In this document: positions 1 to 64,000 of the stretch, one piece after another
How positions within the stretch are numbered: the stretch's first letter is position 1
Layout of the letters: the number at the start of each line of letters is the position of its first letter
From: a virus
IMG/VR virus record: IMGVR_UViG_3300045988_094874
Coordinates: 231-64,230 of that record
Reading direction: 5' to 3' (one strand)
Length of the DNA stretch: 64,000 nt
Made by a program: the position numbers and the translations under genes
The notes under the pieces: model-generated
Database searches by the model: none
The model's input: the letters and a program-made list of their open reading frames with translations, nothing else
What the model was told of the DNA's origin: nothing

Positions 1-1
1 C

Positions 2-679
2 ATGGCAGGCACAGGCTCGTTAAAGGTCTCTAGCAAGTCCACAAAAGCGTTATTTGAAGTCCTAGGGGAAAGTACCACGGTATCTGTTTTCTACAGCAGA
101 ATGGCTGAATATGTGCGTTCTGAGGTGTATCTTGATGGAGACCATATAAATATCCAGAAATTCTTCCCTGATGTACCGTTCTGGGAAATGGACCCTGCCT
201 CTGTGTATATGTATCAGACAGGAAAGACATTTGTTAAGGGAGGACTATTGTACTTGTGGTATAAGAAGTATAATATTTCAGGTCCTACTACATGGTTTGA
301 GGGCTATGAGAGCTATTTGAAGGAATACTTTGAGCTTCACAGTGAATATGGTGCATTTATTTACAATCCTATGCTAAGGGCTGACGCCTCAAAGGCTGTG
401 AAAAGGTTATTCGGGAACATTAAGAAGGCACAGGCTCACTTTGGACTCTCTCATACACAGTGGTTCTGGTGGTGGAAACGTAGCACAGAGGAAATAGATG
501 AATTATCTAACTGGCTTGTGGAATACTATGGTGTGTCTCATGCTGAGGTGCTAGGCTCTAGGAATATGGAAGCATTCAGGGACAACTTTAGGGACAAGAA
601 TACACAGGAAAGAATATCTAAGGAGTTCATTGAGGACTTTGATGACACAGTGAGATACCTTAAAATTGAATATACATAA
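2..679 (+). CDS. hypothetical protein, 5'-truncated at the window edge
   Basis: Long ORF with a WFWWWK tract; an intrinsic terminator follows directly. No recognisable motif. Confidence 0.5.
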   Translation: MAGTGSLKVSSKSTKALFEVLGESTTVSVFYSRMAEYVRSEVYLDGDHINIQKFFPDVPFWEMDPASVYMYQTGKTFVKGGLLYLWYKKYNISGPTTWFEGYESYLKEYFELHSEYGAFIYNPMLRADASKAVKRLFGNIKKAQAHFGLSHTQWFWWWKRSTEEIDELSNWLVEYYGVSHAEVLGSRNMEAFRDNFRDKNTQERISKEFIEDFDDTVRYLKIEYT

Positions 680-680
680 A

Positions 681-707
681 AGGACCTATCACAGGTCCTA
701 TTTCTTT
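681..707 (+). terminator. rho-independent terminator
   Basis: AGGACCT-atcac-AGGTCCT hairpin followed by a T-rich tract, immediately after the stop at 679. Confidence 0.6.
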
Positions 708-1200
708 ACTCTATACTCTATCACCTATTATCTACTCCTTCGTTACACTCAGGGTAGATAATATAATTCTAAGCTCATAAACATAGCGGGGCTATGTTTA
801 TTCACTAAGAATTATATATTATATAAATGAATATTAATTATGCATATTATTAGTATCATATTCATTAGTATAATTTATATACATACCACATGATACAACA
901 CCGCCGCACCGATACTGCAAGTATAACGATTTTTTGCCGTTTTGTCAACTAAAACACTACACTTTTTATTTTATGCATTTTACCCCTACTTTATGCACGA
1001 AATATCCAGAATTATGCATAAAACTAGTAAATTTAGTAGGATAAAGGGGTAAATATTATAGTTAGATAGATAAATGAGTAATAAATCTATGTAACTAGGT
1101 ATAAAGTATATGTAAGAGACCATAGAATAGTATCAGTTTTTCTTAAAAATGTTACATAACTTTTCTTAAACTAATTTATTATGCTATAATATCCTTCAAG

Positions 1201-1332
1201 TTATCCACAGAAAGGGCTAGTTATCCACAGTTTTTGTTACAAATAAATTACAAAATTGAGTTATGTTACTTTTTGGTAACATTGTGAAATTGTGAAATGG
1301 CTTAGTGACGGGCTTTATAAGAGTTATCCACA
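1201..1332 (+). promoter_or_regulatory. cluster of three perfect DnaA boxes (TTATCCACA) at 1201-1209, 1221-1229 and 1324-1332
   Basis: Three exact matches to the 9-mer consensus in the same orientation within 132 bp of AT-rich non-coding DNA. Confidence 0.6.
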
Positions 1333-1512
1333 GGGTAATCATAGAGAATGCACAAATTTAATATTATACTAAAATATCTATAAATAAATTATACTATATT
1401 CATTTTGAAAAATTGGAGGCTATTTTAGTACCAGAAAAGGGTCACAGGATAACCCTTCAACTCATACTTGCGTATTCGTGGAAGGTTATCTTGGAAGACT
1501 AACGCAGACTTC

Positions 1513-1930
1513 CTCGCAGGGCTCGTTGTCTTTGTTATATTACTAAGCTCATAATACTCCTCGCAGAGCTCGTAGTATTATTTCACTAAGTAATATACAG
1601 CCCTGTGTCATTATCTGAGCCTTGAAGAGGGGAAGAGGTCATTCTTGTATAACTTAGTATCATACAATCCCCTGTGTCTTATTAGGACCTTATAGTAGTG
1701 CTTTAGTGGCTTCTAAGAGCTCATAGAAAGCCCTGTATTCAATTTTAGTGTCTTCTGAGGGGTATTATACTGGAGAGATAAAATAGAGCCTTATATGAGC
1801 TAATTTATAGCTCGTTTAGTACCAGAGATAGGATTATTCTCTCAGCTCATTGCATTCGCAGAGAATAATATTCTACTAATATTCATAGATATACTCGCAT
1901 AGCTCATTGCATTCGCAGAATAGCTCGTAT
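1513..1930. repeat. degenerate direct repeat families in a non-coding region
   Basis: CCTCGCAG(G/A)GCTCGT at 1513 and 1559. AGCTCATTGCATTCGCAGA at 1845 and 1902. (A)GCCCTGT(G/A)T recurs at about 1601, 1668 and 1731. Confidence 0.55.
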
Positions 1931-2581
1931 ATCCATTCATAAAGTAGAATACACAGAACTTAAAAATACGATTTAAATAGTACCTTCGGTACAAGGGATA
2001 CGAACTTAATAAATCCTTATGTACCAAGGCATTGGGGAATAAATATGAATTAAATCATATTATACGAATTATATCGAATACTAAAAACAAACCGTTCGGT
2101 CGGTTTTTAAATAGATATGAATGGTGGATAGAGGAATTGGGATGGGACAAGCCCAGTCCATTTTTTAATTGGGGTAGGAACAAGTCCCAGAGGATATGTG
2201 ATTGGTATAGTACAAATACATGGAAGGTGGAAAGGGGAATAAATAGTATAATATATTAGTAATAAAAATTTTTGAATGGTAAATAGGGAAATCAGACCTC
2301 CCTCCCTCCGTCTCCCTTTTTTAATCGACCTTTTTCTTTATACCTTTTTAACCAAGGAAAAATATACCACTTCTTTTTACTAAAAAGTAAAGGGTAAGGT
2401 GATGTAAAGCCCGTCATGACAACGTTCCTGAGGGCGACATGGAAAAATGTTAGGTGAGGTGGTATGGTATATATGGAAGATAATGAGAGAAAGTGATAGA
2501 AAAAGATAGTTTTCTACCTCCTTCCCCATGTCAAATATATCTGACAAAAATTAGTCTATTTTTCATCCTCTCACTTGCCTA

Positions 2582-2634
2582 CCCTTATAGCTAAAAACTA
2601 TATACCCTTATAGCTAAAAACTATTAGCTAAAAT
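2582..2634 (+). repeat. tandem direct repeat (2.5 copies) immediately upstream of a promoter
   Basis: CCCTTATAGCTAAAAACTAT at 2582-2601 and 2605-2624, with a partial third copy TAGCTAAAA. Confidence 0.6.
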
Positions 2635-2646
2635 GCATAAAAGTTG

Positions 2647-2675
2647 TTGACAACAAGGTTAGAAGATGGTATACT
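2647..2675 (+). promoter_or_regulatory. sigma70/sigmaA-type promoter (TTGACA-17 nt-TATACT)
   Basis: Perfect -35 hexamer, 17-nt spacer, near-consensus -10 hexamer. It faces an ORF-free stretch of about 620 nt. Confidence 0.6.
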
Positions 2676-2679
2676 AGTA

Positions 2680-3290
2680 TCATAAAGATAAGGAAATATG
2701 ACAGAGGTCATAAGATACTGAGGCTATCCTCAACTGTCTAGCTCTTTGAAAAGTACAATAAGACAAGGGAGAACAAGCGCCCTACTGAAAGACTTGCAAA
2801 GACTTGCTGGAGTAGCTCAGAGGCGACCGGAGAAGTAAGCAGGTGAGAGAGTAAGATAGCTTATTCCATGACCACCTGACCAGGACAAAGGCGTACTAAG
2901 TGAAAAGCAAGCCAACCGACAACAACTTATTAGCTAGTGCACTATAGCAAAGCCCAGCATATAAAGCAATGAGCCTCTGACTATGCAAGATATACTGTTA
3001 GTTTGAATATATAGCCTTCTGTGCTATCACTATCAAACAATAGGACAGTCACTACTTACAGACATCAAGCCCATTGCTTCGACGTTCAAATAATTGGGAT
3101 TGCTTGCACTAGCTCACGAACGAAATAATATTATATATCAATAAAACCGCTGTGTCTGTAGGATTAAAGACTAACAGTCAAAACAAATACGCAGGCACTA
3201 TATGAAATAATAAATATGCAACCGAAATATATCAGGCTTTGGGAGTGTAACAGTTCCTAGAGTCATAGCCCGAACACAAGGGCACTATAA
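2680..3290 (+). ncRNA. candidate non-coding RNA or long structured leader transcribed from the 2647 promoter
   Basis: Neither strand has an ORF of 60 aa or more between 2259 and 3310. GC is higher and sequence complexity greater than in the AT-rich flanks. Confidence 0.3.
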
Positions 3291-3309
3291 TTAAAAGGAG
3301 TCATGCACT

Positions 3310-3525
3310 ATGACAAAACTACTCTCAGGGCTCACAATAGCCCTTCTCCTGTGTATCTGGGGCTATTCTAGTTCTCAGCCTAACACAGGGCAGATAATGG
3401 CTAAATTTAGCCAACAAGGCAACTACTTTCTACAGGTTGTAGGCGATAATGGAGAGCTTCTAAATATCCCTACAGACTACAAAACCTATACAGCCTCACA
3501 GAAGGGGCAAATGATACCGCAATAA
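3310..3525 (+). CDS. small secreted/lipoprotein-like protein
   Basis: AAAGGAG RBS upstream. Hydrophobic N-terminus LSGLTIALLLCIWG resembles a signal peptide with a possible lipobox. Confidence 0.45.
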   Translation: MTKLLSGLTIALLLCIWGYSSSQPNTGQIMAKFSQQGNYFLQVVGDNGELLNIPTDYKTYTASQKGQMIPQ

Positions 3526-3591
3526 CATTTCAATAATTTAAAATCAAGGGGTCACATTCCCTTAATAATTCACTTAAAAGAGGTAAATATC

Positions 3592-4539
3592 ATGGAAACT
3601 TTCACAATCAACGGACTACTACGCAACTACTTTGGCACAGAAAAAATCGAGCTAGGCGAAAATAAGCCTAAACTTAGCAAGCAACTTAAGAAGCTAAAAA
3701 TCGAGGTATCAGACCTCGAAATCAAGTTTTGGGGTGAAGCTGTAACCGAACTTATTGGACTATACACAGACGCTGACTATCTCAATCTCTATGAAGGTAA
3801 CCCATATGATTATGAGTTCCCTGTGAAATTCTCAGCAGAATTACCGACCTATGATGAACAAGATGAGTGGGCTTTTGATGGCTCATGCAATAATACTGAC
3901 GGGTGCGGAAATATCACAAGTACAGCCCTAGCAACCTACGAAGGGTCTCGTTATTGCTATATCTATAACACTGATGGTGAACCTACCGGACGGTTTTACT
4001 ACTTTAGCCAGCCTACAGGCTTCTGTGTTGCCGATTGGTATCGGGTATGTAACCATGGAGAATACAGCGCACCTCTTGCCCTCCTGCTTGTGCATTATGG
4101 CGTTAAGTGGGAAACCATTAGAAGCGCTAAAACTGAGGTAGGAAACCTTTACAACTCTGAGGGCTTTTGGTCTAACTTTGCTTGCGATAGAGTCATGAAG
4201 TATTTCAGCCCTGACTTTGACTTTGAGGCTGTTCAATTTAAGGACTTAAACGAGCTAAATTTGGTGGAAGAGGGATTGATTTACATTGAAAATGAAGGCT
4301 GGGTGTCAGAAGATGAAGTCGTATTTTCTGATGAATATGATGAGTATATCCTAAGAGACGACGCTGTTTATGCTGACAACATAGATAGTTGGGTATATGA
4401 GGAAGATAGCCAGCTGGACGAGTGCGCAAGCTGTGGAAACCCTATCTACTTAAGCCGAAACTATATCGAAGCTAACGGTTGCGACCATTTTTGCGACCAT
4501 GATTGCCTTGAAAACTACTTCGACATTGTGGAATACTAA
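3592..4539 (+). CDS. hypothetical early protein with a WAFxxSCN domain and a C-terminal Cys/His cluster
   Basis: Strong RBS. The EWAFDGSCNNTDGCGN...CYIYN motif is also present in the 5548 ORF. C-terminal CASCGN...CDHFCDHDC. Confidence 0.6.
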   Translation: METFTINGLLRNYFGTEKIELGENKPKLSKQLKKLKIEVSDLEIKFWGEAVTELIGLYTDADYLNLYEGNPYDYEFPVKFSAELPTYDEQDEWAFDGSCNNTDGCGNITSTALATYEGSRYCYIYNTDGEPTGRFYYFSQPTGFCVADWYRVCNHGEYSAPLALLLVHYGVKWETIRSAKTEVGNLYNSEGFWSNFACDRVMKYFSPDFDFEAVQFKDLNELNLVEEGLIYIENEGWVSEDEVVFSDEYDEYILRDDAVYADNIDSWVYEEDSQLDECASCGNPIYLSRNYIEANGCDHFCDHDCLENYFDIVEY

Positions 4540-4570
4540 AGGGGGTGAAGATATAGGCGCTCTGCTTTCA

Positions 4571-4780
4571 ATGGTGCTAGGCTGTATAGCTATCTTGCTA
4601 ATCTTCCTAGCGCCTTTTATATACGCTGTGTACATGGTATATAGCTTTCTCAGTCTCCTATTCTGGAGGCTTTTTGTTAGCACTGATGAGGACTTAAGGG
4701 CAATCATTACAGCCCAAAATATTATAGTATGCCTCATCATTATGATAGTTATCTATAATACCATTATGAAAGGAGTATAA
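4571..4780 (+). CDS. small 2-TM membrane protein (start uncertain; the tracked ORF begins at 4499)
   Basis: Two hydrophobic helices. The internal Met at 4571 follows the stop of the upstream gene. Confidence 0.35.
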   Translation: MVLGCIAILLIFLAPFIYAVYMVYSFLSLLFWRLFVSTDEDLRAIITAQNIIVCLIIMIVIYNTIMKGV

Positions 4781-4784
4781 AATT

Positions 4785-5189
4785 ATGGTATATCAAATTA
4801 GTAAGGAACTCTCAGCATGGCTGGGAGAGGTCAAGGAACAAGGACGCTTCAGAGGGCGCTTAGCAGAGCTTTTCAGCGAGTTTGGCAAGGGTGAGGATAA
4901 ACCTATCGACCGAGAGCTAAACGCTATCTCAGAGGCTCTAGGAGTCTCAAAATTCATGGCTCTAGCTACCCTTTTAGTTGAGGGCTACGAGGTATCAGGA
5001 GAAGGCGAAAAAAAGGAACGCTTTTTTGAGGTAGACACTGGAGATGAAAAAATATACCGTGTACCAAATAAGGGGTTAATCCTGATGCCTAAAATTATTG
5101 GAGATACAGCAGGTTACAACTCAAAACTCACAGAGAAGGAAATGGAGGAACTAGAAGATTATGACAAACAATATGCAAGAGAGATTTGA
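4785..5189 (+). CDS. hypothetical protein
   Basis: ORF in a dense co-directional gene array. Confidence 0.5.
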   Translation: MVYQISKELSAWLGEVKEQGRFRGRLAELFSEFGKGEDKPIDRELNAISEALGVSKFMALATLLVEGYEVSGEGEKKERFFEVDTGDEKIYRVPNKGLILMPKIIGDTAGYNSKLTEKEMEELEDYDKQYAREI

Positions 5190-5526
5190 AAACTTAACGG
5201 GCCATCCTGTGGTAATTTTACATGCTGATGGTAAAGTCGCAAAACGTATCGGGGTAAGCAAACGCTATAAGCCCCTACGCTTGAAAACATATTACAAGGA
5301 TTTGGGCAAAATCCATGGTGTACCCGTGAACACTATAGGGTACGGGCTAGAAACCAAATTTTCAGAGCTGAGAGAGCTTGAAAAGAAAGATATTATCGTT
5401 TCCCTTGTGACCGCAAAAGAGCTTACACGTTTAGGGTATAAGGGCAGAATGTTTGTCCCGTGTGGCAAACAGATTGGAGCTTATGGCTTGCGAGGCTGTA
5501 CCTCATTATCACTTTACAAACGCTAA
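5161..5526 (+). CDS. hypothetical protein
   Basis: ORF with a small overlap onto its upstream neighbour. Confidence 0.45.
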   Translation: MTNNMQERFENLTGHPVVILHADGKVAKRIGVSKRYKPLRLKTYYKDLGKIHGVPVNTIGYGLETKFSELRELEKKDIIVSLVTAKELTRLGYKGRMFVPCGKQIGAYGLRGCTSLSLYKR

Positions 5527-5547
5527 AATAAGGAAGGAATTTAAACA

Positions 5548-7050
5548 ATGAAAGATACTATTTTAAATATGCTAGAACATGAGCCTCTTGTTAAAAGGGC
5601 TTTTTTGTTGCTCCTAGAAGAAACACCAGAAGACAAGAAAAATGAGCTCATGGAAGCTATTAACGCCTCTTTTGAGAGGGGAGAACCTTATCAAGAGCTA
5701 GAAAACCGGATTGATAAAATGCTCCATGATGAGTACACAGATGAGCTTAAAAAAGGCACAAAAGATGATGTATATTGGCTCATGGAACATTTTCCACTAG
5801 ATGAGCTAGGCTCAGACATTGGAAACACTAGGGGATTAGACTATCGGGCTCTGTTTCTCATTCAGTATGATAAATACGGTAATTATTTTACTGATGTAAA
5901 CAATGAAACGGAAAAATGGGTATTTATTAAGTCAGAATATCAAGCCTTTAAAAATAAAATCGCTGACCGTAGAGCCCTAAAAAATAAGCTCAAAAAACTA
6001 GAAAAACAAACACAGAAGCGCAAGGAAAATCTAAAAGAAGCCTTGATGTATCGAAAATATGAAAATATTGATAGTATCCGTCACAAGTTGCAAGCTAAAG
6101 TATCAAAAGCTATGGCAAATGAGCTACTGAAATTTGCACACAGATTGGGATATAAAAAGCCTGAACACTTTGAAGAATGGGAGTCTGTAGGTCTTCTCTG
6201 TGACTACTACCGAACAAACGTACTTACAACACCAAACTTTGGCAAAACAGTTATGGCTGTTACTATGCAGAACGTACTAAGACAATATTATAGCAATAAT
6301 GATATTGTGCTAGACCACTCTACACAAGCCCCTAAAATGTCAAAACAGCTCAAAAAAGCGGGGGTTAATCCTACAAATGAAGAGCTCATCACTTTCAATG
6401 AGTTCAAACAGTGGCTAGGCTGTGTGGCTGATGTTTCAAGACCTAATGAGGTAATTCTGTTAGACATGGGAGACTTTACAATCCCCGATAACGTGGATAA
6501 CTGGGCATTTCAAGACTCTTGCAATCAGTCTGAAAGCTGTGCAGGTAATGGAACAGCTCCTATCCTAAAACTCATGGGCTATAAGTACCTCAAAATGTAC
6601 ATATACAACCTCAATGAACAGGAAGCTACACCACTAGCACGGGCATACTTTAAAGCAAAATATGGTGAGCTTGCTCATGCTGGTATGTACTCAGATGGAC
6701 GAAACCACAAAAACAGAATTGGGTACACAGCCTATGACTTTACAAGCCTAATGCTTGCTACTGTGTTCAAGCGTAAGCTGAAACATTTCAAGAGAATTGC
6801 AGGGCAAACACTTGAAAGTGGCTCAGAATTTGATGATATGTACAGTAACACTCTTAATTATTGGTCTAATATGTCAGGAGCTAATGATTACAAGACCATG
6901 GGAACAGCCTCAATCCTAGAAGAGGATAGCTATAGTAAATGGGGTGACTATTTCTCAGACTTAGACTGTGACTTGACAAAAAATTATGATGATACAGCCG
7001 ATAAATTTGAGGAACGGATTAAACAACTAAAGGAGAAATTTAATGACTAA
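5548..7050 (+). CDS. hypothetical early protein with a WAFxxSCN domain (paralogous to 3592)
   Basis: NWAFQDSCNQSESCAGN...MYIYN aligns with the 3592 ORF. Coiled-coil, K-rich middle section. Confidence 0.6.
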   Translation: MKDTILNMLEHEPLVKRAFLLLLEETPEDKKNELMEAINASFERGEPYQELENRIDKMLHDEYTDELKKGTKDDVYWLMEHFPLDELGSDIGNTRGLDYRALFLIQYDKYGNYFTDVNNETEKWVFIKSEYQAFKNKIADRRALKNKLKKLEKQTQKRKENLKEALMYRKYENIDSIRHKLQAKVSKAMANELLKFAHRLGYKKPEHFEEWESVGLLCDYYRTNVLTTPNFGKTVMAVTMQNVLRQYYSNNDIVLDHSTQAPKMSKQLKKAGVNPTNEELITFNEFKQWLGCVADVSRPNEVILLDMGDFTIPDNVDNWAFQDSCNQSESCAGNGTAPILKLMGYKYLKMYIYNLNEQEATPLARAYFKAKYGELAHAGMYSDGRNHKNRIGYTAYDFTSLMLATVFKRKLKHFKRIAGQTLESGSEFDDMYSNTLNYWSNMSGANDYKTMGTASILEEDSYSKWGDYFSDLDCDLTKNYDDTADKFEERIKQLKEKFND

Positions 7051-8131
7051 ACTTAACACTTTTGAAAAATTATTGACTATGACACAAGGCGCACTACTTA
7101 AGAGCTTACCTGAGTACCTCTCAGAACGCTCTTATAGCGTCATAGTGACCGATTATTACATTCTGGGGGTATCACCCCTGGAAAGCATTCAACCGTGCCT
7201 AGTGGCTCATTTAGACACTATAAACACGCACAGGGGAGCAGGGTCTTATAACTACGCAACTAAACAATGGGAAACAGTACAAAAAGCAACCCCGAAAGCT
7301 CAAGACCTGATGATTTCTGACCGCTATATCACACTCAGTCCAGAAGCTAATCCAAAGCTGGCTTGCCTAGGTGCTGATGATAGGTGCGGAGTGAAAACTA
7401 TCCTTGATGTGATTGAGGCTGGCAAGCGTCCTCATGTGCTCTTTACAACTGATGAGGAAATCGGCTGTGTAGGCTCTAATAAGATTGTCACAGAAGATGA
7501 TTTGCAAGCCCTATCTGATAGCTCAATGCTCATTCAAATTGACCGGGGAGTTCATGAGGGCTTCTGGAATGAAATGGTATTTTACGAATATGATGAGAAC
7601 TCAATCCCTGAAATTCTCACAGAGCTAGAAAAATATTATACCTTAGCTGAGGGCTCATATACAGATGTCGCTGTGCTTGGTCCTGAGTATGACAAACCTA
7701 TTGTGAACTTGTCAGCGGCTTATGAGAATGAGCACACAAGGAATGAATTTATTAACCTAGAAGCCTATAAGAAAAACACAGAAGGGCTCATCTCATTCCT
7801 TACATGGCTCGAAGGTCAGAACACAGAAGACTGGAAATACACAGAGAAAGCTCCTGTGTGGTCTAGCTACGGAGCTACAGCAGGAACTTGGGAAGGTACA
7901 GACTATGCGAACTATGATGACAACACTTATCGTGATTTTGTAAAAGAAGACCTCATGTGTGTTTACTCAGGAGACACAGACGAGGCAATGGACATTATCG
8001 AAAATTGCAAAGGGTTTAAGACATGGCTAGGAGTAAGCAACAAGTCTTATCAGCTGTATAAAGACGGAGCTGTGCTAGATAGCCTGAAACAACTTGTGAC
8101 TGAGCTGGGGTTAGAATATAAACCAGCATAG
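7043..8131 (+). CDS. putative M20/M28/M42-fold Zn-metallopeptidase-like protein
   Basis: Ordered motifs HLDT (H-x-D), GADDRCG (bridging Asp), TDEEIG (Glu-Glu) and later His residues, as in dinuclear zinc aminopeptidases. Confidence 0.4.
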   Translation: MTKLNTFEKLLTMTQGALLKSLPEYLSERSYSVIVTDYYILGVSPLESIQPCLVAHLDTINTHRGAGSYNYATKQWETVQKATPKAQDLMISDRYITLSPEANPKLACLGADDRCGVKTILDVIEAGKRPHVLFTTDEEIGCVGSNKIVTEDDLQALSDSSMLIQIDRGVHEGFWNEMVFYEYDENSIPEILTELEKYYTLAEGSYTDVAVLGPEYDKPIVNLSAAYENEHTRNEFINLEAYKKNTEGLISFLTWLEGQNTEDWKYTEKAPVWSSYGATAGTWEGTDYANYDDNTYRDFVKEDLMCVYSGDTDEAMDIIENCKGFKTWLGVSNKSYQLYKDGAVLDSLKQLVTELGLEYKPA

Positions 8132-8204
8132 CAAAGTACAGATAATACACTATAAAGAAAGAGAGCTATGTGTTATTCTTTAGCTGGTATTATCTGTACT
8201 TTGG
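8132..8204. repeat. about 73-bp palindromic element, copy A
   Basis: CAAAGTACAGATAATA...TATTATCTGTACTTTG forms a perfect 16-bp inverted repeat with extra inner pairing. The same element occurs three times at 63.4-63.8 kb. Confidence 0.65.
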
Positions 8205-8212
8205 TATAAAGA

Positions 8213-8440
8213 ATGGTTATAAAGTATGTGAGAATAAAAGATACATATTATGAGGATGAAATGAGAGGTGCTGAGGGAGTTATACTAAGAGGAGATACTG
8301 AAGATGTCCTGTTAGGATTTCCTCTTAATAGTCCTTTTGGTTGGTATGACCCGGGGGAAAGTACAGAGTACAAGTGCTGGTGGATTTCTGAAGACTATTT
8401 AGAGCATATAACAACAATCACAAGGAGTGAGTTTAAATGA
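8213..8440 (+). CDS. small paralog 1 of a tandem five-gene family
   Basis: Shares VRIK.DYY.DE...G.IL..D.L(L/I)GFPL(N/D)SPFGWYD...W(W/Y)IS.(D/E)YL...RS(E/K)F(K/N) with the next gene. ATGA stop/start overlap. Confidence 0.6.
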   Translation: MVIKYVRIKDTYYEDEMRGAEGVILRGDTEDVLLGFPLNSPFGWYDPGESTEYKCWWISEDYLEHITTITRSEFK

Positions 8441-8676
8441 GCGAAACTTATGTAAGGATAAAAGGTGATTACTATCAAGATGAAATAGCAGGTCAGACAG
8501 CTGTACTGGTAGAGAAAAATTTAGGAATACTTGGTGATAGGGATTTAATTGGTTTTCCGTTGGATAGTCCTTTCGGATGGTATGATGAAGATATGAGTAC
8601 ACAGTATAATTTATGGTACATATCCCCAGAATACCTAGAGCCTGTGCAAGTATTTTCAAGGAGTAAATTCAATTGA
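8437..8676 (+). CDS. small paralog 2
   Basis: See paralog 1; the two align along most of their length. Confidence 0.6.
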   Translation: MSETYVRIKGDYYQDEIAGQTAVLVEKNLGILGDRDLIGFPLDSPFGWYDEDMSTQYNLWYISPEYLEPVQVFSRSKFN

Positions 8677-8945
8677 GGTATATTATGATAAATAAGTATA
8701 AGCTTAAAATAGGTGATTGGGTTACGGTCACTCATAATTATCAAAATAATCCAACTAATAATGAAAAAGGAGTAGTTCTCTTTGATTATGGAGACCGGAA
8801 ACTTATAGGCTTTTTCTGTGGAGGATTACGCTCAAACTCAGCTATAGAAGACTATAGAGACTCATATAAAGGGCTAAGGGCTACATGGACTATTCCCTCT
8901 CATTATTTATCTAAGAAAATAAAAACAAGAAGCAAGTTTAAGTAG
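8673..8945 (+). CDS. small paralog 3 (more diverged)
   Basis: KIGDWVTV...RKLIGFF...RSKFK. Retains the GD.V.V and (L/I)GFF segments and the K/R-S-K-F-K tail. Confidence 0.5.
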   Translation: MRYIMINKYKLKIGDWVTVTHNYQNNPTNNEKGVVLFDYGDRKLIGFFCGGLRSNSAIEDYRDSYKGLRATWTIPSHYLSKKIKTRSKFK

Positions 8946-8953
8946 GTGAGACT

Positions 8954-18200: not shown

Positions 18201-19273
18201 TTACAAAGAAACGCAAGATTGATAGGTTTAGGTGGTTGCTAAAAGAGCTAGGAGTATCCTGTGAGCCTAAAATACAAGGTAAGTTAAAGGTAAGTTTCTT
18301 TACACTAAGTGACTTTAAATTACTAAACCTTGTAAAGAGATACTGTACCGAGGATAAAACTCTTCTTGAGCCTTCTCTTACTGAGCTAAACCCTCTTGTG
18401 TACCTTGAGGAAGCAGGTCATTGGGACGGTCATATAAATAAGTTTGGTCTAATACTAGTATCCTCAACAAATAAGGAAACTTTAGATAAAATGCAGATAA
18501 TGGCGATACAATCAGGTGTCCGCGCAAGACTGGCTCTAAGAGAGGAAGCTCATGATAATGTAAGTAATACTTGGGAGTTGTCATATAATCTTGCTAAAAA
18601 GCCTCTGAGTAGGTTTGAAAGTAGGGATATTGACACACGAACTCACCACAAGACTAATTACAATGTCTACTGTGTAACCGTTCCTGAACATAATATTGTT
18701 ATACGCCATAATGGAAAAGTATCAATACAAGGAAACTGTAACTTCGGCTTTTTATATGGTATGCAAGCAAAATCGTTCGTGAATTACGCAAAAACCTATG
18801 GATTGAATTTATCACTCAAGGAAGCTGAGGAGTTCCGAAGTAAGTTCTTTGAAGCCTATCCGACTTTACTGGTATGGCACAGAAGGAACATTGACTTTGC
18901 TAGTAATAAAGGATATGTTGAAGCTCCGTCTGGCAGGAAACGTTTCTTGAGAGATATTTGGTCTGATGATTGGGCTAAGAAGTCTTCTGCTGAAAGACAG
19001 TCACTTAACTCAGCTGTACAAGGCTTTGCTAGTGACTGTTGTATCTCAGCTCTAGCGGATATAGTTTTCTCAGATGAGCTAGACCATTCAAGAGCAAGAG
19101 TATTAGGCTCTGTGCATGACGCTATATTAGTAGAGGCTAAGGAAGACTATGCAGAAGAAGCCTCTCAGATAGTAAAGAACCACATGGAGAACCCTTCCTT
19201 GTTTAAGCTACATAAGCTCTGTGTTCCAATGGTGGCTGATGTAGAAATCGGCAAGGGCTGGGGTATTCACTAA
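15227..19273 (+). CDS. family-A (Pol I-like) DNA polymerase with a 3'-5' exonuclease domain, interrupted by two inteins
   Basis: Exo I LDIETTGLD. Motif A (C)DLSQAELR split after KIIE. Motif B RTQAKS|CNFGFLYG split. Motif C VHDAIL. Extein length after intein removal is about 715 aa. Confidence 0.85.
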   Translation: MKKRDLMVLAKRLSSVELFSLDIETTGLDRYRDKIVSVQISYDFNGKEYDHFIWWEQYTKEEWQAFLKAIAKLNMVTHNGKFDILFLYVHTGVFMELYMDTQVLAHVSGEVELGLKPLVVKYFGDDYDVSKEIKVSGKRDSLTTLKGFITKYFTGTELVMEQTTKENAEAFLSGLKTKAQKNACELIDNEDGTFDVTRKWVHKDRTAMNKLAQQVYDELEGGILISGMSVEATDRLCKAFESLDSTIILETLKDVTQELVEANNKKLVVYGKKDTRYTLKLVPIFKKIIKKYKMIKVYKHEMRAYKAYSIIEKQGIYIDPNRHKVSEQLRAEYTEYLEELNEVAEINWNSTQQVAKVLFGKKGAPVIVDGKEVGKSLGLKPVKKSASGNPSTDDETLVELSAVSEVAKNLREYKRLTKLDTFIKSWDEIAVDGQIHPSFNITARTGRTTCSNPNLQQVPQNSNVRGIIYARPGYKIIECFSGDTEVLTEKGWQRFDSLDKGIKLAQYDCESEEISFEQPLRYIHQENRPTFHYEDRNTSVFATANHNVLTRYTNRVTRKHPFKETNFSRANQFINAGFYTTNYKYSDKYTRFLAMFISDGYMDNYGNISFGFRKQRKIDRCKHVLEELGISFKLNQYTRKGNAKDTMFRIGKVMTQFVNEYSESYKVLSTKTAFELNPAVYLEEAQYWDGTPIVKGKSVRFVSTQKKTLEVMQLMGVFCGIKMVIHRDNHRDKDCHKYAYYVNYKPKGDRFTCMNEQGVDFSNPTYQDVYCITMPLGTCVIRHKGKVSIQSQCDLSQAELRVAADFSGDKNMIHAYQSGSDLHSKTTEMMFGNLEGLDHDELKRKRTQAKSCFSGDTEILTDKGFVPFNMYDGVTRVAQYNIESQEISYTEPLDFRMIPNQKICVFENENTSLKLTPNHECIIQVQNTRKYMKKIPFEELAGHGQSKYAWVNAGYYNYDKNKFIDDKLTRFVACFVADGSYSSSKNAIRFGFTKKRKIDRFRWLLKELGVSCEPKIQGKLKVSFFTLSDFKLLNLVKRYCTEDKTLLEPSLTELNPLVYLEEAGHWDGHINKFGLILVSSTNKETLDKMQIMAIQSGVRARLALREEAHDNVSNTWELSYNLAKKPLSRFESRDIDTRTHHKTNYNVYCVTVPEHNIVIRHNGKVSIQGNCNFGFLYGMQAKSFVNYAKTYGLNLSLKEAEEFRSKFFEAYPTLLVWHRRNIDFASNKGYVEAPSGRKRFLRDIWSDDWAKKSSAERQSLNSAVQGFASDCCISALADIVFSDELDHSRARVLGSVHDAILVEAKEDYAEEASQIVKNHMENPSLFKLHKLCVPMVADVEIGKGWGIH
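16661..17602 (+). mobile_element. intein 1 in DNA polymerase motif A, with a LAGLIDADG homing-endonuclease domain
   Basis: Starts CFSGDTEVL (Hint block A). LAGLIDADG-like LAMFISDGYMDN. Ends ...HKGKVSIQSQ followed by +1 Cys; the terminal residue is Gln rather than Asn. Confidence 0.7.
17780..18736 (+). mobile_element. intein 2 in DNA polymerase motif B, with a LAGLIDADG homing-endonuclease domain
   Basis: Starts CFSGDTEIL. LAGLIDADG-like VACFVADGSYSS. Ends ...HNGKVSIQGN followed by +1 Cys. Paralogous to intein 1. Confidence 0.75.
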
Positions 19274-19283
19274 GGAGGAAAAG

Positions 19284-19685
19284 ATGATTAAAGAATACTG
19301 TAATAAATGGGGAATACTCCCTGAGTGCCTACACATTGTAGAATGTAAGGAAGGAAACGAACACTACACTTATGCTGGAGGAAACATAGTCCAAGCCAAG
19401 GAGGGTGACTATATTCTGGTAACAGATGACCTGTTCACCTTCTCTGTGAAAAAGGTTACTGATGTTTTCACTAATAAACAGGTAATGGAAACTATACTGA
19501 ATGAAAATTCTGATATATACCCTATCTCACAGAATGTAACCAACGCTGTGAACTATACAATTAGATTAGTGGATAGAGTTGCTGAGGACGAAAGACTTAA
19601 TGCTATTCTAAAGGAGAAGTTATCAGTTACTTTAGCTCAAGTAGATGAAGCTCTAAAGGAGTTTAAGCATGATAATTTGGGATAA
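19284..19685 (+). CDS. hypothetical protein
   Basis: ORF with RBS AAGGAGG. Confidence 0.5.
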   Translation: MIKEYCNKWGILPECLHIVECKEGNEHYTYAGGNIVQAKEGDYILVTDDLFTFSVKKVTDVFTNKQVMETILNENSDIYPISQNVTNAVNYTIRLVDRVAEDERLNAILKEKLSVTLAQVDEALKEFKHDNLG

Positions 19686-20097
19686 GAATTGCTACACAGA
19701 GAAGGAGTACCGAGACATTAAACGTCAGAATAGGAAGTCCTTCCTGATAGACCCCGAGGGCTACTGTGAAAAGCAAAAGGAGTTTAACCCTAAATATGTC
19801 TTAGTCACAGACAAGAACACCTACTACATGGATAACTGGATAAAGGGCACAGGATATATCAAGCGTGAATTTGGAGATAAGGTTGGGAGGTATCTATCGG
19901 CTATGGAGGTATTTAACCTCAAGCATGCCTTACCTAAGAACTATGTATCTCTTAAGTTCTCAGTAGATGTAGGGGATAATATCCTTGTAAGATATATCTC
20001 ACACACCTGTATGTTTGAATGTATGATTAGGGAAACTACCCTGAACTATAAAATCTACTATGGAGATAGGGAAGAAATTGAGGAGGTGGTACTTTAA
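19669..20097 (+). CDS. hypothetical protein
   Basis: ORF overlapping its neighbours by a few nt. Confidence 0.5.
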   Translation: MIIWDKNCYTEKEYRDIKRQNRKSFLIDPEGYCEKQKEFNPKYVLVTDKNTYYMDNWIKGTGYIKREFGDKVGRYLSAMEVFNLKHALPKNYVSLKFSVDVGDNILVRYISHTCMFECMIRETTLNYKIYYGDREEIEEVVL

Positions 20098-20414
20098 TGC
20101 CAAAGAAAAGTATCAAAATGCAGATAGAGCTCCCTAAAGAGCTTGCAGACAGCCTTATGACGCTCTCCGGGTACTTAGGGCTTAAGAGAAATCAGGTCAT
20201 TGCTGAGGCTCTACAGGACTATTCTGACCGCATGACACCTAATGCACAGGAGTATGAGAAGAAGCTTAATGAGTATAAGGAAATGCTACACAGAGAACTG
20301 TTCGGAGTAGAAGCGCCTGTGAAAGATGTTGATGTAATCGAAGAAGATGAAGACGACTTTGAAGAAGATGACCTAGATGTAGAAAACTTTATGAAGGAGC
20401 TTAGACTGAAATGA
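20097..20414 (+). CDS. putative ribbon-helix-helix DNA-binding protein with an acidic tail
   Basis: N-terminal KMQIELPKELADSLMTLSGYLGLKRNQVIAEALQDY resembles a CopG/Arc RHH fold. C-terminal D/E-rich tail. Confidence 0.35.
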   Translation: MPKKSIKMQIELPKELADSLMTLSGYLGLKRNQVIAEALQDYSDRMTPNAQEYEKKLNEYKEMLHRELFGVEAPVKDVDVIEEDEDDFEEDDLDVENFMKELRLK

Positions 20415-20896
20415 CAGTAAACAAAGACAGCTCAGTAGGTATCACAGAAGACCTGATTACTAATATCATGAACCTCTGTGCCTCTGAGTATCACATGAAT
20501 ATCCTTGTACGGAAATATGAGGATAAGCTCTCATTCTGGTATGCTGATAATGCAAAGGAAGACCAAGATGAGATTATGAAGGTAGATGAAGCTCTAAGAG
20601 AGACTGAGCTACTTTTGAAGGAAACTACAGATAACAGACGTAAGGCAATGAAGCTACTAAAGGAACAGGCTAATGAGGAAGGAAACCCTGATATGTGGTG
20701 TCTCCTTAAGCACATGTTCACAGCAGTTATTACCTCATTTGAGGTATGGCAGGTAGACCTATCTAACCTAAAAGCCAAGTATGGATTTATTGAGCAATCA
20801 CGAGCAATGAATAAAGTGCTGGCAATGTTCCTGGGCTTCCCTGTGACACCATGCTCAGCATGCCTTACAGACCAGTTAGAGCAAGAGGGCAAGTAA
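20411..20896 (+). CDS. hypothetical protein
   Basis: ORF. Confidence 0.5.
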   Translation: MTVNKDSSVGITEDLITNIMNLCASEYHMNILVRKYEDKLSFWYADNAKEDQDEIMKVDEALRETELLLKETTDNRRKAMKLLKEQANEEGNPDMWCLLKHMFTAVITSFEVWQVDLSNLKAKYGFIEQSRAMNKVLAMFLGFPVTPCSACLTDQLEQEGK

Positions 20897-21127
20897 ATGA
20901 CTATAGGAGATATTATTGATAAGCTAAGCAAGCATGCTCAGTGTGAGATTGGCTACCTTAGCAAAGATAATACAGTAGTTCCTCACTGCTTTCGCTATGA
21001 AGGCTACACAAGTGACTACACAGAAGAGTTTAAGTATCTGGACAAGTGTATCCCTGTGGAGCGTTTGACTACACGAAACCATATCATTATGATTTTGGTT
21101 AAGGAGGAGGAACTATTTGGCAGTTGA
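20897..21127 (+). CDS. hypothetical protein
   Basis: ORF. Confidence 0.4.
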   Translation: MTIGDIIDKLSKHAQCEIGYLSKDNTVVPHCFRYEGYTSDYTEEFKYLDKCIPVERLTTRNHIIMILVKEEELFGS

Positions 21128-21527
21128 GATTGTGATTAACCCTTATTACTCAACACAAAAGCTATCACGCATAAATGTACTGGCACAGGTGAGAGAGTAT
21201 AAGAAAACTCTTGATAAGTACGGTGTCAGCTATGAAGTAGTGGAGCTTAATGATGAGCATAAGGAGTTCCTACTAGAGCTTATGGAAGATGACTATTATA
21301 AACTAGTAAGGTTTAAGTTCCCTGTGCCTGACTCTTTTGAGGAGCTACTAGAAAATCCTGAGCTTATGAGAAATGTCATTGTACTTGATATGGAGAAGCT
21401 GAAAATAGGTTTTGCAAATTCAGATGAAGACCCTTATAGTGTATCAGTATTCAAACCACGCATGCTAAAGCGGTCTATGTTAATGGATAGTTTATCCACA
21501 GCATATTACGAAAGAGGAATATCATGA
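21117..21527 (+). CDS. hypothetical protein
   Basis: ORF. Confidence 0.45.
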   Translation: MAVEIVINPYYSTQKLSRINVLAQVREYKKTLDKYGVSYEVVELNDEHKEFLLELMEDDYYKLVRFKFPVPDSFEELLENPELMRNVIVLDMEKLKIGFANSDEDPYSVSVFKPRMLKRSMLMDSLSTAYYERGIS

Positions 21528-22321
21528 ATAGATATAGTATTTCACGGGTAAACACTTACCTAGAAAACCCTTGGAAACACTGGTGCAAGTATATTGCTAA
21601 GTACAAACCAAAAGAGGGTAAAGTCAACACTGTGTACATGGACAGAGGAACTGTTATGCACCGTGTCATGGAGCTTGTAGCTACAGGCACAGATAGTAAG
21701 GAAGCACTAAAGCAAGCCTCTGTTGTAGACTTTGCACAGGAAAGTATTGACGGAGGAATTAGAGCCTCTGAGCGTTACTTTGAGCACTTCGGATTTGAAG
21801 GATTATTCAAGACTACTGAGGTTGAAAAAGAGATTACTCTTGATATTTCAGAGGAAATCGGTATTGGCACAGAGGTAGGATTTATCGGATATGTAGACGC
21901 AGTTCGGACTAATGAAGACGGCTCTGTGACCTTGGTTGACTATAAGACATATAGCACAAAACCTGCACAGGATAAAATGGTGCTATCATTACAGGCTAAC
22001 ATGTATATGTATGTCATGACTAAGCTAGGCTACAATGTGCGAAACTTTGTGTTTGAATGTATCAATCCTAAGGAGAAGCTGGTAGGTAGAGCCTACAAAT
22101 ACCTTGCTATTGATATGCCTTACCGTGAGGCTCTGTGTGATGAGTTCTTTGAGCAGTTCTGTATGTTGGTACGAATGATTGAGCAAAATCCTGAGTTCAA
22201 AATGTATAAGTATGGAGACTACATGCCTGACATCTATGATGAACTATTCAAGGTATGGCAAGGAATTGTCACAGAGGACTTTGATACCTTTGTAGCTGAG
22301 AACTTTTTGGAGGAAGATTGA
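21524..22321 (+). CDS. PD-(D/E)xK nuclease (Cas4/YqaJ/RecB-like exonuclease)
   Basis: IGYVDAV ... LVDYKTY core (D ... D-x-K) followed by a conserved Y/Q region. Confidence 0.5.
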   Translation: MNRYSISRVNTYLENPWKHWCKYIAKYKPKEGKVNTVYMDRGTVMHRVMELVATGTDSKEALKQASVVDFAQESIDGGIRASERYFEHFGFEGLFKTTEVEKEITLDISEEIGIGTEVGFIGYVDAVRTNEDGSVTLVDYKTYSTKPAQDKMVLSLQANMYMYVMTKLGYNVRNFVFECINPKEKLVGRAYKYLAIDMPYREALCDEFFEQFCMLVRMIEQNPEFKMYKYGDYMPDIYDELFKVWQGIVTEDFDTFVAENFLEED

Positions 22322-22322
22322 T

Positions 22323-22505
22323 ATGTGGAGAGAACTTCTTTCAGGTATCATGGGAGTATTGTTAATCTTAGCTTGTACACTCGTAGTTGGCTCAGGGGTA
22401 CTCTTACTACTGATTTATGTGAAGACACCACTACAACTACTATTTGTGGGACTAGGACTTGTTGTGTTTTCACTAGGAGTTATTGGAATTTTATTGAGGG
22501 ACTGA
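22323..22505 (+). CDS. small 2-TM membrane protein
   Basis: Almost entirely hydrophobic. Its start context TGATATGTGGA is shared with the next gene. Confidence 0.4.
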   Translation: MWRELLSGIMGVLLILACTLVVGSGVLLLLIYVKTPLQLLFVGLGLVVFSLGVIGILLRD

Positions 22506-22506
22506 T

Positions 22507-22740
22507 ATGTGGAAATACTTGTTTGCCGTAGCCCTAGGCTTTATAATCGGGGCACTAGCTTACTCATACCATATTCAAGAGCACACAATGCCTATTGAGG
22601 AGGTTGAGCAGAGCTATATCACAAAAGATGATGGAGCTGACTTAGCTAAGAAAGCTTACTTTGAAGGAAGAAAAGACCAGCAGGAAGAAGACCTAGAGCT
22701 TCGTTCAGCGGTTCAGGAGGCTAAAAATGGAGGAAATTAG
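22507..22740 (+). CDS. small 1-TM membrane protein
   Basis: N-terminal TM helix. Same start context as 22323. Confidence 0.45.
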   Translation: MWKYLFAVALGFIIGALAYSYHIQEHTMPIEEVEQSYITKDDGADLAKKAYFEGRKDQQEEDLELRSAVQEAKNGGN

Positions 22741-23113
22741 AAATCCTCAGCGTTATACACAGAAAGGTAATAAAATGGAGTGCTGGGACTTCTGGCTACA
22801 TTATGGACTAAACCCCCTTATTGCCTCAGCTGTGAAGTATGTATGGCGCTATAAAGACAAGAACGGGAAACATGACCTTGAAAAGGCTCTTGTGTTCCTA
22901 CACAAAGCTAGGGAAGAGGCTGATAGAGTATATTACTCTGTGTCTTGTGCAAAATTCCCTGAGTTTGAGGAGTATAAGGCTATGACCTATCCTCAGTATT
23001 TGATTATTGCTAATTCTGTGCTCACAACTGAGGCAGAAAGTTACCTATTGGGTATTGATAACATGATTACCCTGATTAACAAATTGATTGGAGATGAGTA
23101 TGACATTCATTAA
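22727..23113 (+). CDS. DUF3310-like phage protein
   Basis: ECWDFWLHYGLNPLIASAVKYVWRYKDKNGKHDLEKALVFLHKA resembles the conserved DUF3310 core, as recalled from memory. Confidence 0.35.
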   Translation: MEEIRNPQRYTQKGNKMECWDFWLHYGLNPLIASAVKYVWRYKDKNGKHDLEKALVFLHKAREEADRVYYSVSCAKFPEFEEYKAMTYPQYLIIANSVLTTEAESYLLGIDNMITLINKLIGDEYDIH

Positions 23114-23375
23114 GAAAAACATTAACACTATTATTAACATTGCTTTGGTAATTGCCCTTGGATTTTCATTCCTGTATACACAGAGTGTTGAGGCTAAGTT
23201 CACTAAGCTAAAGAAAGACACAGAAGACCGTGTGACTAAGATTACAAAAGCCACAGAGAACTATGGTAAGAAGCTTGATGAAGCCCTTGAGGCTAACAAC
23301 AAGGTGAACAAGAGCCTAGATGAGCTTATCGCTTCCTTGAAGGCTAAATATGTGGACAATAACGGAGGTCAGTAA
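23088..23375 (+). CDS. membrane-anchored coiled-coil protein
   Basis: N-terminal TM helix followed by a K/E-rich helical region. Confidence 0.4.
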   Translation: MEMSMTFIKKNINTIINIALVIALGFSFLYTQSVEAKFTKLKKDTEDRVTKITKATENYGKKLDEALEANNKVNKSLDELIASLKAKYVDNNGGQ

Positions 23376-23890
23376 TGGAGTATGTTATTATCGGGGTACT
23401 ATTTCTGATTATGCTACTGATGTTCTTCTGTGATATTGGTAAGTATAACAGCTACCCTAAGGAGTCTCTTATCCGTGTGCGATACAAGGACACTAAATAC
23501 TCGTTTGGAACACAGGCGGTCAACGGTGATTGCGTAGATATGTATGTTCCTTATGATATTGAGTATAAGGCAGGAGATACAGTCAAGGTTGACTTTGGAG
23601 TAGCAATGGAACTACCTGTAGGCTTTGAGGCTCATGTATATCCTCGCTCAAGTACCTTTAAGAACACAGGGCTGTTACTAACTAACTCTGTAGGTATCAT
23701 TGATAATGACTATAACGGTGATGATGATACTTGGGGAGCTATGTTCTATGCCACACGGGACGGAAAGCTTGAAGCTGGTCAGCGTGTGTGTCAGTTCCGT
23801 ATCTTTAGAAATCAGCCTGACCTCATTTTCTTACCAGTAAAACACTTAGGTAATGAGAATAGAGGTGGATATGGCTCGACGGGTAAATAA
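23375..23890 (+). CDS. dut: dUTP diphosphatase
   Basis: Motif 2 YPRSS, motif 3 GIIDNDYNGDD and motif 5 RGGYGSTG. Confidence 0.8.
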   Translation: MEYVIIGVLFLIMLLMFFCDIGKYNSYPKESLIRVRYKDTKYSFGTQAVNGDCVDMYVPYDIEYKAGDTVKVDFGVAMELPVGFEAHVYPRSSTFKNTGLLLTNSVGIIDNDYNGDDDTWGAMFYATRDGKLEAGQRVCQFRIFRNQPDLIFLPVKHLGNENRGGYGSTGK

Positions 23891-24146
23891 GAAGGTAATT
23901 AGAGCAAGCTTTATTGACCGTGAAATGGCTCAGGGTAGTAAGCTTACTCTCAGAGCTCTCTATCGCTATAACAAGGGGCGTAACAAGATTTATGTCTACC
24001 AGAAGAATGGTTACTCCCCTGAATTTATCATCAATAACACAGGACATATCAACTATGACTGGGGGAGAGGAAACCTCCTAGAATATGGGTCAAGAACTAT
24101 TGAGCAATTTTATATAAAAAATGATGAATTTTTTGTAAAAATTTAG
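23853..24146 (+). CDS. hypothetical protein
   Basis: ORF. Confidence 0.4.
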   Translation: MRIEVDMARRVNKKVIRASFIDREMAQGSKLTLRALYRYNKGRNKIYVYQKNGYSPEFIINNTGHINYDWGRGNLLEYGSRTIEQFYIKNDEFFVKI

Positions 24147-24185
24147 CAAAAAGGTATTGACTTTAATAAATCCCTGTGATACACT
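24146..24185 (+). promoter_or_regulatory. second copy of the conserved-motif promoter (TTGACT-17 nt-TGaTACACT)
   Basis: GCAAAAAGGTATTGACTTTA is identical to the copy at 9466. -35 at 24157-24162 and an extended -10 at 24177-24185. Confidence 0.55.
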
Positions 24186-24216
24186 ATATTAGAACTAAAC
24201 AAAAGGAGATATTGCA

Positions 24217-26061
24217 ATGAAACTAAAATCATTGTCTACGGTACGCCTGCATCAAATGACCGTGTTGTTCGGAAAATCTGGTTCAGGCAAGGCAGAATAT
24301 GTAGAAAACAAAATCTACACCCCTAGTGGACCTAAACGCTTTGGTGACTTAAAAGTCGGTGATTATGTATTTGACCGATTTGGTAAGCCTACAAAAGTAG
24401 TTGGAACATTCCCACAAGGAGAGATTGACGCATATGAAGTAACTCTAGCAGATGGACGTACAGTAATCTGTAATGATGAGCACATCTGGACCACAGTAAC
24501 CTCACGAAATAGTCTTAAGGATTATACATTACGTGAAATTATTGACACAGGTGTTACTATCAAAAAGGGAGGGATTACTCGTAACCGATTTTATATTCCT
24601 ACCCATAGCTACGTCCAATTCAAGGAGCAAGAAGTTAAGGTACACCCTTATCTTGTAGGAACTTTTATTGCAAATGGAGCTTTACGCTCTAAACCTCTCA
24701 CACTATGCTCCGATGACATTTTTGTGGTAGAAAAAGTTGCTAAGATTTTAGGGGCTACTTACAAGAAGAACTCAGATAAGAATTTTAGCTATACTTTTCG
24801 AAAAGAAGGACACATTATCAAAACGGAAGAGGTATTCACAGAGTTGCTTGGTAAGTATTCTCATGAGAAGTTTATTCCTAAGGAATACCTATTTAATAGT
24901 GTAGAAGTTCGTAGAGAGCTCCTCCAAGGACTAATGGATAATGATGGTTCTATAACACCTAAGCATTCTGGAGCACACCCTTCATATTACACAGTAAGCC
25001 CTAGGCTTGCAGATGATGTAGTATTTCTTGTAAGAAGTCTTGGGTATGAGACTTATGTATATGTAGATGAACGTGAAGGGAAACGTACAGGATATGACAT
25101 TGGACTTAGAGTACCTCCACGTGAACGTAAATCACTATTCACATTGCCTAGGAAGAAAGAACGTTCTCTAGCTGTTGAGGGCAACTGCTTAAGACGACGC
25201 TATGAAATGGTTGGTATTGCTAAAGTTACAAAGCTTAATAAGAAGTTACCTATGATGTGTATTAAGGTAGATAATCCTGAAAGCTTGTACTTGTCTAATG
25301 AGTTTGTAGTAACTCACAATACTTCCGTAATCAACTCACTTCCGGGTAAAACTCTCATCATTGACACTGACCGTGGGTTAGCTTCTGTAAGCCCCACTGA
25401 TAATGTTGATGTAGCTGAGTGTTACAACTGGGAAGACATTCTTGAAGCATTTGCAATCGCTAAGACAGGCGATTATGAAAGCATTGCTGTTGACCACTTT
25501 ACAAATGTCCAAGAAATGTGCTACAAACATATTATGGAAAAATACAAAGTGGATAAAATGCAAATCCAGCATTATGGAGAAGCTTCTCCATTGCTCAAAG
25601 GACTTGTTGACCAGCTGGTCGGTTTTAGCTATGATGGTAAGAACGTCCTTGTACTTGCACAGGAAATGAGTATTAACGTTGAGGAAGATGAGGGAGAAGA
25701 TGTACCACGGGTAATCTGCCCTAACGTATCCCCAGCTGTTCGCTCTTACTTGCAAGCCTCTGCACGGATTGTAGCCCATACACAGAAGGAAAACAAGAAG
25801 ACCTTTGAAAATGGCAAGAAATCCATTGAGGAAGTTTATATTGCTCAGGTAGCAGGTAACCCTATCTTGACTACTAAAGTTACACGCAAGCCGGGAATTG
25901 AAATTCCTAACAAGATTAAGAACCCTACGTGGGCTAAGCTCACTAAACTTATCACAGGAGAAACCGCTAAGAAGGCTAAGCCTGCTAAAGAGGAAGAAGC
26001 CCCTGTGACAGAAGAAAAACCAAAACGCAAACGTGCTACTAAGAAATCAGAAGAAAAATAA
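24217..26061 (+). CDS. Sak4-like (AAA_24) recombination ATPase interrupted by an intein in the Walker A P-loop
   Basis: The extein reconstitutes LFGKSGSGK|TSV (GKSGSGKT), then LIIDTDRGL (Walker B) and IAVDHFT. K/E-rich C-terminal tail. Confidence 0.65.
   Translation: MKLKSLSTVRLHQMTVLFGKSGSGKAEYVENKIYTPSGPKRFGDLKVGDYVFDRFGKPTKVVGTFPQGEIDAYEVTLADGRTVICNDEHIWTTVTSRNSLKDYTLREIIDTGVTIKKGGITRNRFYIPTHSYVQFKEQEVKVHPYLVGTFIANGALRSKPLTLCSDDIFVVEKVAKILGATYKKNSDKNFSYTFRKEGHIIKTEEVFTELLGKYSHEKFIPKEYLFNSVEVRRELLQGLMDNDGSITPKHSGAHPSYYTVSPRLADDVVFLVRSLGYETYVYVDEREGKRTGYDIGLRVPPRERKSLFTLPRKKERSLAVEGNCLRRRYEMVGIAKVTKLNKKLPMMCIKVDNPESLYLSNEFVVTHNTSVINSLPGKTLIIDTDRGLASVSPTDNVDVAECYNWEDILEAFAIAKTGDYESIAVDHFTNVQEMCYKHIMEKYKVDKMQIQHYGEASPLLKGLVDQLVGFSYDGKNVLVLAQEMSINVEEDEGEDVPRVICPNVSPAVRSYLQASARIVAHTQKENKKTFENGKKSIEEVYIAQVAGNPILTTKVTRKPGIEIPNKIKNPTWAKLTKLITGETAKKAKPAKEEEAPVTEEKPKRKRATKKSEEK
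24292..25320 (+). mobile_element. intein (343 aa) with a LAGLIDADG endonuclease domain inside the ATPase P-loop; N-terminal residue is Ala
   Basis: Starts AEYVENKIY directly after GKSGSGK. Internal LVGTFIANGALR and LLQGLMDNDGSI LAGLIDADG motifs. Ends VVTHN followed by +1 Thr. Confidence 0.6.
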
Positions 26062-26079
26062 TAAATAGGAGATATAATC

Positions 26080-26514
26080 ATGTCAAAAATCAAATTTACA
26101 GCAGAAAAGAACGAAGGACTTTCCTTCACCTATACAGAAGGAACTTTCACAGTAGTTATCCAAGCCTTTGAATGGGTAGAGCCATCAGGTACAGGCAAGA
26201 AGCCTTACTATAAGGTAACATTCCGTGGAGACTTTGGTACTGATACTAATACTTATGGCTTCCGTATGTTTGATACAGCATTTGGTCGCTCAGACCTCTA
26301 TGACCTTGCAGAGGCTGTAGGAATTGACCCTAAAGGTGAAATGGACACAGAGGACTTTATTGACCGCTATGTGAACATTACCCTTGAAGAAGGTGAGCCT
26401 TACAATGACAAGCCTCAATGGGACGTTGTAGCTATTGAACCTGCTGGTGATGTCGAAGATGATGAAGACGAATACGCAGATGATGATGACGAAGATGATG
26501 AGTGGGACGACTAA
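26080..26514 (+). CDS. acidic-tailed small protein (candidate SSB-like protein or DNA mimic)
   Basis: Strong RBS. C-terminus DVEDDEDEYADDDDEDDEWDD. Confidence 0.5.
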   Translation: MSKIKFTAEKNEGLSFTYTEGTFTVVIQAFEWVEPSGTGKKPYYKVTFRGDFGTDTNTYGFRMFDTAFGRSDLYDLAEAVGIDPKGEMDTEDFIDRYVNITLEEGEPYNDKPQWDVVAIEPAGDVEDDEDEYADDDDEDDEWDD

Positions 26515-27277
26515 GCCTACTTACGATACATTCATTGAGGAAGTCAATTCATGGTTAGAGAGAGGTAAGGACTCATTTGAAGGGGCACTTAGTCTTACAG
26601 ACAGTAAGATTACGCTTGACCCTAGAGAGTTCCCACCTCTCTTTTATCTAAAGGAAAATGTCCAGCGGATATTGCACCTATTAGAGGTATATAAAAACGC
26701 TGATACCTTTGACAAGCTACTCACTGTGTTCATTAACATATATGTCAAGGACTATGATACTCTAATGGAATATAGCCTTCCGGGAGGGTTTTACACTATA
26801 GAGGAAGCCTACAGACTGGCACAGGGACTGAGGGTACATGGTAGGGAGAGCTACTTTGAAAACTCTCTTGGTAGCTTCCTATCTACTATACCTAGAATAG
26901 TTGTGGATAAGGGGATAGGGTATACTAAGTTGATTAGGGCTCTCAGCTGTGTAACAAGATACTCTGGAAGAAACATAGAGCTTACCAATATGCTATACCT
27001 AATGCCTGAGTGTAAAGTAATCATGAGGATAAGCCCTATGAAACGTGAGGCATTGTTTCAGTTATATGATGTCTACGGAAGGCTAGAACACAGGAGTGAA
27101 TTGACTACCTACATATCTAATATTGACTTTAGATGGTGGAGTTACCAAAATAGGAGGGTAGTCCCTCCTGTAATTGGTGACTATGAAAAACTTACTATGA
27201 AGAAAGAGGATTTTATAATTCCTGAGAGGATAAAAAATGAAAACATTAACCTCCTATATAATAAAATATATAGATGA
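26435..27277 (+). CDS. hypothetical protein (true start probably downstream of 26514)
   Basis: The tracked ORF overlaps the previous gene's acidic tail by 80 nt in another frame, so an internal start is likely. Confidence 0.4.
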   Translation: MNLLVMSKMMKTNTQMMMTKMMSGTTKPTYDTFIEEVNSWLERGKDSFEGALSLTDSKITLDPREFPPLFYLKENVQRILHLLEVYKNADTFDKLLTVFINIYVKDYDTLMEYSLPGGFYTIEEAYRLAQGLRVHGRESYFENSLGSFLSTIPRIVVDKGIGYTKLIRALSCVTRYSGRNIELTNMLYLMPECKVIMRISPMKREALFQLYDVYGRLEHRSELTTYISNIDFRWWSYQNRRVVPPVIGDYEKLTMKKEDFIIPERIKNENINLLYNKIYR

Positions 27278-27449
27278 AATGGGAGACTGCTATCTTGAGG
27301 AAGAGGTAGAGTCTATTCAGACTAGAAATGAGAAACTTCGTGAATGGTCAGGAGGCTACCCTTATTCAACTGTGAAAAATGGAGACATTACTGTACTTAG
27401 TAAAATAAACGGGGAAGAGGCGTGGTTCTATGTCAGCAAAAATATTTGA
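27237..27449 (+). CDS. hypothetical small protein
   Basis: ORF. Confidence 0.4.
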   Translation: MKTLTSYIIKYIDEMGDCYLEEEVESIQTRNEKLREWSGGYPYSTVKNGDITVLSKINGEEAWFYVSKNI

Positions 27450-27915
27450 TGAAGGTTACGAAAAAGAAATATTCGAGTTAAATCGAAATATCCCAAACAG
27501 AGTAGTCGGAGAAGATGGCACTCTCTATGACACAGAGGGTAATGAGATTTCCCTTGATGAGGCTATCAAACGCTATGTTGCCCTTGAGCGTGAAGTCAAG
27601 CTACTAGCGGCTGTTAAATCTACTAAGAGCAAGCTTCGCACAGAATATACCACCAAGCGGAAGCAGACGCTCCGTAAGGAACAAGACCTGTATTACCGTA
27701 TCATTGCTGATTTGCAAGAGACAAAGAAGCTGTCTAAGGCTGTAGGACTTGCTAGAAACACCCTTACCACACGCCACGGAAGGAAAAGGAAGAAGCCTAC
27801 TGTGAAAGAGGCTAAGGCTAGGCTCATGAAGGCTCTGAAAGAGTATGAACGAGCTAAGGACCGTGCAAAGGAAGAGCGTCAGAGAAAAAGATTACAACAA
27901 AAAAAGACCAATTAA
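27430..27915 (+). CDS. basic coiled-coil protein
   Basis: K/R-rich C-terminal half (RKRKKPTVKEAKARLMKALKEYERAKDRAKEERQRKR). Last + strand gene before the convergent terminator. Confidence 0.5.
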   Translation: MSAKIFDEGYEKEIFELNRNIPNRVVGEDGTLYDTEGNEISLDEAIKRYVALEREVKLLAAVKSTKSKLRTEYTTKRKQTLRKEQDLYYRIIADLQETKKLSKAVGLARNTLTTRHGRKRKKPTVKEAKARLMKALKEYERAKDRAKEERQRKRLQQKKTN

Positions 27916-27930
27916 GGTCTTTTTATTTTT
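27899..27930. terminator. bidirectional rho-independent terminator at the convergence of the + and - modules
   Basis: AAGACC-aattaa-GGTCTT hairpin flanked by an A-tract upstream and TTTTATTTTT downstream. Stops of both convergent genes fall inside it. Confidence 0.7.
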
Positions 27931-28762
27931 AGCAATTACAGTCCTTCTTAGGTACTTCTGGGGTCTTCAAGCAATCAGGAAGTCCTGTTCCCGGAATAGG
28001 GCGATACTCAACCTTGATATTATGCACACGGAATGTACCTGATGAAGTATTGTTCTGGATAACCTCTAGTACAATATGCTGTCCCTTAGGTAACACAATG
28101 GTGTCTGAGCAAGGCATAGCTCCATCTGTGAGCCCTGTCATTTGCCAGTGGATACCACGTTGCTTAACCATATCAGACTCATCACCTTGCCAGCCCTCAC
28201 CGTCTGTGCGGACTACAAAGGTCATTGTATTATCCACAGCAGGGTTCAGCTCATTACCGTCAGCACACCAGCGGATATAGCAGTGCATGTCTTGGTCAAA
28301 AGTACCGCGCTTACCATCATCAATGCCTCCTTGGGTATCCCAGCCATATTCTGAGTCCTTGTAGAGGTTGATAGCATACCGTGTCATGATAGGCTTGTAG
28401 AAGTTTTGTCCTTCTACTCCTGTGTGTCGGTAATACTTAGTTTCATAGCCCTGATTACCTTGAGCTTTCAGGTACTCTGTGATACATTGAAGCAAGTCCC
28501 AAATAGCACAGATATTCTGGATAACATGCTCAAATTGACAGGCAATCTTCTGAAAAGCACGTTTAAAAAAATTCTTATCATAGCAGTCCTGATTTTGGGC
28601 TGCACAGGCATATCTTCCGATACCCTCGTTGTTCTCTTTCCTTAGAGAGTCACAGTCTGCTGGGTAAATGTCCTCACAGGCGCAATCCTCATACCAGCAC
28701 TTATCCTTATATCCTTCTTTGTATGAAGCCATTATCTTCCTACCTTTCCTTGAGCTATCCAT
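27929..28762 (-). CDS. Cys-rich distal virion protein (fibre-like; carries the shared N-terminal module)
   Basis: CWYEDCACEDIYPADCDS ... FKRAFQKIACQFEHVIQNICAIWDLLQC matches the N-terminal module of 31487, 33208 and 33695. C-terminal DCNC. Confidence 0.5.
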   Translation of the reverse strand: MDSSRKGRKIMASYKEGYKDKCWYEDCACEDIYPADCDSLRKENNEGIGRYACAAQNQDCYDKNFFKRAFQKIACQFEHVIQNICAIWDLLQCITEYLKAQGNQGYETKYYRHTGVEGQNFYKPIMTRYAINLYKDSEYGWDTQGGIDDGKRGTFDQDMHCYIRWCADGNELNPAVDNTMTFVVRTDGEGWQGDESDMVKQRGIHWQMTGLTDGAMPCSDTIVLPKGQHIVLEVIQNNTSSGTFRVHNIKVEYRPIPGTGLPDCLKTPEVPKKDCNC

Positions 28763-29475
28763 TTATTGTCTAAGTAGATACGGTTAGCTCCAAATCCTTC
28801 TGTCTTAGCCTTGCTCTGTTCAATAGTTGAGTTCGGAGGAACTTTCCATGTTCCATTAGCATATACTTTCATATCTTTATTGAGCGTAGTGAATGAGGTA
28901 AACTGACCTCCTGCTGTCTGTCTGATAGCCCAAGGCTTAATCATCACAGCTGGTGAAATAATAATCTCAGATGGTATAGACCAATTTAAGAATATCTCAG
29001 AGGTTTTGTTTCCTGAAAACCAGCTATGCTCAAGCTTAGCTACACTAGCTGAGGAGTTAGTAGTGTACAGGTTAAGCTCTACAGCCTTGTTAAATGGTCT
29101 GTTTACATTCTCATTAAAGCCTCCTGTGATAGGGAACTGCTTCTCAATCACAAGCTGGTCAAGGGCAGTGAATTTCATTCTAGCGTCAGTACCAGAAGGG
29201 TTCACAGGGAGAACCTCATACTTAGCATTACCTACATAAATCTGTAGGTTGTTAATAATGATTTTGTCTCCCTTGTAACCAAAGCTAGGAATGACTTGGA
29301 ACTGAACCTCACCCTTACCTACCACAAATTCTCCAGCTCTTTCTTCCCACACAGCGGAAGCATTATCCCAGCCTGAACGTACCTTAAACTCAGAGGCGTT
29401 TGTGCTCTCGAGTCTGAACTTTGTATTAGCTTTAGCCCAAGTAAGGGCTTCTTCCTTTGTGTTGAATGTTGGCAT
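28732..29475 (-). CDS. hypothetical virion-module protein (possible carbohydrate-binding or fibre accessory)
   Basis: ORF without the Cys module; beta-rich composition. Confidence 0.45.
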   Translation of the reverse strand: MPTFNTKEEALTWAKANTKFRLESTNASEFKVRSGWDNASAVWEERAGEFVVGKGEVQFQVIPSFGYKGDKIIINNLQIYVGNAKYEVLPVNPSGTDARMKFTALDQLVIEKQFPITGGFNENVNRPFNKAVELNLYTTNSSASVAKLEHSWFSGNKTSEIFLNWSIPSEIIISPAVMIKPWAIRQTAGGQFTSFTTLNKDMKVYANGTWKVPPNSTIEQSKAKTEGFGANRIYLDNKWIAQGKVGR

Positions 29476-31487
29476 TACTCTACTCCTCCAGCAAGGTCTC
29501 CAGCGTTGAGCGTGTTAGTTGTTCGGATAGCCCTGTTTCCATTAGGTGTTCCACCAAATACGTTAATATTACCTGTAGCAATATGACGGTCAGTCTTAAG
29601 GCTACCAGCAAGAATGTCAGTACCTCCAACTTCCCAAGCACCTGAGTTTTTAAGGTCTTCGAGAAGCTTCTTCACAGCTGTCTCTAGGCTGTTATACTTA
29701 TTCTGTAGTGACCTAAACTCTGAACGCTCTACCTTAGTAGCCAAGTCACCGAACGTTGGTAGGTCAGTAGTATTCACAGAGAAGGTAGTACCATTAAGGC
29801 TCAAGCCGTTTCCTGCATAATACTTAGTATCATTATCAGCTCTTCCTTCTAGGGCAGTTACCTTGGTGCTAAGTCCTTGTACAGTAGTATTAAGCCTGTT
29901 AATACCTTCTGTGACATCGGTATTGCTTGGTACGTCTAGTGAGCTTGCTCCCCAAGAACGAGGACCTGTTCCCTCATAGAAACATACACCAGCAATCTGT
30001 AGCACAGTATTGTTAGGTACATCAGCCTTCATACGTCCTAAAAGAATTTTAGGTGTAAATGGTGCTGTATTATATACTTGGAAGCTTACTGTGTATAGAG
30101 CCCAGTTAGCATTTACTTTCACAGTAACATCACCATCAATATTTGTGTTCATACCTCCTGTGGAGCTATAAACAATACAAACTTTTGCAGGTGAGAATAG
30201 GTGATTACCAAAAGTAATCTCACTAGTTGCCTTAGCAAAGAAGCTCACTGTGTACCAAGTTCCCGGATTGAGAGGATAGCCTAGCTGAGCACCAAAGGTA
30301 TCAAATGTATCAGTTCCTGTGCCTCTATTTTTCTCACTGATAGCTAGTCCTAAGTAGTTCCCATTAGGAGCTCCATAGGTGTTAGCAGAGCCGTCTCTAG
30401 TGCCCTTAATGAGGTTATCAGCACCAACAAGTAAAGTACCAGAAGGCTCAGGAATACTATCAGTCACAGGCTTGGTAGTCAATGTCAGGTAAGTAAATCT
30501 CACAGGGAAGGTCTTAATATCAATACCGTCAATACGAACATTAAGGGCATTTACTTTAAGGTCTTTATTAGCAAGAGTCCATGTGTAGGTAATCTCATTA
30601 CCTTTAGCCTGCATAGACTGTTTACCTGCAAGCCAGCCTACATACCAGTTAGTCGGATTAGCCATGTCGTAGGCTTCCAGAGCAAGCTGAGCAGTAGCAG
30701 GGATAGCTGAGATTGTATTAACATCAAACTTGGCTTTAATATAAAGCTTGTCTCCTACAGAGAAACCTAATTCTCCTAAAGACTTCTTATCTGTTAAATA
30801 ATACAATGGAGCAGAATAATAACCACTACCTTCGTCACGTTTACCTACCCAGCCGTTACCATGGTATTTGTTGATGTAGTTCACAAGAGGAACTTCAACA
30901 GCCTTTGTCTCTAACGCTGGAATTTTATCAATGTTAGCCTTTACAGCAGGGTCAAGTTTAACTTCCCAATCCTTAGTGGCTGTCTGTGTACTAACAATCC
31001 CGTCTTTACCGATTACTGACACAGAGGCTACACCTTTGGGGGCTTTAAGCTCACCAATTTGGCGCTCTACATTCTCTAGGCGCTCATTAGTAGGTACTTT
31101 TGTGCTGTCTAGTGACACAGTGTAATCATTATTAGTCTTAGCTACCAGAATACCATTGCCGGGCTTCACAGTGGTGATAGTGTCTCTATCCTGTGTGACT
31201 ACAGCAGAGATAGTTCCATCAGGTGAAATAGTGATACCTTGACCTGCTTTATAAGTTTTACCTCCATTACCAGAGCCTGTACCATTAAGCTTAATCATAG
31301 CGTCCCTAGCACGGTTTAAAATCCATACATCTTGATTGCTATCCATGTAAGCATGGTTGCGGTCAGCATAGAATGGGTCGGGCTTCTCAGACTTGACAAT
31401 TAGCCAAGTACCTTCATCAGGAAGGCAATCTTGGCAGTAGTCACGTCCATCATTACAATCACACTCATAGCATTTGTTACAAGTCAT
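29475..31487 (-). CDS. tail fibre / receptor-binding-like protein with an N-terminal Cys knot
   Basis: N-terminus MTCNKCYECDCNDGRDYCQDC. Long Gly/Thr/Asn-rich beta-type body with a coiled-coil segment near the C-terminus. Confidence 0.5.
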   Translation of the reverse strand: MTCNKCYECDCNDGRDYCQDCLPDEGTWLIVKSEKPDPFYADRNHAYMDSNQDVWILNRARDAMIKLNGTGSGNGGKTYKAGQGITISPDGTISAVVTQDRDTITTVKPGNGILVAKTNNDYTVSLDSTKVPTNERLENVERQIGELKAPKGVASVSVIGKDGIVSTQTATKDWEVKLDPAVKANIDKIPALETKAVEVPLVNYINKYHGNGWVGKRDEGSGYYSAPLYYLTDKKSLGELGFSVGDKLYIKAKFDVNTISAIPATAQLALEAYDMANPTNWYVGWLAGKQSMQAKGNEITYTWTLANKDLKVNALNVRIDGIDIKTFPVRFTYLTLTTKPVTDSIPEPSGTLLVGADNLIKGTRDGSANTYGAPNGNYLGLAISEKNRGTGTDTFDTFGAQLGYPLNPGTWYTVSFFAKATSEITFGNHLFSPAKVCIVYSSTGGMNTNIDGDVTVKVNANWALYTVSFQVYNTAPFTPKILLGRMKADVPNNTVLQIAGVCFYEGTGPRSWGASSLDVPSNTDVTEGINRLNTTVQGLSTKVTALEGRADNDTKYYAGNGLSLNGTTFSVNTTDLPTFGDLATKVERSEFRSLQNKYNSLETAVKKLLEDLKNSGAWEVGGTDILAGSLKTDRHIATGNINVFGGTPNGNRAIRTTNTLNAGDLAGGVE

Positions 31488-33208
31488 TAGTTAGTTTCCT
31501 TTCCTCCTGTGCTGTAGTAGTTCACACAGGTTCTAATCATACCTTTACCTAACAGGCTATCAGTTCCCTCTACAAACTCAGAGGTAGTCTGCTTATTAGG
31601 CAATAAAGTATATCCCTTACCATTATACCATACTGAGTCAGGAGTAGGGGCACAGAAAGTGCTCTTTTCATGAACAGCTGGTGCTATAGGTTTATTAGTT
31701 GCAGTGTCAATAAAGGTTGTTACTGTGATATAGTCAAGTCCCTTAGTCTTAGCAAGCTGAGCCTCTTTTCCTACAGGAGGACACACAGAGCAGGCTGTCT
31801 TACACTCTCTTAGAGGGGCTAGGGTACAGCTACCACAGTTCAGCTCATTCAGGAAGCCTGTGCTCTCATGAATGTTGATGTAAGAAGGCTCAGGAGGCAG
31901 TTCTTTCAGCTTAGCCTGATAAGGGGCTACTGGCATTGAACTTATCACAGGAGCTGTATTCAGGTTAAATCCTGATACATTCTTCTTGTAGCTTCCTACA
32001 GTAAACCTGATAACATCTACAAATACTCCCCACACAATAGCCTGAGGACCTTCTCCAAGAGGATTTCTTGTGTAGTTACTTAGTCTGCCATTCTGTGCTG
32101 ATACATAAGAGCCATTGATAGGTACAGTATATGCTGTATCAACAGTGAAATAAGTACCCTGACCTGACTCAGCACCAAATGGTTGCAGATTTAGGATAGC
32201 TGTTTCCCTGTTTGTAGGCTTAACTTCCTTACCATCAGCAGTAAAGAAACGTGTCTCCACAGTAAGCTCAGAGCTATATTGTTCATTGCTACCTTCTGTG
32301 TGAATAGTGATTTGTTTATATGGATTAGTAGGTACTCCAATAATCACAGCCTTCTTAGGGTGCTCAGTTGACACAAGAGTAATTCTCATCTTGATAGATG
32401 AAATCTCTTTCCCTGATAAAATAGTAGTTGCATTTGCAAAGTCTACCGTCATTTCCTCACGCTCTTTTAAATAGGTATAGACCAATTCATTTGAGGTAAA
32501 GGTAGAAATGTCAGGGATAGGATTAACACTTGCAGGCTCTTTAGTATCATTAGCCAGCTTACGTCCTCTAATTGTCTTAGCCATTACAGCATTAGGAGAA
32601 ATTTGAAGGTACTGACTAGCTACTGCCTGAGGGAAACCTTCCTTGGTCAAGTTAGCTTGTAGGATAGAGATACGGTTTGCATACTCTTGCCTATCTTGCT
32701 GGAACTTAGCTAAAGCACCTTTATTATACTCATTAACAAAGGAAGCTTGCTCATCATACTCTCTCTTAAGCTTATTGTTATAAGCAATAGCGTCAGACAC
32801 AGTAGAGTTAGAAGCAGTGACCAGCTTATTAGCATTTCTTGTAATCTCATTGATACGTCCACACAGAACCCCATTAGCTGTATTAAGAGCCTCTAGGTTC
32901 TTTTTATTTGCCTTAATCCGGTCATTGAGTATGTTAGTTAGTCCAAGGGTATGGCACAGTACGTTTATAAAGTTGTTTACAAACATAAATACATTACTAA
33001 ACCCTTTAGAGCTAAGCTCCCTCATGTCACAGGGCATACCTGTTTCAAACATAGGAGCTATAGGCTCTAGTAGGTCTTTGTGTAAGGCTTTAACCTTGTC
33101 ACAGGTATCGTCACAGGTCTTGCCAATCTCTATACATTTAGGTTTGCAACCATTATCGCATTGACACTCCTTGAACTTGCACTTCATACAAGTTACACAG
33201 TCTGCCAT
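31487..33208 (-). CDS. tail fibre-like protein with an N-terminal Cys knot plus the shared module
   Basis: MADCVTCMKCKFKECQCDNGCKPKC ... KALHKDL ... NNFINVLCH, then coiled coil and a beta-rich C-terminal domain. Confidence 0.5.
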   Translation of the reverse strand: MADCVTCMKCKFKECQCDNGCKPKCIEIGKTCDDTCDKVKALHKDLLEPIAPMFETGMPCDMRELSSKGFSNVFMFVNNFINVLCHTLGLTNILNDRIKANKKNLEALNTANGVLCGRINEITRNANKLVTASNSTVSDAIAYNNKLKREYDEQASFVNEYNKGALAKFQQDRQEYANRISILQANLTKEGFPQAVASQYLQISPNAVMAKTIRGRKLANDTKEPASVNPIPDISTFTSNELVYTYLKEREEMTVDFANATTILSGKEISSIKMRITLVSTEHPKKAVIIGVPTNPYKQITIHTEGSNEQYSSELTVETRFFTADGKEVKPTNRETAILNLQPFGAESGQGTYFTVDTAYTVPINGSYVSAQNGRLSNYTRNPLGEGPQAIVWGVFVDVIRFTVGSYKKNVSGFNLNTAPVISSMPVAPYQAKLKELPPEPSYINIHESTGFLNELNCGSCTLAPLRECKTACSVCPPVGKEAQLAKTKGLDYITVTTFIDTATNKPIAPAVHEKSTFCAPTPDSVWYNGKGYTLLPNKQTTSEFVEGTDSLLGKGMIRTCVNYYSTGGKETN

Positions 33209-33705
33209 TAAAGCTCCTCCTCTGGTAGTGCTTCAAGAGTGGCTACAAGTCCTTCAAAAGAGCTGTCAGCTACCACAATCTTAGTTGTGGCATACTGATT
33301 GTAAAGCTCAAGGATTTTATTCATCTGAGCTTGCAGGTCTTTCATTCCCTGAACCATTTTCTCTTGCTTCTGGTTAATGCACTTGTTGTTATCATCAATA
33401 ACCTTAGTGCGTGAATAGATACAGCAGATATTCTTAATAATCCAACACAGCTGTAATATCATATTCTTGTAGACACAGGAGATACCCCTGAATAGCCTGC
33501 CTAAGAACTTAGGAATATCACAGGCTAGTAGGGCTTCATTCCGCTGTGCCATTAGCTTAATCTTGTTATCATTTAGGTCATGTAAAGCGTTACATGCGTC
33601 CATTCCGGGAGTAATAGTGGGGCAGTCACACAAAGCATATTTCCTTGCCTGACATGTAAAGTGCCCACACTTATCTCCACAGGAACTACATTCCTTAACA
33701 GTCAA
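33208..33705 (-). CDS. small Cys-rich protein carrying the shared N-terminal module
   Basis: ECSSCGDKCGHFTCQ ... NALHDL ... NMILQLCWIIKNICC, then coiled coil. Confidence 0.5.
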   Translation of the reverse strand: MTVKECSSCGDKCGHFTCQARKYALCDCPTITPGMDACNALHDLNDNKIKLMAQRNEALLACDIPKFLGRLFRGISCVYKNMILQLCWIIKNICCIYSRTKVIDDNNKCINQKQEKMVQGMKDLQAQMNKILELYNQYATTKIVVADSSFEGLVATLEALPEEEL

Positions 33706-35938
33706 ATTCTTTCACCTCACAGCTTCCACAATCAATCTCAACCTTAGGTATTTCAGGTACATGAGGGATTTCAATAGGGATTAGGTTATCCCTTGTGAAG
33801 TTTACCTCAAGCTGACCATAGGTTGGGTCATAAAGCCAAGTATCTCTAGTAGACAATACGTGAACAGCTCCTCCTGTAGAGCCTGTGGTCTGTAGGGGTA
33901 CTGTTCTATTATACTCAATTCTTCGATTAGGGCTTTCACTAAAGGAACGGAACGGGTCATAGGCTTTGTAGTAAACCTGATTGCCTGCTCCATCAAATAC
34001 AGCCATGGTAGCTGTAGAAGCCCCTGTCATAGCTCCTGTAGGCTCATATCTCACAGAGGTGATAGTAACTGCCTTAAGGAAAGCCTCTACATAGCCTGTA
34101 GTAGTATTGAGCCTGAACTCACGCTCTACAGTACCATTAATGCTACCATTACCAATTACAGCTCCGCCTACCATGTTCCACTCAATAGTGAAGTTAGTTC
34201 CTGAGGTGGATACTCTTGTGTAAGTACCTGAACCTGCTTGTGAACCTCTAGGGAACATGTTCATTCTTACTGTTTGGTTAGCAATCTCTACAGACCTCTT
34301 CTGTGCGTCGTCTCTGAGCTTCTGGATGAGCCTATTTCGCACTGTATTACCTATGTCAAGGTTATTCTTAGCAATCTTACTTAAACGCTCACAGGAAGCC
34401 TGCTGTGCGTTCTGGATACACATCTGCTCTTTACGAAGCTGGTCTGTTTGCTGTCTAAGGCATTCAAACTCTTCTCCTACATGGCAGAGCTGGTTGATAA
34501 TATTCTTGGTAACACACCAGAGCCCATAAGCTGAACGTCTAATAACCTTAGGCAGGTTCACTACATACTTATTTCTAAGCTCATGAACTCCTGCTCTCTG
34601 GTAGCGCTCTTGTGCAATAGCCTTAAGGTCTTCACAGACATCAGGTCCTCTACCGATATTCTCACATTCCTCACACTCATTACATATCTTACAAGGACGC
34701 TTTGGTCTTGGTCTAAGAGGTCTAGGAGTAGGAGGCACAGGAGGTTCTCCGGGGTGATTAGGTTTATCAACTCTAGGAGGCTCTTGTGGTGGGTTATTAG
34801 GTAAGTTAGGCACAGGTAGCTGAGGCTCTAGTACAGGTCTAGGAGGCTCTTTCGGCTCTTCTGGCTTAGGTGGGATTGGGATATGAGGTACTTGGACATC
34901 AAGTCGGTCCATAGTAAAGTTCACATTCAAGCTACCTGAGGTAGGCTCAGCAATCCATGAGTCATAAGTAGAGAAGATAACCACCTGACCATCAGGCTGG
35001 CCTGTTTGGTAGATAGGTGTTTGTCGCTCCATAACCACACGCCTATTTGGTGTATCTGAGAAGCTTTGATAAGGGTCATAACTCCTTGACCAGATAGGCT
35101 GACCTTGGTGATTATTGATTGTAAACACAGCTCCAGCAGAAGCCCAAGTGTCATTAGGGTTCATCTGATATTGCACAGACTGGATAGTATAGGCTACAAT
35201 GTAAGCCTCAATTCTATCTTCCCGTCTCACAAAGCGATACTCTACATTACCACGAACAGTACCAGTACCTACGATACGCCCTGTGTTTACCATGCGCCAT
35301 TGTACTTCAAAGTTGTTACCGTTTGAGCTTACATGAGTATAAGCGCCTCCAGCTGTGCTAGAGCCATAGGTAAATACGTTCATGCGTGTGGTACGTTGCA
35401 CACGGTCTAGGGCTTGTTGTAGTGCCTCATTCTCAAGTCTACGTCTACGCTCAGGGTCAACAGCCTCATCGTACTCTTTCTTCTTCTGACGATAGATTAC
35501 AATATCCTTGTCATATTGAGCCTTATCAGCTGTGTATCTGTCCTGCTTAGCCTTATTACGCTTAGTCCGCTCTTCGTTTTCCTTAGTGATACGAGTAATC
35601 TCAGCCTGGATAGCGTTGCGCTCTTTTGTATAAGAGGCTAACTTCTTATCATACTCAGACTTGTTGATGAGATAGGTTTCATAGCGCTCAAGGAGCTCTT
35701 TGTATCGTGCCAAGGCATTGTTATAAGCAAGTAGCTTGCGCTCATACTCAGACTTTTCCTCAGGAGTGATACCTCCATTGTAGTTGCACTTCTCATCAAT
35801 CCATTTACACAGGTCTAGCTTATAGGCTTCCATGAGTTGCTCATTTTTAGCCAATTCCTGCTCAGTCCACTTAGTCCCGTCTTCCTTAGGAGGGCACATA
35901 GGGTCTGGAAATACACAGGGTAAATTCTTATTAGGCAT
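33695..35938 (-). CDS. large modular fibre/adhesin-like protein with an internal duplication
   Basis: Architecture: coiled coil, then a roughly 170-aa domain, then a Pro-rich linker (PKPEEPKEPPRP...), then a Cys module (CKICNECEECEN...NIINQLCH), then a second copy of the roughly 170-aa domain, then C-terminal CGSCEVKEFDC. Confidence 0.55.
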   Translation of the reverse strand: MPNKNLPCVFPDPMCPPKEDGTKWTEQELAKNEQLMEAYKLDLCKWIDEKCNYNGGITPEEKSEYERKLLAYNNALARYKELLERYETYLINKSEYDKKLASYTKERNAIQAEITRITKENEERTKRNKAKQDRYTADKAQYDKDIVIYRQKKKEYDEAVDPERRRRLENEALQQALDRVQRTTRMNVFTYGSSTAGGAYTHVSSNGNNFEVQWRMVNTGRIVGTGTVRGNVEYRFVRREDRIEAYIVAYTIQSVQYQMNPNDTWASAGAVFTINNHQGQPIWSRSYDPYQSFSDTPNRRVVMERQTPIYQTGQPDGQVVIFSTYDSWIAEPTSGSLNVNFTMDRLDVQVPHIPIPPKPEEPKEPPRPVLEPQLPVPNLPNNPPQEPPRVDKPNHPGEPPVPPTPRPLRPRPKRPCKICNECEECENIGRGPDVCEDLKAIAQERYQRAGVHELRNKYVVNLPKVIRRSAYGLWCVTKNIINQLCHVGEEFECLRQQTDQLRKEQMCIQNAQQASCERLSKIAKNNLDIGNTVRNRLIQKLRDDAQKRSVEIANQTVRMNMFPRGSQAGSGTYTRVSTSGTNFTIEWNMVGGAVIGNGSINGTVEREFRLNTTTGYVEAFLKAVTITSVRYEPTGAMTGASTATMAVFDGAGNQVYYKAYDPFRSFSESPNRRIEYNRTVPLQTTGSTGGAVHVLSTRDTWLYDPTYGQLEVNFTRDNLIPIEIPHVPEIPKVEIDCGSCEVKEFDC

Positions 35939-35995
35939 AACTCCTCCTATTAAAAAGAAAGAGGAAACATATAAATATTTCCCCCTCCTAAACCC

Positions 35996-37399
35996 TTAGG
36001 CTTGTTCCTTAGGCTCACCTGCAATAACTTCGGTAAGGCTCTTGTTAGCGTCTTCGATAGCTTTTGCGATAGCCTCTTGTGTCACATCATCAGACTTCTG
36101 TGCGTCAATGAAACGTGAAAAATCTCCATCTGGTAGGTTAAGGTGTACGTGTTTAGCGTTTTGAAGCTCACCTACAGTCTTAATGTCTCCAATTCCCCAG
36201 ACAATTCCATTAGTAATTGCAAGGTAACCTTGCTTACCTGAATTGCTCCGGATAACATAGTTTGTCATTTCGTCTTCCTCTTCTTCAAATTGATTGTTTG
36301 CAATATCATCACTAAGAATAGCAATGTTTTTATCTAAGCCACCAGCAATACCTGTACTAGTGAACTGCCACCAGCGAATACCTTCCATAGTAGGATATAC
36401 TTCCCACACAGGAGTAGGAGTTACCTCATAGTTAGGGTAGGCTGCAATCCACAGAGAATTAGGGTATTTAGCTAGGATAGCTTTGTAGTTTACGTTTGCT
36501 AAAGTATATGGCTTGTATGAGTAGTAGATAGGTTGGTAACCTTTACCTGCACAAGCGTCCATGAAGGCTAAGATAGCCTGTGTATTGGCTTCCATGTCTC
36601 CACTAGCATTATCCTCATAGTCACAGACCAGATAATTCACAGGCTTGCTAGGTAAATTGCTCAGGAAGAAATTAGCTTCTGCAAGAGCTTGTCCTACGTC
36701 ACCTCCAAACCGTGCAAAGTGGTAATAACCAATAGGCACAGAGGTGTCAGCCTGAGCTTGTCTAACCTCTGACATGTAGGTAGTGTGCTCACTTACCTTA
36801 ATGATTGTCTTGTTAGTTCCTGCTTGCTGTGTCATAGCTGTGAGGTCTGCTGGTTGGTAAGCCGATACATCTAAGAAGTAATCGTCCTTCTTAAGTCCCG
36901 GAGCTCCATTTACGAAGCCTCGTCCACTAGCTGAGCTAGTTTGTTGTGCTTGGTTAGCCTGACCACCGACTCCCGGTTTAAGACGGAAGGCTGTATCAAA
37001 GGTAGCTTCATAAGGAAGTCTCACAAGAGAAGCAACTCCTCCTCTATCTAGGCTACTATCAGGTCCTTGGTTTTGCCCTAAGAACATGCCATAAACTCCA
37101 TCAATGTCACTATCAAACACAGCAACGTGAGAGTAAGGAGTCCAAGGGTGGACTTTGAAGATAACCAAGTCTCCCGGTTGTAACATACTAACTTCATCAA
37201 AGTAGTTAAGAATACCATTGCTATGTCTCTGTTCCCAAAGGTCTTGTACAAACCCTGTCACAGTACAGTTAGCATAGGGTATTCCATTTTCAATACAGAA
37301 CTTTGCATAGAAATCCCAGCATTGAAATTGGTACCAACCATCAATGTCATAGCCATTACCAAGCGTTTTGTTCTTAAAATCTTGGTAACTAATAGCCAT
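35996..37399 (-). CDS. endolysin: CHAP peptidase + GH25 muramidase + C-terminal binding region
   Basis: CHAP Cys (FQCWDF) and His (YSHVAVF). GH25 motifs DVSAYQ and GYYHFARF. Directly downstream of the holin. Confidence 0.75.
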   Translation of the reverse strand: MAISYQDFKNKTLGNGYDIDGWYQFQCWDFYAKFCIENGIPYANCTVTGFVQDLWEQRHSNGILNYFDEVSMLQPGDLVIFKVHPWTPYSHVAVFDSDIDGVYGMFLGQNQGPDSSLDRGGVASLVRLPYEATFDTAFRLKPGVGGQANQAQQTSSASGRGFVNGAPGLKKDDYFLDVSAYQPADLTAMTQQAGTNKTIIKVSEHTTYMSEVRQAQADTSVPIGYYHFARFGGDVGQALAEANFFLSNLPSKPVNYLVCDYEDNASGDMEANTQAILAFMDACAGKGYQPIYYSYKPYTLANVNYKAILAKYPNSLWIAAYPNYEVTPTPVWEVYPTMEGIRWWQFTSTGIAGGLDKNIAILSDDIANNQFEEEEDEMTNYVIRSNSGKQGYLAITNGIVWGIGDIKTVGELQNAKHVHLNLPDGDFSRFIDAQKSDDVTQEAIAKAIEDANKSLTEVIAGEPKEQA

Positions 37400-37629
37400 T
37401 ACTGTTCTCCTTGTTTGTTTTCTGCTTCTTCCTGAGTTTTCGCATAGTTATTACTTGAGATACCAAGAACCACACCTGCAAACACAGTGAGAGCGGAAAT
37501 AGTACCAATAATAGTAGATGGGTCAAACTTGTAGATACCTCCTAACGCAGTTAACAAAGCGATAAATGCTGGGATAACTACAGTGATAATACGTTTTGCA
37601 ATATCATATTGTTGGTTGCTCAATTTCAT
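37399..37629 (-). CDS. holin (2 TM)
   Basis: 76 aa with two hydrophobic helices and a charged C-terminus. Abuts the endolysin start. Confidence 0.6.
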   Translation of the reverse strand: MKLSNQQYDIAKRIITVVIPAFIALLTALGGIYKFDPSTIIGTISALTVFAGVVLGISSNNYAKTQEEAENKQGEQ

Positions 37630-37969
37630 TTACTTCTTCCTCTTTCTTATGGTAAAGTTCGTCGTCTAACTCATGAATGTAGTGATTTCCATTCAAAAGA
37701 TAGTATGCAGTGATAATCTCACGTGTTAAGTGGTACTTCTGTTCCCAAGTAAATTCACGAGAATTATATATTTGTAGGTATTCATTACGAAGGGCTGAGC
37801 GCTTATTGCTTCTAGCCATTTCTTCCTGAGCCTCTTGATGGGCTACTGACTCTTTTGTCTTCTGTGTTAACTTAGTCACAAGGAAGGTACATAACGTTGT
37901 GATTACTAGAGTCACAGAGGTTATCACCTCCTGTCTACTAAGAATGTTATCAATCCATTGGTTATTCAT
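37604..37969 (-). CDS. holin-like / antiholin candidate (1 TM)
   Basis: Single N-terminal TM helix followed by a charged helical tail. Immediately upstream of the holin. Confidence 0.4.
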   Translation of the reverse strand: MNNQWIDNILSRQEVITSVTLVITTLCTFLVTKLTQKTKESVAHQEAQEEMARSNKRSALRNEYLQIYNSREFTWEQKYHLTREIITAYYLLNGNHYIHELDDELYHKKEEEVNEIEQPTI

Positions 37970-37980
37970 TGTTACCCCTA

Positions 37981-38529
37981 TTAAACGTTCTCAGCTCTTA
38001 GACGGTAAGCTCTAATTCCCTTAGGTAATTTTGAGACATCAAATTGTTTAGTTACTTTGTCATAAGGAACAAGAGTATCTCCATAAAAGAAGTTTTTAGG
38101 AGATGACATTATATTAGTAAATGTAGAGTTATCAGTGATATAATTATAATCTTTATTATATACATCTCCAATAGATAGTTTATCTCCTACCAAGTCCTTA
38201 TCTATAAAGACAAAGTTTACATAGTAAGGATTATCAATATCACCATTACCAGTTACAGTTACTGTGTACTGACCTGCGGGTGATGAATAAATATTATCTG
38301 GGTTATATTGAGCTTTTGCAAGCATATACATCAGAGTATCAAACGCCTCTGAGTCATAGTTACTTGAACCCCCACCTGCAGGTAGGTCAACCTCACTCTG
38401 CTGACCATTCTCAACAAGCTTTAGTTTATTACCAGTAAGAGTTAATCCATAGGACTTACCTTCCCCACCTACTTGTGCTCCATCACTAAAGCACTCGCCC
38501 ACATATACATTTACAACTTTATCTGACAT
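37981..38529 (-). CDS. hypothetical virion protein
   Basis: ORF. Confidence 0.45.
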   Translation of the reverse strand: MSDKVVNVYVGECFSDGAQVGGEGKSYGLTLTGNKLKLVENGQQSEVDLPAGGGSSNYDSEAFDTLMYMLAKAQYNPDNIYSSPAGQYTVTVTGNGDIDNPYYVNFVFIDKDLVGDKLSIGDVYNKDYNYITDNSTFTNIMSSPKNFFYGDTLVPYDKVTKQFDVSKLPKGIRAYRLRAENV

Positions 38530-38538
38530 TTATTACTC

Positions 38539-39021
38539 CTAATTTTCTAATCTATTTTTTGTAAATTCTACTTCAACAACTTTATTATCTGCTGAGGTAT
38601 AAGACACAGTAAACTTACCGTTTTCTCCAAGTGACACAGGGGAGCCTCCTGCATTAGCATAGGCTGAGCCACTAGGAGTAATTACATCACTAAATAATGT
38701 TCCGGGCTTACCATCACTTCTTGTGTACTTACTTGGGTCAACTACAAGGGGATTAGCAAATCCTGTAGGGCTTCTAAAGGAAACCACAGGAGACTCTCCA
38801 GAGGAAGTCACATAAGCTGTCTCACTTGTATTTTCTGAATTTATATAATGAAGTCCTGTGTTCTGCTTAGGTTCTTTTCCACAGTTGAGAACTACTTTAA
38901 TGTTATCCCCACACCCTCCTGAGTTGGCAGGGCAAGTAGCCTTGGGGATAGGCTTGTAACCTGTGTAAGTATTGTAAACTACTCCACACAGCTGGTCTTC
39001 TTTTGGTAGCTTATACGCCAT
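38539..39021 (-). CDS. hypothetical virion protein
   Basis: ORF. Confidence 0.45.
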   Translation of the reverse strand: MAYKLPKEDQLCGVVYNTYTGYKPIPKATCPANSGGCGDNIKVVLNCGKEPKQNTGLHYINSENTSETAYVTSSGESPVVSFRSPTGFANPLVVDPSKYTRSDGKPGTLFSDVITPSGSAYANAGGSPVSLGENGKFTVSYTSADNKVVEVEFTKNRLEN

Positions 39022-39030
39022 GTTTCCTCC

Positions 39031-40422
39031 TTATGTCCAACGAGCTCTTCTGTCCGTTGCTTTGTTTCCTGTCTTAAGCGGTGGTAGCTTAGGTTTTGGA
39101 AGTTCAAATTTTGGAAGTGTTGGTTTAGACACAGCGGGAGCAGTAGGCAAAGGCTCACCTTCCTTAATGTGTCCCATCACTTCATCAAGCTGAGGCTTCA
39201 TTCCATTGTAGATACTACTCATCTGAGCTATATAAGCTCCTAGACCGACAGCAGCGTAATCATACTTAGCCACAGGTCTGAATAGTCCTCTTGTGAAGCT
39301 TTCAATATCATATTTGTTGTTTGCGTGATATAATGCGTCTGCTCCTCCGATACGGTCTGAAATGAGGTTACAATGGTCTTCAAAGTAATCTTTGAGACTT
39401 GCAAACTTCATATAGTAACCGCCTTCTGCCCGTGGAGCTCCCTGTGATACTACAACACCAGACTCACGCTGAGGGTTTCCAGTCCATGTAAGACCTCCCC
39501 AGTTATTCTCAGGACCTGCATAGGTAGCTCCGGGAGATTGCCCCCAGTTAGTTTCCAGATAGGTCTGACAGATAAATCCGGGAAGCCAAATACCATACTT
39601 GGCACAAGCAGAAGCCATTGCACTTATCTTGTCTTTGGTAAGTACATATCCTCCATAGGAAATGTCTCCACCGTCATAGTTAGCAGTACCAGAAGGTAAG
39701 TCATTAGTCACAGAAGCGTCCTTCTTAGTTGTTACCACTACGTCAAGGTCTTCTCTACGTTTGGCACAGGATTTACGGATATAACCAGCTGAGCCGTCCC
39801 AGCGGTCAATCTTTATCCAGTCACCATCTTCCAGCCCTGTGTACTTGGAACATTGGAAAGTCTTTTCAATAAACTCACCATCTTTTTCCTTTAGTACCTC
39901 AGTCTCGTCACAGGTGACCTCCCAGAATTGGTATGTTCTGGATTTTGTCTTAGTAGTATCATTACCTGAAATAGTTCCCGGTTGGTTATGTGAAGTAGAG
40001 CCTCCTGCTGAATAAGGTTCTTGATTATAGAACCTTACAATGTGGGTAGGGTTCAGATTTATAATACTGAATGTATGCTCTGTTACTCCACTACCTAGTG
40101 GGTGGTTCTGGTCTATACAGGTAGCCCATGCAGGGTCACCAGAGCCATAAAAGGCAACGTGACCAGCCTCATTTCCGTAGGCAGGACCGAAGATAACCAT
40201 ATCACCAGTCTCTAACTGACCATCATAAGGTTTCACAAGAGCAAGCTGATAAAGTCTTGGATTATCTGCTACAATATCTCTAGCATAATAACCCCACATA
40301 GTTATTCCAAAGAACTTACCAACATAGTTAGCCAAATCGTAGCATTGTGCACCATATGAGCCGTCAAAGTCATAATGCTGTCCTAATACATCTTTGCATA
40401 TATCGTAGCAATTCCTAACCAT
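39031..40422 (-). CDS. tail-associated peptidoglycan hydrolase: CHAP peptidase + GH73-like glucosaminidase
   Basis: CHAP Cys (GAQCYDL) and His (AGHVAF). C-terminal ICQTYLETNWGQS...NWGGL resembles a GH73 glucosaminidase. Sits in the tail gene block. Confidence 0.6.
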   Translation of the reverse strand: MVRNCYDICKDVLGQHYDFDGSYGAQCYDLANYVGKFFGITMWGYYARDIVADNPRLYQLALVKPYDGQLETGDMVIFGPAYGNEAGHVAFYGSGDPAWATCIDQNHPLGSGVTEHTFSIINLNPTHIVRFYNQEPYSAGGSTSHNQPGTISGNDTTKTKSRTYQFWEVTCDETEVLKEKDGEFIEKTFQCSKYTGLEDGDWIKIDRWDGSAGYIRKSCAKRREDLDVVVTTKKDASVTNDLPSGTANYDGGDISYGGYVLTKDKISAMASACAKYGIWLPGFICQTYLETNWGQSPGATYAGPENNWGGLTWTGNPQRESGVVVSQGAPRAEGGYYMKFASLKDYFEDHCNLISDRIGGADALYHANNKYDIESFTRGLFRPVAKYDYAAVGLGAYIAQMSSIYNGMKPQLDEVMGHIKEGEPLPTAPAVSKPTLPKFELPKPKLPPLKTGNKATDRRARWT

Positions 40423-40424
40423 AA

Positions 40425-40733
40425 TTATACACCATTATTGTCTTTCAGTAAACTTTCACACAAAGCAAAAAGTTCCGAAGTTGGAAAGTATAGATAACCA
40501 TAATCAGCCACTGAATAGTCATCAACAGGGCAATAAATTACATTGTTATAATTGCATATACTTATAGCTACTGACTTTTTAACATCATAATTTAAGAAAG
40601 CTAAAGTATCATAGCAACCATTTCTTAAAATATATTCTGCTAAAAATAAATCCCTGTCTTCTATTAGGCTCAGCATTACTTTCTGGATAGTAGTTCTTAT
40701 TAAGTATATGTACTCTAGTCTACTCAAAAACAA
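40425..40733 (-). CDS. hypothetical protein
   Basis: ORF. Confidence 0.4.
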   Translation of the reverse strand: MFLSRLEYIYLIRTTIQKVMLSLIEDRDLFLAEYILRNGCYDTLAFLNYDVKKSVAISICNYNNVIYCPVDDYSVADYGYLYFPTSELFALCESLLKDNNGV

Positions 40734-40935
40734 CCTCCATCATCATAAGTACCTGCTGTACTTTCTTCTCTTCCCTGTATATCTCACTCTTTAACTTCAT
40801 GTTATCAATCACAGCGGTGTAGTCTTGTGGGTGAGCCTCTAGGTGTTGTTCCACCTTAAATTGCTTAACCTTTAGCCTATCTAACCTCTCTGTGTAGTGT
40901 TTGTGTTTATTATATAAATCCTTAAAATCGTACAT
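40720..40935 (-). CDS. hypothetical small protein
   Basis: ORF. Confidence 0.35.
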   Translation of the reverse strand: MYDFKDLYNKHKHYTERLDRLKVKQFKVEQHLEAHPQDYTAVIDNMKLKSEIYREEKKVQQVLMMMEVVFE

Positions 40936-40936
40936 A

Positions 40937-41527
40937 TTAGTTTATGTGACTAAATTTCAAATAAAGGCGCAATGTCACTGTTGCGTCTCCTAGTGCTTTC
41001 ACAGAGAATATCTTTTCTCCGGGACTATACAGGGCTTCTCTTTGCTTATCATTGAGATACCATGCAACTTTCATCAGGTCATAGCCTTCCATGGGATTAC
41101 CATTAGGAAAGATACCTTCTCCGCCTTTAGCGTCTGCAATCCAGTTACACTTCCATATAGCCTTCAAGTAGGGTGTCAGGTCAATCGTCTCGCTGTGTCC
41201 TGTGGTCGCATTGTGAGCAAATACCTCTAAATGCACATCAGACATTGGGCGAACACCTTCTTGTTCCTGCTCTGAGTTATCTCCTTTGTTATTAGTAACA
41301 ATAACCTTAAGAAACCAGCGCTGAAACCTATCCAAATCCCCTGACACAGTGAGGTGGTAATTAGCCGTTGACTTCTTATCACCAACCATTTCCTCTGTGT
41401 TCCGTATTGTGTCTACATAGTCAACACCAAAGAGGTCAGTTACACCCCCACGCCTTTGTCGGCTTGATTGTGTAACCCTCTCTCTAGTATCTCTTACTGT
41501 GTTTACTAATCTAGTAACAGCATCCAT
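40937..41527 (-). CDS. hypothetical tail/baseplate protein
   Basis: ORF. Confidence 0.45.
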   Translation of the reverse strand: MDAVTRLVNTVRDTRERVTQSSRQRRGGVTDLFGVDYVDTIRNTEEMVGDKKSTANYHLTVSGDLDRFQRWFLKVIVTNNKGDNSEQEQEGVRPMSDVHLEVFAHNATTGHSETIDLTPYLKAIWKCNWIADAKGGEGIFPNGNPMEGYDLMKVAWYLNDKQREALYSPGEKIFSVKALGDATVTLRLYLKFSHIN

Positions 41528-42810
41528 TAAGTCACCTCTCTATCCACAGATAAGAACTTGCTGAGCTCTATGTTGAGCACAAGGGAGTTCCCTGTGGAAT
41601 ATTGGTAGCTCATCTTATTAACATAAAACCAGTCATTTGCTCTGAGCACTTTAGTATAGTATTTACTGCAAGGTGTAAGCTCCACAAGGTCTACTCCCAA
41701 GATAAATTTGACTTTATCTCCTACCTGAACCCCTGCTGGCAGAGGTGAAGTAGTCACAGGGTAAATGACCTTCCTCCTTGAAGCTCTCATCTTTCTAATA
41801 GCTGACTTGTACATTTGCACAGTGGCTTTGATACGGTCTTCATCAGACACTTCCTTATTATCACCAGCTATCGCCTGTGTGTCATTAGTAGTAATACTAC
41901 CCCAGTAGAGTTCTCCTGCTTCAAGGGCAATTCCTTCCTCATCTAGGATAGCATACTCATCTTCTGATATGTCAGTAGCGAACACAGGGAGTGGTGGATA
42001 ATCAAAGTGCCTCTGTGAGTTTACAGGTCTATCTGTTTTAATCACAGGGAAGCCGTCTATCATGAGTTTCTTGTCATGGAAAATGTCCCTGAGAGTCAAT
42101 GAGCTTGCTCCTGCGTCAGCCTTATCTGAGCGTACCACAGCAGAGTTCATCACTCCTTGGAAGCTTTCCTGAACTTCTCCAAGGTCTAAGAGGTATGTCT
42201 CAGGTGAGATAAGTACCTCTTTTTTAGCTCCCATTGCGGAGAACGTTACCTTGAAGGGGTCTTTCTTGTCTATGCGCCATTGCATATCTTGAGTCTTCTC
42301 ACAGAGCTTCGTGAGGAACTGTAAGACCGTTTCTTGTGAAAACTCATACTCTATCTTGCGTTCAGTTTCATCTGGAAACTCAAATTTCATTAGGTTCACT
42401 AAATCATTTTTAGCGTCCTTCCAATATTCCTTAACCTTCTTAACAACCTCCTGAACTGTGGTGTCCTTAAAGGTCACGTTAGTTGGGAGGTTTTTCTTAT
42501 CAAGTAGCCCTACTATATGAGTGAGGCTCACAGTACAGGTAGCTGTCTTGTGATTTGTTTTCTTCTCATACACAGTGCCTAGAAAGTTCCAATCATCACT
42601 AGAAAGGCTAATCTGAGTTGTTCCAGTCAGCAGTTTAGCATACTTAGAAGGGATAGTAATTGGAATTGACGGAACTTCCATTAAGTTAAAATCAAGTGAA
42701 AAGTCACCTAAGAAATCCTCAGGCAATAATAGCTGGTCTCTTGAACCGTCTCCTCCATTTATAATTTTCCCTATCATAGTGTAAGCCTTTCGTAATCTAC
42801 ATAAGCACAC
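41527..42810 (-). CDS. tail-tip / baseplate protein (Tal-like by position)
   Basis: Second gene after the TMP. Confidence 0.4.
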   Translation of the reverse strand: MCLCRLRKAYTMIGKIINGGDGSRDQLLLPEDFLGDFSLDFNLMEVPSIPITIPSKYAKLLTGTTQISLSSDDWNFLGTVYEKKTNHKTATCTVSLTHIVGLLDKKNLPTNVTFKDTTVQEVVKKVKEYWKDAKNDLVNLMKFEFPDETERKIEYEFSQETVLQFLTKLCEKTQDMQWRIDKKDPFKVTFSAMGAKKEVLISPETYLLDLGEVQESFQGVMNSAVVRSDKADAGASSLTLRDIFHDKKLMIDGFPVIKTDRPVNSQRHFDYPPLPVFATDISEDEYAILDEEGIALEAGELYWGSITTNDTQAIAGDNKEVSDEDRIKATVQMYKSAIRKMRASRRKVIYPVTTSPLPAGVQVGDKVKFILGVDLVELTPCSKYYTKVLRANDWFYVNKMSYQYSTGNSLVLNIELSKFLSVDREVT

Positions 42811-43874
42811 GCTGTGCTTGATAGAACACCATATACATTTATGGTATTTCGTCCTTTAATTATGCGGAATGGTCCTTCACAGTAAGACAGATTATCTAGC
42901 TTGACAACTTTGTAGTCATACTCAAGACATTCCCAACTACTAGCATACCGTACATTTCCTCTTTGGTCAAGTGTAAGAACCCCGTTGTACTCACCTTTTA
43001 CCTTGATGTTCACGTTGTTTACTGTGATAATTGGGTCTTTGAAATGTCCGAATAGCCCCACTCTCCACTGAGTGCTGTCTAATACTGTATCAGCCTGAAA
43101 CGTCTTGTGTAGTTCTCCATTCACACAGAGGTCACAGAGAGCATGTGCATAAAGCTCTGGCAATGTCTTGCCATCAATTCTAGCCTTTTGGCAGTTATGA
43201 ACTACACGCCATTTACTGTCACAGAGGTCAAAGAACTCATCATTGAAATCAATGTCCTGAACAGCAGAGCAGTAGTCTACCATGTCTTTCATTGCTGAGC
43301 AATTATCATTACAACATTCACACTCTGTGCAAGGCTGTCCCTCATCACAGCAACGTGATTGAAGGCAGTCTGCTTTCATCTGAGTAAAGCTACACAGGTC
43401 GAACCTATCAAAATAAGTCTTGTGCTCACTAGCCTTGTGCCAGACACCCTCTGCATTATTAAACTCAACCTGTAACACAAGGTAGCCATTGTCAGTAAGC
43501 GTCCATTCCTTCTGATGTTGCATACTAGTACAGTAGGCATGACACCAAATAAGCTGGTTACCGCTATCTACAGCCCATAGCTTACCTTTTCTTGTGAGCT
43601 GGTGAACTATGAAGTCATAATGCACACGGATATTCTCATCACTCCATGTGTTTGTCTTTAGAGCCATCTTGAAGCTAATAGTATTGGTATCCACAAGAAG
43701 CTCATCTCCTCTGTTACCAACAAAAGCACCATGAGTGAAAGCCCTTGGAGTTGTATTAACTCTAAAGGCTACACTCTCAGCCTGCTCTTGTATGCTTCGT
43801 GTCCCTGTGAACACAAGGTCGTTATATTGAATATATCGTCTAGGCTTATTTACATTTTCGCCTCTATATCCCAT
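42774..43874 (-). CDS. distal tail protein (Dit-like by position) with a Cys-knot insertion
   Basis: First gene after the TMP. Contains CLQSRCCDEGQPCTECECCNDNC. Confidence 0.45.
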   Translation of the reverse strand: MGYRGENVNKPRRYIQYNDLVFTGTRSIQEQAESVAFRVNTTPRAFTHGAFVGNRGDELLVDTNTISFKMALKTNTWSDENIRVHYDFIVHQLTRKGKLWAVDSGNQLIWCHAYCTSMQHQKEWTLTDNGYLVLQVEFNNAEGVWHKASEHKTYFDRFDLCSFTQMKADCLQSRCCDEGQPCTECECCNDNCSAMKDMVDYCSAVQDIDFNDEFFDLCDSKWRVVHNCQKARIDGKTLPELYAHALCDLCVNGELHKTFQADTVLDSTQWRVGLFGHFKDPIITVNNVNIKVKGEYNGVLTLDQRGNVRYASSWECLEYDYKVVKLDNLSYCEGPFRIIKGRNTINVYGVLSSTACAYVDYERLTL

Positions 43875-46800
43875 TAAACATACCTCATCAATCTATCTAA
43901 GCCATACATACCATTGAGGTAGTTAGACTTATTGTCAATATTCTGATTGACACTTGCATTGTTATTGTAGTAGTTATTCACTACTGTAGTTGTCCGGTTA
44001 CCTCCAAGAGCTCCAATACCGAAGCGGTTAAGGTTATCTAGGAAGTTAGTTCCTAGACTATCCACAGCTCTCTTACGGAGAACATATTCACCTGGAGTAA
44101 GCATTGCAGGTATTGTGTCAGTACCTCTAGGTTGGAAAATTCCTCCAAGAAGAGGGCTTCCTCCTTGAGCAAGGTAGTTCACGAAGCCTCCAGTAGAGAA
44201 CAGAAGACCACTACCAGAAGGTAATTTCTTCTTGCCTTTGTCATAGTTCTTCTTAGAAGTTCCACTCTTGCTTCCTGTAATCCAGTCAGCAATTCCTCCG
44301 AGTATTCCAGCTACCCAGTCACGGACACCTTCTAAAGCACCAACTAGCCTATCCCAAGCGTCTTTAAGAGTTCCATGCTTCTTACTTTCCTTCTCTTGGT
44401 CTTCCGCCTTCTTCTTCTCAGCACTCATTGTGTTTGTGTATGTATCATACTGACTCACAAGGAATTGGAGGGCTTTATCAGGAAGTTGAAGAACTTGGTC
44501 ACGAGACACGCCTGCGTCAATGAGTTTTTGTTGTAACTCTTGTCTCTTCTCCTCTGTGAGGTTTTGAGCACCTTGACGGTAAGCGTCCATTTGAGTAATC
44601 AAGTTTCCTTGTTCGTCTACAATATCTGTAAACTGTCTTCCCTGAGCAATAGCTACTTGGTTAAGTAAGGAGGCTAGGATTTCATCTCCCTCAGAGCCAT
44701 ATAATCCGTTCTGAGCCTTTAATTGCTCCCAAGACATCAATTCCTCACCTATACGAACATAAGTGCCCTGCATGTCTTTAAGAGGCTTCTGAGCGTTGTA
44801 TCCAAGGTCAAACAGTGTCTGCCTCATGGTAGCCGAGTCAGTAGCACCTGCTTCCTCAAGGAGTCTCATAGAGTTCTGCATGTATGCAGTAGCGTCTGTA
44901 AAGTTCTGTTGAAGTCTACCAAACACTTTCTTCTGCATATCTGTCATGTTTTGCAAGTAGCCACCTAGAGTTACTTTAGAGCCGAGAACGTCTCTAGTAG
45001 TATGCTCATCAGCTCTTGCTCTTGACACAGCCTCTGCATTTTCCCTAATAGACTTAGCATTTTCAGCAGCCTGCTTACGGTACTCATCATTGTACCCTGT
45101 AAGAAGTCCTTCAATACCGTCAATAAGGTTTTTGCCTCCACCCATAATTAAGTTAGTGATAGCTCCTAGAAGAGCTCCCACAGCAGTACCGATACCCGGC
45201 ATGATAGCTGTACCAATAGAAGCTCCTGTGAAGGTTGCTCCAGCTAAGCCAAGTCCAGCTCCTGCTGTCTTAAGTGCCCCACCTACAGTAGCTCCTGCAT
45301 GTCCCCCAATAGCATTTTGCACAGGGTCTGCAATCATTTGAGCTACCAGAGAAGCTATCATACCAAGAGGAGAAGCTCCGAATGAGCCTACCTTAGTTCC
45401 GATATTAGTCAGAGCAGGTGTTCCAGCCCTAGCTAAGAATTGCTGTAGTGCATTTCCTTCTGAGTTTGCTAGTAATGAAGTTATAGGAGTTTTACTTAGA
45501 AGTCCTGAAAGAAGACCCCCTCCGCCAGCTCCTGAGGCTAGACCTCCTAATCCAAGAGTATTAGCTACACTAACCATGCCAGCGGCTGCTCCTAAGACCT
45601 TGCCGATAACTCCAAATATAGTTACCAGACCGATAAGACCTGTGGTAAGTCCCGGATACTGTCCCATAAACTTAGCAATCTCAGTCATGAAGTTTAGGAT
45701 ATTAGTAAAGAATTTAAGAATACGGTCAAGACCTCCTTCAACAGAGCCATGTCCTATATGCTTAATAATATCTCTAATCATTGTCACAACAGCCTTCACA
45801 AAGTCAGCCATTGCTTGTAACAGCTTCTTACCAGTATTCCCTGTAGCACTCTTAAGCACCCCTGTGAGAAGTTCCTGATAGATAGGCTGTAATGACTTCT
45901 GCAAATTTTGGAACACAGAGGAGAAGTTCTTCATGCCCTGCTCTAATCTACCCTTAGGCAGTGAGCCGATAGACTTAGTAACTGTATCAGTAAGCATATT
46001 AACTACAGAGAGCCACATCTTACCTACTTCTTCCACAAGGGTCTTGACAGTATTAAAGTTAATACGCCCATTGAGCTGTCCAATCTTTTTATCAAACCAC
46101 TCAATAATCTTGCCGAAGATGTTGGCTACCTCTCCAAGGAAATTACCAATTTTAACTCCATACTTCTCTGCTCCCACTTGGTTAGCATACTTAAATGTGT
46201 TAAATAGGTTATTGTACTCCTTCATGAGGTCTTCAAAGAACTTACGAACCTTTTGGATAAACAGGATAGTACGTCCAAGACCTCGAGGGTCATCTCCATA
46301 ACCACTTACCCCTTGTTGGAAACCTAGCTCTAGTCCTTTCTTGAAGTTGCCAGAAGCTCCCCCATTGAGCATATTATTCATAAGCTCTTTCACAGAGGAT
46401 ACTGTGGTAGCCATGGCTGTAAGTACCTGACCAGCATATTCTAGTCCTTTACTTACAATAGGAGTATCATTGATAAACAGACTTGCCAAAGACACAAGCT
46501 GTGTATAGAAGTCTAGCAATCCAGCAAATGCTCTATCAGCACCGCTTACTAGAGCTCCATTATTGACAGTCTTCTCAACCTCATCAATGATAAAGTTAAT
46601 GAATACCAGTGTGTTTCTAATCACAGAGCTTCCAGCTACCTTAGCTACCATATCACCATATAGAGCAACAAAGTTAGCTACAGTGTCAAGAGCTCCATTA
46701 TCAAGCAACACTTGTCCTAGTCCAATAAACTTAGCCACAAGGCGTTCATACTGGTAGGCTACCTCAGAAAGACCTTTACCAAGGTTCTGTGAGGTTGTAG

Positions 46801-48400
46801 CGTTACCCATAGCCAGTAAAGCCTGTGTAATCTCGTTAAGTCCTTGAGCTACTCTGCCTCCAGAGAAGCCTGTCTCAACTCCATTAAGGAATGTAGGAAG
46901 ACTCCCCTTTAATTGCTCAGAGAAAGCCCTATTCCATTCAGAGAAGTAGCCACGGATACCAGCAACAGCCTTCTGTGATTTCTCACCTACATATTGCCAC
47001 ACAGGGTCTGACTTCTCTACTAGAGCAGTAATATCCTTAATAAAGTCTACAATGTTATCATAAAGCCCTTTCAAAGGACCTTCTGCCCCTACAGCACCAC
47101 TAGCTTTCAAACCAATATTTTCAAGCAAGTTATCCCATGCCAGCTTAGGGGTCTTAATTGTGTTTGTAAGTGACTGTAATGCGTCACTGTTACCTACTTC
47201 TGTGAGGACTTCCAAGTATTTTTCAAGAGACAAGTAACCCTTACGGATAGCTGTCTGCTTATTCACAGGATTTCCTTTATCATCTTGAAGATAGCCACGC
47301 TTAGCCAGCTCCTCATCAATCAATCGTGTAGCCACAGGGGACTGACGGTACTGAATGATACGGAAGTCTTGCCAGTTCAGCTTGCCTGCTTGCAATGCGT
47401 CAGTAAGCTGTTTAGCTACCCCAGCGAAGTCGTCAATAGGGTTTTTATTAGTAGCAACCAGACCAGCAATAGCCTTAGTCAGCTTCACAGGGTCTTTTAC
47501 TCCAAGTGCTGTAAAGTAACCAGTATTACGAAGCAAATCAGCTCCGTTGTAGGCAGTAGCCGCCCCATACCTAGAGATTTCCTGAGCCACAGCTTCTGTA
47601 GTAGACCGGTCTTGTCCAAATGAAGCCATCTGTGTCTCATAGGTAACCATTGCGTCACCAAGCTCTTTGGTCTGCTGTACGATACTTCTTACACCTTGGT
47701 TAATCGTCTGACCGATACGGTTAAAGATATTCTGGAAGCTATTCATGTGAATAACCCCACGTCCAAGGCTTGAGAGCGCTGAGTTAAAGTGCTTCACAAA
47801 GGTCATACCTACTTTACGCCCTAAGTTACCTAATGCAGTAAGAGTTTTCACAGCTGGTGCAGTTACAACCTTACCGATTGCAAAGCCCTTCTGTAAAACA
47901 TTCCTTACTGTGTTAATCTCTTTAAGCATAGAGCCGAAGATACCCGTAGAGAAGCGTAGATTGCCCCCTAGCACCTTTCCAATAGCCAGAGCCCCAAGAG
48001 CCTTACCTAGTGTCAAAGTCTTGCTAGAGAGCCCGTCAAGAGCTCCTCCGATGGTGTTAAGCTTAGAGCTCAGAGATTGTGAATTAGACATGAAGCGTCT
48101 AGCTCCATCATTCATATTCTCTAAAGGGTCAGCTCCATTACCAGTAGCTCCTGTGAGCTTTACTTTGACCTCTAATGTGGGCGATACTCTCTTCTTAAAA
48201 GCACTCCATTCACGCTGGAACTGTGCTGTAGAGAACCCTATATTAACCTTAAAAGAGGCAGACTTATTGCCTGCCCCTAGTTCCTTTTTGAGGAGGTTAT
48301 TGACTTCGCCTACCTGTTTCTTTAGTCCATTAAGGAGCGACTGAACACGCTGTACGTCTTCTGCTCCTGTAATATTAACTCCGATAGTACGAACTACCAT
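43874..48400 (-). CDS. tape measure protein
   Basis: 1508 aa with coiled-coil regions and long Gly/Ala-rich hydrophobic segments, as is typical of a TMP. Confidence 0.7.
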   Translation of the reverse strand: MVVRTIGVNITGAEDVQRVQSLLNGLKKQVGEVNNLLKKELGAGNKSASFKVNIGFSTAQFQREWSAFKKRVSPTLEVKVKLTGATGNGADPLENMNDGARRFMSNSQSLSSKLNTIGGALDGLSSKTLTLGKALGALAIGKVLGGNLRFSTGIFGSMLKEINTVRNVLQKGFAIGKVVTAPAVKTLTALGNLGRKVGMTFVKHFNSALSSLGRGVIHMNSFQNIFNRIGQTINQGVRSIVQQTKELGDAMVTYETQMASFGQDRSTTEAVAQEISRYGAATAYNGADLLRNTGYFTALGVKDPVKLTKAIAGLVATNKNPIDDFAGVAKQLTDALQAGKLNWQDFRIIQYRQSPVATRLIDEELAKRGYLQDDKGNPVNKQTAIRKGYLSLEKYLEVLTEVGNSDALQSLTNTIKTPKLAWDNLLENIGLKASGAVGAEGPLKGLYDNIVDFIKDITALVEKSDPVWQYVGEKSQKAVAGIRGYFSEWNRAFSEQLKGSLPTFLNGVETGFSGGRVAQGLNEITQALLAMGNATTSQNLGKGLSEVAYQYERLVAKFIGLGQVLLDNGALDTVANFVALYGDMVAKVAGSSVIRNTLVFINFIIDEVEKTVNNGALVSGADRAFAGLLDFYTQLVSLASLFINDTPIVSKGLEYAGQVLTAMATTVSSVKELMNNMLNGGASGNFKKGLELGFQQGVSGYGDDPRGLGRTILFIQKVRKFFEDLMKEYNNLFNTFKYANQVGAEKYGVKIGNFLGEVANIFGKIIEWFDKKIGQLNGRINFNTVKTLVEEVGKMWLSVVNMLTDTVTKSIGSLPKGRLEQGMKNFSSVFQNLQKSLQPIYQELLTGVLKSATGNTGKKLLQAMADFVKAVVTMIRDIIKHIGHGSVEGGLDRILKFFTNILNFMTEIAKFMGQYPGLTTGLIGLVTIFGVIGKVLGAAAGMVSVANTLGLGGLASGAGGGGLLSGLLSKTPITSLLANSEGNALQQFLARAGTPALTNIGTKVGSFGASPLGMIASLVAQMIADPVQNAIGGHAGATVGGALKTAGAGLGLAGATFTGASIGTAIMPGIGTAVGALLGAITNLIMGGGKNLIDGIEGLLTGYNDEYRKQAAENAKSIRENAEAVSRARADEHTTRDVLGSKVTLGGYLQNMTDMQKKVFGRLQQNFTDATAYMQNSMRLLEEAGATDSATMRQTLFDLGYNAQKPLKDMQGTYVRIGEELMSWEQLKAQNGLYGSEGDEILASLLNQVAIAQGRQFTDIVDEQGNLITQMDAYRQGAQNLTEEKRQELQQKLIDAGVSRDQVLQLPDKALQFLVSQYDTYTNTMSAEKKKAEDQEKESKKHGTLKDAWDRLVGALEGVRDWVAGILGGIADWITGSKSGTSKKNYDKGKKKLPSGSGLLFSTGGFVNYLAQGGSPLLGGIFQPRGTDTIPAMLTPGEYVLRKRAVDSLGTNFLDNLNRFGIGALGGNRTTTVVNNYYNNNASVNQNIDNKSNYLNGMYGLDRLMRYV

Positions 48401-48418
48401 AACTTCTCCTTCTAATTA

Positions 48419-49840
48419 TTAGGCTAAGTCTCCGCTGTCCTTACGAACTTCGTAGAAATTGCCGTTATCGTCCCGTGAGATTGTCAGTGTCAAGGACAGA
48501 GTAACTTCACTATCTGTACCGTATTCACGTGAGTTCTCTGTGATAAGAACGTTGTTAAATACGTAGTAGCGGTCATTGCCTTTAGTATCCTTAACGTGTT
48601 GAGTCACACGGAAGTGTGTCTTGTCAAGACGTTTGTCATTTGCTACAATAAGCTCCACTTCACGCTCAGCATTGTAAGTCACAAGGACTTCTTCACCGAT
48701 GTAGTCTTCGCTCACAAGGACTGTTCCACGAGGTGTTGCAAGTTTTTGGTCAGTAATGACGATAAACTCATCAGCACGAAGGCTAACACCCGGTGACACA
48801 GGAAGCATTGAGAGGTAAGTAGACTCACAGCGGTCAAGTGAAATGATGATTGTGTTACAGTCACCAAAGTACAAGTCTGGGAGGTAAATCTCACCATACT
48901 TCTTACCATCTACAGTAACCTCATCAACCACATAGGTATCAGTTTGAGGAATACCACTTGTTACCAGATTAGATACACTTTCCAGTGGGTTCAACCAGTA
49001 ATCGTTGGCAGAAGTAGTTGTAGCTGTAATCTCTTTGGTTACTTCAATCTGTTCTGCGTCATATTGCCGTCCGAAGCAACGAGCGTCAGAAGCTGGCACA
49101 GAGACGTTATGTGTGAATGAAGTCAAGCAAGACAACAGTACGTTAGAGAACTTACGAAGCTCTGAACGGTCACCTACAATGTAAATTGAGCTGAAACCGA
49201 TTTGAGCTGTTTCTTCCAGTTCAGTATCAGCAGAAGCTTCAACCTCATAAGAAATTGTAATACCTGCTGATTTAGCACTTGGCTTACCAGAAAGTTTACC
49301 GTTCTTGAACTCAGGATACCAACCAGTACCTGTTTGACCGCCACCGTTAGCAGTGTCATTCAGGGATACAATGTCAGTAAAGTCTACTGTACGAAGAACT
49401 TCTCCCGGAGCAGTCACAGCGAACTTGTAAGCGTAGGTAAATGAGTTAGTCTGAGTTGCGTCAGCGTAGTCAGATACTTTAGCACGGAGTGTGTAAGTAC
49501 CAGCCTTAGGCAAGTTCAGGTAAATCATGTTGAAACCAAGAGCATACTTGTCTGGGTGAGAACGGATTTGGTAACGAACTTTCGCTTTCTTGTTAGCGTG
49601 TTTTACAAACAGTGTACCTGTGTTCAAACACTTAATAGGTCCACAGTTGATTTGGTCTTGAGGAACTTTGTTAGCGTCAAAACCTACTTCAGTACCTGTA
49701 TCGACTGCGATACGTCGGTTAGCTTTCAAACGAACACTTGGACGAATTTCCTCAGTAACTCCTACTGTGATAATGTCATTCTTATCTTGCTTGTTAAAGC
49801 CGTACAAAGGGTGTGACATATTGGTAGATGAATAAGCCAT
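48419..49840 (-). CDS. major tail (tube) protein candidate, possibly with a C-terminal Ig-like extension
   Basis: 473-aa gene immediately upstream of the TMP. No G/GT chaperone genes intervene. Confidence 0.35.
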   Translation of the reverse strand: MAYSSTNMSHPLYGFNKQDKNDIITVGVTEEIRPSVRLKANRRIAVDTGTEVGFDANKVPQDQINCGPIKCLNTGTLFVKHANKKAKVRYQIRSHPDKYALGFNMIYLNLPKAGTYTLRAKVSDYADATQTNSFTYAYKFAVTAPGEVLRTVDFTDIVSLNDTANGGGQTGTGWYPEFKNGKLSGKPSAKSAGITISYEVEASADTELEETAQIGFSSIYIVGDRSELRKFSNVLLSCLTSFTHNVSVPASDARCFGRQYDAEQIEVTKEITATTTSANDYWLNPLESVSNLVTSGIPQTDTYVVDEVTVDGKKYGEIYLPDLYFGDCNTIIISLDRCESTYLSMLPVSPGVSLRADEFIVITDQKLATPRGTVLVSEDYIGEEVLVTYNAEREVELIVANDKRLDKTHFRVTQHVKDTKGNDRYYVFNNVLITENSREYGTDSEVTLSLTLTISRDDNGNFYEVRKDSGDLA

Positions 49841-49853
49841 TTAGTGTAACTCC

Positions 49854-50069
49854 TTATTTGTTTTCTTTTCCTTCTTCTTCTGTAGCTTTATTAGCAGGAC
49901 CAATCACAGGACCGCTAGGTGCTACAGGAGTTGGGTCTTGGTAGTTAGCCAAATATTCACGAACAAGTGACATTGCTTCAAGCTCCAATCGGGAGTTACC
50001 TTGAGAAGCCAGTTCATTTCGTGTCATGTAGAAACGCTCTACATCAGCGGAAGACAAACGATTTGCCAT
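49854..50069 (-). CDS. hypothetical small protein
   Basis: ORF. Confidence 0.4.
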   Translation of the reverse strand: MANRLSSADVERFYMTRNELASQGNSRLELEAMSLVREYLANYQDPTPVAPSGPVIGPANKATEEEGKENK

Positions 50070-50078
50070 TATATTCTC

Positions 50079-50651
50079 CTAACATTCAAAAAGTGATAAA
50101 GTTATTGGGAAGCTGAACATTCCAACCTCATCTGTGAGCTCACTGCTAAAGTCTGTTAAGTCTCCAAATTTCACAGGAGTTACCTTGATTGGGAGATACC
50201 AGTCTTTATTAGAAGCTACATCATCAGCGAAGGTCTTCATTTTCAAGCCTCTAGTTGTCTTAACTTGGTGGTATATCATTTCACATATTGCCTGATACAC
50301 ACCGTCACGATATTCTAGCACACCCTCTGGTGTGTTCTCTATACAGCGCCTTCCAGTAATAGGAGACACAGAAGAGTAATACACAGAGAAGTTCACTATA
50401 TATCGTTTAAAACAGCCTTTGTTTAGGGGGTCTGGCACAATGTCTATCGCCAAGAAGGGGTTTTCCCAACCTTGATTATTCTCATAGTGTTCAGATGTCC
50501 CTACATGAGTATTAAATTGCTCATCAAATTCTCTGTAACGATTTCTTGGGTCGGTTTCTTTCTTATTATCCACTTGGATAAAGTAATCTAGGACTTCGTA
50601 GCCATAGAGCTGTAACCATTTCTTTATATTTATATAAATACTACTAATCAC
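50079..50651 (-). CDS. head-tail joining / tail completion candidate
   Basis: Positional. Confidence 0.4.
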   Translation of the reverse strand: MISSIYINIKKWLQLYGYEVLDYFIQVDNKKETDPRNRYREFDEQFNTHVGTSEHYENNQGWENPFLAIDIVPDPLNKGCFKRYIVNFSVYYSSVSPITGRRCIENTPEGVLEYRDGVYQAICEMIYHQVKTTRGLKMKTFADDVASNKDWYLPIKVTPVKFGDLTDFSSELTDEVGMFSFPITLSLFEC

Positions 50652-51106
50652 CTTCTAAGACTCCTTATAATCCTTGACTTACCTTTATTTGCACTTATCC
50701 ATTCCTCTAGCACTTCCTTACCTATATCGGTGCTTGTACCAATACCTGAGCCTCTACGCCCACTAGGCTGTCTAGCTGACATACTTGACACAGAGAGTGG
50801 AAGGAGCTGTCCTCCCATAATCTTTGTGGCATTTTCGATATAGTTGAAGGGAGGTAGCCCTGATTTAGGATATCCCTTTAACATATATGTAGCCGCATAG
50901 AACCTATCTTGCTTTGACTTCTCCCTTAGCGTATCAGCACTTACTGACACAGAGAAGCCATTTCGTGTGCGCTTTATCTGGGTACTCTCTCTAAGAGCTC
51001 CAGTGGCTCTGGATACCTCTGCCCTAGACTCAAGAGCAACATTATACACAACTTCTGCAAACTCTCTCAGGAGCTCATCACCTGTGATTTTAGAAATGTC
51101 AGTCAT
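50648..51106 (-). CDS. head-tail joining candidate
   Basis: Positional. Confidence 0.4.
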   Translation of the reverse strand: MTDISKITGDELLREFAEVVYNVALESRAEVSRATGALRESTQIKRTRNGFSVSVSADTLREKSKQDRFYAATYMLKGYPKSGLPPFNYIENATKIMGGQLLPLSVSSMSARQPSGRRGSGIGTSTDIGKEVLEEWISANKGKSRIIRSLRR

Positions 51107-51596
51107 GGTCTACGGCAATAATCCCTTGCATTTGTTTAACATAAGGCTTGCACTCAAAGAGTAGTTGCTCATGCTCACGTCCTGCTAGTCGCTGTACCGT
51201 CAATTTAACGTCCCAGCAACCGGGTAGTACCTCATAGGTCTTGATACCAACAACCTTCCAGAAGACGACTCCAGCGTCCTCAGGGCAGTTATTATAGTTA
51301 CACCGAACACTCACACGCTGAATGACATAATAGCCGTGCTTTATATCAAAGTCACAGGTGTGAAGTTGGTTGTGAAGTGAGAAATAGAAAGTGGCTAACG
51401 TGGAGGAAGTTTCTAGTTTGTGAGTTGTCTCTACATCTTCAAACCGACCTACTGGCATGTAATCTACACACTTAAGATGTTCAACCTCTTCAAACAGGCA
51501 GGTATCTATCTTCCGGCTGTTTTCATCATACCGTGATACCTTTCCTCCTTGCTTAATTACTATTACTTCTTTATTATTCTTGGGAAGCCCCATCAC
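51099..51596 (-). CDS. head-tail joining candidate
   Basis: Positional. Confidence 0.4.
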   Translation of the reverse strand: MMGLPKNNKEVIVIKQGGKVSRYDENSRKIDTCLFEEVEHLKCVDYMPVGRFEDVETTHKLETSSTLATFYFSLHNQLHTCDFDIKHGYYVIQRVSVRCNYNNCPEDAGVVFWKVVGIKTYEVLPGCWDVKLTVQRLAGREHEQLLFECKPYVKQMQGIIAVDHD

Positions 51597-51849
51597 TTAC
51601 CTCCTCAAAGGAAGGCTTAACAGCTCCGTCCTTGTCTCTATGTTTCAGGTTAAGCAGGTAGCGTCCTTGAATATCATCAGCGACTTCCTGTGCTTCTCCT
51701 TTTCTAAAGACGAATAATCGTCCTTCATAGTACATACGGTATTCTGTTTTATAGACCTCATTAGATGAATGGGTCGTGGAAGTTCCACAGCGAGAACAGC
51801 CATAACTTCTAGCCTCTCTTGTGTACTCCCCTAGATACCTTACTTTCAT
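51574..51849 (-). CDS. hypothetical small protein with a CSRCG zinc-ribbon-like start
   Basis: ORF. Confidence 0.35.
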   Translation of the reverse strand: MKVRYLGEYTREARSYGCSRCGTSTTHSSNEVYKTEYRMYYEGRLFVFRKGEAQEVADDIQGRYLLNLKHRDKDGAVKPSFEEVSDGASQE

Positions 51850-52645
51850 GCTTTCTTGCCTTTCCTACTGCAATAAATACGCTTGTATCCTCATACTGAC
51901 ACAGGGACAGCATGCTCAAACTTTGTAGTGCCCAACGGTTGATTAACTTAGTGTAAATATACTCAAGACTTGCTGTGTCAACGTCCCATGTCCTAATTAG
52001 GTAGTCCACAGATTTACTCTTAAGCACAGAGCCTACAGCCAACCGGTCCATCTTAGAGCAATCGTCTAAGCTTCCACAGTTGTTCTGATAAGCAATGAAT
52101 ACTTGTAAGAAGTGACACATAGCCTCATAAACACACAGAGGTAACGTTTCAGCTGTGTAACCAGCCTCATACCGTGCTACAAGCTTGTAGGTAGTCTCAC
52201 ATTGGCATGAGGTATCACATTGACAACAAGGGTTGATTTGTTCGGTCATATCAATGAGAATAGTCTCATCAATACTATCCCAACTCCACTTAGTTCTGTC
52301 AAGCTCAATTACTTCACGAGAAAGCCCTTGCCTCTTGTGTAAAAACAGCTTTACTGTGCTTGGGTCAAAACCTTTAAAATAATAAGGCTTAAATTCAAAT
52401 ATAGCCTTACATTCACAGATTTCATAGTTCCCAAGCTCAATGATTTCCTCACGAGCTGTCTTTAGTATGGTTGCACAGGTTTTATCAACCCAACAGAACA
52501 TCTGGGCAAGAACCCGAAGGAACTTACCCACATATTCCTGAATATCTGCACCATCATTGCAGTCGAAGCATTGGCAATGTTTCTTTAGCTCCTCAGTGAC
52601 CTTTACAAGCTCAATTTGAAGCTCTTTGTTATCAGCCATTGCCAA
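51809..52645 (-). CDS. Cys-rich head-associated protein
   Basis: Directly downstream of the MCP. Contains CQCFDCNDG and CCQCDTSCQCE. Confidence 0.5.
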   Translation of the reverse strand: MAMADNKELQIELVKVTEELKKHCQCFDCNDGADIQEYVGKFLRVLAQMFCWVDKTCATILKTAREEIIELGNYEICECKAIFEFKPYYFKGFDPSTVKLFLHKRQGLSREVIELDRTKWSWDSIDETILIDMTEQINPCCQCDTSCQCETTYKLVARYEAGYTAETLPLCVYEAMCHFLQVFIAYQNNCGSLDDCSKMDRLAVGSVLKSKSVDYLIRTWDVDTASLEYIYTKLINRWALQSLSMLSLCQYEDTSVFIAVGKARKHESKVSRGVHKRG

Positions 52646-52655
52646 CCCTCCTTAA

Positions 52656-53888
52656 TTAAGCCTCAGCCTTGATAGTAGCCATTGGGAACGGATTAAGACC
52701 TGTAAGCAGACCTTGGATACGCTCGAATACAACGGCAGGGCATTGTTGGTCAAGTGGAATGTTAGCAATCAACAAGTGAGATACTGGTGAATTGGTATAT
52801 ACCAAACCAAAGTTTTCGTACTTGTCACAGATTACTTCACAGCCTGCTTGAGTATCATCTTCTGATGTCACAGTGCGGATAGAGTCTTGAGGTACGAACA
52901 AGTCGTGTTGTGTCAAGGCTTCTACACGGTTCAAGTCAAGCACATATGCTTCACCAGTCATGCTAACTTCATTGTCATAAGGCATGTGGTAAGAAGTACC
53001 AAACTTAATGCCACGGAATGTCACAGTATCACCTGAGATAGCCCAGCCTTCTGGCAGTTGAGCGTCTTTGCCCGGTTTAATTTCTGATTTAATTCCACGC
53101 AAAGTCAATGGGTGAACATAAATCTTGTAGTTAGAATTTTGTGATTGGAGTACATCAAGGTAGCAAGCTACTTGACGGAAAGCACCAATTACAGAGCCAG
53201 CAGCGTCAATAGGAGTGATACCCGGGTGGGTCATCATTTCTGCTACACCGTGGAATGGACGTAAGCCGTTACCCTTGTAAGAGAGCAGTCCTTGTACGAT
53301 ATGGCGTTGTACGATAAACGCAAATGTGTACCAAGCCATGAAAGCTTCTGCTTCTGCATAGCTCATTCCAAGCTTCTGGAACTTGTTAATCAAGTCACCT
53401 TGCTTGAAGTGTACTTTGTCCTTCATCATACGGTCAAGACGGTTTTCACAGTCCTTGAAACACAGGTAGCGAACAGGTGTAGCGTCACCAGTTGCTTTCA
53501 TAGTGAACTTCTCAGTGAAGCAACAGCTATCACCAGTATCACCAGAGAAGTCTGGAGCTTCTGTACCCCATGTCAGGGACTCCATAATCCAATCGCCATT
53601 TTTAGCTCGACGCAAAGTACCAAGGTTAGCTTGCTCAAAGCGTTTAAGCAAGTCTGATACCAGCTCGTCTTCCATACCTACTTCACGAAGGCTTGGCTGA
53701 GCTTTAGACCAGTCACGGGAGATACCGAATGGGATTTCTCCGTCTTTATGGAATGGTGCTTGTGGCTTAAAGTTAGCGCCTGCGTCACGTGCCATTGACT
53801 CAAGGTTAGCAAGTGCTACTTTAGAATTATCATAAAGATAGTCAATAGCTTCCTTAAGAACAATGTCAAAACTTGTCAACTTTTCCAT
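52656..53888 (-). CDS. major capsid protein
   Basis: 410 aa, immediately after the protease/scaffold gene, with strong RBS GGAGGAAAATAACTAATG. Confidence 0.55.
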   Translation of the reverse strand: MEKLTSFDIVLKEAIDYLYDNSKVALANLESMARDAGANFKPQAPFHKDGEIPFGISRDWSKAQPSLREVGMEDELVSDLLKRFEQANLGTLRRAKNGDWIMESLTWGTEAPDFSGDTGDSCCFTEKFTMKATGDATPVRYLCFKDCENRLDRMMKDKVHFKQGDLINKFQKLGMSYAEAEAFMAWYTFAFIVQRHIVQGLLSYKGNGLRPFHGVAEMMTHPGITPIDAAGSVIGAFRQVACYLDVLQSQNSNYKIYVHPLTLRGIKSEIKPGKDAQLPEGWAISGDTVTFRGIKFGTSYHMPYDNEVSMTGEAYVLDLNRVEALTQHDLFVPQDSIRTVTSEDDTQAGCEVICDKYENFGLVYTNSPVSHLLIANIPLDQQCPAVVFERIQGLLTGLNPFPMATIKAEA

Positions 53889-53891
53889 TAG

Positions 53892-55019
53892 TTATTTTCC
53901 TCCAAAACGTTTACGCAGACCTGTAGACTGCTCTAATTTCTCTTCCTGCTCTTTAACCACAGGGGCTTCAACAGAAGCCTTAGATAGCAACGCTGAAAGT
54001 GTTTCCATACGCTCTTTAATAGCGCTTTGTGACTCAGCTTTCTCTTGCTCAAGTGCTTCTTTCTCAGCTTTAAGGCTTTCAACCTCAGCTTTAAGTGCAA
54101 GGATTTCTTTAGTAGCATTTTCCAGCAATTCAGCTGTTTGCTTATCCAAAGACTCTTCCTTCGCTTCTACTTCTTGCTCAGCAACTTTATCTTCTTGCTC
54201 AGCTTCCTTAGCTTCAACTTCTTCTTTGACTTCCTCAGCTTTAGGTTCTTCTACAACTTCCTCTACCTTTTCTGGCACAGGAGTTTCTTCCTGAGATGTT
54301 CCATTGAAGTAAGCAAGGATTTTATCTAAAGTGTTTTCTTTATCCAACTCTAGCTCCTTCTCTTGTTTCAAATACACAGAGGGCTCATAGCCTCCGCTCT
54401 TTGCATTTCCGGGATTTCCTACAAATGAAAATCCTGTAATGTGTATATTATCAGTGATAGGCACAGGTTCGTCAGTAAACTGTGCATTATACTTGGTCAG
54501 TTTCGTGTACTCAGCGACTTCTTCAGGCTTAATATCCTTGAAAGTCCAGCTAAACTCAGATGAAATAGCAAAGGGCTCATCTTGAATGATAAGGTCCTTA
54601 ATCTGGCTAAGCTCTGTGTTCACATGAGGTTTTACAAGTAAATCTGAGCGTCCTTTGTCGTCTGTGATAATTCTTAAGTCTTCCTTACGGAAGTAGCCTT
54701 GTCGCACAGGGAAGCTATTAGTATCTACATGTCCAACCGTTACATAACCTTCGTACTCTTCATCAATGCTGTCATACCACTTCTGTAGTGTTCCTTTAGC
54801 AAGATAAAGACGAATAGAACCATCAGGGTAAAGAACAGAGCCCTCAGATAAGAGGGTCATGTATCCGTCCTCACCGTCATAATTCTTATTCACAGAAAAT
54901 GACTCTTTGTGCTTATCAGTCTTACTCAAGTTAATATAGCCGTCAAGCAAATCCTTATTCATGAGGTAGGTGTCTATCTCATTCTGGATTTTCTTGGCTA
55001 TCTTAGAATAAACTGGCAT
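53892..55019 (-). CDS. prohead protease - scaffold fusion
   Basis: N-terminal globular domain about 190 aa long with TVGHVD. C-terminal about 150 aa of E/K-rich coiled coil (EEVKEEVEAKEAEQEDK...). Confidence 0.45.
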   Translation of the reverse strand: MPVYSKIAKKIQNEIDTYLMNKDLLDGYINLSKTDKHKESFSVNKNYDGEDGYMTLLSEGSVLYPDGSIRLYLAKGTLQKWYDSIDEEYEGYVTVGHVDTNSFPVRQGYFRKEDLRIITDDKGRSDLLVKPHVNTELSQIKDLIIQDEPFAISSEFSWTFKDIKPEEVAEYTKLTKYNAQFTDEPVPITDNIHITGFSFVGNPGNAKSGGYEPSVYLKQEKELELDKENTLDKILAYFNGTSQEETPVPEKVEEVVEEPKAEEVKEEVEAKEAEQEDKVAEQEVEAKEESLDKQTAELLENATKEILALKAEVESLKAEKEALEQEKAESQSAIKERMETLSALLSKASVEAPVVKEQEEKLEQSTGLRKRFGGK

Positions 55020-55339
55020 TATTCAGTCACCTCAAATAGATGGTATTCAAGTTTACGAACTTTATGACCCCCACAGCTTGCACAGTAGGCGTATTCATAA
55101 GAAACTCCATCTTTTTTAAGACCTGCTTCTGCCTCTGGCGTGTAAGGTAACTGCTCAGTAAGTCCTCGTAGGCTATCTACTAAAATCTCATCAGTAGTTT
55201 CATACCAGCCTTCATCATCTGCTTTACCAGAAGGATAAAACTCAAACAATTTACGGTTACTTTGAATGTAGCCGTCCTTTGTGAAATTCACACGGACTAC
55301 CAAGTCACGCTTCAAAAATCGTGAAACTCTAAACTTCAT
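55019..55339 (-). CDS. hypothetical head protein
   Basis: ORF. Confidence 0.4.
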   Translation of the reverse strand: MKFRVSRFLKRDLVVRVNFTKDGYIQSNRKLFEFYPSGKADDEGWYETTDEILVDSLRGLTEQLPYTPEAEAGLKKDGVSYEYAYCASCGGHKVRKLEYHLFEVTE

Positions 55340-55583
55340 CTAACTCCTCTACTTCCTCAGGAACTTCCTCAGTCGGTACAGGCTCTTCAACCACAGGAGT
55401 TTCCTCCACAACTGGTTCTTCGTAATGAACTTCTTCCACAGGGGCTTCTGGTTCTACAGCTGGCTTAGTCAGGTCACTATCAGAGATTGATGTAATCTCT
55501 TCTACTTCCCAGCCGAACTGTTCAGCACGAATTTGAGCCAGATACTCGTCATAGGTCATTCCTACTTCGATTGTATCATTCAT
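55329..55583 (-). CDS. acidic Pro/Glu-rich small protein
   Basis: PAVEPEAPVEEVHYEEPVVEETPVVEEPVPTEEVPEEVEELDEV. Confidence 0.4.
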   Translation of the reverse strand: MNDTIEVGMTYDEYLAQIRAEQFGWEVEEITSISDSDLTKPAVEPEAPVEEVHYEEPVVEETPVVEEPVPTEEVPEEVEELDEV

Positions 55584-55930
55584 TACTTATCTCCTTCATA
55601 AGTAATTGGGAACTTGTAGCAGTCTACTTCAGTTGTTTGAAGAGTGCGCTCTTCTGTAGTGAAGGAAACTTCATACTTGTCACCACAGCAATAAGTGAAT
55701 GACTTGAACTTGTTGTCAGCTTTATCAAAATACTGAACCTGTTCACGTCCCACAATAATATGCTTAACCTTTGCCAAAATTTGCTCAGCCAAAGGTGATT
55801 TGAAAGTCATTTCTTGTGAACCCACAGTCAATTTTAGGTTCATAATTGCGACTTTGATTTTGTTTTCCTTTGAGGGAGTTAGTTTTGGTGCAGCTGGCTT
55901 AACAGTAGTAGTTTTATACTTGCGTACCAT
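55583..55930 (-). CDS. hypothetical head protein
   Basis: ORF. Confidence 0.4.
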   Translation of the reverse strand: MVRKYKTTTVKPAAPKLTPSKENKIKVAIMNLKLTVGSQEMTFKSPLAEQILAKVKHIIVGREQVQYFDKADNKFKSFTYCCGDKYEVSFTTEERTLQTTEVDCYKFPITYEGDK

Positions 55931-56013
55931 GTCTGTCCTCCTTAATAATTGTCTACCTAGTTATACCAAAAAAAGCACAGTAAGTCAAATAACACACTGC
56001 ACTTTTATTTTAA

Positions 56014-56595
56014 CTATTTATTGAATTTCAATTCTTCAATAACTTTGGCTGTACCATGTTGCAAGCGGTACTTGTTGATAAGCTCCATAACTTCCTCCAT
56101 GGAAGATGGGTCAAAGGTCTGGTCATAGTCATTCACAAACTCATCTTCTTTGATGTGCTTAGTACCCTTAACCTCTGGTTTGCCCTTAGCGTCTGGACCT
56201 ATAATATAGCCAACAATGAAGTTAGCGTAGATATGTCCAGAAGATTGGTCCATAAGAGCTCGTTGGTCAACAACAAAGACATAAACATCACTCTCCTTAC
56301 CTTTAGCGTCTGTGTGCTTCTCAATTTTCACACGGTTATCAAATGCAATCTCTACGTTAACAGCGTAGGAAGTGCGAGGTGTACGAAGCAAGTTTCCTCC
56401 ACGTCCAAATGTTGGTACTTTCTCCGCTAAGTTAAATTGACCTCCGTTAAGCAGTACGTCTGCGTCAAGGTCAGTCATATCAGCATAGTTTCGTAGTGTA
56501 TACACAGGCTTACCGTTACGGACATACTCAGGCTTAATAGCCCCTCGTTTTTCCTCGATAAATCCTAGTACATCTGTAATAATTGAAGACATCAA
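56014..56595 (-). CDS. hypothetical head protein
   Basis: ORF. Confidence 0.45.
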   Translation of the reverse strand: MMSSIITDVLGFIEEKRGAIKPEYVRNGKPVYTLRNYADMTDLDADVLLNGGQFNLAEKVPTFGRGGNLLRTPRTSYAVNVEIAFDNRVKIEKHTDAKGKESDVYVFVVDQRALMDQSSGHIYANFIVGYIIGPDAKGKPEVKGTKHIKEDEFVNDYDQTFDPSSMEEVMELINKYRLQHGTAKVIEELKFNK

Positions 56596-56906
56596 ATACT
56601 CCTTTGTCTCTTATACATCTTTTGCAACTCATTTTGTTGCTGTTCAGCGTATCGTTCCTGCATTTCAGCAGTGATTACCTCATACTCATAAGGCTTAGGC
56701 TCTCCATAGTCCTTTACATGGTCTGCTCTGCCCTTCTCATCTAGGCTAATGTACTGGCTATAAGCCTCAAAAGCCTTAGAGTTAGCGACCTTAGCATATA
56801 ATACTCCAATATCTGTGTAAGTTGTATCATCCATGAGAGTTAAGTAAGGAATATTATACTCCTTAGTCAAGACAAGCACCTGCTCATCTATCTCATCGAG
56901 TGGCAC
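56592..56906 (-). CDS. hypothetical protein
   Basis: ORF. Confidence 0.4.
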   Translation of the reverse strand: MPLDEIDEQVLVLTKEYNIPYLTLMDDTTYTDIGVLYAKVANSKAFEAYSQYISLDEKGRADHVKDYGEPKPYEYEVITAEMQERYAEQQQNELQKMYKRQRSI

Positions 56907-56997
56907 AGGGACTACATCATCATATGCAAGCCCCTTCCACTCCTCTCTCTCTTGAATAACTCCACAGGTGAGTGCCCAGCCATAGTTAATCAGGTAA

Positions 56998-57543
56998 CTA
57001 ATCTGTCTGAAAAAAGCTGGGATTATTCTGCATGATTTTCAGTACGTTCTCCATCATAGAAGCGTCTGTGATGTACTGAATAAGATTTGTAGAAACTCCT
57101 AAGACCTCCACAATAATCTTTTCACAGGCGTCAATAACGTTATCGTCAAAAATTTCATATAGCTTGAAGAAGTCCTCCGCTGTGTAAACATCAGTAGAGC
57201 CGTCTTCTTTGAAATTAGTGAAGGCAATAGCCACACGGGAAGCATAGTTACGAACCTTCCGCCCAATACGTGCTGAGATAAAGCGCTGTTTAGCCTCTAC
57301 CTTTTGCACATAGGCTGTACCATTCATAACCAGCTCAAGGTCTGATGTTGAAGCGTCAAAATCCTCAGGCACAGGAAGCCAAAATTCTAGTTCGTAGTCT
57401 ACCTTACGTGTCTCTCCAACTCTTCGTGTATCTCCACTAACTACTTTACCCGAGCCAGTAGCTACAGCCATTGGCGTATCATCATGAACTGCTTCTACGA
57501 AAGCTTCGTTCAAGTCTTCAACAGTAACTTTCTTTCTAGGCAT
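56998..57543 (-). CDS. hypothetical head protein
   Basis: ORF. Confidence 0.45.
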   Translation of the reverse strand: MPRKKVTVEDLNEAFVEAVHDDTPMAVATGSGKVVSGDTRRVGETRKVDYELEFWLPVPEDFDASTSDLELVMNGTAYVQKVEAKQRFISARIGRKVRNYASRVAIAFTNFKEDGSTDVYTAEDFFKLYEIFDDNVIDACEKIIVEVLGVSTNLIQYITDASMMENVLKIMQNNPSFFQTD

Positions 57544-57554
57544 TGTATATCTCC

Positions 57555-58952
57555 TTAAATAATTAGATTTTTATCCAGATAAGCTTCTGCCTTCTCTGGG
57601 TTGATTTCTTTTAGTCTATCATAAACTTCAAGAATTGTCATGTCATTACTATAGTTGTAGTCCTTAGAAAACTCATAACTTGCAAAAGTAATGTCCTGCT
57701 CATGGTGGTTGAGTCCAATCGCATTTTCAAGAAGCCGTGAACATTGACCAATGAAGTGTGTCCGCATAGGGATAATATTATTCTTCATTGAGTTGTCAAT
57801 GATACTGTGTGTACCAATATTTGATACTGTTTTCCCAAGGTCAAAGAGCCTTGCCGGAACTCCAAACATCTGTGCCACGATAGATGAGGCATACAGTGAT
57901 AAGTAGTCTAGGAAATCCACAGCCTTCGTGTCACGAGTTAATTGAAGCAGGTTCTCAAACTTACTAGAGTAGACGATAGCGTCATTATACTCTGTTTCTG
58001 AGAGCTTCTGTGAAATGTCTTCCATGTCCTTGGCAATCTTGTCAGCACGTTCCTTCTTAGCAGTACGTCCCATATCAAGAAGTTGTCCTGCACTAGGTAC
58101 AAATCCTTCTGCTTCACCCTCTTCAATGCTATCAATGATACTATCCTTTGCTTGAAGCGCAATAGTACCGATACCATTTCGTGCAATATCATAGTTCATT
58201 CTGTCAAGAATGTTCAAGAGCAACTGCACACGCTTGCGGTCCTTAAGTAGCGGACTAATACCGAATACCTTAGAGGTATCCAACTTAACACAGGCGAAAT
58301 TATCCTCAGTCACAAGGAGCAAATCGTCCTTGTACTTTTCTGGGTTTTGCAGTAAGTCCATATAGGCTTCAATATCCATACCTGAATAGCCCTTACTGTA
58401 TCCTGTGATACGGTCTACAATGGCATGAGCGTCATCTGTGCGCTTAATCACATAGCTCAATGTCTGCCTTAACACAGGGTGCTCAGGGTAAGGGATATTG
58501 ATTGCAAGAATATCTTTAGGGTGAATACCTACAAGACCTTGCCCTGAGTTATATAGCCCGTAATAACCATATTTCCGATAACCCTTGGCTACACCTTGCA
58601 GTACATCAATGTTCCGCTGACCATTAAAGTTAGTATCTTGCAAGAACTTGTGTAATAGCTTGTCCTTTTTTTCATCCTTGGTAGTAAGACGGTTAGTAAA
58701 CATGTAATACACAATGCTATCAAGGATATAGTCCACGTCAGGCAAGCTAAGAGCAAGCTTCTCAATGGTGTCAAGGTCTTTACCAATAGGCATTTCACGA
58801 TAGCCACTAGAAGTATAGAGCAATCGGTCTTCCACAGCAGAGTTAAAGAACTTATCCATGGCTTCTACGCCTTCAAGCTCCTCTGGTGTACGCCTACTAA
58901 GCTGTGCTTGCTGTGGTTTTTGTGCTTTCTTATTCTTTCTCTTTCTTCCCAT
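57555..58952 (-). CDS. portal protein candidate
   Basis: 465 aa, immediately downstream of TerL. Confidence 0.45.
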   Translation of the reverse strand: MGRKRKNKKAQKPQQAQLSRRTPEELEGVEAMDKFFNSAVEDRLLYTSSGYREMPIGKDLDTIEKLALSLPDVDYILDSIVYYMFTNRLTTKDEKKDKLLHKFLQDTNFNGQRNIDVLQGVAKGYRKYGYYGLYNSGQGLVGIHPKDILAINIPYPEHPVLRQTLSYVIKRTDDAHAIVDRITGYSKGYSGMDIEAYMDLLQNPEKYKDDLLLVTEDNFACVKLDTSKVFGISPLLKDRKRVQLLLNILDRMNYDIARNGIGTIALQAKDSIIDSIEEGEAEGFVPSAGQLLDMGRTAKKERADKIAKDMEDISQKLSETEYNDAIVYSSKFENLLQLTRDTKAVDFLDYLSLYASSIVAQMFGVPARLFDLGKTVSNIGTHSIIDNSMKNNIIPMRTHFIGQCSRLLENAIGLNHHEQDITFASYEFSKDYNYSNDMTILEVYDRLKEINPEKAEAYLDKNLII

Positions 58953-60592
58953 TAATTGTCCTCCAAATAGAATAGCTCTATGGCATGTATAGCCAACAGA
59001 ACACTATCAAGTTCGTCTGGTGACTGGTGAATTAGTTTCTTAATCTCTGATTTAGGTCTAAGTTTCACAAGGCGGTCTTCTGGTCGTTGAATTTCTGCCA
59101 CAAAGGACATCTGCCGAGCAATTCCGTCCCAGACTTTAGTCATGAAGGACACACGCTGTGCTTCCATCATTCCCCTTAACATAAGGTGCATTTCTACACG
59201 CTTATTAAAGGCATACTCGGCACTAGGGTCATGAGCTATCTTCTTAGCCTCTGTGACCTTGCCTCCGAAGTCTATATCATATACATAAGCCTTTAGCTTT
59301 CCAGAGAGCCTTGCCATCTTAAGAGGCTGAACAATGTGAGCTCCTCCTCCTGAGTCAATAGCTATGGCTCTAACTTTAAACTGATTGGCTATTGTAATAA
59401 TCTTATTAACAACGTCCCTAGCTGTAATACCATCAATCCATTCCTTAGGTTTAATATCCGTGGTATCCACAGCAGTTATGTGGCCTTCTTTGTCTATACA
59501 AGATAAGGTTACTTGAATACTGTCAGCGCCCTTGTAGGCACTGTCAACACCAAGAAACCACTCAAGGTCAGGATTAAGGGAATTAAACTCATCAAGAATA
59601 TCAGGCTGAGCGTCAAAGAAATTAGACCGTTCCACAGGAAATTCACACAGGAGGTTTTCTCTGATTGAGTCCTCTGTGATGGTAAACCCTGACTTCATAA
59701 GCTGGTCTTTTGTGTAGTTAATTGAGCCCTCTTCCATGGCTGTAACCACATCTAGCCACATGACAAACTCATCTTCTGCCAAATCTTCCTTAGTCATAAA
59801 GTCGAAGAAGCTGTTCAATGACCGTGGGTTAGAGATTAGGTACATGATGAGCTTCTCACCTGTGTCACTTTCAAACTCCCGACGTGCCATGTGTCCCAGA
59901 GCTAGTGGTGAAATATCGCTGGCTTCGTCTCCAAACATATTCCCACCACGACCAATTACGTGGATTTTAGAGGGGTCTGTAAAGTTACTACCAGCAGATA
60001 GTCCTTCTAGCTTTCCCCCGTTACGGAAGCTAAATCCTTCACTGGAGAATGAGCTCAGACCACGTTTCAGTCGCCTATCCACAGCAGATACGTCGTTTTC
60101 ATCCATACTCAGCATTTCTTTCACAGAGGGGTGAGCATTTACTAAAATTTCTCTGGCGTGTTGGATAATAATGCCTGAATACTCATTTGTAGACCCTACA
60201 GCGTAGCAGTTCTGTCCTGAAAATGCAAAATTATTACTCATAATTCCACACAGGAAGGACTTCCCATAACGAGGAGTAGCCACACAGTAGCCAGTCTTAT
60301 AATCTCCACTCAGGAAAGCTCCAAATTGCACAGCCTGTGACCACCATAGCTCAATATTGAACCTAGATAGCGCTGTTCGGAAGCCTAATTTATAATATTC
60401 AAGCTCTTTCTCAAAGCCCTTAGTCTCTCTGATACTATTTCTCTTAAAATGTTTTGGTATATACCCTTTTACTGCCTTCTTTAGCTTCTCCTTAGGAGTC
60501 ACAGTGTCCAGCAGTATGCTTAGCTTTTCCCTATTAGAGAGTAACTTCCTCTTTTTCATAGGTGAGCCAACATCTACATCTTGGGTGGGCAT
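58952..60592 (-). CDS. terminase large subunit
   Basis: Walker A ATPRYGKSF, Walker B-like NMFGDEASD, and a C-terminal RNaseH-like nuclease with LGVDSAYKGAD and IAIDSGGG. Confidence 0.7.
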   Translation of the reverse strand: MPTQDVDVGSPMKKRKLLSNREKLSILLDTVTPKEKLKKAVKGYIPKHFKRNSIRETKGFEKELEYYKLGFRTALSRFNIELWWSQAVQFGAFLSGDYKTGYCVATPRYGKSFLCGIMSNNFAFSGQNCYAVGSTNEYSGIIIQHAREILVNAHPSVKEMLSMDENDVSAVDRRLKRGLSSFSSEGFSFRNGGKLEGLSAGSNFTDPSKIHVIGRGGNMFGDEASDISPLALGHMARREFESDTGEKLIMYLISNPRSLNSFFDFMTKEDLAEDEFVMWLDVVTAMEEGSINYTKDQLMKSGFTITEDSIRENLLCEFPVERSNFFDAQPDILDEFNSLNPDLEWFLGVDSAYKGADSIQVTLSCIDKEGHITAVDTTDIKPKEWIDGITARDVVNKIITIANQFKVRAIAIDSGGGAHIVQPLKMARLSGKLKAYVYDIDFGGKVTEAKKIAHDPSAEYAFNKRVEMHLMLRGMMEAQRVSFMTKVWDGIARQMSFVAEIQRPEDRLVKLRPKSEIKKLIHQSPDELDSVLLAIHAIELFYLEDN

Positions 60593-61244
60593 AGCTAAAG
60601 TCTCCTCCTGTATAACTTAAGTAATTCACAGCTATATCATATGCGTCATCTTCTGGGTCAAGTCCCTCAATGAAGGAAATTCCCACAGGAACTCTTGTAC
60701 CATCAAGTAATCTACAAATAGGACAAGTCCGCTCATCATTCACAGAGTTCCACCGCTTGTAGATAACCTCTCCTGTGATATGGTGAAGTACCTTGGCAGT
60801 CTCCACAGAGGCTTTCTCAATAGCCATATGAACCTCTGACACAGAGATGAGCTCAATAATTGGTACTATCCTTCTATCAATCTCTTCTTGGTCTAGTCTA
60901 CCCTTCTCAGCAACCACTTCGTCTCTAATACTTAGAATATCAGCTTTCCTACTGGCAAAAATCTCTTTTAGACGTGTGTAATTGCTTCTTGCAAAGCCTG
61001 ACTGATTGATACTATTCTGTGCATTACGATACTCAACCTCATCAAGCTCTAGTCCAAGTTCATTGAGAATATACTCAAGCTCCTCATAAAACGAGTCAGT
61101 GTAAAGGTCCACAAGATAGCCAATTAAAGCCTCTTCAAAGTTGTCACTAGGCGCTTCGTTAATCACACGATTGACATACTCGCTAAGTCTTGCCTTAAAA
61201 TCATCATAGTTCCTGATGAATATCTTGTCCTGTGAATTTGCCAT
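60534..61244 (-). CDS. Mu F / SPP1 gp7-like minor head morphogenesis protein
   Basis: C-terminal CPICRLLDG...HPRCRCW matches the HPxCRC signature of the Mu F-like domain, as recalled from memory. Confidence 0.45.
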   Translation of the reverse strand: MANSQDKIFIRNYDDFKARLSEYVNRVINEAPSDNFEEALIGYLVDLYTDSFYEELEYILNELGLELDEVEYRNAQNSINQSGFARSNYTRLKEIFASRKADILSIRDEVVAEKGRLDQEEIDRRIVPIIELISVSEVHMAIEKASVETAKVLHHITGEVIYKRWNSVNDERTCPICRLLDGTRVPVGISFIEGLDPEDDAYDIAVNYLSYTGGDFSYAHPRCRCWLTYEKEEVTL

Positions 61245-61606
61245 TACAAGTCCTCAAATAATTTATCAAGACGAGCACTAGTGTAGCGCTCAAGCTCTTC
61301 AATACTTTCTGTTTCCCGGTTCAGGTTCACAGTGGTCTGTGTAGGCTTACCTTCAATACGGTTAGCCCACTCAATCCGTGCTGTGCCATTTTCGATACTT
61401 TCAAAAATCTGCTTCAAAGCGTTAATCCGCATTGGTGTAGCTGGAGGTATTTCTGCAAAGCGTTTAAGACCGAAAGCCTTCACAATTTCTTCGTCATATT
61501 CCTCAAGACCCCAGCGGATAGCATAGGCTTTTAAATCCTCAAAGGACGCAAAGCTTAGCTCACGCATTTCATCTGAGTAAAGTCTTTTCTCTGTTTTCTT
61601 AGCCAT
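61244..61606 (-). CDS. terminase small subunit candidate
   Basis: 120-aa gene at the head of the packaging block; positional only. Confidence 0.3.
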   Translation of the reverse strand: MAKKTEKRLYSDEMRELSFASFEDLKAYAIRWGLEEYDEEIVKAFGLKRFAEIPPATPMRINALKQIFESIENGTARIEWANRIEGKPTQTTVNLNRETESIEELERYTSARLDKLFEDL

Positions 61607-61795
61607 AACAACCTCTTTCTATTCAAAACAAATCCCACAGTGGTAGCACTATGGGACTCTTCGGAGCAACTTATGTATAGTATAACACTGTGTGTTCGGT
61701 AATTAGGTGATTTGCTCCTACGCCCATGTGACCTTTTACAATCACACAGGCTTAACGATACAGGAGATATATGAAATACATTGCCATAAAGGCAA

Positions 61796-61868
61796 AGAGC
61801 GTAGAGGGATTTGAACCCCCGATAGTGAGGTTGCGGCTCACGGTCTTAAACCACTTGACGATACGCTC
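61796..61868 (-). tRNA. tRNA-like element, anticodon GCA (Cys) by manual fold
   Basis: Reverse-complement folds as: acceptor GAGCGTA/TACGCTC; D arm GTC-AAGTGGTTTAA-GAC; anticodon arm GTGAG-CCGCAAC-CTCAC; T arm GGGGG-TTCAAAT-CCCTC. Position 33 is C rather than U. Its 3' portion overlaps the HNH gene's last codons. Confidence 0.45.
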
Positions 61869-62568
61869 GTATAAATTCCTTTATAGAATTTCTTTTTGTG
61901 GGAAGGTCATGTTTCTTTAACCACTTCCTATAAGCATTGTCAGAAATTCCATATCCTTTAGCTAGTTGAAGTAAACTATTTCCTGAAAGTAAATCACTTA
62001 TAAGAGTATCTTTACTAGGTATATTTGAGGCATTAATCTCCTTGTAACACTTCAAACATAGTTTTCCTCCAGTAGGCTTGTTACAAACTACACAATTTTT
62101 ATTCCTGTTATACCTATAACGTTTTATGTGCTCCTTACTATCAGGTTTCACAGGAGGTAAATCTTCCTTTGAAAATTTCTTTGTAGGATAAAATGCTTTA
62201 GGTAATAAGTCTGTTGGATAAACTTTATCTGTGCACCTACTACGTCCAGTTACACTTAACTTACATGTATTTATATTATTTGCATTTTCCTTTGGAGTAA
62301 CCCTTCTCAAGTTTGAAAAGTGGTTATTATCCTTATTTCCATCTATATGGTCTATCTGTAAACCATCTTTGGAGGAAAATCTTTCAACATTTACATAGTA
62401 ACTTAAATGGTGTGAGGAGTATGATTTAGTTTTACCATTTTCCCTTACACGGTACATGAGATACCCGTTTTGATTTCTGTAAGGTTTAAGCTTTCTAAGA
62501 TTTCCTCTAAATATGCTGTAGAGAGCTCCATACTCATCTACAAGATAATTGTCATTAAAGTATCGCAC
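61846..62568 (-). CDS. free-standing HNH homing endonuclease (NUMOD4-like N-terminus, HNH_3 core, C-terminal HTH)
   Basis: DHIDGNKDNNHFSNLRRVTPKEN HNH core. N-terminal NDNYLVDEYGALYS. C-terminal LLQLAKGYGISDNAYRKWLKKH HTH. Confidence 0.75.
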   Translation of the reverse strand: MRYFNDNYLVDEYGALYSIFRGNLRKLKPYRNQNGYLMYRVRENGKTKSYSSHHLSYYVNVERFSSKDGLQIDHIDGNKDNNHFSNLRRVTPKENANNINTCKLSVTGRSRCTDKVYPTDLLPKAFYPTKKFSKEDLPPVKPDSKEHIKRYRYNRNKNCVVCNKPTGGKLCLKCYKEINASNIPSKDTLISDLLSGNSLLQLAKGYGISDNAYRKWLKKHDLPTKRNSIKEFIRAYRQVV

Positions 62569-62674
62569 CGCACTGCTCCTTTAACTTATATAATAATTAG
62601 TATGGGGTAGTATCGGTAGTAATAGAAAGGTAATATAGAAAGGTTATATGAAAAGGTTTATAGCAAAAGTCTTC

Positions 62675-62929
62675 CTACCCCATACCTAATAGCGATTGAA
62701 TTTTATACTCCAAAGGTTTCCCTTCTTCGTAAATAATGTTTGACGGAACACAGAAGTAACTAAGCACTCCGTCCTTTAGCTCATATACTTGGCAATTATA
62801 ACACACAAGCTCCTCTGTGTCAGAAAGGTTCACACGAAGGACACGCTCTGTGTCATTTTGCTCTAGTCTTGGAAGTAGCCCGTTTGGTACTTCGTAAGTT
62901 TTTGTAGATGTCACTACTTGAACTCTCAT
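62675..62929 (-). CDS. hypothetical small protein
   Basis: ORF. Confidence 0.35.
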   Translation of the reverse strand: MRVQVVTSTKTYEVPNGLLPRLEQNDTERVLRVNLSDTEELVCYNCQVYELKDGVLSYFCVPSNIIYEEGKPLEYKIQSLLGMG

Positions 62930-63362
62930 GAAAATATTCTCCTATAAGTATCGCTTCTGCGTCGTCATCACAGATTACATCATGCCCCTTCCGTTGGCAC
63001 AAGCTGATTGCATGTTTCTTAGCCTCGGCTCGTTTGAGACCAGATAACTTGAAAAGCTTACGCCAAACCGAAGGACCAACAAAGTTGATAGACAAACCAT
63101 TTAGCTCTCTCAGAATAACTCCCTGTGTTATAGCCAAACACACAAGAGTCTTCTGATTTTTGAGAACTTTTAGCTCTTCTATGATAACCCGTTTAATCGG
63201 GTAGCTATGAAGCAATAATCTTATCTGCTCAGCCATCTCCTGTGCACGTTCTAGGTAACTATCATTTCGAGGGGAGATAACACTATGGGTAACCACTTTT
63301 CCTTGGTGGTTTAGAATGGCATATCCTGTTGAACGTGTTGAGATGTCTAAACTGAGTAACAT
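62853..63362 (-). CDS. RuvC-like Holliday junction resolvase
   Basis: N-terminal LLSLDISTRSTGYAIL with a catalytic Asp, as in RuvC. About 170 aa. Confidence 0.55.
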   Translation of the reverse strand: MLLSLDISTRSTGYAILNHQGKVVTHSVISPRNDSYLERAQEMAEQIRLLLHSYPIKRVIIEELKVLKNQKTLVCLAITQGVILRELNGLSINFVGPSVWRKLFKLSGLKRAEAKKHAISLCQRKGHDVICDDDAEAILIGEYFHESSSSDIYKNLRSTKRATSKTRAK

Positions 63363-63436
63363 ATTTCCTCCTGAGCTATGTATCTATAATACCATAAGTC
63401 TGAACACAGTGCAAGTAAAAATTACGCTTTTTAGCA

Positions 63437-63513
63437 AAGTACAGATAATACAAGTTAAAGAAATACACATAGCTCTTAGAGCTTATTCTTTATAGTGTAT
63501 TATCTGTACTTTA
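63437..63513. repeat. palindromic element, copy B
   Basis: AAAGTACAGATAATAC...GTATTATCTGTACTTT. Confidence 0.65.
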
Positions 63514-63650
63514 CTCCTGAGCTATAGGAAATGTCACAGAGAGCTCTAAGAAATTACACAAGAGAGCCTTAGATATGACACAGAGGTGGTTAGCTCTTCC
63601 TCTCCCTGTGTTCTAATTTTCTGATATGCTATTATCTGAACTTTGCAAGC

Positions 63651-63720
63651 AAAGTACAGATAATGCATATTAAAGAAATATAGCTCTGTGTTATTCTTTA
63701 TACTGTATTAATTGTACTTT
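63651..63720. repeat. palindromic element, copy C (preceded by a half-copy at 63628-63645)
   Basis: AAAGTACAGATAATGCATATTAAAGAAATA...TTATTCTTTATACTGTATTAATTGTACTTT. Confidence 0.6.
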
Positions 63721-63737
63721 ACTATGGATATTTTACC

Positions 63738-63808
63738 AAAGTACAGATATTACACTATAAAGAATAAAATACTCTGTGCCTTTCTTTACCTTGTATTATC
63801 TGTACTTT
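63738..63808. repeat. palindromic element, copy D
   Basis: CAAAGTACAGATATTACACTATAAAGAATA...TTTCTTTACCTTGTATTATCTGTACTTT. Confidence 0.6.
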
Positions 63809-63879
63809 ACTTTTTCAACCGTTTCACTATTGAAACTTCTAACCAAATATGCTACAATATTTACATGGAGGTAAGGAAA

Positions 63880-64000
63880 ATGAAATATATTTTCTCAGAT
63901 ATTAAATCACAAGAAGTTTCAAGAAAGAATAGGTTAGTATCCCCTGTGACGGCTGAATTTTTATTTAGTATATATGACACAGGGAAGTATGACTTAGAGG
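63880..64000 (+). CDS. hypothetical protein, 3'-truncated at the window edge
   Basis: GGAGGTAAGGAAAATG RBS/start. Divergent from the - strand module. Confidence 0.4.
   Translation, partial: MKYIFSDIKSQEVSRKNRLVSPVTAEFLFSIYDTGKYDLE

Follow-up and report, generated by a model that had tools for sequence, protein, structure and literature searches.

Three Perfect DnaA Boxes in a Conserved Noncoding Block of an Uncultivated Streptococcus Phage: a Candidate Host-DnaA-Assisted Origin

Three perfect DnaA boxes, with start-to-start spacings of 20 and 103 bp, lie in a conserved noncoding block near one end of the genome of an uncultivated Streptococcus phage. The sites themselves, their conservation, their context, their orientation toward unstable DNA, and the absence of a phage DnaA were all observed. 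Judging from the sequence, we tentatively interpret the boxes as part of a host-DnaA-assisted or DnaA-gated origin and early control region that would work together with a Rep-like protein, a primase-helicase, and a PolA of the phage; this reading is slightly more open to doubt than to belief.

RESULTS

The phage and its noncoding region

The window, i.e., the whole 64,000-nucleotide stretch that was analyzed, is the nearly complete genome (~64 kb) of an uncultivated Streptococcus siphovirus. The phage is apparently virulent, and its group is human associated and probably oral. Among the ~50 open reading frames (ORFs) scanned, we saw no lysogeny or partition genes hinting at a plasmid-prophage, and that reading was dropped.

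An earlier, sequence-only reading of this DNA had described an ORF-poor region of 2.6 kb with AT-rich surroundings, and both descriptions were accurate. The ORF listing has nothing longer than 75 amino acids (aa) in 680-3309, and the GC content of 1001-2000 is 32%, versus about 40% elsewhere in the window. Hidden small genes were ruled out because the two longest ORFs of the region (75 and 61 aa) are interrupted by stops or frameshifts in relatives. The ORF-free segment is one gene from the point at which the early and late genes diverge. The cumulative GC-skew minimum falls at the box-cluster end of the genome, and both it and the divergence point are within about 1.5 kb of the box region, but GC skew at this end is inseparable from gene orientation.

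No Rfam family matched 600-3400 at either the gathering or the E-value thresholds, and a known RNA family was thus rejected. Borrowed or mobile DNA was likewise rejected as the source of the region, since blastn gave no match for 600-3400 among 50,697 phage records and none for the region in a plasmid collection. The left part of the segment is a conserved block of about 900 bp (Table 1). Column agreement over 680-1600 averaged 91 to 100% per 40-bp bin in 15 genomes; the DNA to the right of the block is 72 to 85% identical in relatives, and the neighboring protein is 80 to 88% identical.

TABLE 1 Features of the box region and replication genes of the phage
Feature	Position	Strand	Basis or remark
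Conserved noncoding block holding the box cluster	700-1600 (approx., 900 bp)	none	15-genome alignment
Sigma-70-type promoter TTGACA-17-TATACT, consensus-like, leftward from the boxes	920-948	-	Promoter scan
Three TTATGCAY motifs, 20-21 bp apart (971, 991, 1012), between divergent promoters	971-1021	+	Motif count
Predicted extended -10 promoter TATGCTATAAT (TnTGnTATAAT type), weak -35	1180-1190	+	Read from sequence
DnaA box 1, TTATCCACA at 1201-1209 within 12-mer AGTTATCCACAG	1199-1210	+	About +4 to +12 of predicted transcript
DnaA box 2, TTATCCACA at 1221-1229 within 12-mer AGTTATCCACAG	1219-1230	+	20 bp after box 1
Tandem 8-mer, TGTGAAAT twice	1283-1298	none	Equivalently TTGTGAAA twice at 1282-1297
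DnaA box 3, TTATCCACA at 1324-1332 within 12-mer AGTTATCCACAG	1322-1333	+	Followed by GGG, then AT-rich segment
Candidate DNA unwinding element, AT-rich	1352-1410	none	Nearest-neighbor duplex stability
16-bp hairpin just right of the AT-rich segment	1448-1490	+	Fold and covariation
Long imperfect hairpin, first of the hairpin-unit array 1440-1960 carrying AGCTCRT	1537-1597	+	Repeats and fold
Strong promoter TTGACA-17-TG-TATACT, right boundary of the noncoding region	2647-2675	+	Promoter scan
Candidate phage initiator, two tandem winged-helix domains	9534-10892	+	Directly upstream of primase-helicase gene
Primase-helicase, RepB'-type primase domain and AAA_25 helicase domain	10882-12582	+	Domain matches
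Family A DNA polymerase, 3'-5' exonuclease domain and intein	15227-19273	+	Domain matches

The three boxes exceed chance expectation

The sequence-only reading had reported exact copies of TTATCCACA at 1201, 1221, and 1324 in a single orientation; all three are there, on the + strand. A gap of 11 bp separates the 9-mers of boxes 1 and 2, an 8-nt spacer separates their 12-mers, and all three 12-mers fall within 135 bp. Counting both strands, the window has 6 exact copies, versus 0.63 ± 0.77 in dinucleotide shuffles, and none of 100 shuffles reached 6. At the shuffle background, simple arithmetic gives a P value of ~1e-10 per position for three same-strand copies in 132 bp, in agreement with the claim that three such 9-mers within ~130 bp are beyond chance. 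A published definition of a DnaA-box cluster calls for at least three boxes with no more than one mismatch and a mean spacing of <100 bp (quoted in PMC7561715); here, three perfect boxes occupy 132 bp with a mean spacing of 61.5 bp.

A general overrepresentation of the 9-mer, raised earlier as a possible objection, does exist in mild form. The 3 exact copies outside the cluster compare with about 0.8 expected from codon shuffles (P = 0.035). Coding DNA contains 44 sites with at most one mismatch (20 ± 4.7 expected), an excess that ranks 6th among 1680 9-mers of the same composition. This mild excess is far too weak to yield the three-box cluster.

Conservation of the boxes

All 20 of the relatives that reach the region (14 chosen via the neighboring protein plus 6 metagenome relatives) have three perfect boxes at the 20- and 103-bp spacings. 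The 15-genome alignment consists of the window and the 14 relatives, which were picked by the neighboring protein and not by the box pattern. In these 15 genomes none of the 36 box positions varies, versus about 11% of the columns of the block (P about 0.02), while 2 of the 8 positions in the spacer between the 12-mers of boxes 1 and 2 vary among relatives. The stretch 1201-1400 is among the most conserved of the block, and the block itself is more conserved than the flanking genes. This pattern suggests that the boxes are under selection. Searches for more distant relatives, by protein in IMG/VR and metagenomes and by pattern in IMG/VR, yielded close relatives only (80 to 88% protein identity), and because all of the relatives are close, conservation carries limited weight.

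Elements around the boxes

The start of the transcript predicted from the extended -10 promoter is at about 1198, and the transcript would cross all three boxes; boxes 1 and 2 begin 11 bp past the -10 hexamer of TATGCTATAAT. The TGCTATAAT core of this promoter is invariant in relatives, and one upstream position differs in two of them. A simple promoter scan omitted it because its -35 element is poor.

The least stable 40-bp duplex in the window, at 1359-1398, begins 27 bp 3' of box 3. Its nearest-neighbor dG is -34.4 kcal/mol, versus a window mean of -50.3 ± 3.3 kcal/mol, and it is 92.5% A+T. The AT-rich segment around it is almost invariant in relatives. The tandem repeat that the sequence-only reading had noticed between boxes 2 and 3 is TGTGAAAT repeated twice, and it is kept in relatives save for one last-base substitution in one of them. 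On the - strand it reads as two xxTTTCACA motifs, which resemble GATTTCACA, the weak trio-proximal box of Streptococcus oriC. Because just 5 of 9 positions fit the box consensus, that the tandem might be a weak DnaA site is a conjecture.

The predicted product of the leftward promoter, whose hexamers are both conserved, is noncoding and runs ~230 nt to a two-way terminator at 681-699. The TTATGCAY motifs (6 of the 9 copies in the window are in the noncoding region) are possibly protein-binding repeats; the case is weak because the third copy is missing from some relatives.

To the right of the AT-rich segment, the fold of 1430-1620 has a z-score of -3.6. In the alignment of the first hairpin, 97% of the cells are paired and there are 2 compensatory pairs, probably from a single evolutionary event; its score was reached in none of 500 shuffles. 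The number of AGCTCRT hairpin units in 1440-1960 differs among relatives, and the array possibly provides priming, termination, or protein-recognition signals. At the right boundary of the region, two palindromic operator-like units (2580-2624) precede the strong promoter; both promoter and palindromes are kept in relatives, and the palindromes show compensatory changes.

Host DnaA is the likely binding protein

A profile of Streptococcus and Bacillus DnaA, searched against all six-frame ORFs, found no DnaA homologue in the window. A phage-encoded DnaA was accordingly rejected, and host DnaA is thus the likely binding protein of the boxes. Each box is extended to a 12-mer by flanking bases (AG...G) that also surround the perfect boxes in Streptococcus oriC and in E. 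coli (R4 and oriC), which supports the earlier description of the boxes as host type; in 117 unrelated phage box clusters, no other flanks are as common. GTTATCCACAGGG is the reverse-complement reading of the box beside the unwinding side of E. coli oriC (the sequence was confirmed), a box that we take to be R1. Most boxes in the host's own oriC carry one mismatch, and the phage boxes fit the consensus better. As part of our best explanation, the three 12-mers would be selected, high-affinity sites for the DnaA of a Streptococcus host.

Replication proteins of the phage

The phage has its own primase-helicase and DNA polymerase, as had been noticed earlier (Table 1). The nearest isolated relative of the primase-helicase is that of Lactococcus phage KSY1 (31% identity). 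In KSY1, which shares the replication genes of this phage, the 39 kb that we examined (40-79 kb) lacked a perfect box, and we rejected the boxes as a shared trait of the replication-gene lineage.

The ORF directly upstream is a candidate Rep-like initiator, an assignment that is weak. It has weak PHROG matches to a replication initiation protein and a DnaD-like helicase loader, and its remote relatives match HTH_36 and, weakly, DnaD_N and RepA_N. The AF2 model (pLDDT of 75 to 85 over residues 1-220) has two helix-helix-helix-wing units. Foldseek paired it with the staphylococcal RepA initiator (4pt7, 5kbj) at a probability of 0.91 and a nonsignificant E value of 0.3; searches of the PDB and NCBIfam gave no match. 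Among billions of proteins, it has 2 close and 2 remote homologues.

Comparison with bacterial oriC

The phage cluster resembles the basal unwinding system (BUS) of bacterial oriC in that a perfect box (box 3) is followed on its 3' side by a short G-run and an AT-rich segment, with the same polarity as in the Streptococcus dnaA-dnaN spacer. The upstream boxes, ~100 bp off, are like the distal box of Bacillus subtilis, which acts by looping (PMC8287927, PMC6669920). However, the cluster has neither DnaA-trios nor boxes in tandem at ≤3 bp. A DnaA-trio is 3'-[G/A]A[T/A]-5', which reads 5'-YTW-3' on the box strand (PMC8287927), and we found no series of at least 3 trios within 16 bp of any phage box. 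The sole run of three YTW units (1266-1274) is 37 nt from box 2, and none comes after box 3. The Streptococcus host spacer has the trios CTA TTA TTA CTA TTA in the order box, trios, AT-rich DNA. The 9-mers placed 3 bp from boxes 1 and 2 match the consensus at just 5 of 9 positions. Because trios and tightly paired boxes are lacking, the cluster does not reproduce the unwinding module of host oriC. In the comparison with host oriC that the sequence-only reading had proposed, the box flanks and the 3' polarity agree, and the trios and tight pairs are absent.

A copy of host oriC as a whole was also rejected, since the likeness to 80 Streptococcus dnaA loci is limited to the boxes and their flanks. 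A shared 14-mer, TTGGTAACATTGTG, was present in just 4 of the 80 loci, and we therefore regarded it as coincidental.

Comparison with known phage and plasmid systems

The layout of host DnaA boxes beside easily melted DNA is already known from other phages and plasmids. Phage T5 also encodes a polymerase, and its injection-stop region, which is large and untranslated, contains 8 DnaA boxes (bioRxiv 10.1101/866236). Both T5 and the present phage are lytic, encode a DNA polymerase, and have an untranslated region, rich in repeats and palindromes, in which consensus boxes are kept across all relatives. The T5 boxes, however, are grouped in pairs with a 3-bp gap and sit in inverted repeats of the terminal repeat, whereas the phage described here has three boxes on one strand, at 20- and 103-bp spacings, that follow a promoter and precede an AT-rich segment. 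In addition, the host of T5 is Gram negative, and its origins map elsewhere than its boxes. With this precedent and the box clusters of >120 IMG/VR contigs (see below), the earlier opinion that such boxes would be out of the ordinary in a phage that encodes its own primase-helicase and DNA polymerase was overstated.

P1 and lambda are further precedents for phage use of DnaA boxes. In lambda, DnaA acts on the early promoter pR in the transcriptional activation of ori-lambda, and boxes lie just downstream of this promoter, whose transcription passes the origin region; similarly, the boxes of this phage are just downstream of a predicted promoter that reads past the candidate origin. The lambda boxes are weak, whereas those here are perfect.

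Iteron-type origins (P1 oriR, F, pSC101, and RK2) have their own winged-helix initiator and DnaA boxes by an AT-rich opening segment, DnaA being auxiliary. Like them, the phage has DnaA boxes adjoining an AT-rich segment, and it may encode such an initiator. Unlike them, it has no set of at least 3 direct repeats of about 17 to 22 bp near the AT-rich segment. The only candidates there are the three short TTATGCAY motifs (971-1019), and the 22-bp repeats at 2580-2624 are palindromic operators before a promoter. It also differs in being an apparently virulent phage with a primase-helicase and PolA, and its initiator assignment is weak.

The c2-type (Ceduovirus) lactococcal origin is ORF free and bounded by the first two early promoters; the structured noncoding transcript of the first is needed for initiation, and host factors are involved (PMC7150918). 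The box region here likewise sits between two predicted early promoters (1180-1190 and 2647-2675) that bound an ORF-free segment, and both systems belong to virulent phages of lactic-acid hosts with divergent early and late gene blocks. The two differ in that blastn of 600-3400 found no sequence similarity to the c2, bIL67, and 923 origin types, the segment here is 2.6 kb long and one gene off the divergence point, and this phage has its own replication proteins. DnaA boxes are absent from the account of the c2-type origin in PMC7150918.

DISCUSSION

A possible sequence of events at the boxes would begin with host RNA polymerase firing the 1180-1190 promoter and transcribing rightward across boxes 1, 2, and 3 and the AT-rich segment. 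Box-bound DnaA would help to open, or would gate access to, the unstable DNA at 1352-1410. The Rep-like winged-helix protein, the primase-helicase, and PolA of the phage would then take over, and the right-hand hairpins (1448-1600) may serve as priming or loading signals. DnaA binding, promoter activity, a start of replication at this place, and every protein-protein step of this scheme are what we infer.

An origin role fits the context: a conserved noncoding block, a box 3 that points toward the least stable duplex, a promoter that reads through the boxes, and a GC-skew minimum. The orientation of box 3 puts the unstable DNA on the correct 3' side, and the pairing of winged-helix initiators with DnaA boxes is a known design of plasmid and P1 origins. 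Counting against an origin at the boxes is a second repeat-rich noncoding region, at 63363-63880, which is an alternative origin candidate. A repeat and motif search found no convincing iterons for a phage initiator beside the boxes. RepA_N-type initiators often carry the origin within their own gene, and the replication genes are 8 kb from the box cluster. The 20-bp spacing is rare in other phage clusters, in which spacings peak at 11 to 12 and 21 to 22 bp. E. coli DnaA mainly occupies box pairs 2 to 3 bp apart, and 13 of 32 perfect single boxes were bound in vivo (PMC11317965).

The boxes might instead serve transcription control alone, with the origin elsewhere. DnaA bound at about +4 to +32 would block or stimulate the extended -10 promoter, and an early noncoding transcript, or read-through into the early genes, would be tied to host DnaA and the replication state. 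This explanation is somewhat unlikely. The placement of boxes 1 and 2 right behind the -10 hexamer, the invariance of both the promoter core and the boxes, and the lack of iterons and trios are all in its favor, and phage lambda offers a precedent, since DnaA acts on its pR promoter from boxes that lie downstream. More generally, DnaA is an established transcription factor (PMC11317965, PMC4447404). On the other hand, the promoter is a prediction and is absent from the promoter-scan list, there is no coding target for 2 kb downstream, and a simple operator does not account for the place of box 3, which is ~130 nt from the transcript start and next to the least stable duplex of the genome. Transcription control overlaps the origin reading because transcription through an origin can contribute to its firing. 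The titration or takeover half of the sequence-only proposal, in which multiplying phage boxes would absorb host DnaA and so halt new rounds of host chromosome replication, is less likely than the other half, a phage origin that recruits host DnaA. We consider it quite improbable, because three boxes per genome make a weak sink, and one that would act only late, at a stage when host initiation is of little consequence to a virulent phage. A sink needs neither the fixed 20- and 103-bp spacings nor the promoter nor the unstable neighboring segment, and the spacing differs from the 11 to 12 bp preferred by DnaA pairs (PMC11317965). Still, the phage boxes are nearer the consensus than most host oriC boxes, many unrelated viral contigs hold larger, sink-like arrays (up to 17 perfect boxes), and in E. 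coli, chromosomal sites that titrate DnaA are an accepted means of control (PMC12371093).

The two remaining alternatives question which protein reads the sites and at what stage of infection. The 12-mer could be recognized by a phage protein, or by a host protein other than DnaA, and coincide with a DnaA box by accident. Many early phage proteins have no recognizable family, and the identity spans 12 bp, beyond the classical 9-mer. However, the extra bases are those favored near DnaA boxes in host oriC, E. coli oriC, and unrelated phage clusters; the window encodes no DnaA-like DNA-binding domain; and a phage operator is very unlikely to match the perfect 9-mer consensus three times by chance. 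A different reader is very unlikely. A T5-like role in DNA entry, in which the boxes would hold the entering genome at membrane-associated DnaA and so pause or anchor injection, as has been proposed for the injection stop signal of T5, is the least likely. The anatomy is similar, in that both phages are lytic and encode a polymerase and each has a conserved untranslated region, on the scale of a kilobase, with direct and inverted repeats, palindromes, and boxes, and the contigs of four relatives begin within the region, but the four start positions are different and fit assembly breaks at repeats. The T5 injection proposal is itself a hypothesis, and its box pairs are 3 bp apart in inverted repeats, whereas here the gap is 11 bp and the boxes are outside the inverted repeats. 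We know of no two-step injection among phages of Gram-positive hosts.

Box arrays are not confined to this phage group. Among the matches listed, >120 unrelated IMG/VR contigs carry at least three perfect boxes, and the arrays reach up to 17. In unrelated viral arrays the boxes are spaced with the helical period, at 11 to 12, 21 to 22, and 33 bp. The genes flanking the arrays of other phages include those for a methylase, RusA, an RNA ligase, and an RdRP-like protein, and we found no common theme among them. A literature search found no survey of perfect DnaA-box arrays in viruses. Host DnaA could be a gate or target for virulent phages in general, and more than a helper. Here, perfect boxes at the head of a noncoding transcript that enters the unwinding segment would tie the firing of the phage origin to the pool of free DnaA and, hence, to the replication state of the host, and the arrays elsewhere would form a widespread DnaA-capturing class that shuts down or borrows host initiation; from the sequences, we regard this broader idea as improbable. 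That box arrays are common in viral contigs, with spacing like that of DnaA oligomers, may outweigh the single case.

For this uncultivated group of Streptococcus phages, the box region is a concrete candidate for the origin and early control region. On the host-DnaA-assisted reading, host DnaA should still be needed or sensed by a phage that brings an initiator, a helicase-primase, and a polymerase of its own. If so, DnaA status would be a factor in host range and timing for these phages. The 900-bp block would also be a candidate replicon or phage-resistance decoy for streptococci, as has been done with the origins of lactococcal phages.

The cluster of DnaA boxes

Three exact copies of TTATCCACA lie at 1201, 1221, and 1324, all on the + strand, just as the sequence-only reading had claimed. 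The repeated unit is actually 12 bp, AGTTATCCACAG, beginning at 1199, 1219, and 1322. Counting both strands, the window holds six exact copies of the 9-mer versus 0.63 in dinucleotide shuffles, and chance therefore falls far short of explaining three of them on one strand within 132 bp. Also confirmed were the tandem 8-mer at 1283-1298, the low G+C content of the box region, the lack of any real ORF in 680-3309, and the presence in the phage of its own primase-helicase and family A polymerase.

General over-representation of the 9-mer in this genome, named earlier as a possible refutation, exists in mild form but is not the source of the cluster. Outside it there are three further exact copies versus ~0.8 expected (P = 0.035). 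Coding DNA (3310-63362) contains 44 sites that differ from the 9-mer by no more than one base versus 20 ± 4.7 under codon shuffling, and the DnaA-box motif ranks 6th of 1680 same-composition 9-mers. The near-sites are biased 32:12 to the antisense strand, and thus their orientation reverses at ~28 kb, together with the gene blocks. Codon-pair bias or weak selection may account for the excess; so mild a genome-wide background cannot produce the cluster.

These are, on sequence grounds, probably real, selected DnaA sites, and their flanks argue for DnaA itself as the reader. Perfect boxes in 80 Streptococcus dnaA loci typically read (A)AGTTATCCACA(G/A), and the E. coli oriC segment beside mioC includes AGTTATCCACAG and, on the opposite strand, GTTATCCACAGGG, which we take to be R4 and R1, respectively. 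Among the matches listed, in 117 unrelated viral loci with at least three perfect boxes, the 5' flank was AG in 287 cases (86 for the next commonest flank) and the 3' flank was G in 354 of 516. It is quite improbable that the 12-mer has a reader other than DnaA. A DnaA profile run against the six-frame ORFs of the window found no DnaA homologue. Because the boxes in the host oriC are mostly one-mismatch (and of mixed orientation), the phage sites are at least equal to the host's own.

Phage genome and host

The window is a near-complete ~64-kb genome of an uncultivated siphovirus. Early and replication genes occupy the + strand from 3.3 to 28 kb, and late genes (terminase, portal, tape measure, lysins) are read on the − strand between 63.4 and 28 kb. 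The first gene on the + strand begins at 63881 and extends into 2-679. The host is, to judge from the sequence, almost certainly Streptococcus. The endolysin is 60% identical to Streptococcus phage lysins, and the phage encodes an LPXTG-anchored protein. Human metagenomes or Human Microbiome Project-style samples are the source of many relatives, and on that ground an oral habitat is proposed. No integrase, repressor, or partition genes were seen among the ORFs scanned, and the phage is apparently virulent. By replication genes, the closest isolated phage is Lactococcus phage KSY1 (31% identity).

The DNA polymerase (Hint plus LAGLIDADG_3) and an AAA_24 protein at 24217-26061 (LAGLIDADG_3 plus Hom_end) each probably contain an intein with homing-endonuclease domains; the KSY1 polymerase is likewise annotated as intein-containing. 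The cell-wall-anchored (LPXTG) protein, at 13480-14973 within the early/replication block, combines a bacterial Ig domain with a collagen-binding domain and is odd cargo for a virulent phage. Directly upstream of the packaging genes, an HNH endonuclease ORF (61846-62568, − strand) shares 23 nt of its 3' end with a tRNA-Cys gene (61796-61868, − strand).

The model of the winged-helix ORF product has two winged-helix units, with only the N-terminal 220 residues modeled confidently. It is almost an orphan, with two close and two remote homologues in searches that covered 5.8 and 1.8 billion proteins. Its few remote relatives match HTH_36 and, weakly, DnaD_N and RepA_N. A fold comparison with the staphylococcal RepA initiator gave no significant match, and therefore the label "Rep-like" is provisional; its assignment as a possible initiator is weak.

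Anatomy of the noncoding region

Features of the phage genome and example DnaA-box arrays in other viral loci (L numbers, IMG/VR). Functions throughout are read from sequence, and the promoters are predictions.
Feature	Position	Strand	Remark
Two-way terminator	681-699		End of first gene
Long hairpins	761-817 and 818-875
Consensus-like promoter	948-920	−	Predicted; points left
Three TTATGCAY motifs	971-1019		20-21 bp apart
Extended −10 promoter TATGCTATAAT	1180-1190	+	Read from sequence, predicted; points right
A+T-rich spacer	Between box 2 and box 3		Holds TGTGAAAT tandem
Hairpin array	1448 to ~1960
More variable stretch	Right of hairpin array
Two palindromic operators (putative), TATAG-N-CTATA	2580-2624		Upstream of 2647-2675 promoter
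Strong promoter TTGACA-17-TG-TATACT	2647-2675	+	Predicted; leads into early genes
Winged-helix initiator-like ORF	9534-10892	+	Early block
RepB'-primase/AAA_25 helicase	10882-12582	+	Early block
PD-(D/E)XK nuclease		+	Early block
PolA (family A polymerase) with likely intein	15227-19273	+	Early block
Extra exact box	21492	+
Extra exact box	26902	−
Extra exact box	28230	+
Viral DnaA-box array	L139:9026-9468
Viral DnaA-box array	L142:8-416
Viral DnaA-box array	L140:10566-10793
Viral DnaA-box array	L084:12361-12517
Viral DnaA-box array	L082:10620-10748

Boxes 1 and 2 lie at ~+4 to +32 of the transcript predicted from the extended −10 promoter. GGG directly follows box 3 on its 3' side, and the least stable 40-bp duplex of the whole window, 1359-1398, is found 27 bp past that box (ΔG of −34.4 kcal/mol versus a window mean of −50.3 ± 3.3).

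The predicted leftward promoter would give a ~230-nt noncoding transcript running through the two long hairpins to the terminator. In its path is 813-852, the genome's second least stable segment, and promoter, hairpins, segment, and terminator (681-948) are all highly conserved. On the other side of the boxes, the hairpin units at 1440-1960 bear the motif AGCTCRT, present in nine copies in 772-1928 (eight of them on the + strand) at ~15 times the density found elsewhere. The units differ in number among relatives, with the first ones (1448-1600) nearly constant. In hairpin 1448-1490, two base pairs are altered on both sides, and a related hairpin at 761-817 has a 27-bp stem. The AGCTCRT hairpins could be RepB'-type primase priming signals, RNA structures, or protein sites. 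Both arms of the TATAG-N-CTATA palindromes change together in relatives (e.g., TATAGGCGTAGCCTATA), as would be expected for the operator of a dimeric regulator. An untranslated leader of ~630 nt separates the strong promoter from the first ORF at 3310, and relatives have an extra 90-aa ORF in the 2580-3309 region. Three ~85-bp palindromic units (AAAGTACAGATAAT...AAAGAA / TTCTTT...ATTATCTGTACTTT) fill the late/early divergent region 63430-63812, and a fourth copy is in the intergenic gap 8128-8207; these could be operators, terminators, or an alternative origin.

Conservation among relatives

Relatives were collected via a neighboring protein, independently of the boxes, which gave 17 loci in IMG/VR and 12 in metagenomes, all of them close (80-88% protein identity); more distant ones were not found in protein-based scans of IMG/VR and metagenomes or in a pattern-based scan of IMG/VR. 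The three perfect boxes, with spacing of 20 and 103 bp, occur in all 20 loci that extend far enough upstream. Across 15 genomes, the columns of the noncoding block 680-1600 agree at 91-100% on average in each 40-bp bin, and identity is 72-85% from 1620 onward, with indels of whole hairpin units. None of the 36 box positions vary versus ~11% of block columns (P about 0.02 in these 15 genomes, which are close relatives); in the spacer of boxes 1 and 2, two of eight positions vary. A conservation statistic from sequences selected by the box pattern was discarded as circular.

Four of ~25 near-full-length relatives (loci L120, L126, L345, and L347) have contigs that start inside the 2.6-kb noncoding region, at four different positions, versus about one expected by chance on a rough estimate. 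Assembly breaks at the variable hairpin repeats would explain these starts more readily than a fixed genome end.

Possible roles of the cluster

The features point to an origin or early control region in which host DnaA would take part. That the cluster marks an origin, or a DnaA-gated one, has in our judgment slightly under an even chance. Counted in favor were the strong conservation of 1201-1400, the predicted promoter whose transcript would cross the boxes, the lack of coding capacity around them, and the proximity to the early/late divergence point and the GC-skew minimum (the skew is inseparable from gene orientation). On the box strand of the host dnaA-dnaN spacer, the order is box (TTTTCCACA, then GATTTCACA), DnaA-trios (CTA TTA TTA CTA TTA), and AT-rich DNA; in the phage, GGG and then the genome's most meltable DNA come after box 3, on the same side. 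By analogy, the two nearest known designs would be the iteron-type plasmid and P1 origins, at which a winged-helix Rep acts jointly with DnaA boxes, and the c2-type lactococcal phage origin. The latter lacks ORFs and is bounded by the first two early promoters, and its initiation requires a noncoding transcript made there (PMC7150918).

Counted against an origin were several observations. E. coli DnaA occupies chiefly box pairs 2-3 bp apart (PMC11317965), and the phage clusters among the matches listed favor spacing of 11-12 and 21-22 bp, not 20 bp. No clear iterons were found at the box region, the replication genes are 8 kb from the boxes, and there is a second repeat-rich intergenic region, 63363-63880, which could be an alternative origin. 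Boxes 1 and 2 are directly past the predicted promoter, which fits a pure transcription switch, and the action of DnaA on lambda pR is a precedent; we regard transcription control alone as possible, if unlikely. Titration of DnaA, the sink proposed by the sequence-only reading, is improbable, three boxes being weak for that purpose. The anatomy is strikingly like that of the T5 region, but the box arrangement is unlike T5 and the T5 proposal is itself putative (bioRxiv 10.1101/866236), and a T5-like role is highly unlikely. A copy of the bacterial unwinding module was ruled out because the cluster has neither trios nor tightly paired boxes (cf. PMC8287927).

DnaA boxes in other phages

DnaA boxes are already known from the control regions of phages and plasmids. 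P1, lambda, and T5 are examples, and the earlier claim that such a cluster would be out of the ordinary for a phage equipped with its own replisome fails on them. Routine Ori-Finder annotations supply further cases, among them the Streptococcus mutans phage phiKSM96 (PMC10713843). What is new is a family of uncultivated Streptococcus phages, apparently virulent, in which an IncQ-like primase-helicase and PolA occur together with three perfect, identically flanked boxes between a predicted promoter and the weakest duplex of the genome.

Pattern scans of IMG/VR gave at least 119 contigs with the box pair and at least 120 with the triple, most of them unrelated to this phage. Among the matches listed, the intergenic DNA of some viral contigs contains 9-17 perfect boxes (as many as 17 in ~450 bp), and the neighboring genes are phage-like, without a common theme. 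Start-to-start spacing in 117 loci among these matches has maxima at 11-12, 21-22, and 33 bp, as would be predicted if DnaA oligomers bound along one helix face. No survey of phage DnaA-box arrays was found in the literature searched, and the arrays are a noteworthy by-product of this analysis.

Follow-up and report, generated by a model that had tools for sequence, protein, structure and literature searches.

A probable new structured RNA, about 600 nt long, that opens the early operon of a single clade of phages of about 64 kb

The phage DNA analysed here (the window, 64,000 nt in full) very probably encodes a structured RNA of about 600 nt on its + strand, from position 2682 to about 3285. 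The fold is under selection, the RNA lies at the 5′ end of an early transcription unit, and it is specific to one clade of phages and undescribed before. A preliminary description, made from the sequence of the window, had proposed a non-coding structured transcript of about 600 nt at this place, which would be an ncRNA or else a structured leader of great length. The structured transcript is borne out by covariation among 26 homologues, in agreement with the absence of a conserved open reading frame (ORF) and with a G-U signal specific to the + strand.

Results

The stretch has no conserved coding capacity

The longest ORF between 2680 and 3309 on either strand measures 35 aa, and none is conserved up to the ribosome binding site and ATG at 3310; the absence of any ORF of at least 60 aa over about 620 nt had been pointed out in the preliminary description. 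Independent gene callers left the same interval empty in 6 other contigs. Stop-codon recoding was considered as the origin of this gap and rejected, since all three kinds of stop codon occur in all six frames. No small ORF common to all 26 homologues was found and their variable columns exhibited no 3-nt periodicity (91/103/108). Conserved coding capacity is absent from 2682-3285. The GC content, initially described as higher than in the surrounding DNA, is indeed higher (0.40-0.46) than in most of the upstream non-coding DNA (0.23-0.38), but it equals the genome mean of 0.408, so that the contrast is limited to the upstream spacer.

Compensatory changes support a conserved RNA fold

The fold model comprises 22 helices and 122 pairs (128 with the smaller set of sequences), with 97.6% pairing in structure-blind alignments. 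In a structure-blind MAFFT alignment of 21 sequences, 32 of the 128 pairs showed compensatory change (176 cells), compared to 3-16 pairs in slid controls, and none of 500 shuffles matched the observed compensatory signal. With 26 sequences, 39 of 122 pairs were compensatory (222 cells; 4-19 pairs in slid controls) and 16 of the 22 helices contained at least one such pair. RNAalifold, run independently, found compensatory change at 30 of 120 pairs, and the minimum free energy (MFE) fold of the window sequence alone yielded the same helices (z = -2.3). Comparison of related phages and folding in silico had both been suggested in the preliminary description, and both recover the model. The covariation stems in part from a few lineages rather than from many independent events, all copies belonging to one narrow clade, in which they are 75-92% identical to that of the window.

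The RNA strand is the + strand: the alignment contains 256 G-U cells, and pairing drops to 89% when the structure is read on the - strand. The stems covary around loops and junction strands that stay invariant. Depending on the relative, an identical GUAACC-GCAA-GGUUAC hairpin is found as an insertion at one or the other of two sites, and relatives also display further optional insertions of GNRA-capped hairpins. Such insertions, together with the invariant loops and junctions, may be read as signs of a compact three-dimensional fold.

These data bear on the possibility that the stretch does not act as RNA, and is instead a DNA-level element (a packaging site, a single-strand origin or a protein-binding array), a source of unrecognised small proteins, or a product of chance. 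It is indeed non-coding DNA adjoining a probable origin, and G-T pairs can form in single-stranded DNA. However, conservation begins at the predicted start of a conserved promoter, wobble pairs are strand-specific, and 600 nt is far above the size of known single-strand initiation signals. Given also the 39 compensatory pairs, the GNRA tetraloop insertions and the lack of both conserved ORF and codon periodicity, we regard this explanation as very improbable.

Architecture of the RNA

The features of the region are collected in Table 1.

Table 1. Features of the RNA locus (positions in the window)
Feature	Position	Strand	Basis or remark
Operator-like palindrome 1, TATAG-CTAAAAA-CTATA	2586-2602		centre at about -88 from the predicted start; within repeat copy 2580-2601
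Operator-like palindrome 2, TATAG-CTAAAAA-CTATT	2609-2625		centre at about -65, 23 bp from palindrome 1; within repeat copy 2603-2624
Early promoter, sigma-70-type	2647-2675	+	predicted from sequence, kept in relatives
5′ domain	2682-2931	+	per-pair counts in alignments, MFE fold
Core strand, mostly unpaired AGAACAAGCGCCCUACUGAAAGACUUGCAAAGACUU, AAAGACUUGC twice	2770-2805	+	alignments of 26 sequences
Central domain	2932-3114	+	covariation, covariance model R1
AU-rich linker, 28% GC	3115-3150	+	between central and 3′ domains
3′ domain	3151-3285	+	covariation
Translation start region of first early gene	3294-3314	+	sequence, alignments
First downstream gene, 71 aa	3310-3525	+	N-terminal signal-peptide-like segment

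The 5′ domain contains helices H0 (2687-92/2734-38), H1 (2697-2702/2707-12), H2 (2721-23/2728-30), H3 (2743-48/2764-69) and H4 (2803-08/2906-11), the last of which encloses H5 to H9 (H9 at 2849-55/2860-66). Compensatory pairs were counted in H1 (6), H2 (2), H4 (3), H6 (3), H8 (4) and H9 (3), and the single-sequence MFE fold recovers the helices of this domain. The invariant CUAU loop of H2 (2724-2727) is complementary to the invariant AUAG loop of H9 (2856-2859). The 36-nt core strand is nearly invariant, with few variable positions among the 26 sequences, and its AAAGACU motif is found again at 3166-3172. Aside from these few positions, neither the CUAU/AUAG complementarity nor the core strand ever varies, so that covariation provides no test of either.

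The central domain is closed by the 10-bp helix H10 (2932-41/3105-14), inside which lie H10b, H10c (2953-55/3096-98), H18 (2965-71/3072-78), H11 to H13, H14 (2994-99/3044-49), H15 (3001-06/3033-38) and the hairpin H16 (3011-16/3021-27). Compensatory changes affect the inner pair of H10 as well as H10c, H18, H12, H14 and H16. The linker that follows varies among relatives by substitutions and by length changes of 3 nt and of up to 12 nt, with no supported pairing. The 3′ domain consists of H19 (3152-59/3191-98) with the hairpin H21 (3169-72/3176-79) inside, a conserved AAUAAAUAUGCAACCG, and the hairpins H22 (3235-45/3254-64) and H23 (3268-71/3280-83). Three compensatory pairs were found in H19, four in H22 and one in H23, and in three relatives (L063, L068 and L002) these helices have a wholly different sequence with pairing retained.

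Long-range pairings proposed by RNAalifold or by eye (GACUU with GAGUC at the Shine-Dalgarno sequence (SD), UUGCA with UGCAA, the anti-SD-like CUCUUU with the SD, and GUCAUAG with CUAUGAC) were left out of the model since all are invariant and are lost in L068.

A strong promoter preceded by two operator-like palindromes

The near-consensus promoter recognised in the preliminary description was found again, with a -35 TTGACA (2647-2652), a 17-nt spacer and a -10 TATACT (2670-2675), extended by a TG at 2667-2668. Its score of 11/12 makes it the top + strand site within the first 8 kb, where promoter-like sites overall are not in excess (29, compared to 24 ± 4.9 by chance). TTGACA/TTGACT-17-TATACT/TATAAT is present in all relatives aligned or scanned across the promoter. 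Transcription is predicted to start at about A2682; the sequence from the -10 element to +4 is variable across relatives, and the RNA becomes invariant from 2686 onwards (AGAUAAGGAAA). A TATAAT at 3287-3292 was considered as a second promoter and rejected, as it lacks a -35 and L002 does not keep it.

Upstream of the promoter, two identical 22-mers (2580-2601 and 2603-2624, offset by 23 nt) are followed by an incomplete third copy, TAGCTAAAA, at 2626-2634. These tandem repeats had been correctly described at first, but as iterons; they are better read as two operator-like inverted repeats, TATAG-N7-CTATA, whose layout would suit a dimeric DNA-binding protein. In relatives, the TATAG/CTATA half-sites of palindrome 1 are constant around a variable 7-bp centre (CTAAAAA, GCGTAGC or CTAAAGA), and palindrome 2 appears as TATAG-CTATTAA-CTATA and similar forms. 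Elsewhere in the window, TATAG-N7-CTATA was not found save for one match with 1 mismatch at 26797. Replication iterons were rejected on these grounds, the half-sites being kept as palindromes with varying centres and the pattern not being enriched elsewhere in the genome.

The RNA opens the early operon

The gene at 3310 has its own ribosome binding site, as first noted: an SD AAAGGAG (3294-3300) lies 9 nt upstream of the ATG. Most relatives carry an extra 90-aa gene inserted ahead of it with the same SD-ATGACAAAA junction. The 71-aa protein that it encodes had no Pfam or PHROG match. Its start codon is contained in a weak hairpin, GUCAUG-CAC-UAUGAC (3300-3305/3309-3314), which is present in 25 of the 26 sequences, with compatible loop or stem changes in L059 and L063. 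The hairpin is missing from L068, where the start region is different, which makes it probable that it is part of the gene rather than of the RNA fold.

Neither a terminator or processing signal after the fold nor a + strand promoter-like site within 2676-3309 was detected in the window, L002 or L068. Unless cleavage detaches it, the RNA hence forms the 5′ segment of the early mRNA. The preliminary description had considered that the transcript might simply read through as a 5′ untranslated region of the 3310 gene without conserved structure: the read-through architecture is indeed present, but the structure is conserved.

Such an architecture is that expected of a cis-acting leader, a folded 5′ region that would stay on the early mRNA and control it, by shielding its 5′ end from RNase J1 or RNase Y, by rendering RNA polymerase termination-resistant, or by gating ribosome access to the first gene once a factor has bound. 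In all 26 copies the first early gene, whichever it is, directly follows the RNA, with neither terminator nor second promoter in between. H0 starts 5 nt from the predicted 5′ end, 25 of 26 copies have the start codon enclosed in its small hairpin, GUCAUAG (3262-3268) and CUAUGAC (3308-3314) are complementary, as are CUCUUU (2742-2747) and the SD, and terminator-like sites occur within the early operon at 4652 and 5197. However, about 600 nt and 22 helices are out of scale for such a job: known leaders measure about 70 nt (put RNA), about 120 nt (EAR) or 200-300 nt (T-box). The pairings proposed to link the RNA with the SD or AUG are all invariant and thus without covariation support, and in L068, where the start region differs, the SD pairings are lost and the fold is kept, which weakens a simple translational switch. 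Furthermore, the orthologous operon of a sister clade has a short leader, and no cis-regulatory family of Rfam matched. We consider a leader function unlikely.

The RNA was found in one clade of phages only

The homologues, 26 distinct copies, were found only in one clade of phages of about 64 kb from human metagenomes, partly oral, whose host is probably Streptococcus. All family members were retrieved with a 20-mer from the core strand (2770-2805). Exact-motif scans of IMG/VR with two conserved-core patterns returned the same 17 contigs each, and a metagenome motif scan returned 9 contigs of about 64 kb or fragments, one of them labelled human metagenome. Two patterns gave no match in 185,579 bacterial and archaeal genomes, and neither megablast nor blastn (word size 11, against 50,697 phage records) detected a DNA match in isolated phages. 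Covariance model R1, built on the central domain, recognised exactly one copy per clade genome (166-225 bits) and none elsewhere.

The Rfam scan suggested in the preliminary description matched no RNA family other than tRNA, neither over the whole window at the gathering score (Rfam 15) nor over 600-3700 at E ≤ 5 with lax filters. No match was obtained with Rfam models of self-splicing introns, RNase P, tmRNA, 6S RNA or small ribozymes, with those of described aptamer or cis-regulatory leader families, or with the covariance models of OLE RNA (RF01071), GOLLD (RF01998) and ROOL (RF03087), the latter even at E ≤ 5. The setting of OLE RNA is chromosomal, in bacteria and with oap genes; the RNA described here lies in a phage genome. 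ARAGORN identified only a tRNA-Cys outside the stretch (61796-61868, - strand), and the supplement of a structured-RNA survey gave no match in the 200 of 408 files searched.

A sister clade shares gene order and replication genes and has a leader of only 150-200 nt instead; neither nhmmer nor covariance model R1 detected a homologue in that clade. The RNA is thus accessory in character. No isolated phage matched the neighbouring 315-aa protein, which is 33-35% identical in the sister clade. Among isolates, Lactococcus P087-like phages are the nearest (terminase 25% identical), and they showed no similarity to the RNA.

Discussion

ROOL (RF03087) is a multi-helix RNA of about 580-660 nt, encoded by phages or prophages of Firmicutes including Lactobacillales, often beside tRNA genes, and its function is unknown (PMC12286853, PMC5737381). 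The RNA described here resembles it in size, in its many covarying helices and conserved loops, and in a poorly conserved internal linker (PMC12286853, PMC5737381). The ROOL cage is an RNA-only homo-oligomer held by intermolecular kissing loops, for which the CUAU and AUAG loops would be candidate counterparts. Our RNA is also phage-borne; the sole tRNA (Cys) lies several kb away across the window ends. Unlike ROOL, the RNA heads an early operon downstream of a sigma-70 promoter that is probably regulated, and it is known from one narrow phage clade only. GOLLD (RF01998), a large ornate RNA from phages and prophages of Lactobacillales and others that is expressed during phage growth, shares a two-part architecture with a linker (PMC12286853). 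GOLLD, however, exceeds 800 nt and lies in tRNA islands, whereas the RNA here measures about 600 nt and is placed behind an early promoter of host type, so that early expression is implied.

We favour, with a probability of roughly 0.45, the view that the RNA works autonomously as a folded RNA in the manner of ROOL and GOLLD, ahead of a cis-acting leader and then of an origin transcript. Host RNA polymerase would start at the extended -10 promoter, probably modulated by a DNA-binding protein through the two upstream palindromic sites. The transcript would first adopt its three folded units, the 5′ domain, the central domain and, beyond the floppy AU-rich linker, the 3′ domain, and would then run on into the early genes without a terminator. 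The RNA, which processing may free from the mRNA, would act through its three-dimensional fold in its own right, as a scaffold, a decoy or a self-assembling particle, and would not merely tune the next gene. Candidate contact elements are the CUAU (H2) and AUAG (H9) loops, the 36-nt core strand and the optional GNRA-capped hairpins. ROOL and GOLLD provide a precedent for large phage RNAs acting as RNA-only assemblies (PMC12286853). The sister clade, which has the same gene order and no homologue, counts in favour of an autonomous role. Against it stand the absence of a terminator or processing signal after the fold, which makes the RNA a leader by architecture, and the absence of ROOL or GOLLD similarity and, apparently, of a tRNA neighbour; moreover, the anatomy would also suit the origin transcript of lactococcal phage c2.

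Loop-loop contacts between copies underlie the action of the pRNA of phi29, a transcript of about 120-174 nt from a strong early promoter that serves terminase-less, protein-primed packaging. The complementary invariant CUAU and AUAG loops offer a formal parallel; the phage studied here, in contrast, has a normal large terminase, and its RNA matches no Rfam family.

PE1-T of Lactococcus phage c2 (Ceduovirus) is a non-coding, structure-dependent origin transcript made from the first early promoter, ahead of the early genes, in a replication-linked non-coding region (PMC7150918). By analogy, the transcript described here could form a persistent RNA-DNA hybrid that primes or activates DNA synthesis by the family A polymerase of the phage. 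It too probably belongs to a Lactobacillales phage and is a non-coding stretch behind the first early promoter, "first early" being deduced from position. The non-coding region around it is 2.6 kb long and includes a 95%-conserved block carrying three perfect DnaA boxes (1201-1332), the transcript contains the AT-rich stretch 3115-3150, and the phage encodes a PolA-type polymerase. The origin types of c2-like phages are interchangeable and sequence-unrelated (PMC7150918), which would fit the absence of the RNA from the sister clade. However, only about 360 nt separate EP1 and EP2 in c2, compared to about 600 nt here, and c2 has a second promoter before its first gene, whereas no PE2 equivalent was found between 2676 and 3309. 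No sequence similarity to any phage record was detected, and an nhmmer comparison with the c2 origin region returned no significant match. The phage comes with a polymerase of its own, and since it also has an initiator-like protein and a primase-helicase, with the DnaA-box cluster 1.4 kb upstream, an RNA primer is not needed. The GNRA-capped peripheral hairpins and invariant loops suggest a compact fold rather than a hybrid, and the sister clade has orthologous replication genes without the RNA. A comparable case is RNA II of ColE1, a structured replication primer transcript of about 550 nt whose function depends on its fold and whose promoter is strong and of the constitutive type. The length, the strong promoter and the presence of a Pol I-type polymerase are alike, but here coding genes follow directly 3′ and there is no conserved antisense partner; the spacing of an antisense promoter-like site (3158-3130) is lost in relatives with a 3-nt insertion. 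We hold an origin transcript to be slightly less likely than a leader.

To our knowledge, new bacterial or phage RNAs of such size and complexity are rare, the usual list being OLE, GOLLD, ROOL, HEARO and raiA, and the functions of the large phage-borne ones are still not known. Earlier large-scale screens of phages and of the human microbiome reported no motif longer than 151 nt (PMC10690425) or 219 bp (PMC8040213), so that at best fragments of the present RNA could have been detected. A rather doubtful extension of the autonomous view would be a novel class of ornate large phage RNA, produced as soon as oral streptococci are infected, perhaps assembling into an RNA particle via its complementary loops, and either capturing or disabling a host component or catalytic; if true, a defined promoter, a defined expression time and an operator-controlled switch would be known for the first time for an RNA of this kind. 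If instead the RNA proved to be an origin transcript, transcription-primed replication of the c2 type would extend to a very different phage group. The start coordinates of the RNA are clear, its strong promoter is of host type and probably has operators, it heads the early operon, and the sister clade, with the same gene order and without the RNA, provides a natural control. These properties make the role of large phage RNAs directly testable.

Genomic setting of the ORF-free stretch

The window represents a nearly complete tailed-phage genome of about 64 kb. The + strand genes, up to about 27.9 kb, include those for an initiator-like HTH protein, a RepB-type primase-helicase and a family A polymerase that bears an intein; those on the - strand include the large terminase gene. 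An intein containing Hint and LAGLIDADG domains splits the polymerase gene (15227-19273, 1348 aa), and a single tRNA-Cys (GCA) gene is found at 61796-61868 on the - strand. No nucleotide match to the window was found among 50,697 deposited phage records, and its terminase is only 25% identical to those of Lactococcus P087-like phages. The phage also carries an LPXTG-anchored, collagen-binding-type surface protein (13480-14973; Big_8, Collagen_bind and Gram_pos_anchor domains), for which a lysogenic-conversion-like or adhesion function is possible in a genome layout that otherwise looks lytic. Since the closest named relatives of this protein (63-73% identity) are in Streptococcus sp. and S. 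panodentis, and since the related contigs were recovered from metagenome assemblies (IMG/VR and ENA) whose descriptive titles, where given, are human metagenome or human oral metagenome, the host is most likely an oral Streptococcus.

Between a 324-aa gene and the early genes lie 2.6 kb of non-coding DNA (680-3309), the downstream end of which holds the candidate RNA. The promoter, repeats and ORF-free stretch of the preliminary description are all present: the longest ORF between 2680 and 3309 on either strand is 35 aa, and gene calls made independently on six related contigs leave the interval empty. An alternative genetic code was rejected as the cause of this gap because each of the six frames contains all three stop codons. 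A translated small ORF would have argued against an RNA; no small ORF is common to the 26 copies of the region, where indels break the frames, and variable columns of their alignment lack 3-nt periodicity (91/103/108). The higher GC content attributed to the stretch holds relative to the upstream spacer, but it equals the genome mean.

The remainder of the non-coding region has features of its own. Positions 680-1599 are 88-100% identical across 13 relatives, exceeding the flanking genes, and contain three perfect DnaA boxes in the same orientation (TTATCCACA at 1201, 1221 and 1324). DnaA-box-like 9-mers number 47 genome-wide, against 19 ± 4.8 expected (0 of 100 shuffles reached 47). This block could serve as a DnaA-dependent origin or as a DnaA sink. 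Another promoter scoring 11/12 (TTGACA-17-TATACT, 948-920, - strand) points leftward to a bidirectional terminator hairpin (681-699). The two would give a minus-strand transcript of about 230 nt with an inverted repeat (761-787/791-817), possibly a further small RNA; conservation there is too high for covariation to be assessed. Positions 1600-2599 form a variable spacer (43-90% identity per 100 nt) with a 75-aa TTG-start ORF at 2032-2259. Repeats comprise a family, TCCTCGCAGnGCTCGT, at 1511, 1558 and 1892, and two copies of a 35-nt repeat (1828, 1885).

Promoter and upstream sites

The near-consensus promoter is kept in all relatives as TTGACA/TTGACT-17-TATACT/TATAAT, while the first 8 kb show no overall excess of promoter-like matches (29 versus 24 ± 4.9). 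The upstream iterons of the preliminary description exist as 22-mer copies in the window but are not kept as direct repeats in relatives. There, the sites take the form of a pair of TATAG-N7-CTATA inverted repeats with midpoints near -88 and -65, 23 bp from each other; the half-sites are constant and the centres vary freely (CTAAAAA, GCGTAGC, CTATTAA, TTATTTC). This pattern lacks the signature of replication iterons, a reading that we rejected, and is that of predicted binding sites for a dimeric protein, activator or repressor. Elsewhere in the window only one match, with one mismatch, was found, at 26797.

Covariation supports a fold on the + strand

Homologues were retrieved by searches with two flanking proteins and with conserved 20-29-nt motifs. 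Both yielded the same phage clade in IMG/VR (17 contigs), metagenomes and Logan/ENA assemblies, giving after deduplication 26 distinct copies, 75-92% identical to the window. Compensatory changes are visible by eye in the alignment: helix H1 reads UAUGAC/GUCAUA, GGAGC/GCUCC, GGUUAC/GUUACC or GAAAC/GUUUC depending on the phage. Of the 120 pairs predicted by RNAalifold, 30 showed double changes. A nested model was curated from the covarying helices and scored on structure-blind MAFFT alignments. With 21 sequences, 97.6% of the cells of its 128 pairs were paired and both sides had changed in 32 pairs and 176 cells, values reached by none of 500 column shuffles. Sliding the partners by 1-3 columns left 33-41% pairing and 3-16 both-side-changed pairs. 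The family being narrow, many cells share ancestry; this slid-partner control keeps relatedness and is the fairer test, and the model passed it clearly. With 26 sequences, including the two most divergent copies (L063 and L068), 122 pairs were again 97.6% paired, with 39 compensatory pairs (222 cells) against 4-19 in slid controls, and 16 of the 22 helices had at least one compensatory pair. These two copies rewrite helices that are invariant or nearly so in the smaller set: H16 swaps G-C to A-U and A-U to G-C, four pairs of H19 are changed in L063, and different pairing sequences replace H22 and H23.

The model contains 256 G-U cells spread over 40 pairs, and pairing drops to 89% when the structure is read on the opposite strand; the RNA is therefore on the + strand, in agreement with the direction of the promoter. 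Folding of the window sequence alone recovered almost all model helices at minimum energy (z = -2.3, versus -1.3 for the - strand). The compensatory pairs, the G-U signal and the absence of a common ORF bear out the structured RNA initially proposed, and we put the probability of a + strand RNA structure under selection at about 0.9.

Anatomy of the RNA

Bases between the -10 element and the onset of conservation vary; the latter lies about 4 nt past the predicted start (A2682), with an invariant AGAUAAGGAAA. The domains are listed in the table.

Coordinates of the promoter, upstream repeats and RNA domains in the window
Feature	Position	Strand	Description
Identical 22-mers	2580-2601, 2603-2624		partial third copy follows
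Promoter	2647-2675	+	TTGACA (2647-2652), 17 nt, TGgTATACT with -10 at 2670-2675; 11/12, extended -10
5' domain	2682-2931	+	three-way junction H0, H1, H2; H3; unpaired strand; arm H4-H9
Unpaired strand	2770-2805	+	nearly invariant; holds AAAGACUUGC twice
Central domain	2932-3114	+	closed by 10-bp H10; H10b, H10c, H18, then stack H11-H16
AU-rich linker	3115-3150	+	36 nt; variable length and sequence
3' domain	3151-3285	+	H19 with H21, conserved AAUAAAUAUGCAACCG strand, hairpins H22 and H23

The long arm H4-H9 ends in a hairpin with an invariant AUAG loop, the exact complement of the invariant CUAU loop of H2. Both stems covary, which suggests a loop-loop contact within or between molecules; covariation offers no test of a pairing between invariant loops. 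Relatives carry optional insertions with GNRA-type loops: CCUAGGC-GCAA-GCCUAUG in the H3 loop, and a GUAACC-GCAA-GGUUAC hairpin at two different places in different phages. One relative (L061) has a 41-nt insertion. GNRA-capped hairpins at the periphery typify large RNAs with a compact fold. In the 3' domain, every sequence compared by eye has either A,A,A or G,G,G at the purines 3163, 3185 and 3187, which form no standard pairs; their joint change may stem from linkage alone or from a non-canonical interaction. An antisense promoter-like site (CAGACA/TAGACA-17-TATAAT/TATTAT; 3158-3130 on the - strand, L002 5297-5269, L068 3565-3537) overlaps both the linker and H19 (5' strand). Several relatives retain it, with altered spacing where the linker has a 3-nt insertion; it is probably a by-product of composition rather than the source of an antisense RNA.

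Distribution of the RNA

In most relatives an extra 90-aa gene (L002 5449-5721 and homologous places; absent from the window, L010, L012 and L015) separates the RNA region from the 71-aa gene that directly follows it in the window. The junction falls on an identical SD-ATGACAAAA, so that the two alternative first genes share their ribosome-binding site and first codons (Met-Thr-Lys). With the first gene variable, the conserved unit is the non-coding stretch itself, rather than its link to a particular gene. R1, a covariance model of the central domain (192 positions, 52 pairs), found one copy per genome in the clade (166-225 bits) and no match elsewhere in the window, in the sister clade or in phage P087.

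The sister clade, whose neighbour protein is 33-35% identical, has the same order of terminase, RuvC-like gene, 315-aa gene, spacer, early genes and primase-helicase, with tandem promoters and, after them, an AT-rich leader of only 150-200 nt. In L064 (6780-7045) and L066 (7640-8001), near-consensus promoters about 90 nt apart and short leaders stand in place of the large RNA; the leader of L064 starts with AGAATCATAGGAATAAGGGGAAAG, resembling the first bases of the window RNA (TCATAAAGATAAGGAAA). Scans with two motifs gave no match among 185,579 bacterial and archaeal genomes. These distributions make the RNA an accessory, clade-specific element within an otherwise shared genome layout.

Possible roles of the RNA

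Three readings fit this anatomy; in decreasing order of probability, the RNA would act through its own fold, as a cis-acting leader or as an origin transcript. In the window, L002 and L068, the interval from the fold to the SD (3294-3300) contains neither an intrinsic terminator nor a second promoter, and the sequence after H23 is A-rich rather than U-rich; the early genes should therefore be transcribed through the RNA. In 25 of 26 copies a weak hairpin (3300-3305/3309-3314) encloses the start codon, and the fold contains several complementarities to the SD/AUG region (GUCAUAG with CUAUGAC, GACUU with GAGUC, CUCUUU with AAAGGAG). All of these complementarities are invariant and so lack covariation support, and in L068, which has a different start region, hairpin and SD pairings are gone while the fold is intact; the start region was for these reasons left out of the fold. 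A leader controlling stability, antitermination or translational gating would suit the constant position at the operon head; it is nevertheless rather unlikely, given the excessive scale of the RNA, the unsupported start-region pairings and the short leader of the sister clade.

An origin transcript has a precedent in Lactococcus phage c2, whose first early promoter yields the non-coding PE1-T, length and structure of which are needed for origin function (PMC7150918); in the c2 record EP1 and EP2 are 361 nt apart and the origin region is 611 bp. A 95%-conserved block and three perfect DnaA boxes share the non-coding region with our RNA, and the phage encodes a PolA-type enzyme. However, neither a PE2-like promoter nor sequence similarity to the c2 origin or deposited phages was found, the phage has its own initiator and primase-helicase, and the sister clade lacks the RNA despite orthologous replication genes, which makes this the least likely reading.

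We tentatively favour, at somewhat below even odds, an RNA whose own fold makes it a scaffold, decoy or self-assembling particle, perhaps once cut out of the early transcript, because it is large and complex, has invariant loops and strands beside covarying stems, GNRA hairpins and a linker, and is sporadically distributed. Size, complexity, invariant loops, peripheral hairpins, floppy linker and sporadic distribution echo ROOL and GOLLD, phage RNAs that form RNA-only cages of unknown purpose (PMC12286853). The absence of a terminator speaks against this preferred reading, in which a free RNA species is a prediction only.

Scanning with Rfam 15 models, as initially proposed, placed the RNA in none of the families tested (ROOL, GOLLD, OLE, riboswitch/leader families, introns, RNase P, tmRNA and 6S). 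Two large structured-RNA screens, of phages and of human microbiomes, report only motifs of 29-151 nt (PMC10690425) and 27-219 bp (PMC8040213), and three conserved strings of the RNA had no match in the searched part of their supplements; fragments of the RNA could be listed elsewhere in them. On these grounds we regard the RNA as a new family of the large ornate phage RNA kind, differing from the others in its setting: it heads an early operon, behind a host-type promoter flanked by operator-like sites. The finding is real, the earlier reading was essentially right, and the RNA deserves experimental follow-up.

Follow-up and report, generated by a model that had tools for sequence, protein, structure and literature searches.

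A predicted class 3 LAGLIDADG intein between the Walker A lysine and threonine of a Sak4-like phage ATPase

The window analysed here, a stretch of viral DNA of 64,000 nt, contains an ORF in which an in-frame element of 343 codons separates the Walker A Lys from the Walker A Thr of a Sak4-like ATPase. From its sequence features, this element is very likely a true class 3 intein with a LAGLIDADG endonuclease, and probably an active one. A sequence-only reading had already described an Ala1 intein with class 2/3-like chemistry in this P-loop. Every part of that interpretation has stood; only its novelty has to be corrected, as the intein belongs, with nothing unusual about it, to a large class 3 family already known. 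Phage P-loops have been known to harbor class 3 inteins since 2010.

The precursor ORF (24217..26061; this and all other coordinates are window positions on the + strand) encodes 614 aa plus a stop, and the 614-aa protein has an exact match on a 64,205-bp metagenome contig. A Shine-Dalgarno sequence, AAGGAG, can be read directly 8 nt 5' of the ATG (24203..24208). Further upstream, a consensus scan finds a promoter-like TTGACT-17-TACACT with a TG extension (24157..24185), which is suggestive at most, since the scan returned 8 such sites in the region for 6.8 expected. The N-extein (residues 1-25, 24217..24291) reads ...VLFGKSGSGK at its C-terminus, so that the Walker A Lys is residue -1. The C-extein (residues 369-614 plus the stop, 25321..26061) comprises the remainder of the AAA_24 core recognized by Pfam, followed by a Lys/Glu-rich tail. 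It contains a SIAVD sequence that is a putative Walker B (25480..25494), and the orthologue alignment shows no variation at D426 and H427.

When the intein is removed in silico, the Pfam AAA_24 score rises from 42.7 to 66 bits (cut-off 27) and the match reaches across the Walker A motif. The predicted spliced product corresponds to phrog_124, 'Sak4-like ssDNA annealing protein' (PHROGs, E=8e-40). These matches bear out the Sak4-like host proposed earlier. Judged by its sequence, the host protein is a Sak4-like/AAA_24 RecA-core ATPase, for which we infer, from the family name only, a role in ssDNA annealing or recombination. The gene belongs to a replication module, with PolA, a PD-(D/E)XK nuclease and a dUTPase upstream. 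Downstream, an acidic-tailed ORF of 144 aa (26080..26514), a candidate SSB partner of Sak4, has no Pfam match and finds in PHROGs only a weak match, to a PHROG of unknown function. Megablast with the gene as query found no match among 50,697 phage records, and 'Siphoviridae sp. ctK0l2' (P0003, 90%) is the closest relative that has a name. The genome is that of an uncultured siphophage of ~64 kb, with Streptococcus as its likely host.

The intein (343 aa, 1029 nt, 24292..25320) starts with Ala, a non-nucleophilic residue (protein residue 26, GCA, 24292..24294), and ends with Asn368 (25318-25320). The following residue, Thr369 (ACT, 25321..25323), is at once the residue that opens the C-extein (Thr+1), the Walker A Thr and the predicted acceptor nucleophile. 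The Walker A motif is split as GKSGSGK/T, between its invariant Lys and Thr (the slash marks the insertion point). These limits can be compared with those of an intein-less orthologue, P0121 (270 aa, 93% identical), which reads GKSGSGKTSVINSLPGK at the site, in the fuller context ...VLFGKSGSGKTSVINSLPGK..., and whose junction is identical to the predicted spliced product. In both, GxxxxGK[ST] is contiguous as GKSGSGKT. The contig of P0121, L001, is colinear with the window at 86-91% identity, and the blastn alignment stops at window position 24290 and restarts at 25326. In their DNA, the two alleles differ at the site by precisely the 1029-nt insertion 24292..25320. The empty site reads GGCAAA/ACAAGC, within the wider sequence GGGTCAGGCAAA/ACAAGCGTGATT. 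Because of this empty-site allele, the N-terminal boundary is fixed at Lys/Ala. The earlier placement of the element just before the Walker A Thr is therefore exact to the base, by the ORF as by the empty allele, and its Ala start and THN/T end hold.

Pfam reported no Hint or Intein_splicing domain for the intein. The splicing domain was identified instead through sequence matches to the PDB and through an AF2 model. Using phmmer, the N- and C-terminal splicing regions match solved inteins with E=8e-13 to 5e-9, well outside what chance would give. The model (pLDDT 94.6, pTM 0.92) matches the full-length, endonuclease-bearing inteins PI-SceI, TliVMA and PI-PfuI with TM 0.6-0.7, and class 3 mini-inteins are also among its fold matches. 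The block B core C-N-D-E-H-I-W (24469..24489), aligned to 6BS8 and 6RIZ, supplies Cys60 (B:6), Asn61 (B:7), His64 (B:10) and Trp66 (B:12). Trp66, in NDEHIW, lines up with the Trp in HQW of 6BS8 and in HLW of 6RIZ (phmmer against the PDB). In block F, Cys323 (protein Cys348, position F:4, 25258..25260), the predicted initiating nucleophile, is matched in the alignment by Cys118 of Msm DnaBi1 (VPVRCVEVDNPEHLYL against LPMMCIKVDNPESLYL, nearly identical over the block). Block G ends with Thr341-His342-Asn343 (25312..25320), that is, Thr at G:5, the penultimate His and the Asn expected to cyclise.

Class 3 inteins are defined by a non-nucleophilic residue 1 that co-varies with the WCT triplet and with Thr or Ser at +1; Cys at F:4 is absolutely required, and most of these inteins sit in ATPase P-loops (PMC2807308). 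Such a set is found here, with a HINT domain, Ala1, Trp B:12, Cys F:4, Thr G:5 followed by His-Asn, and Thr+1. In this class, Cys is rare at +1. As expected for block B of a class 3 intein (PMC6195587), His B:10 is kept and Thr is absent from B:7, where Asn is found. Moreover, W, C and T are in register with the class 3 inteins Msm DnaBi1 (6BS8) and MchDnaB1 (6RIX/6RIY), and the WCT-grafted gp41-1 (6RIZ) scores higher than wild-type gp41-1 (6QAZ), with 51.3 against 43.0 bits. The search for the triplet, which the earlier reading had proposed as a check, is thus positive, and what that reading left as class 2/3-like chemistry is narrowed to class 3 by WCT and Thr+1. It should be noted that the triplet is a signature rather than proof of activity, because WCT alone did not make a class 1 scaffold splice productively (PMC7664689). 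The Asn at B:7, shared with neither Msm DnaBi1 nor MP-Be DnaB, is a further reservation.

Conservation was recorded in 119 relatives and in an independent sample of 135 representatives, in which the pattern is the same. Cys F:4 is present in all 119 relatives (134 of 135 in the independent sample), as are His B:10 and the His and Asn that follow G:5. Trp B:12 is found in 114/119, Thr G:5 in 118/119, and residue +1 is Thr in 117 and Ser in 2. Gly-2 and Lys-1 are each kept in 117/119, and Thr occurs at B:7 in 5/119. Residue 1 varies (A 89, S 13, G 6, C 5, P 3, E 2, L 1). The family is large, with 2,784 representative clusters matching the intein at E<=1e-30, and its members occupy GK/T in at least 10 different P-loop NTPase families. 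Diverged Sak4-like hosts that keep the same intein number at least 36. The intein's splicing regions have a dN/dS of 0.03-0.05 and its endonuclease domain one of 0.12-0.16, compared with 0.09-0.12 in the exteins (dS ~0.4-1.2), figures that are approximate because dS values are near 1. The low value in the splicing blocks argues for a functional intein.

Three other views of the element as a splicing unit can be weighed against these data. In a class 2 intein of the KlbA type, the +1 residue would attack the N-terminal junction directly, without a block F nucleophile. Mja KlbA also begins with Ala and hence performs no first acyl shift, but it has no WCT, its F:4 residue is Asp and its +1 residue Cys, and it resides in an archaeal, non-P-loop host (PMC2807308). 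Since Thr+1 and Cys F:4 stand here in place of Cys+1 and Asp F:4, alongside W66 and T341, and since Cys F:4 is invariant in the relatives, class 2 is excluded as an assignment, and the corresponding mechanism is extremely improbable. The chance of a class 1 intein is smaller still, in practice negligible. Ser21 and Ser23 do lie just upstream, in GKSGSGK, and 18/119 relatives have Ser or Cys at position 1, so that a true N-terminus at a nearby Ser or Cys, with Walker A rebuilt differently, might be envisaged; the earlier reading had itself named such a start as the result that would overturn it. However, the intein-less orthologue and the exact indel place the boundary at K/A, any other boundary would remove part of GxxxxGKT, and the Ser1 or Cys1 relatives still carry WCT. 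Starts at S21 and S23 are ruled out by the empty allele; either would destroy GxxxxGKT. With the boundary independently fixed, position 1 is Ala rather than the Cys, Ser or Thr of class 1.

The element could also be a decayed, splicing-dead relic that permanently disrupts the ATPase, or a pseudogene comparable to the Arthrobacter Arth_1007 intein, for which an inactive class 3-like intein pseudogene provides the precedent (PMC3196547). Splicing activity is here a prediction from sequence, and an acidic residue is missing from LAGLIDADG motif 1. Against decay, the catalytic positions are all intact, the frame is open across 614 codons, the splicing blocks have a dN/dS of 0.03-0.05 for ~0.1 in the exteins, and the intein is kept in the diverged Sak4-like hosts counted above. 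A relic is accordingly very unlikely, and a splicing-competent class 3 intein is strongly preferred.

The endonuclease domain occupies approximately intein residues 104-305 (24601..25206), limits drawn from Pfam, the secondary structure of the model and fold matches. Pfam finds LAGLIDADG_3 (36 bits, cut-off 22.5, E=6e-9) and Hom_end inside the intein, and I-DmoI and PI-SceI are fold matches of the domain. Together these indicate a double-motif LAGLIDADG domain, of the alpha-beta-beta-alpha-beta-beta-alpha type. The LAGLIDADG motifs noticed earlier are indeed present, and there are two. Motif 1 (block C, HPYLVGTFIANGAL, 24643..24684) has Asn, in FIANG, at the usual catalytic Asp/Glu position, and motif 2 (block E, RRELLQGLMDNDGSI, 24910..24954) has the catalytic Asp, in DNDG. 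In the relatives, the acidic position of motif 1 is Asn in 60/119 and Asp in 58/119, and that of motif 2 is Asp in 114/119. The endonuclease may be impaired, because Asn replaces the catalytic acid of motif 1; its presence in 60/119 relatives suggests in turn that this Asn is a maintained variant.

Close relatives may or may not carry the intein. The filled P0001 and the intein-less P0121 are both ~93-94% identical to the window protein, and a second filled/empty pair, P0008 and P0122, stands at ~84% identity. Splicing could be active and the endonuclease dead, the intein being passed on by vertical inheritance or general recombination and not by homing. The Asn of motif 1 is found in all listed Sak4-hosted copies except P0036 (GDG), and no clear footprint of homing (co-conversion or immunity) was seen in the 36 nt that flank the site on either side in 5 filled alleles and 1 empty allele. 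There, differences among filled alleles are about as large as those between filled and empty ones, and the sole consistent difference, AAG against AAA at Lys-1, is anecdotal. On the other hand, selection on the domain is purifying (dN/dS 0.12-0.16), the Asn variant persists in half of a highly diverse family and in several host proteins, which is not decay-like, and the intein is alternately present and absent among near-identical phages. Moreover, dS is higher in the intein (0.87-1.14) than in the C-extein (0.36-0.76), which hints at separate histories; a neighbour-joining tree without support values was used as a hint only. A dead endonuclease thus appears rather unlikely, though clearly less so than any of the three views discussed above, and homing is the favored explanation.

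By analogy with characterized class 3 inteins, the following route can be proposed. The 614-aa precursor should lack ATPase activity because its P-loop is divided. As residue 1 is Ala, the usual N-S acyl shift is impossible. The attack on the Lys25-Ala26 peptide bond would come instead from the block F Cys (intein C323, protein C348), held in place by His64, Trp66 and Thr341, and would give a thioester-branched intermediate. The N-extein would then be transferred to the hydroxyl of Thr+1 (T369), forming the block G branched ester, and cyclisation of Asn343 would free the 343-aa intein. A final O-N shift would restore GKSGSGKT in a 271-aa ATPase of the same design as the intein-less orthologues. 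As DNA, the intein would behave as a mobile parasite. During co-infection, its endonuclease should cleave alleles that lack the intein, and repair would copy the intein into the empty allele. Such homing would account for the presence or absence of the intein among phages with 86-91% identical flanks.

Two wider readings, related to one another, are unlikely. In one, the intein is a post-translational switch on a phage recombinase. By analogy with the Cys118-Cys48 disulfide of Msm DnaBi1, a precedent for redox control (PMC6195587), Cys323 (F:4) and Cys60 (B:6) could form a reversible disulfide that keeps the ATPase inactive under oxidative conditions. Cys B:6 adjoins the catalytic His and is found in 76/119 relatives, and Cys48, the redox partner in DnaBi1, has no demonstrated equivalent in the window intein. 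In the other, the family has jumped repeatedly between unrelated P-loop ATPases, and the intein may move between them via the shared coding sequence of GK/T.

The value of the class 3 intein described here lies in annotation and engineering rather than in concept. In the literature searched, no description of an intein in a Sak4 or AAA_24 protein was found, and a 2025 actinophage survey reportedly found class 3 inteins in four host protein types only. The Sak4-like/AAA_24 recombination ATPase is an addition to the host proteins of class 3 inteins. Related inteins at GK/T of at least 10 P-loop NTPase families constitute a data set for the idea of host switching at nucleotide-binding sites, and the window with its relatives provides natural filled/empty allele pairs for homing tests. 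In addition, the low-GC phage supplies a full-length class 3 intein with Ala1 and Thr+1, a possible splicing tool. Annotation errors are also exposed, intein-bearing Sak4-like proteins having been called 'terminase large subunit' (phrog_19299, phage 949 ORF58).

The latter protein, ORF58 of Lactococcus phage 949 (YP_004306218.1), comes from a cultured phage. Its exteins match AAA_24 (E=3e-28) and Sak4-like phrog_124 (E=2e-50), as those of the window protein do, and an Ala1 intein sits at the same GK/T, with Cys F:4 and THN/T. The two inteins are ~36% identical. The ORF58 intein differs in having Ile rather than Trp at B:12 and in keeping the Asp of LAGLIDADG motif 1 (IGDG), where the window intein has Asn. 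No description of ORF58 as an intein was found in the literature searched. Over blocks A and B, the PDB entry that matches best in sequence is the class 1, cyanophage-like gp41-1 (6QAZ, E=2e-10), and its WCT graft (6RIZ), a construct without productive splicing (PMC7664689), reaches E=8e-13. Both gp41-1 and the window intein have a THN C-terminus and Cys at B:6, but gp41-1 has Cys1, Phe B:12 and Asp F:4, is naturally split and lacks an endonuclease.

Msm DnaBi1 (6BS8), which uses Cys118 in the DnaB P-loop, and M. chimaera DnaB1 (6RIX/6RIY), whose N-extein was modelled as SVGK, begin like the window intein with Ala1 after a P-loop GK (PMC6195587; PMC7664689). Unlike it, both are mini-inteins without endonuclease in bacterial chromosomal DnaB, with Ser+1 and with DxxH in block B where the window intein has Thr+1 and NxxH. 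The class 3 prototype, MP-Be DnaB of mycobacteriophage Bethlehem, can be compared by its published description only (PMC2807308). It is likewise phage-encoded, has 341 aa (343 here) and carries its LAGLIDADG endonuclease after block B and before block F. The WCT positions are nearly the same, W67, C320 and T339, for W66, C323 and T341 in the window intein, and a non-nucleophilic residue 1, His B:10, a His-Asn end and Thr+1 are common to both. The two differ at residue 1 (Pro, for Ala here), at -1 (Gln, for Lys) and at B:7, which is Ser in MP-Be DnaB, Asp in Msm DnaBi1 and Asn in the window intein. Finally, MP-Be DnaB resides in a DnaB-type helicase, whereas the host of the window intein is a Sak4-like ATPase.

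The Sak4-like ATPase of the window is encoded, as a 614-aa precursor, by an ORF at 24217..26061 (+ strand), with an AAGGAG motif read in the sequence 8 nt 5' of its ATG and a promoter-like TTGACT-17-TACACT farther upstream of the ORF. The N-terminus of the precursor is MKLKSLSTVRLHQMTVLFGKSGSGK, and its residue 26 is an Ala (codon 24292-24294). Reading the ORF gives an element of 343 aa (1029 nt) that starts at this Ala26 and runs to 25320; its last residues are ...LSNEFVVTHN, after which the precursor continues with TSVINSLPGK.... Both position (24292-25320) and length are exactly those proposed by a sequence-only reading. Both Pfam matches LAGLIDADG_3 and Hom_end lie inside the element. Its in-silico removal raises the AAA_24 score from 42.7 to 66 bits, the Pfam match then reaching back across the Walker A motif, and the spliced product is assigned to phrog_124 ('Sak4-like ssDNA annealing protein'; PHROGs, E=8e-40).

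The boundaries are fixed by an empty allele. Searching with the spliced sequence retrieved an intein-less relative, P0121 (270 aa, 93% identity to the window exteins), with the junction ...VLFGKSGSGKTSVINSLPGK.... The 62,970-bp contig that encodes it, L001, aligns colinearly with the window, with a nucleotide identity of 86-91%; since the alignment stops at window position 24290 and restarts at 25326, the difference between the two corresponds to the 1029-nt element. Thus, the N-terminal residue of the intein is Ala, as had been claimed, and a start at a neighbouring Ser or Cys is ruled out. Filled and empty alleles coexist among close relatives: the filled P0001 and the empty P0121 each share about 93-94% identity with the window protein, and a second such pair, at about 84%, consists of the filled P0008 and the empty P0122. 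Such a patchy distribution is as expected for a mobile element.

Inteins are the top matches of the element when it is compared with all PDB chains using phmmer. They include gp41-1 (6RIZ, E=8e-13; 6QAZ, E=2e-10), the class 3 intein Msm DnaBi1 (6BS8, E=5e-10) and MchDnaB1 (6RIX, 6RIY), and PI-SceI is matched over the middle of the element. The AlphaFold2 model, for which 61 relatives were aligned, has high confidence (pLDDT 94.6, pTM 0.92). According to Foldseek, the model resembles the full-length endonuclease-bearing inteins PI-SceI, TliVMA and PI-PfuI (TM about 0.6-0.7), followed by class 3 mini-inteins and I-DmoI. Sequence matches and predicted fold therefore identify the element as a complete intein, in which a HINT splicing domain is split by a double-motif LAGLIDADG domain.

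Class 3 inteins are defined by a non-nucleophilic residue 1, a WCT triplet (Trp B:12, Cys F:4, Thr G:5) and a +1 residue that is Thr or Ser; their splicing has to be initiated by the block F Cys as nucleophile, and the majority of these inteins are inserted in ATPase P-loops (PMC2807308; PMC5050341; PMC6195587). All these features can be recognized in the sequence of the Sak4 intein: a search for the triplet, suggested by the earlier reading, located Trp66, Cys323 and Thr341 at B:12, F:4 and G:5, along with Ala1, His64 (B:10), Asn61 instead of Thr at B:7, the C-terminal Thr341-His342-Asn343 (G:5-G:7) and a +1 Thr. In the HMMER alignment with 6BS8, NDEHIW of block B lies over AQHQW, and LPMMCIKVDNPESLYL...THN of the C-terminal part over VPVRCVEVDNPEHLYL...THN. 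It should also be noted that 6RIZ is a gp41-1 carrying a grafted WCT (C1A, F65W, D107C), and that the Sak4 intein scores higher with it than with wild-type gp41-1 (phmmer). Class 1, which requires Cys, Ser or Thr as residue 1, is ruled out by the Ala. KlbA-type (class 2) inteins are without WCT, their F:4 residue is Asp and their +1 residue Cys (PMC2807308); class 2 is thereby excluded as well, WCT being present, F:4 not being Asp and +1 not being Cys.

The same pattern extends to the family. With the full precursor as query, 614 proteins were retrieved, of which the first 36-37 are Sak4-like hosts carrying this intein at the identical position (48-94% identity). All others carry inteins 35-46% identical in different P-loop NTPases (Pfam-checked: DNA_pol3_delta2, PIF1/AAA_30, AAA, PhoH, T2SSE, DnaB_C, RecA, ResIII, UvrD, AAA_2), nearly all inserted at GK/T (slashes mark junctions). 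Across an alignment of 119 inteins, His B:10, Cys F:4 and His-Asn at G:6-G:7 are invariant, and Thr G:5 (118), Lys -1 (117), +1 (Thr 117, Ser 2) and B:12 (Trp 114, Phe 5) are nearly so, while residue 1 varies (A 89, S 13, G 6, C 5, P 3, E 2, L 1). A variable residue 1 with an invariant internal Cys is the class 3 pattern. Cys F:4 and Thr G:5 are kept even in all 18 members that begin with Ser or Cys, and Trp B:12 in all of these except one. When 1.84 billion representatives were searched exhaustively with phmmer, 2,784 clusters matched at E<=1e-30; among 135 of the best matches, 125 have WCT and 134 have Cys F:4. In a neighbour-joining tree without support values, Sak4-hosted inteins form one clade beside inteins of AAA+ proteins, and DnaB, UvrD, PhoH and AAA+ hosts are each spread over several separate clades. 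Related inteins of P0117, an AAA+ protein (GPPG/...THN/TGK), and P0051 (...GFLPG/...THN/TAEE) lie one step earlier in the P-loop, with Pro1 and Thr+1 retained; this site reads as a second target position inside the same motif.

The precursor, with its P-loop split, would not be expected to bind ATP productively. By analogy with the biochemistry of MP-Be DnaB and Msm DnaBi1 (PMC2807308, PMC6195587), Cys348 (F:4, Cys323 of the intein) would probably attack the Lys25-Ala26 bond, the acyl group would pass to the Thr369 hydroxyl, cyclisation of Asn368 would release the intein, and an O-N shift would restore GKSGSGKT in a 271-aa ATPase. Cys60 (B:6, 24469..24471), four residues ahead of the catalytic His and found in 76 of the 119 relatives and in gp41-1, is a possible disulfide partner of the catalytic Cys323, by comparison with the redox control of Msm DnaBi1. 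The freed 343-aa protein is presumed to be a homing endonuclease, which during co-infection would target alleles lacking the intein, for instance the L001 one.

Whether the element could instead be a relic has to be considered. On a class 1 scaffold, WCT alone did not give splicing (PMC7664689), a caveat on the functionality of the Sak4 intein. Against a relic, Nei-Gojobori dN/dS values between the window and three diverged filled alleles, approximate because dS is high (about 0.4 to 1.2), are 0.03-0.05 in the N- and C-terminal splicing regions and 0.12-0.16 in the endonuclease domain, the exteins giving 0.09-0.12; with such low ratios, both halves are under purifying selection. LAGLIDADG motif 1 (24643..24684) reads FIANG, with Asn at the expected position of the catalytic Asp. 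As Asn occurs in 60 of 119 relatives (Asp in 58), spread over several host proteins, it looks like a maintained variant rather than decay; the motif 2 Asp is kept in 114/119. This variant of the putative endonuclease may be nickase-like, or altered in some other way, and maintained as such. For the same pairs, dS is higher in the intein (24292..25320, 0.87-1.14) than in the adjacent C-extein (25321..26058, 0.36-0.76), which suggests that intein and host gene have partly separate histories, via recombination or re-invasion.

The window appears to be a nearly whole genome of about 64 kb; an identical 614-aa protein is found on a 64,205-bp contig, and the relatives' contigs measure 62-64 kb. The Sak4-like gene belongs to a replication/recombination module with PolA, a PD-(D/E)XK nuclease and a dUTPase. 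Directly 3' of it, where all relatives have a counterpart, lies an ORF (26080..26514, 144 aa) whose highly acidic C-terminus (...DDDDEDDEWDD) recalls that of SSB proteins; Pfam gave no match for this ORF, and PHROGs only a weak one of unknown function. The PolA ORF (15227..19273), with a Pfam match to LAGLIDADG_3, contains two more inteins, so that the phage carries three. The one in motif A (314 aa, 16661..17602; ...YKIIE/CFSGDTEVL...KVSIQSQ/CDLSQAELR) is class-1-like (Cys1, Cys+1) and ends in Ser-Gln, not His-Asn; L001 is without it (IIE/ADYSQLELR). The other, in motif B (319 aa, 17780..18736; ...RTQAKS/CFSGDTEILT...KVSIQGN/CNFGFLYGM), ends in Gly-Asn without a penultimate His, and its presence in L001 is implied by the 1034-aa PolA of that contig, which aligns with a single gap. 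A Streptococcus-like host is likely, the lysin sharing about 60% identity with lysins from phages of Streptococcus agalactiae and S. pyogenes. A surface-type protein (13480..14973) with a signal-like N-terminus, Big_8, Collagen_bind and an LPXTG cell-wall anchor (LPKTG) is unusual phage cargo and hints at a streptococcal host; tail-region ORFs of L001 have GbpC and BspA_v domains.

The intein call of the sequence-only reading is thus correct and well supported. No description of an intein in Sak4/AAA_24 proteins was found in the literature searched, and a 2025 survey lists only four host protein types for class 3 inteins, in actinophages, and proposes nucleotide-binding sites as a host-switching route (10.1101/2025.01.02.630785). 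Related inteins occur in 846 cultured phage records (tblastn). The best of these matches, ORF58 of Lactococcus phage 949 (NC_015263.1 28101..30194; L006 1399..3492), likewise has an Ala1 intein at GK/T of a Sak4-like/AAA_24 protein, but with Ile instead of Trp at B:12. It is annotated 'terminase large subunit', its exteins being AAA_24/Sak4-like (phrog_124, E=2e-50). The label 'terminase large subunit' is also carried by phrog_19299 (702 positions), which seems to combine the intein with a Sak4-like architecture and whose annotation is probably wrong. Ala1 class 3 inteins at P-loop GK/T or GK/S are well described, for example in Msm, Mle and Mch DnaB; therefore, the Sak4 intein extends the range of host proteins and provides a useful set of family data, but brings no new principle. 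In mycobacteriophage terminases, the 'classic' P-loop insertion also separates the invariant Lys from the Thr (PMC5050341), and the class 3 prototype likewise comes from a phage and, like the Sak4 intein, has Thr at +1 (PMC2807308).

Follow-up and report, generated by a model that had tools for sequence, protein, structure and literature searches.

The late operon of this uncultured phage closes with six minus-strand genes, gpA to gpF, which lie directly after the GH25/CHAP endolysin gene (35996-37399). Four of the encoded proteins (gpA, gpB, gpC and gpF) have in common a module of about 80 residues with seven near-invariant cysteines, and sequence comparisons indicate that this module is a real and previously undescribed domain family. 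On balance, the six translationally coupled genes are likely to extend the distal-tail (adhesion device) block and to encode accessory virion adhesin fibres. The phage is probably a virulent P087-like siphovirus, and its host is probably an oral Streptococcus of the mitis group.

Gene order and expression signals

The features discussed below are listed in Table 1, with positions given for the whole 64,000-nucleotide stretch of DNA that was analysed (the window). The first-pass annotation had described consecutive minus-strand genes placed after the holin and lysin genes, and this arrangement stands; its count of five becomes six with gpE, which had been overlooked. All six genes are on the late strand and each is preceded by a ribosome-binding site. 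The B-C, C-D, D-E and E-F junctions are 1-nt overlaps (TAATG), and such tight translational coupling suggests a stoichiometric complex. The gpF start is most likely at 28732, and probably not at 28762, because the former is called in relatives and fits the TAATG overlap. Between the hairpin upstream of gpA and the gene itself lies a strong ribosome-binding site, AGGAGG; because this hairpin is terminator-like, expression of the genes could be low or separately controlled.

Signal peptides, transmembrane segments and LPxTG motifs were looked for in gpA-gpF and none was found, which suggests that these proteins are synthesized and assembled in the cytoplasm, as virion proteins are. Cysteine content is 9-12% in the modules, 2.7% in the six proteins together and 1.2-1.4% in the remaining genome. 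The phage-encoded tRNA-Cys fits a demand for cysteine-rich late proteins. A tRNA-Cys is also present in P087-group phages (PMC5371800 Table 2). The module gene block closes the late operon in every lineage examined, and at least seven lineages share its gene order; gpF is its best-conserved gene and the last one in most lineages.

Table 1. Coordinates of the gpA-gpF genes, their domains and associated features of the window
Feature	Position	Strand	Details
gpA	33695..35938	-	747 aa
gpB	33208..33705	-	165 aa, TTG start; equal length called in relatives
gpC	31487..33208	-	573 aa
gpD	29475..31487	-	670 aa, fibre protein
gpE	28732..29475	-	247 aa, no Cys
gpF	27929..28732	-	267 aa
gpA V domain 1, ~residues 195-345	34904..35356	-	most variable part of locus among close relatives
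gpA proline-rich segment, residues 346-415	34694..34903	-	PHIPIPPKPEEPKEPPRP...RPLRPRPKRP
7-Cys module of gpA, residues 416-495	34454..34693	-	HMM 5.6e-20
gpA V domain 2, ~residues 565-720	33779..34246	-	best Pfam BspA_v stretch 579-709; aligns to V domain 1
7-Cys module of gpB, residues 1-96	33418..33705	-	alignment; HMM 1.8e-20
7-Cys module of gpC, residues 1-94	32927..33208	-	HMM 1.1e-13
GbpC-like V domain of gpC, residues 235-393	32030..32506	-	Pfam GbpC 8.6e-11
gpD-type Cys4 N-terminal domain, residues 1-60	31308..31487	-	alignment with L047 416 aa, L048 499 aa and P087 gp81
gpD appendage-type C-terminal domain, residues 545-669	29481..29855	-	...SGAW...NIATGNINVFGG...DLAGGVE
7-Cys module of gpF, residues 10-85 of 267	28478..28705	-	HMM 5.4e-19
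Terminator-like hairpin and T run, gap between endolysin stop codon and gpA	35956..35989	-	
Bidirectional terminator-like hairpin ending late operon, between gpF and convergent plus-strand genes	27901..27924	.	
Dit-like distal tail protein with Cys-rich insertion	42774..43874	-	PHROG 16596; 19 Cys, ...CTECECCNDNC...
tRNA-Cys (GCA)	61796..61868	- (late-gene strand)	ARAGORN; sole tRNA gene in window

The seven-cysteine module

In gpB, the conserved cysteines are at positions 6, 9, 28, 38, 62, 77 and 87. The gpA module is missing the fifth (pattern CCCCVCC) and the gpC module the sixth (pattern -CCCCMC); all seven are present in 48 of 66 module instances. A profile search of 1.84 billion representative proteins retrieved 53 clusters at 50% identity, with E-values as low as 1e-39. 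The module has no match in Pfam, PHROGs or the PDB.

The shared similarity might be put down to a compositional artefact of cysteine-rich, low-complexity sequence. Such a reading could point to gpD, which resembles the other proteins in a short Cys cluster only (E=0.07), and to the A~F and C~F pairs, whose scores are not significant by themselves in the shuffle test. It is contradicted by Smith-Waterman z-scores of 12.8 (A~B), 9.2 (A~C), 6.4 (B~F) and 4.9 (B~C), for which 0-2 of 1000 composition-preserving shuffles reached the observed score, and by BLASTP for A~B (E=1e-7). The 53 clusters are independent, their Cys spacing is fixed and positions other than cysteine are conserved (L, ND.KI, DLP, K.FYGIWC and KNII..LCW). 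In a six-frame translation of the window, the family HMM matches exactly four ORFs, those of gpA, gpB, gpC and gpF. On these shuffle, profile and HMM tests an artefact is hardly credible, and it is rejected for these four proteins.

What the first-pass annotation said of the protein N-termini is partly upheld, with changes. The similarity that it proposed is significant against composition-matched shuffles (z up to 12.8), and the dense Cys clusters with which at least four proteins were said to begin are found in gpB, gpC, gpD and gpF. Its further shared segment is real, but extends over about 80 residues in four proteins rather than about 60 in three. As for gpD, the short Cys cluster is there but the module is not: this protein has its own conserved Cys4 N-terminal domain, which is unmatched by the module HMM and distinct from the 7-Cys module. 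The idea of an N-terminal docking module does not hold, as the gpA module is internal, between two adhesin units, and the module is likewise internal or C-terminal in the L048 447- and 474-aa proteins and the L050 373-aa protein. It is thus better called a basal hub than an N-terminal anchor.

AlphaFold predicts that the module folds as a helical hairpin beneath a Cys-rich loop. The AF2 model of gpB residues 1-96 (pLDDT 76.8) has helices at 37-58 and 64-94, with only moderate confidence in the loop (pLDDT 43-68); in the full gpF model the module region is poorly predicted. The closely spaced CxxC and CxC motifs are like those of zinc ribbons, treble-clef zinc fingers and cystine knots. Unlike these, the module has seven conserved cysteines, not four or six, and a predicted helical hairpin. 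A cystine knot, as suggested earlier, is an unlikely fit because it requires an oxidizing secretory route, which module proteins made in the cytoplasm would not have.

At least two cysteines are found within the last 30 residues of 16 of the 54 module proteins. These 16 include every V-domain-headed member whose C-terminus is complete, P0055 (cargo not typed) apart; two of the six gpF-type proteins compared also have at least two, the other four having one, and no AGGI-type module protein does. In the V-domain-headed proteins, these C-terminal cysteines fit a chain that returns to the hub.

Cargo domains of gpA to gpF

Across the family, the module is combined with BspA_v, GbpC, MucBP and jelly-roll domains and with a Cp-7 ORF16-type C-terminus, confirming the earlier description of one paralogous Cys-rich module joined to different binding domains. 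The C-terminal domains, described as unrelated, are not all so: gpA and gpC both have V domains of the antigen I/II type. Depolymerase-like heads had also been proposed, but no enzymatic domain was found, and the heads are lectin or adhesin folds.

The order of elements in gpA is N-terminal Cys pairs, a helical region, V domain 1, the proline-rich segment, the module, a helix, V domain 2, a short proline-rich segment and a C-terminal CxxC...C. Pfam BspA_v matches two stretches of gpA (4e-16), and residues 205-341 match the BspA V domain (PDB 5dz8; 1.8e-9). V domains 1 and 2 share 39% identity (E=3e-47), and in the former non-consensus residues reach 24% per 25-aa block versus 0-3% in the modules. 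GpB consists of the module and a helical tail without a head domain. In gpC, the module is followed by a long helical region, a GbpC-type V domain and a Cys-containing C-terminal domain; its homologues form only three clusters (86-91% identity) among 5.8 billion proteins. In gpF, the module is joined to a jelly-roll domain, and the protein has a Cys pair at its C-terminus.

The V-region domains score above Pfam thresholds and are shared with the antigen I/II adhesins (SpaP/P1, SspB and BspA) and GbpC. GpA and the L048 447- and 474-aa proteins also keep the antigen I/II order of helical region, V domain and proline-rich region, which reportedly forms a hairpin stalk with V at its tip. Unlike antigen I/II, the phage proteins have no signal peptide, LPxTG anchor or C-terminal isopeptide domains, their V domains are joined to a Cys module that is specific to phages, their genes belong to a phage late operon, and no Pfam match to the A-repeats was obtained.

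In gpD, the Cys4 domain is followed by fibre-type repeats, a CBM-like centre, a coiled segment and a C-terminal domain of the Cp-1/Cp-7 appendage type. A tblastn search aligned residues 345-605 with Streptococcus prophage tail-fibre or 'hyaluronidase' proteins; S. equinus phage pBovineS21 has a 'tail fiber protein' with 40% identity to residues 545-668. The C-terminus is matched by PHROG 17155 and 7547, and its alignment with the 'Appendage' protein ORF16 of Cp-7 spans 152 aa at 33% identity (E=2.6e-18). It is homologous to the ORF16 C-terminus of the pneumococcal podophages Cp-7, Cp-1 and SOCP (Salasmaviridae, Cepunavirus), identities reaching 66-77% in relatives, and a homologous domain occurs in many small module proteins; P0023 matches Cp-7, Cp-1, SOCP and SG005. 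ORF16 itself differs in having no cysteine and no module, and in an N-terminus that is presumably fitted to the podovirus collar.

GpE pairs with gpD. Its C-terminal tail, 'KPWAIR...WI.QGK.G', is common to relatives of Cp-7 ORF17 'Appendage', and residues 179-246 match the L048 258-aa protein (BLASTP E=6e-7). An ORF17-like profile matches gpE alone among the ORFs of the window (E=5e-4). GpE-like proteins are 44-49% identical to Cp-7 ORF17, of which the window's gpE retains only the C-terminal tail of about 65 aa. A gene for a protein with an AGGI C-terminus followed by an ORF17-like gene is found in the window, L048, L049, L055 and Cp-7, in the order of ORF16-ORF17. In the L050 373-aa protein, the module and an ORF17-like domain form one chain, a Rosetta-stone fusion.

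Probable placement of the proteins in the virion

The closest GenBank relative is Lactococcus phage P087 (Teubervirus), by its tail genes (Tal 31% identical; p196 a homologue of gp76); it is of the same genome size class and carries tRNA-Cys. The N-termini of two of its baseplate-block proteins match the module HMM, gp79 weakly (18.2 bits; E 1.6e-6 in a search of only 11 proteins) and gp78, named 'putative receptor-binding protein' by its depositors, marginally (9.2 bits; E 1.1e-3 in the same small search). The block continues with gp80 ('structural protein') and gp81, which has a gpD-like N-terminus. Unlike in the window, these modules are degenerate, with 6-8 Cys in each entire protein, their genes precede the lysis cassette and the heads are not antigen I/II-type domains. 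In L054, baseplate-block genes resembling gp76 and gp77 lead directly into the module genes, without an intervening lysis cassette. P087 also has genes after its endolysin, gp86-88, annotated 'structural protein', so that genes in this position can apparently encode virion proteins; the post-lysis placement has a precedent. The distal virion role put forward in the first-pass annotation is still the best reading, given this annotation, the Cp-7 'Appendage' homology, the contiguity in L054 and the weak gp78 and gp79 matches.

The model outlined here for the adhesin fibres is one in which we infer the virion presence, attachment site, oligomeric state, cysteine chemistry and ligands of gpA-gpF. 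The module would present a Cys-rich N-terminal loop (C-x2-C-x-C...C) atop a helical hairpin bearing three further invariant cysteines, the second helix extending into a stalk. As a basal hub, clasped by its seven cysteines through metal binding or through disulfides formed after release, it would link the different proteins with one another, with a Cys-rich partner in the virion, or both, and would bear interchangeable ligand-binding cargo. GpA and gpC would hold antigen I/II-type V domains on helix/proline-rich stalks, their chains returning to the base and often ending in a second small Cys cluster (the 'clasp'). GpF would supply a jelly-roll head and the gpD-gpE pair the same two-protein appendage as in Cp-1/Cp-7. 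A candidate docking partner is the Cys-rich insertion of the Dit-like protein, which has a conserved equivalent in L047 (20 Cys) and a partial one in P087 gp74 (9 Cys). The corresponding protein of L049-type loci has few cysteines, as does their counterpart of a Cys-rich 278-aa protein (51809-52645); the module HMM matches neither the insertion nor the 278-aa protein.

Placement at the neck (collar/whisker, 'neck passage structure') or capsid, where gpA-gpF would act as long-range adhesion whiskers, is unlikely but deserves consideration. Among the P087 genes past the lysis cassette, the first (gp86) has the annotation 'putative neck-passage structure protein', and the Cp-7 'Appendage' homologues of gpD and gpE adjoin collar and head-fibre genes of a podovirus. 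The 278-aa protein is encoded at the head-tail adaptor position, and gp64 ('head-tail adaptor'), which corresponds to it in P087, is likewise rich in cysteine. However, the 278-aa protein is without a module match, gpA-gpF have no detected sequence similarity to P087 gp86-88, which lack the module, and module-type genes lie in or beside the baseplate block after Tal in P087 and L054. It is less probable still that gpA-gpF are soluble adhesin-like accessory proteins derived from host antigen I/II genes, made late and freed at lysis or acting in the cell, with roles such as bacterial aggregation or the binding of salivary glycoproteins or plaque glucan. Accessory genes are often found where these genes lie, downstream of the lysis cassette and of a terminator-like hairpin; the cargo is typical of host surface adhesins, and close relatives show no hypervariability in the genes. 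Against this speak the block's constant order in lineage after lineage, with clear fibre/appendage homologues in gpD and gpE, its contiguity with baseplate genes in L054 and the weak P087 matches, as well as the tight coupling and the lack of secretion or anchoring signals.

As likely accessory virion fibres, gpA-gpF may be compared with modular receptor-binding proteins such as BppU-BppL of the lactococcal phages TP901-1/Tuc2009 and Klebsiella phage tailspikes, in which a conserved virion-anchoring domain carries exchangeable heads. Both combine one conserved element for attachment with several paralogues per genome and differing distal binding domains. There is no relation in sequence or fold: the module described here is Cys-rich and helical, sits N-terminally, internally or C-terminally, and is found in differently headed paralogues that coexist in one operon instead of alternating between strains. 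Interchangeable heads, as proposed earlier, are seen when distant lineages are compared; in 25 near-identical loci, all six genes are conserved at 86-99% and no head swapping was seen. The hypervariable genes of these loci are small ORFs upstream of the holin gene (37981-39021), a pattern more typical of primary receptor-binding proteins than that of gpA-gpF.

Genome organization and relatives

A single phage genome makes up essentially the whole window. Its replication genes are on the + strand (1-27.9 kb). The late operon, on the - strand, leads from the genes for terminase, portal and capsid via a tape measure protein of 1508 aa to Dit and Tal. Beyond Tal lie a CHAP/glucosaminidase tail lysin, a pair of small ORFs, two holin-like genes, of which one falls in the Dp-1 holin family in relatives, and the endolysin. 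Where the first-pass annotation counted five consecutive genes after the endolysin, six are found, designated here gpA to gpF.

Table. Coordinates of the features discussed, as positions in the window
Feature	Position	Strand	Remarks
gpF	27929-28732	-	267 aa
gpE	28732-29475	-	247 aa, no Cys
gpD	29475-31487	-	670 aa
gpC	31487-33208	-	573 aa
gpB	33208-33705	-	165 aa, TTG start
gpA	33695-35938	-	747 aa
Terminator-like hairpin and T run	35956-35989	-	
CHAP+GH25 endolysin	35996-37399	-	
Small ORF	37981-38529	-	182 aa, upstream of holin; 29-84% identity in relatives
Small ORF	38539-39021	-	160 aa, upstream of holin; 56-64% identity in relatives
Tal	41527-42810	-	late operon
Dit	42774-43874	-	late operon
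Protein at head-tail adaptor position	51809-52645	-	278 aa
tRNA-Cys (GCA)	61796-61868	-	sole tRNA gene; late strand, near late operon start
Early-strand ORF	13480-14973	+	497 aa
DNA polymerase	15227-19273	+	1348 aa
Sak4/AAA_24 protein	24217-26061	+	614 aa

The B-C, C-D, D-E and E-F junctions are 1-nt TAATG overlaps, each with a Shine-Dalgarno sequence within the upstream gene. The 57-nt gap from the endolysin stop codon to gpA holds the terminator-like hairpin, followed by a strong AGGAGG ribosome-binding site, and a bidirectional terminator lies after gpF. Expression of gpA-gpF may rely on read-through and be weaker. No hydrophobic N-terminus, TM segment (maximum KD19 <1.5) or LPxTG motif occurs in any of gpA-gpF, and on these grounds a reading as sortase-anchored or secreted adhesins was rejected. 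The tRNA-Cys gene fits a high cysteine demand of the late proteins; lactococcal phages of the P087 group also have a tRNA-Cys (PMC5371800).

Metagenome assemblies and IMG/VR contain 25 near-identical loci in genomes of 63-64.7 kb. Among 50,697 GenBank phage records, megablast of the locus and tblastn of gpC, portal and gpF found no match except a chance one to gpF (E=0.7). The nearest cultured relative is Lactococcus phage P087 (Teubervirus), whose Tal is 31% identical. Neither the gpF family nor the endolysin had a match in scans of 185,579 bacterial genomes, so these genomes provide neither a prophage copy nor a direct host assignment. Streptococcus is nevertheless the likely host, judging from sequence similarities: lysins of S. 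agalactiae and S. equi prophages share 60% identity with the endolysin, Streptococcus phage fibres match gpD, and the adhesin domains of gpA and gpC are of streptococcal types. In addition, a sister lineage (loci L055/L056), which ends in the same module block, encodes a 329-aa protein with choline-binding repeats (6183-7172) right before the holin, which points to choline-containing (mitis-group or pneumococcal) hosts for the clade. Many of the IMG/VR sample numbers are of the form 7000000xxx, which we take to denote Human Microbiome Project samples.

The seven-cysteine module

The first-pass annotation described dense Cys clusters at the starts of at least four post-lysis proteins and a further segment shared by three of them. 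Such clusters do open gpB, gpC, gpD and gpF, but that of gpA lies at residues 416-435. The further segment proved to be part of a module of about 80 residues present in gpA, gpB, gpC and gpF; gpD shares the Cys cluster alone. Comparison with composition-matched shuffles had been set beforehand as the refutation test for the N-terminal similarity, and the similarity stood: against 1000 composition-preserving shuffles, local alignments of the modules gave z=12.8 (A~B), 9.2 (A~C), 6.4 (B~F) and 4.9 (B~C), with observed scores above all or nearly all shuffles. Chance or compositional similarity is thus excluded. A family HMM run on the six-frame translation of the window detected exactly gpA (internal), gpB, gpC and gpF.

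A profile of the four modules matched 53 clusters (at 50% identity) among 1.84 billion representative proteins with E<=1e-3, 12 of them with E<=1e-10. The family signature, in which spacing is fixed, is C-x2-C-x-C..(I/V)..G...C..L...ND.K(I/V)...C(D/N)LP....K.FYG(I/V)WC..KN(I/L)I..(L/I)C(W). Seven cysteines are near-invariant (gpB positions 6, 9, 28, 38, 62, 77 and 87), and all seven are present in 48 of 66 aligned instances; gpA lacks the fifth and gpC the sixth. A few instances have no N-terminal triad, and one module protein (P0018) has a 115-residue insertion between the triad and the helices, indicating that the triad and the four-Cys helical part are separable sub-elements.

AlphaFold2, supplied with the family alignment (mean pLDDT 76.8, >85 in helices), predicts a helical hairpin (residues 37-58 and 64-94) under a Cys-rich loop modelled with less confidence. 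No counterpart of the module came up in Pfam, in PDB sequences or by Foldseek against the PDB. Its sole PHROGs match is a weak one of gpB to phrog_22762, of unknown function (E=0.0032), and Foldseek against BFVD returned only near-threshold matches (E=8e-3 and 3e-2), both to family members from uncultured phages, one of them automatically named 'Adhesin protein'. The CxxC/CxC spacing is compatible with metal binding, with no match to a known zinc-finger family in Pfam, PDB sequences or Foldseek. The Cys-knot proposed earlier can be discarded because both the fold and the cellular compartment are wrong: there are seven conserved cysteines rather than six, a helical hairpin is predicted and no secretion signal is present. 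The N-terminal position in the earlier description holds for some members only. The module is internal in gpA and in proteins of two related loci (L047, 354 aa; L050, 373 aa), and in two proteins of a third (L048, 447 and 474 aa) it lies C-terminal to a unit of helix, V domain and Pro-rich segment.

Gene context is readable in seven lineages (the window group, L047, L048, L049, L050, L054 and L055/56; L057 is a 1.6-kb contig only). In all seven, the module genes are the last of the late operon, right before the convergent early genes. Each locus has two to four module paralogues, and most also carry a gpD-type protein (with the Cys4 N-terminal domain of alignment A6), a gpE/ORF17-like protein and a gpF orthologue. 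A Dp-1-type holin or an endolysin directly precedes the block in six lineages. The reported placement of these genes after the holin-lysin genes is accurate for the window, where the lysis cassette separates them from the Dit-Tal-baseplate genes. In L054 the block directly follows homologues of P087 gp76 and gp77, with no lysis genes in between. P087 itself has weak module HMM matches in gp79 (18.2 bits) and gp78 (9.2 bits; 'putative receptor-binding protein' according to its depositors) and a gpD-type N-terminus in gp81, all three encoded between Tal and the holin. The arrangement in L054 and P087 indicates that the module genes behave like members of the distal-tail morphogenesis block, with the lysis cassette placed variably relative to them. 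The post-lysis P087 proteins gp86-88 are annotated as 'structural protein', gp86 as a putative neck-passage structure; BLASTP of gpA-gpF against them gave nothing below E=0.01.

Adhesin-type cargo and appendage homologues

The domains joined to the module are of lectin or adhesin type. gpA has two copies of the Pfam domain BspA_v (4.2e-16), that is, antigen I/II-type V domains, which are 39% identical to each other; the first is matched by the solved BspA V domain (PDB 5dz8, 1.8e-9). gpC has a GbpC-type V domain (Pfam GbpC, 8.6e-11). In phmmer searches against the PDB, neither gpC nor gpD had a match. Further cargo in module proteins of relatives comprises a GbpC domain with a strong match (3e-31) and a MucBP domain. 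The heads had been called receptor-binding or depolymerase-like; no enzymatic domain was found, and depolymerase heads were rejected. In gpA, a Lys/Glu/Tyr-rich region lies ahead of the first V domain and a proline-rich segment (346-415) after it. Residues 55-190 look helical from sequence composition alone, with no Pfam A-repeat match even at E<=1. Pfam likewise gave no match to the isopeptide-bonded C-terminal C1-C3 domains of antigen I/II in gpA-gpF. gpA and gpC have V domains in common with the antigen I/II family, but the lack of a signal peptide, LPxTG and these C-terminal domains means that the proteins are not members of it.

The commonest family architecture is the module, a coil and a C-terminal domain with the pattern SGAW..NIATGNIN.FGG..DG..FIRTN.G..ENDLAGGI, which also closes gpD. 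At least two cysteines occur in the last 30 residues of 16 of 54 module proteins. This small extra C-terminal cluster is found in most V-domain-headed module proteins and in 2 of 6 gpF-type proteins, and never in those of the AGGI type. In antigen I/II adhesins, a helix and a proline-rich segment reportedly pair into a hairpin stalk. By analogy, both the C-terminal Cys clusters and the variable position of the module can be explained if the helix and proline-rich segment of the phage proteins form such a stalk, which would put both chain ends at the base, beside the module.

gpD is similar to the 'Appendage' protein ORF16 of the pneumococcal podophage Cp-7 (2.6e-18) and to a tail fiber protein of an S. 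equinus phage (40% identity, E=2e-11); its ORF16-type C-terminal domain has counterparts in phages Cp-1, SOCP and SG005. The gene after an ORF16-type C-terminus always encodes a relative of the second Cp-7 'Appendage' protein, ORF17, as seen in the window (D-E), L048 (474-258 aa), L049 (172-271 aa), L055 (684-401 aa) and Cp-7 (ORF16-17). The L048 and L049 proteins are 49% and 44% identical to Cp-7 ORF17, respectively. gpE retains only the C-terminal 'KPWAIR' tail of ORF17, of about 65 aa (6e-7 against ORF17-like proteins), and in the L055 protein, too, the similarity is confined to the C-terminal part (26% over 129 aa). In L050, an ORF17-like domain and the module are fused in one polypeptide. 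A separate 298-aa protein of L054 (7710-8606) has 16 Cys and a gpD/gp81-type N-terminus, followed by four 'IY(V/L)(L/M)PN..AW(I/V)L' repeats with Pro/Cys-rich linkers, apparently the gpD-type N-terminal domain in repeated form.

Among phage receptor-binding proteins, exchangeable heads on a common attachment element are a well-known design. The suggestion that the heads are interchangeable is borne out across lineages, where the module carries varied cargo, but all 25 near-identical loci keep all six genes. For siphovirus receptor-binding proteins attached to the baseplate, the head domains would be expected to vary most among close relatives; gpA-gpF are 86-99% identical in these loci, with almost invariant modules, and only the first V domain of gpA, where the variation is concentrated, is moderately variable. 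An apparent insertion variant of gpA in some relatives was rejected, as all orthologues have 747 aa and the longer tblastn spans are alignment extensions. In the 25 loci, variability is by far the highest in the two small ORFs upstream of the holin, one of which is sometimes missing; they are better candidates for primary receptor-binding proteins than gpA-gpF.

Proposed role of the module proteins and other features of the genome

The proposed model is as follows. Cytoplasmic assembly would place gpA-gpF on the virion, most probably at the tail tip, with the module as a basal hub joining them to each other and/or to a partner. The hub would be held by its cysteines, either through metal coordination or through disulfides formed after lysis. 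With moderate confidence, we favour virion adhesin fibres with the module as an assembly or attachment hub; the tail-tip site and the cysteine chemistry are proposed with much less. The reading is underpinned by the conserved module, the lectin/adhesin-type cargo, translational coupling, the two appendage/fibre homologues, genetic linkage to the baseplate block and the absence of secretion or anchoring signals. Presence in the virion has its indirect support in the depositors' annotations, 'structural protein' for P087 and 'Appendage' for Cp-7. A candidate hub partner is the Cys-rich insertion of the Dit-like protein, at about residues 160-245 (...CCDEGQPCTECECCNDNC...), which holds most of the 19 Cys of that protein and is kept in L047 (20 Cys) and partly in P087 gp74 (9 Cys). 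This insertion is not a module homologue, as the module HMM is negative. Residues 90-147 of the same protein give a weak Pfam B_lectin match.

The annotation of P087 gp86 and the appendage context in Cp-7 point towards fibres attached at the neck or head rather than the baseplate, an alternative that we consider less likely. A non-virion role, as released adhesins, is less likely than virion fibres in view of the fibre homologues, the conserved gene order and the arrangement in L054 and P087. A further, doubtful extension is that the module is a metal- or disulfide-clasped hetero-oligomerisation hub bundling four or five different adhesin fibres into one composite appendage that binds non-host ligands in the mouth. 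The complementary Cys losses of gpA and gpC would then mark a specific heteromeric contact, and the captured streptococcal antigen I/II V, GbpC and MucBP domains would bind salivary agglutinin/gp340, pellicle mucins and plaque glucans. In this way the phage would station itself at the sites that its streptococcal hosts settle, as an oral, host-adhesin-mimicking counterpart of phage adherence to mucus.

Structural genes past the lysis cassette have a precedent in P087, according to its annotation. New are the module itself, for which no family or structure was found, its presumed cysteine dependence, its ability to occupy either end or the middle of a protein, and the presentation of antigen I/II-type V, GbpC and MucBP domains by a phage. 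Cys-rich phage anchors, genes beyond the endolysin, adhesion devices of P087 and phage-borne GbpC or antigen I/II domains were all looked up in the literature without a result. If the proteins are virion fibres, the module would be a new domain, easy to recognise, that serves attachment or assembly in the adhesion devices of an uncultured streptococcal phage clade and the cultured P087 group. Found in 53 clusters and terminal in every lineage examined, it would help to annotate genes now called 'hypothetical' or, at best, 'adhesin'. The phage would show the lectin-type V domains by which oral streptococci colonise teeth and surfaces coated with saliva, a testable link between phage adsorption and oral biofilm ecology, and a cysteine-dependent clasp together with a phage tRNA-Cys would be an unusual form of appendage stabilisation in Gram-positive phages. 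As P087 can be grown, the central claims are testable without first culturing the oral phage.

Several other features of the genome were observed. At the head-tail adaptor position, the 278-aa protein contains 17 Cys and carries the motif CQCFDCNDG...FCW in its N-terminal part; it was considered as a module homologue and rejected, the module HMM being negative. The 'head-tail adaptor' gp64 of P087 is likewise Cys-rich (11 Cys), without a module HMM match. Probable inteins come and go among close relatives (L001, L003 and L047). The Sak4/AAA_24 protein has only 270 aa in L001 and L003, and the extra part present in the window gives intein/homing-endonuclease-type PHROG matches; the DNA polymerase is interrupted likewise. 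Relatives have insertions missing from the window in the endolysin (762 vs 467 aa) and in the tail lysin (645-764 vs 463 aa; Pfam Intein_splicing). Finally, in the 497-aa ORF among the replication genes an internal start precedes a segment that resembles a signal peptide (MKNKVKFTAGMIVLAGLLVAPNVLA); the ORF could encode a secreted or surface protein.
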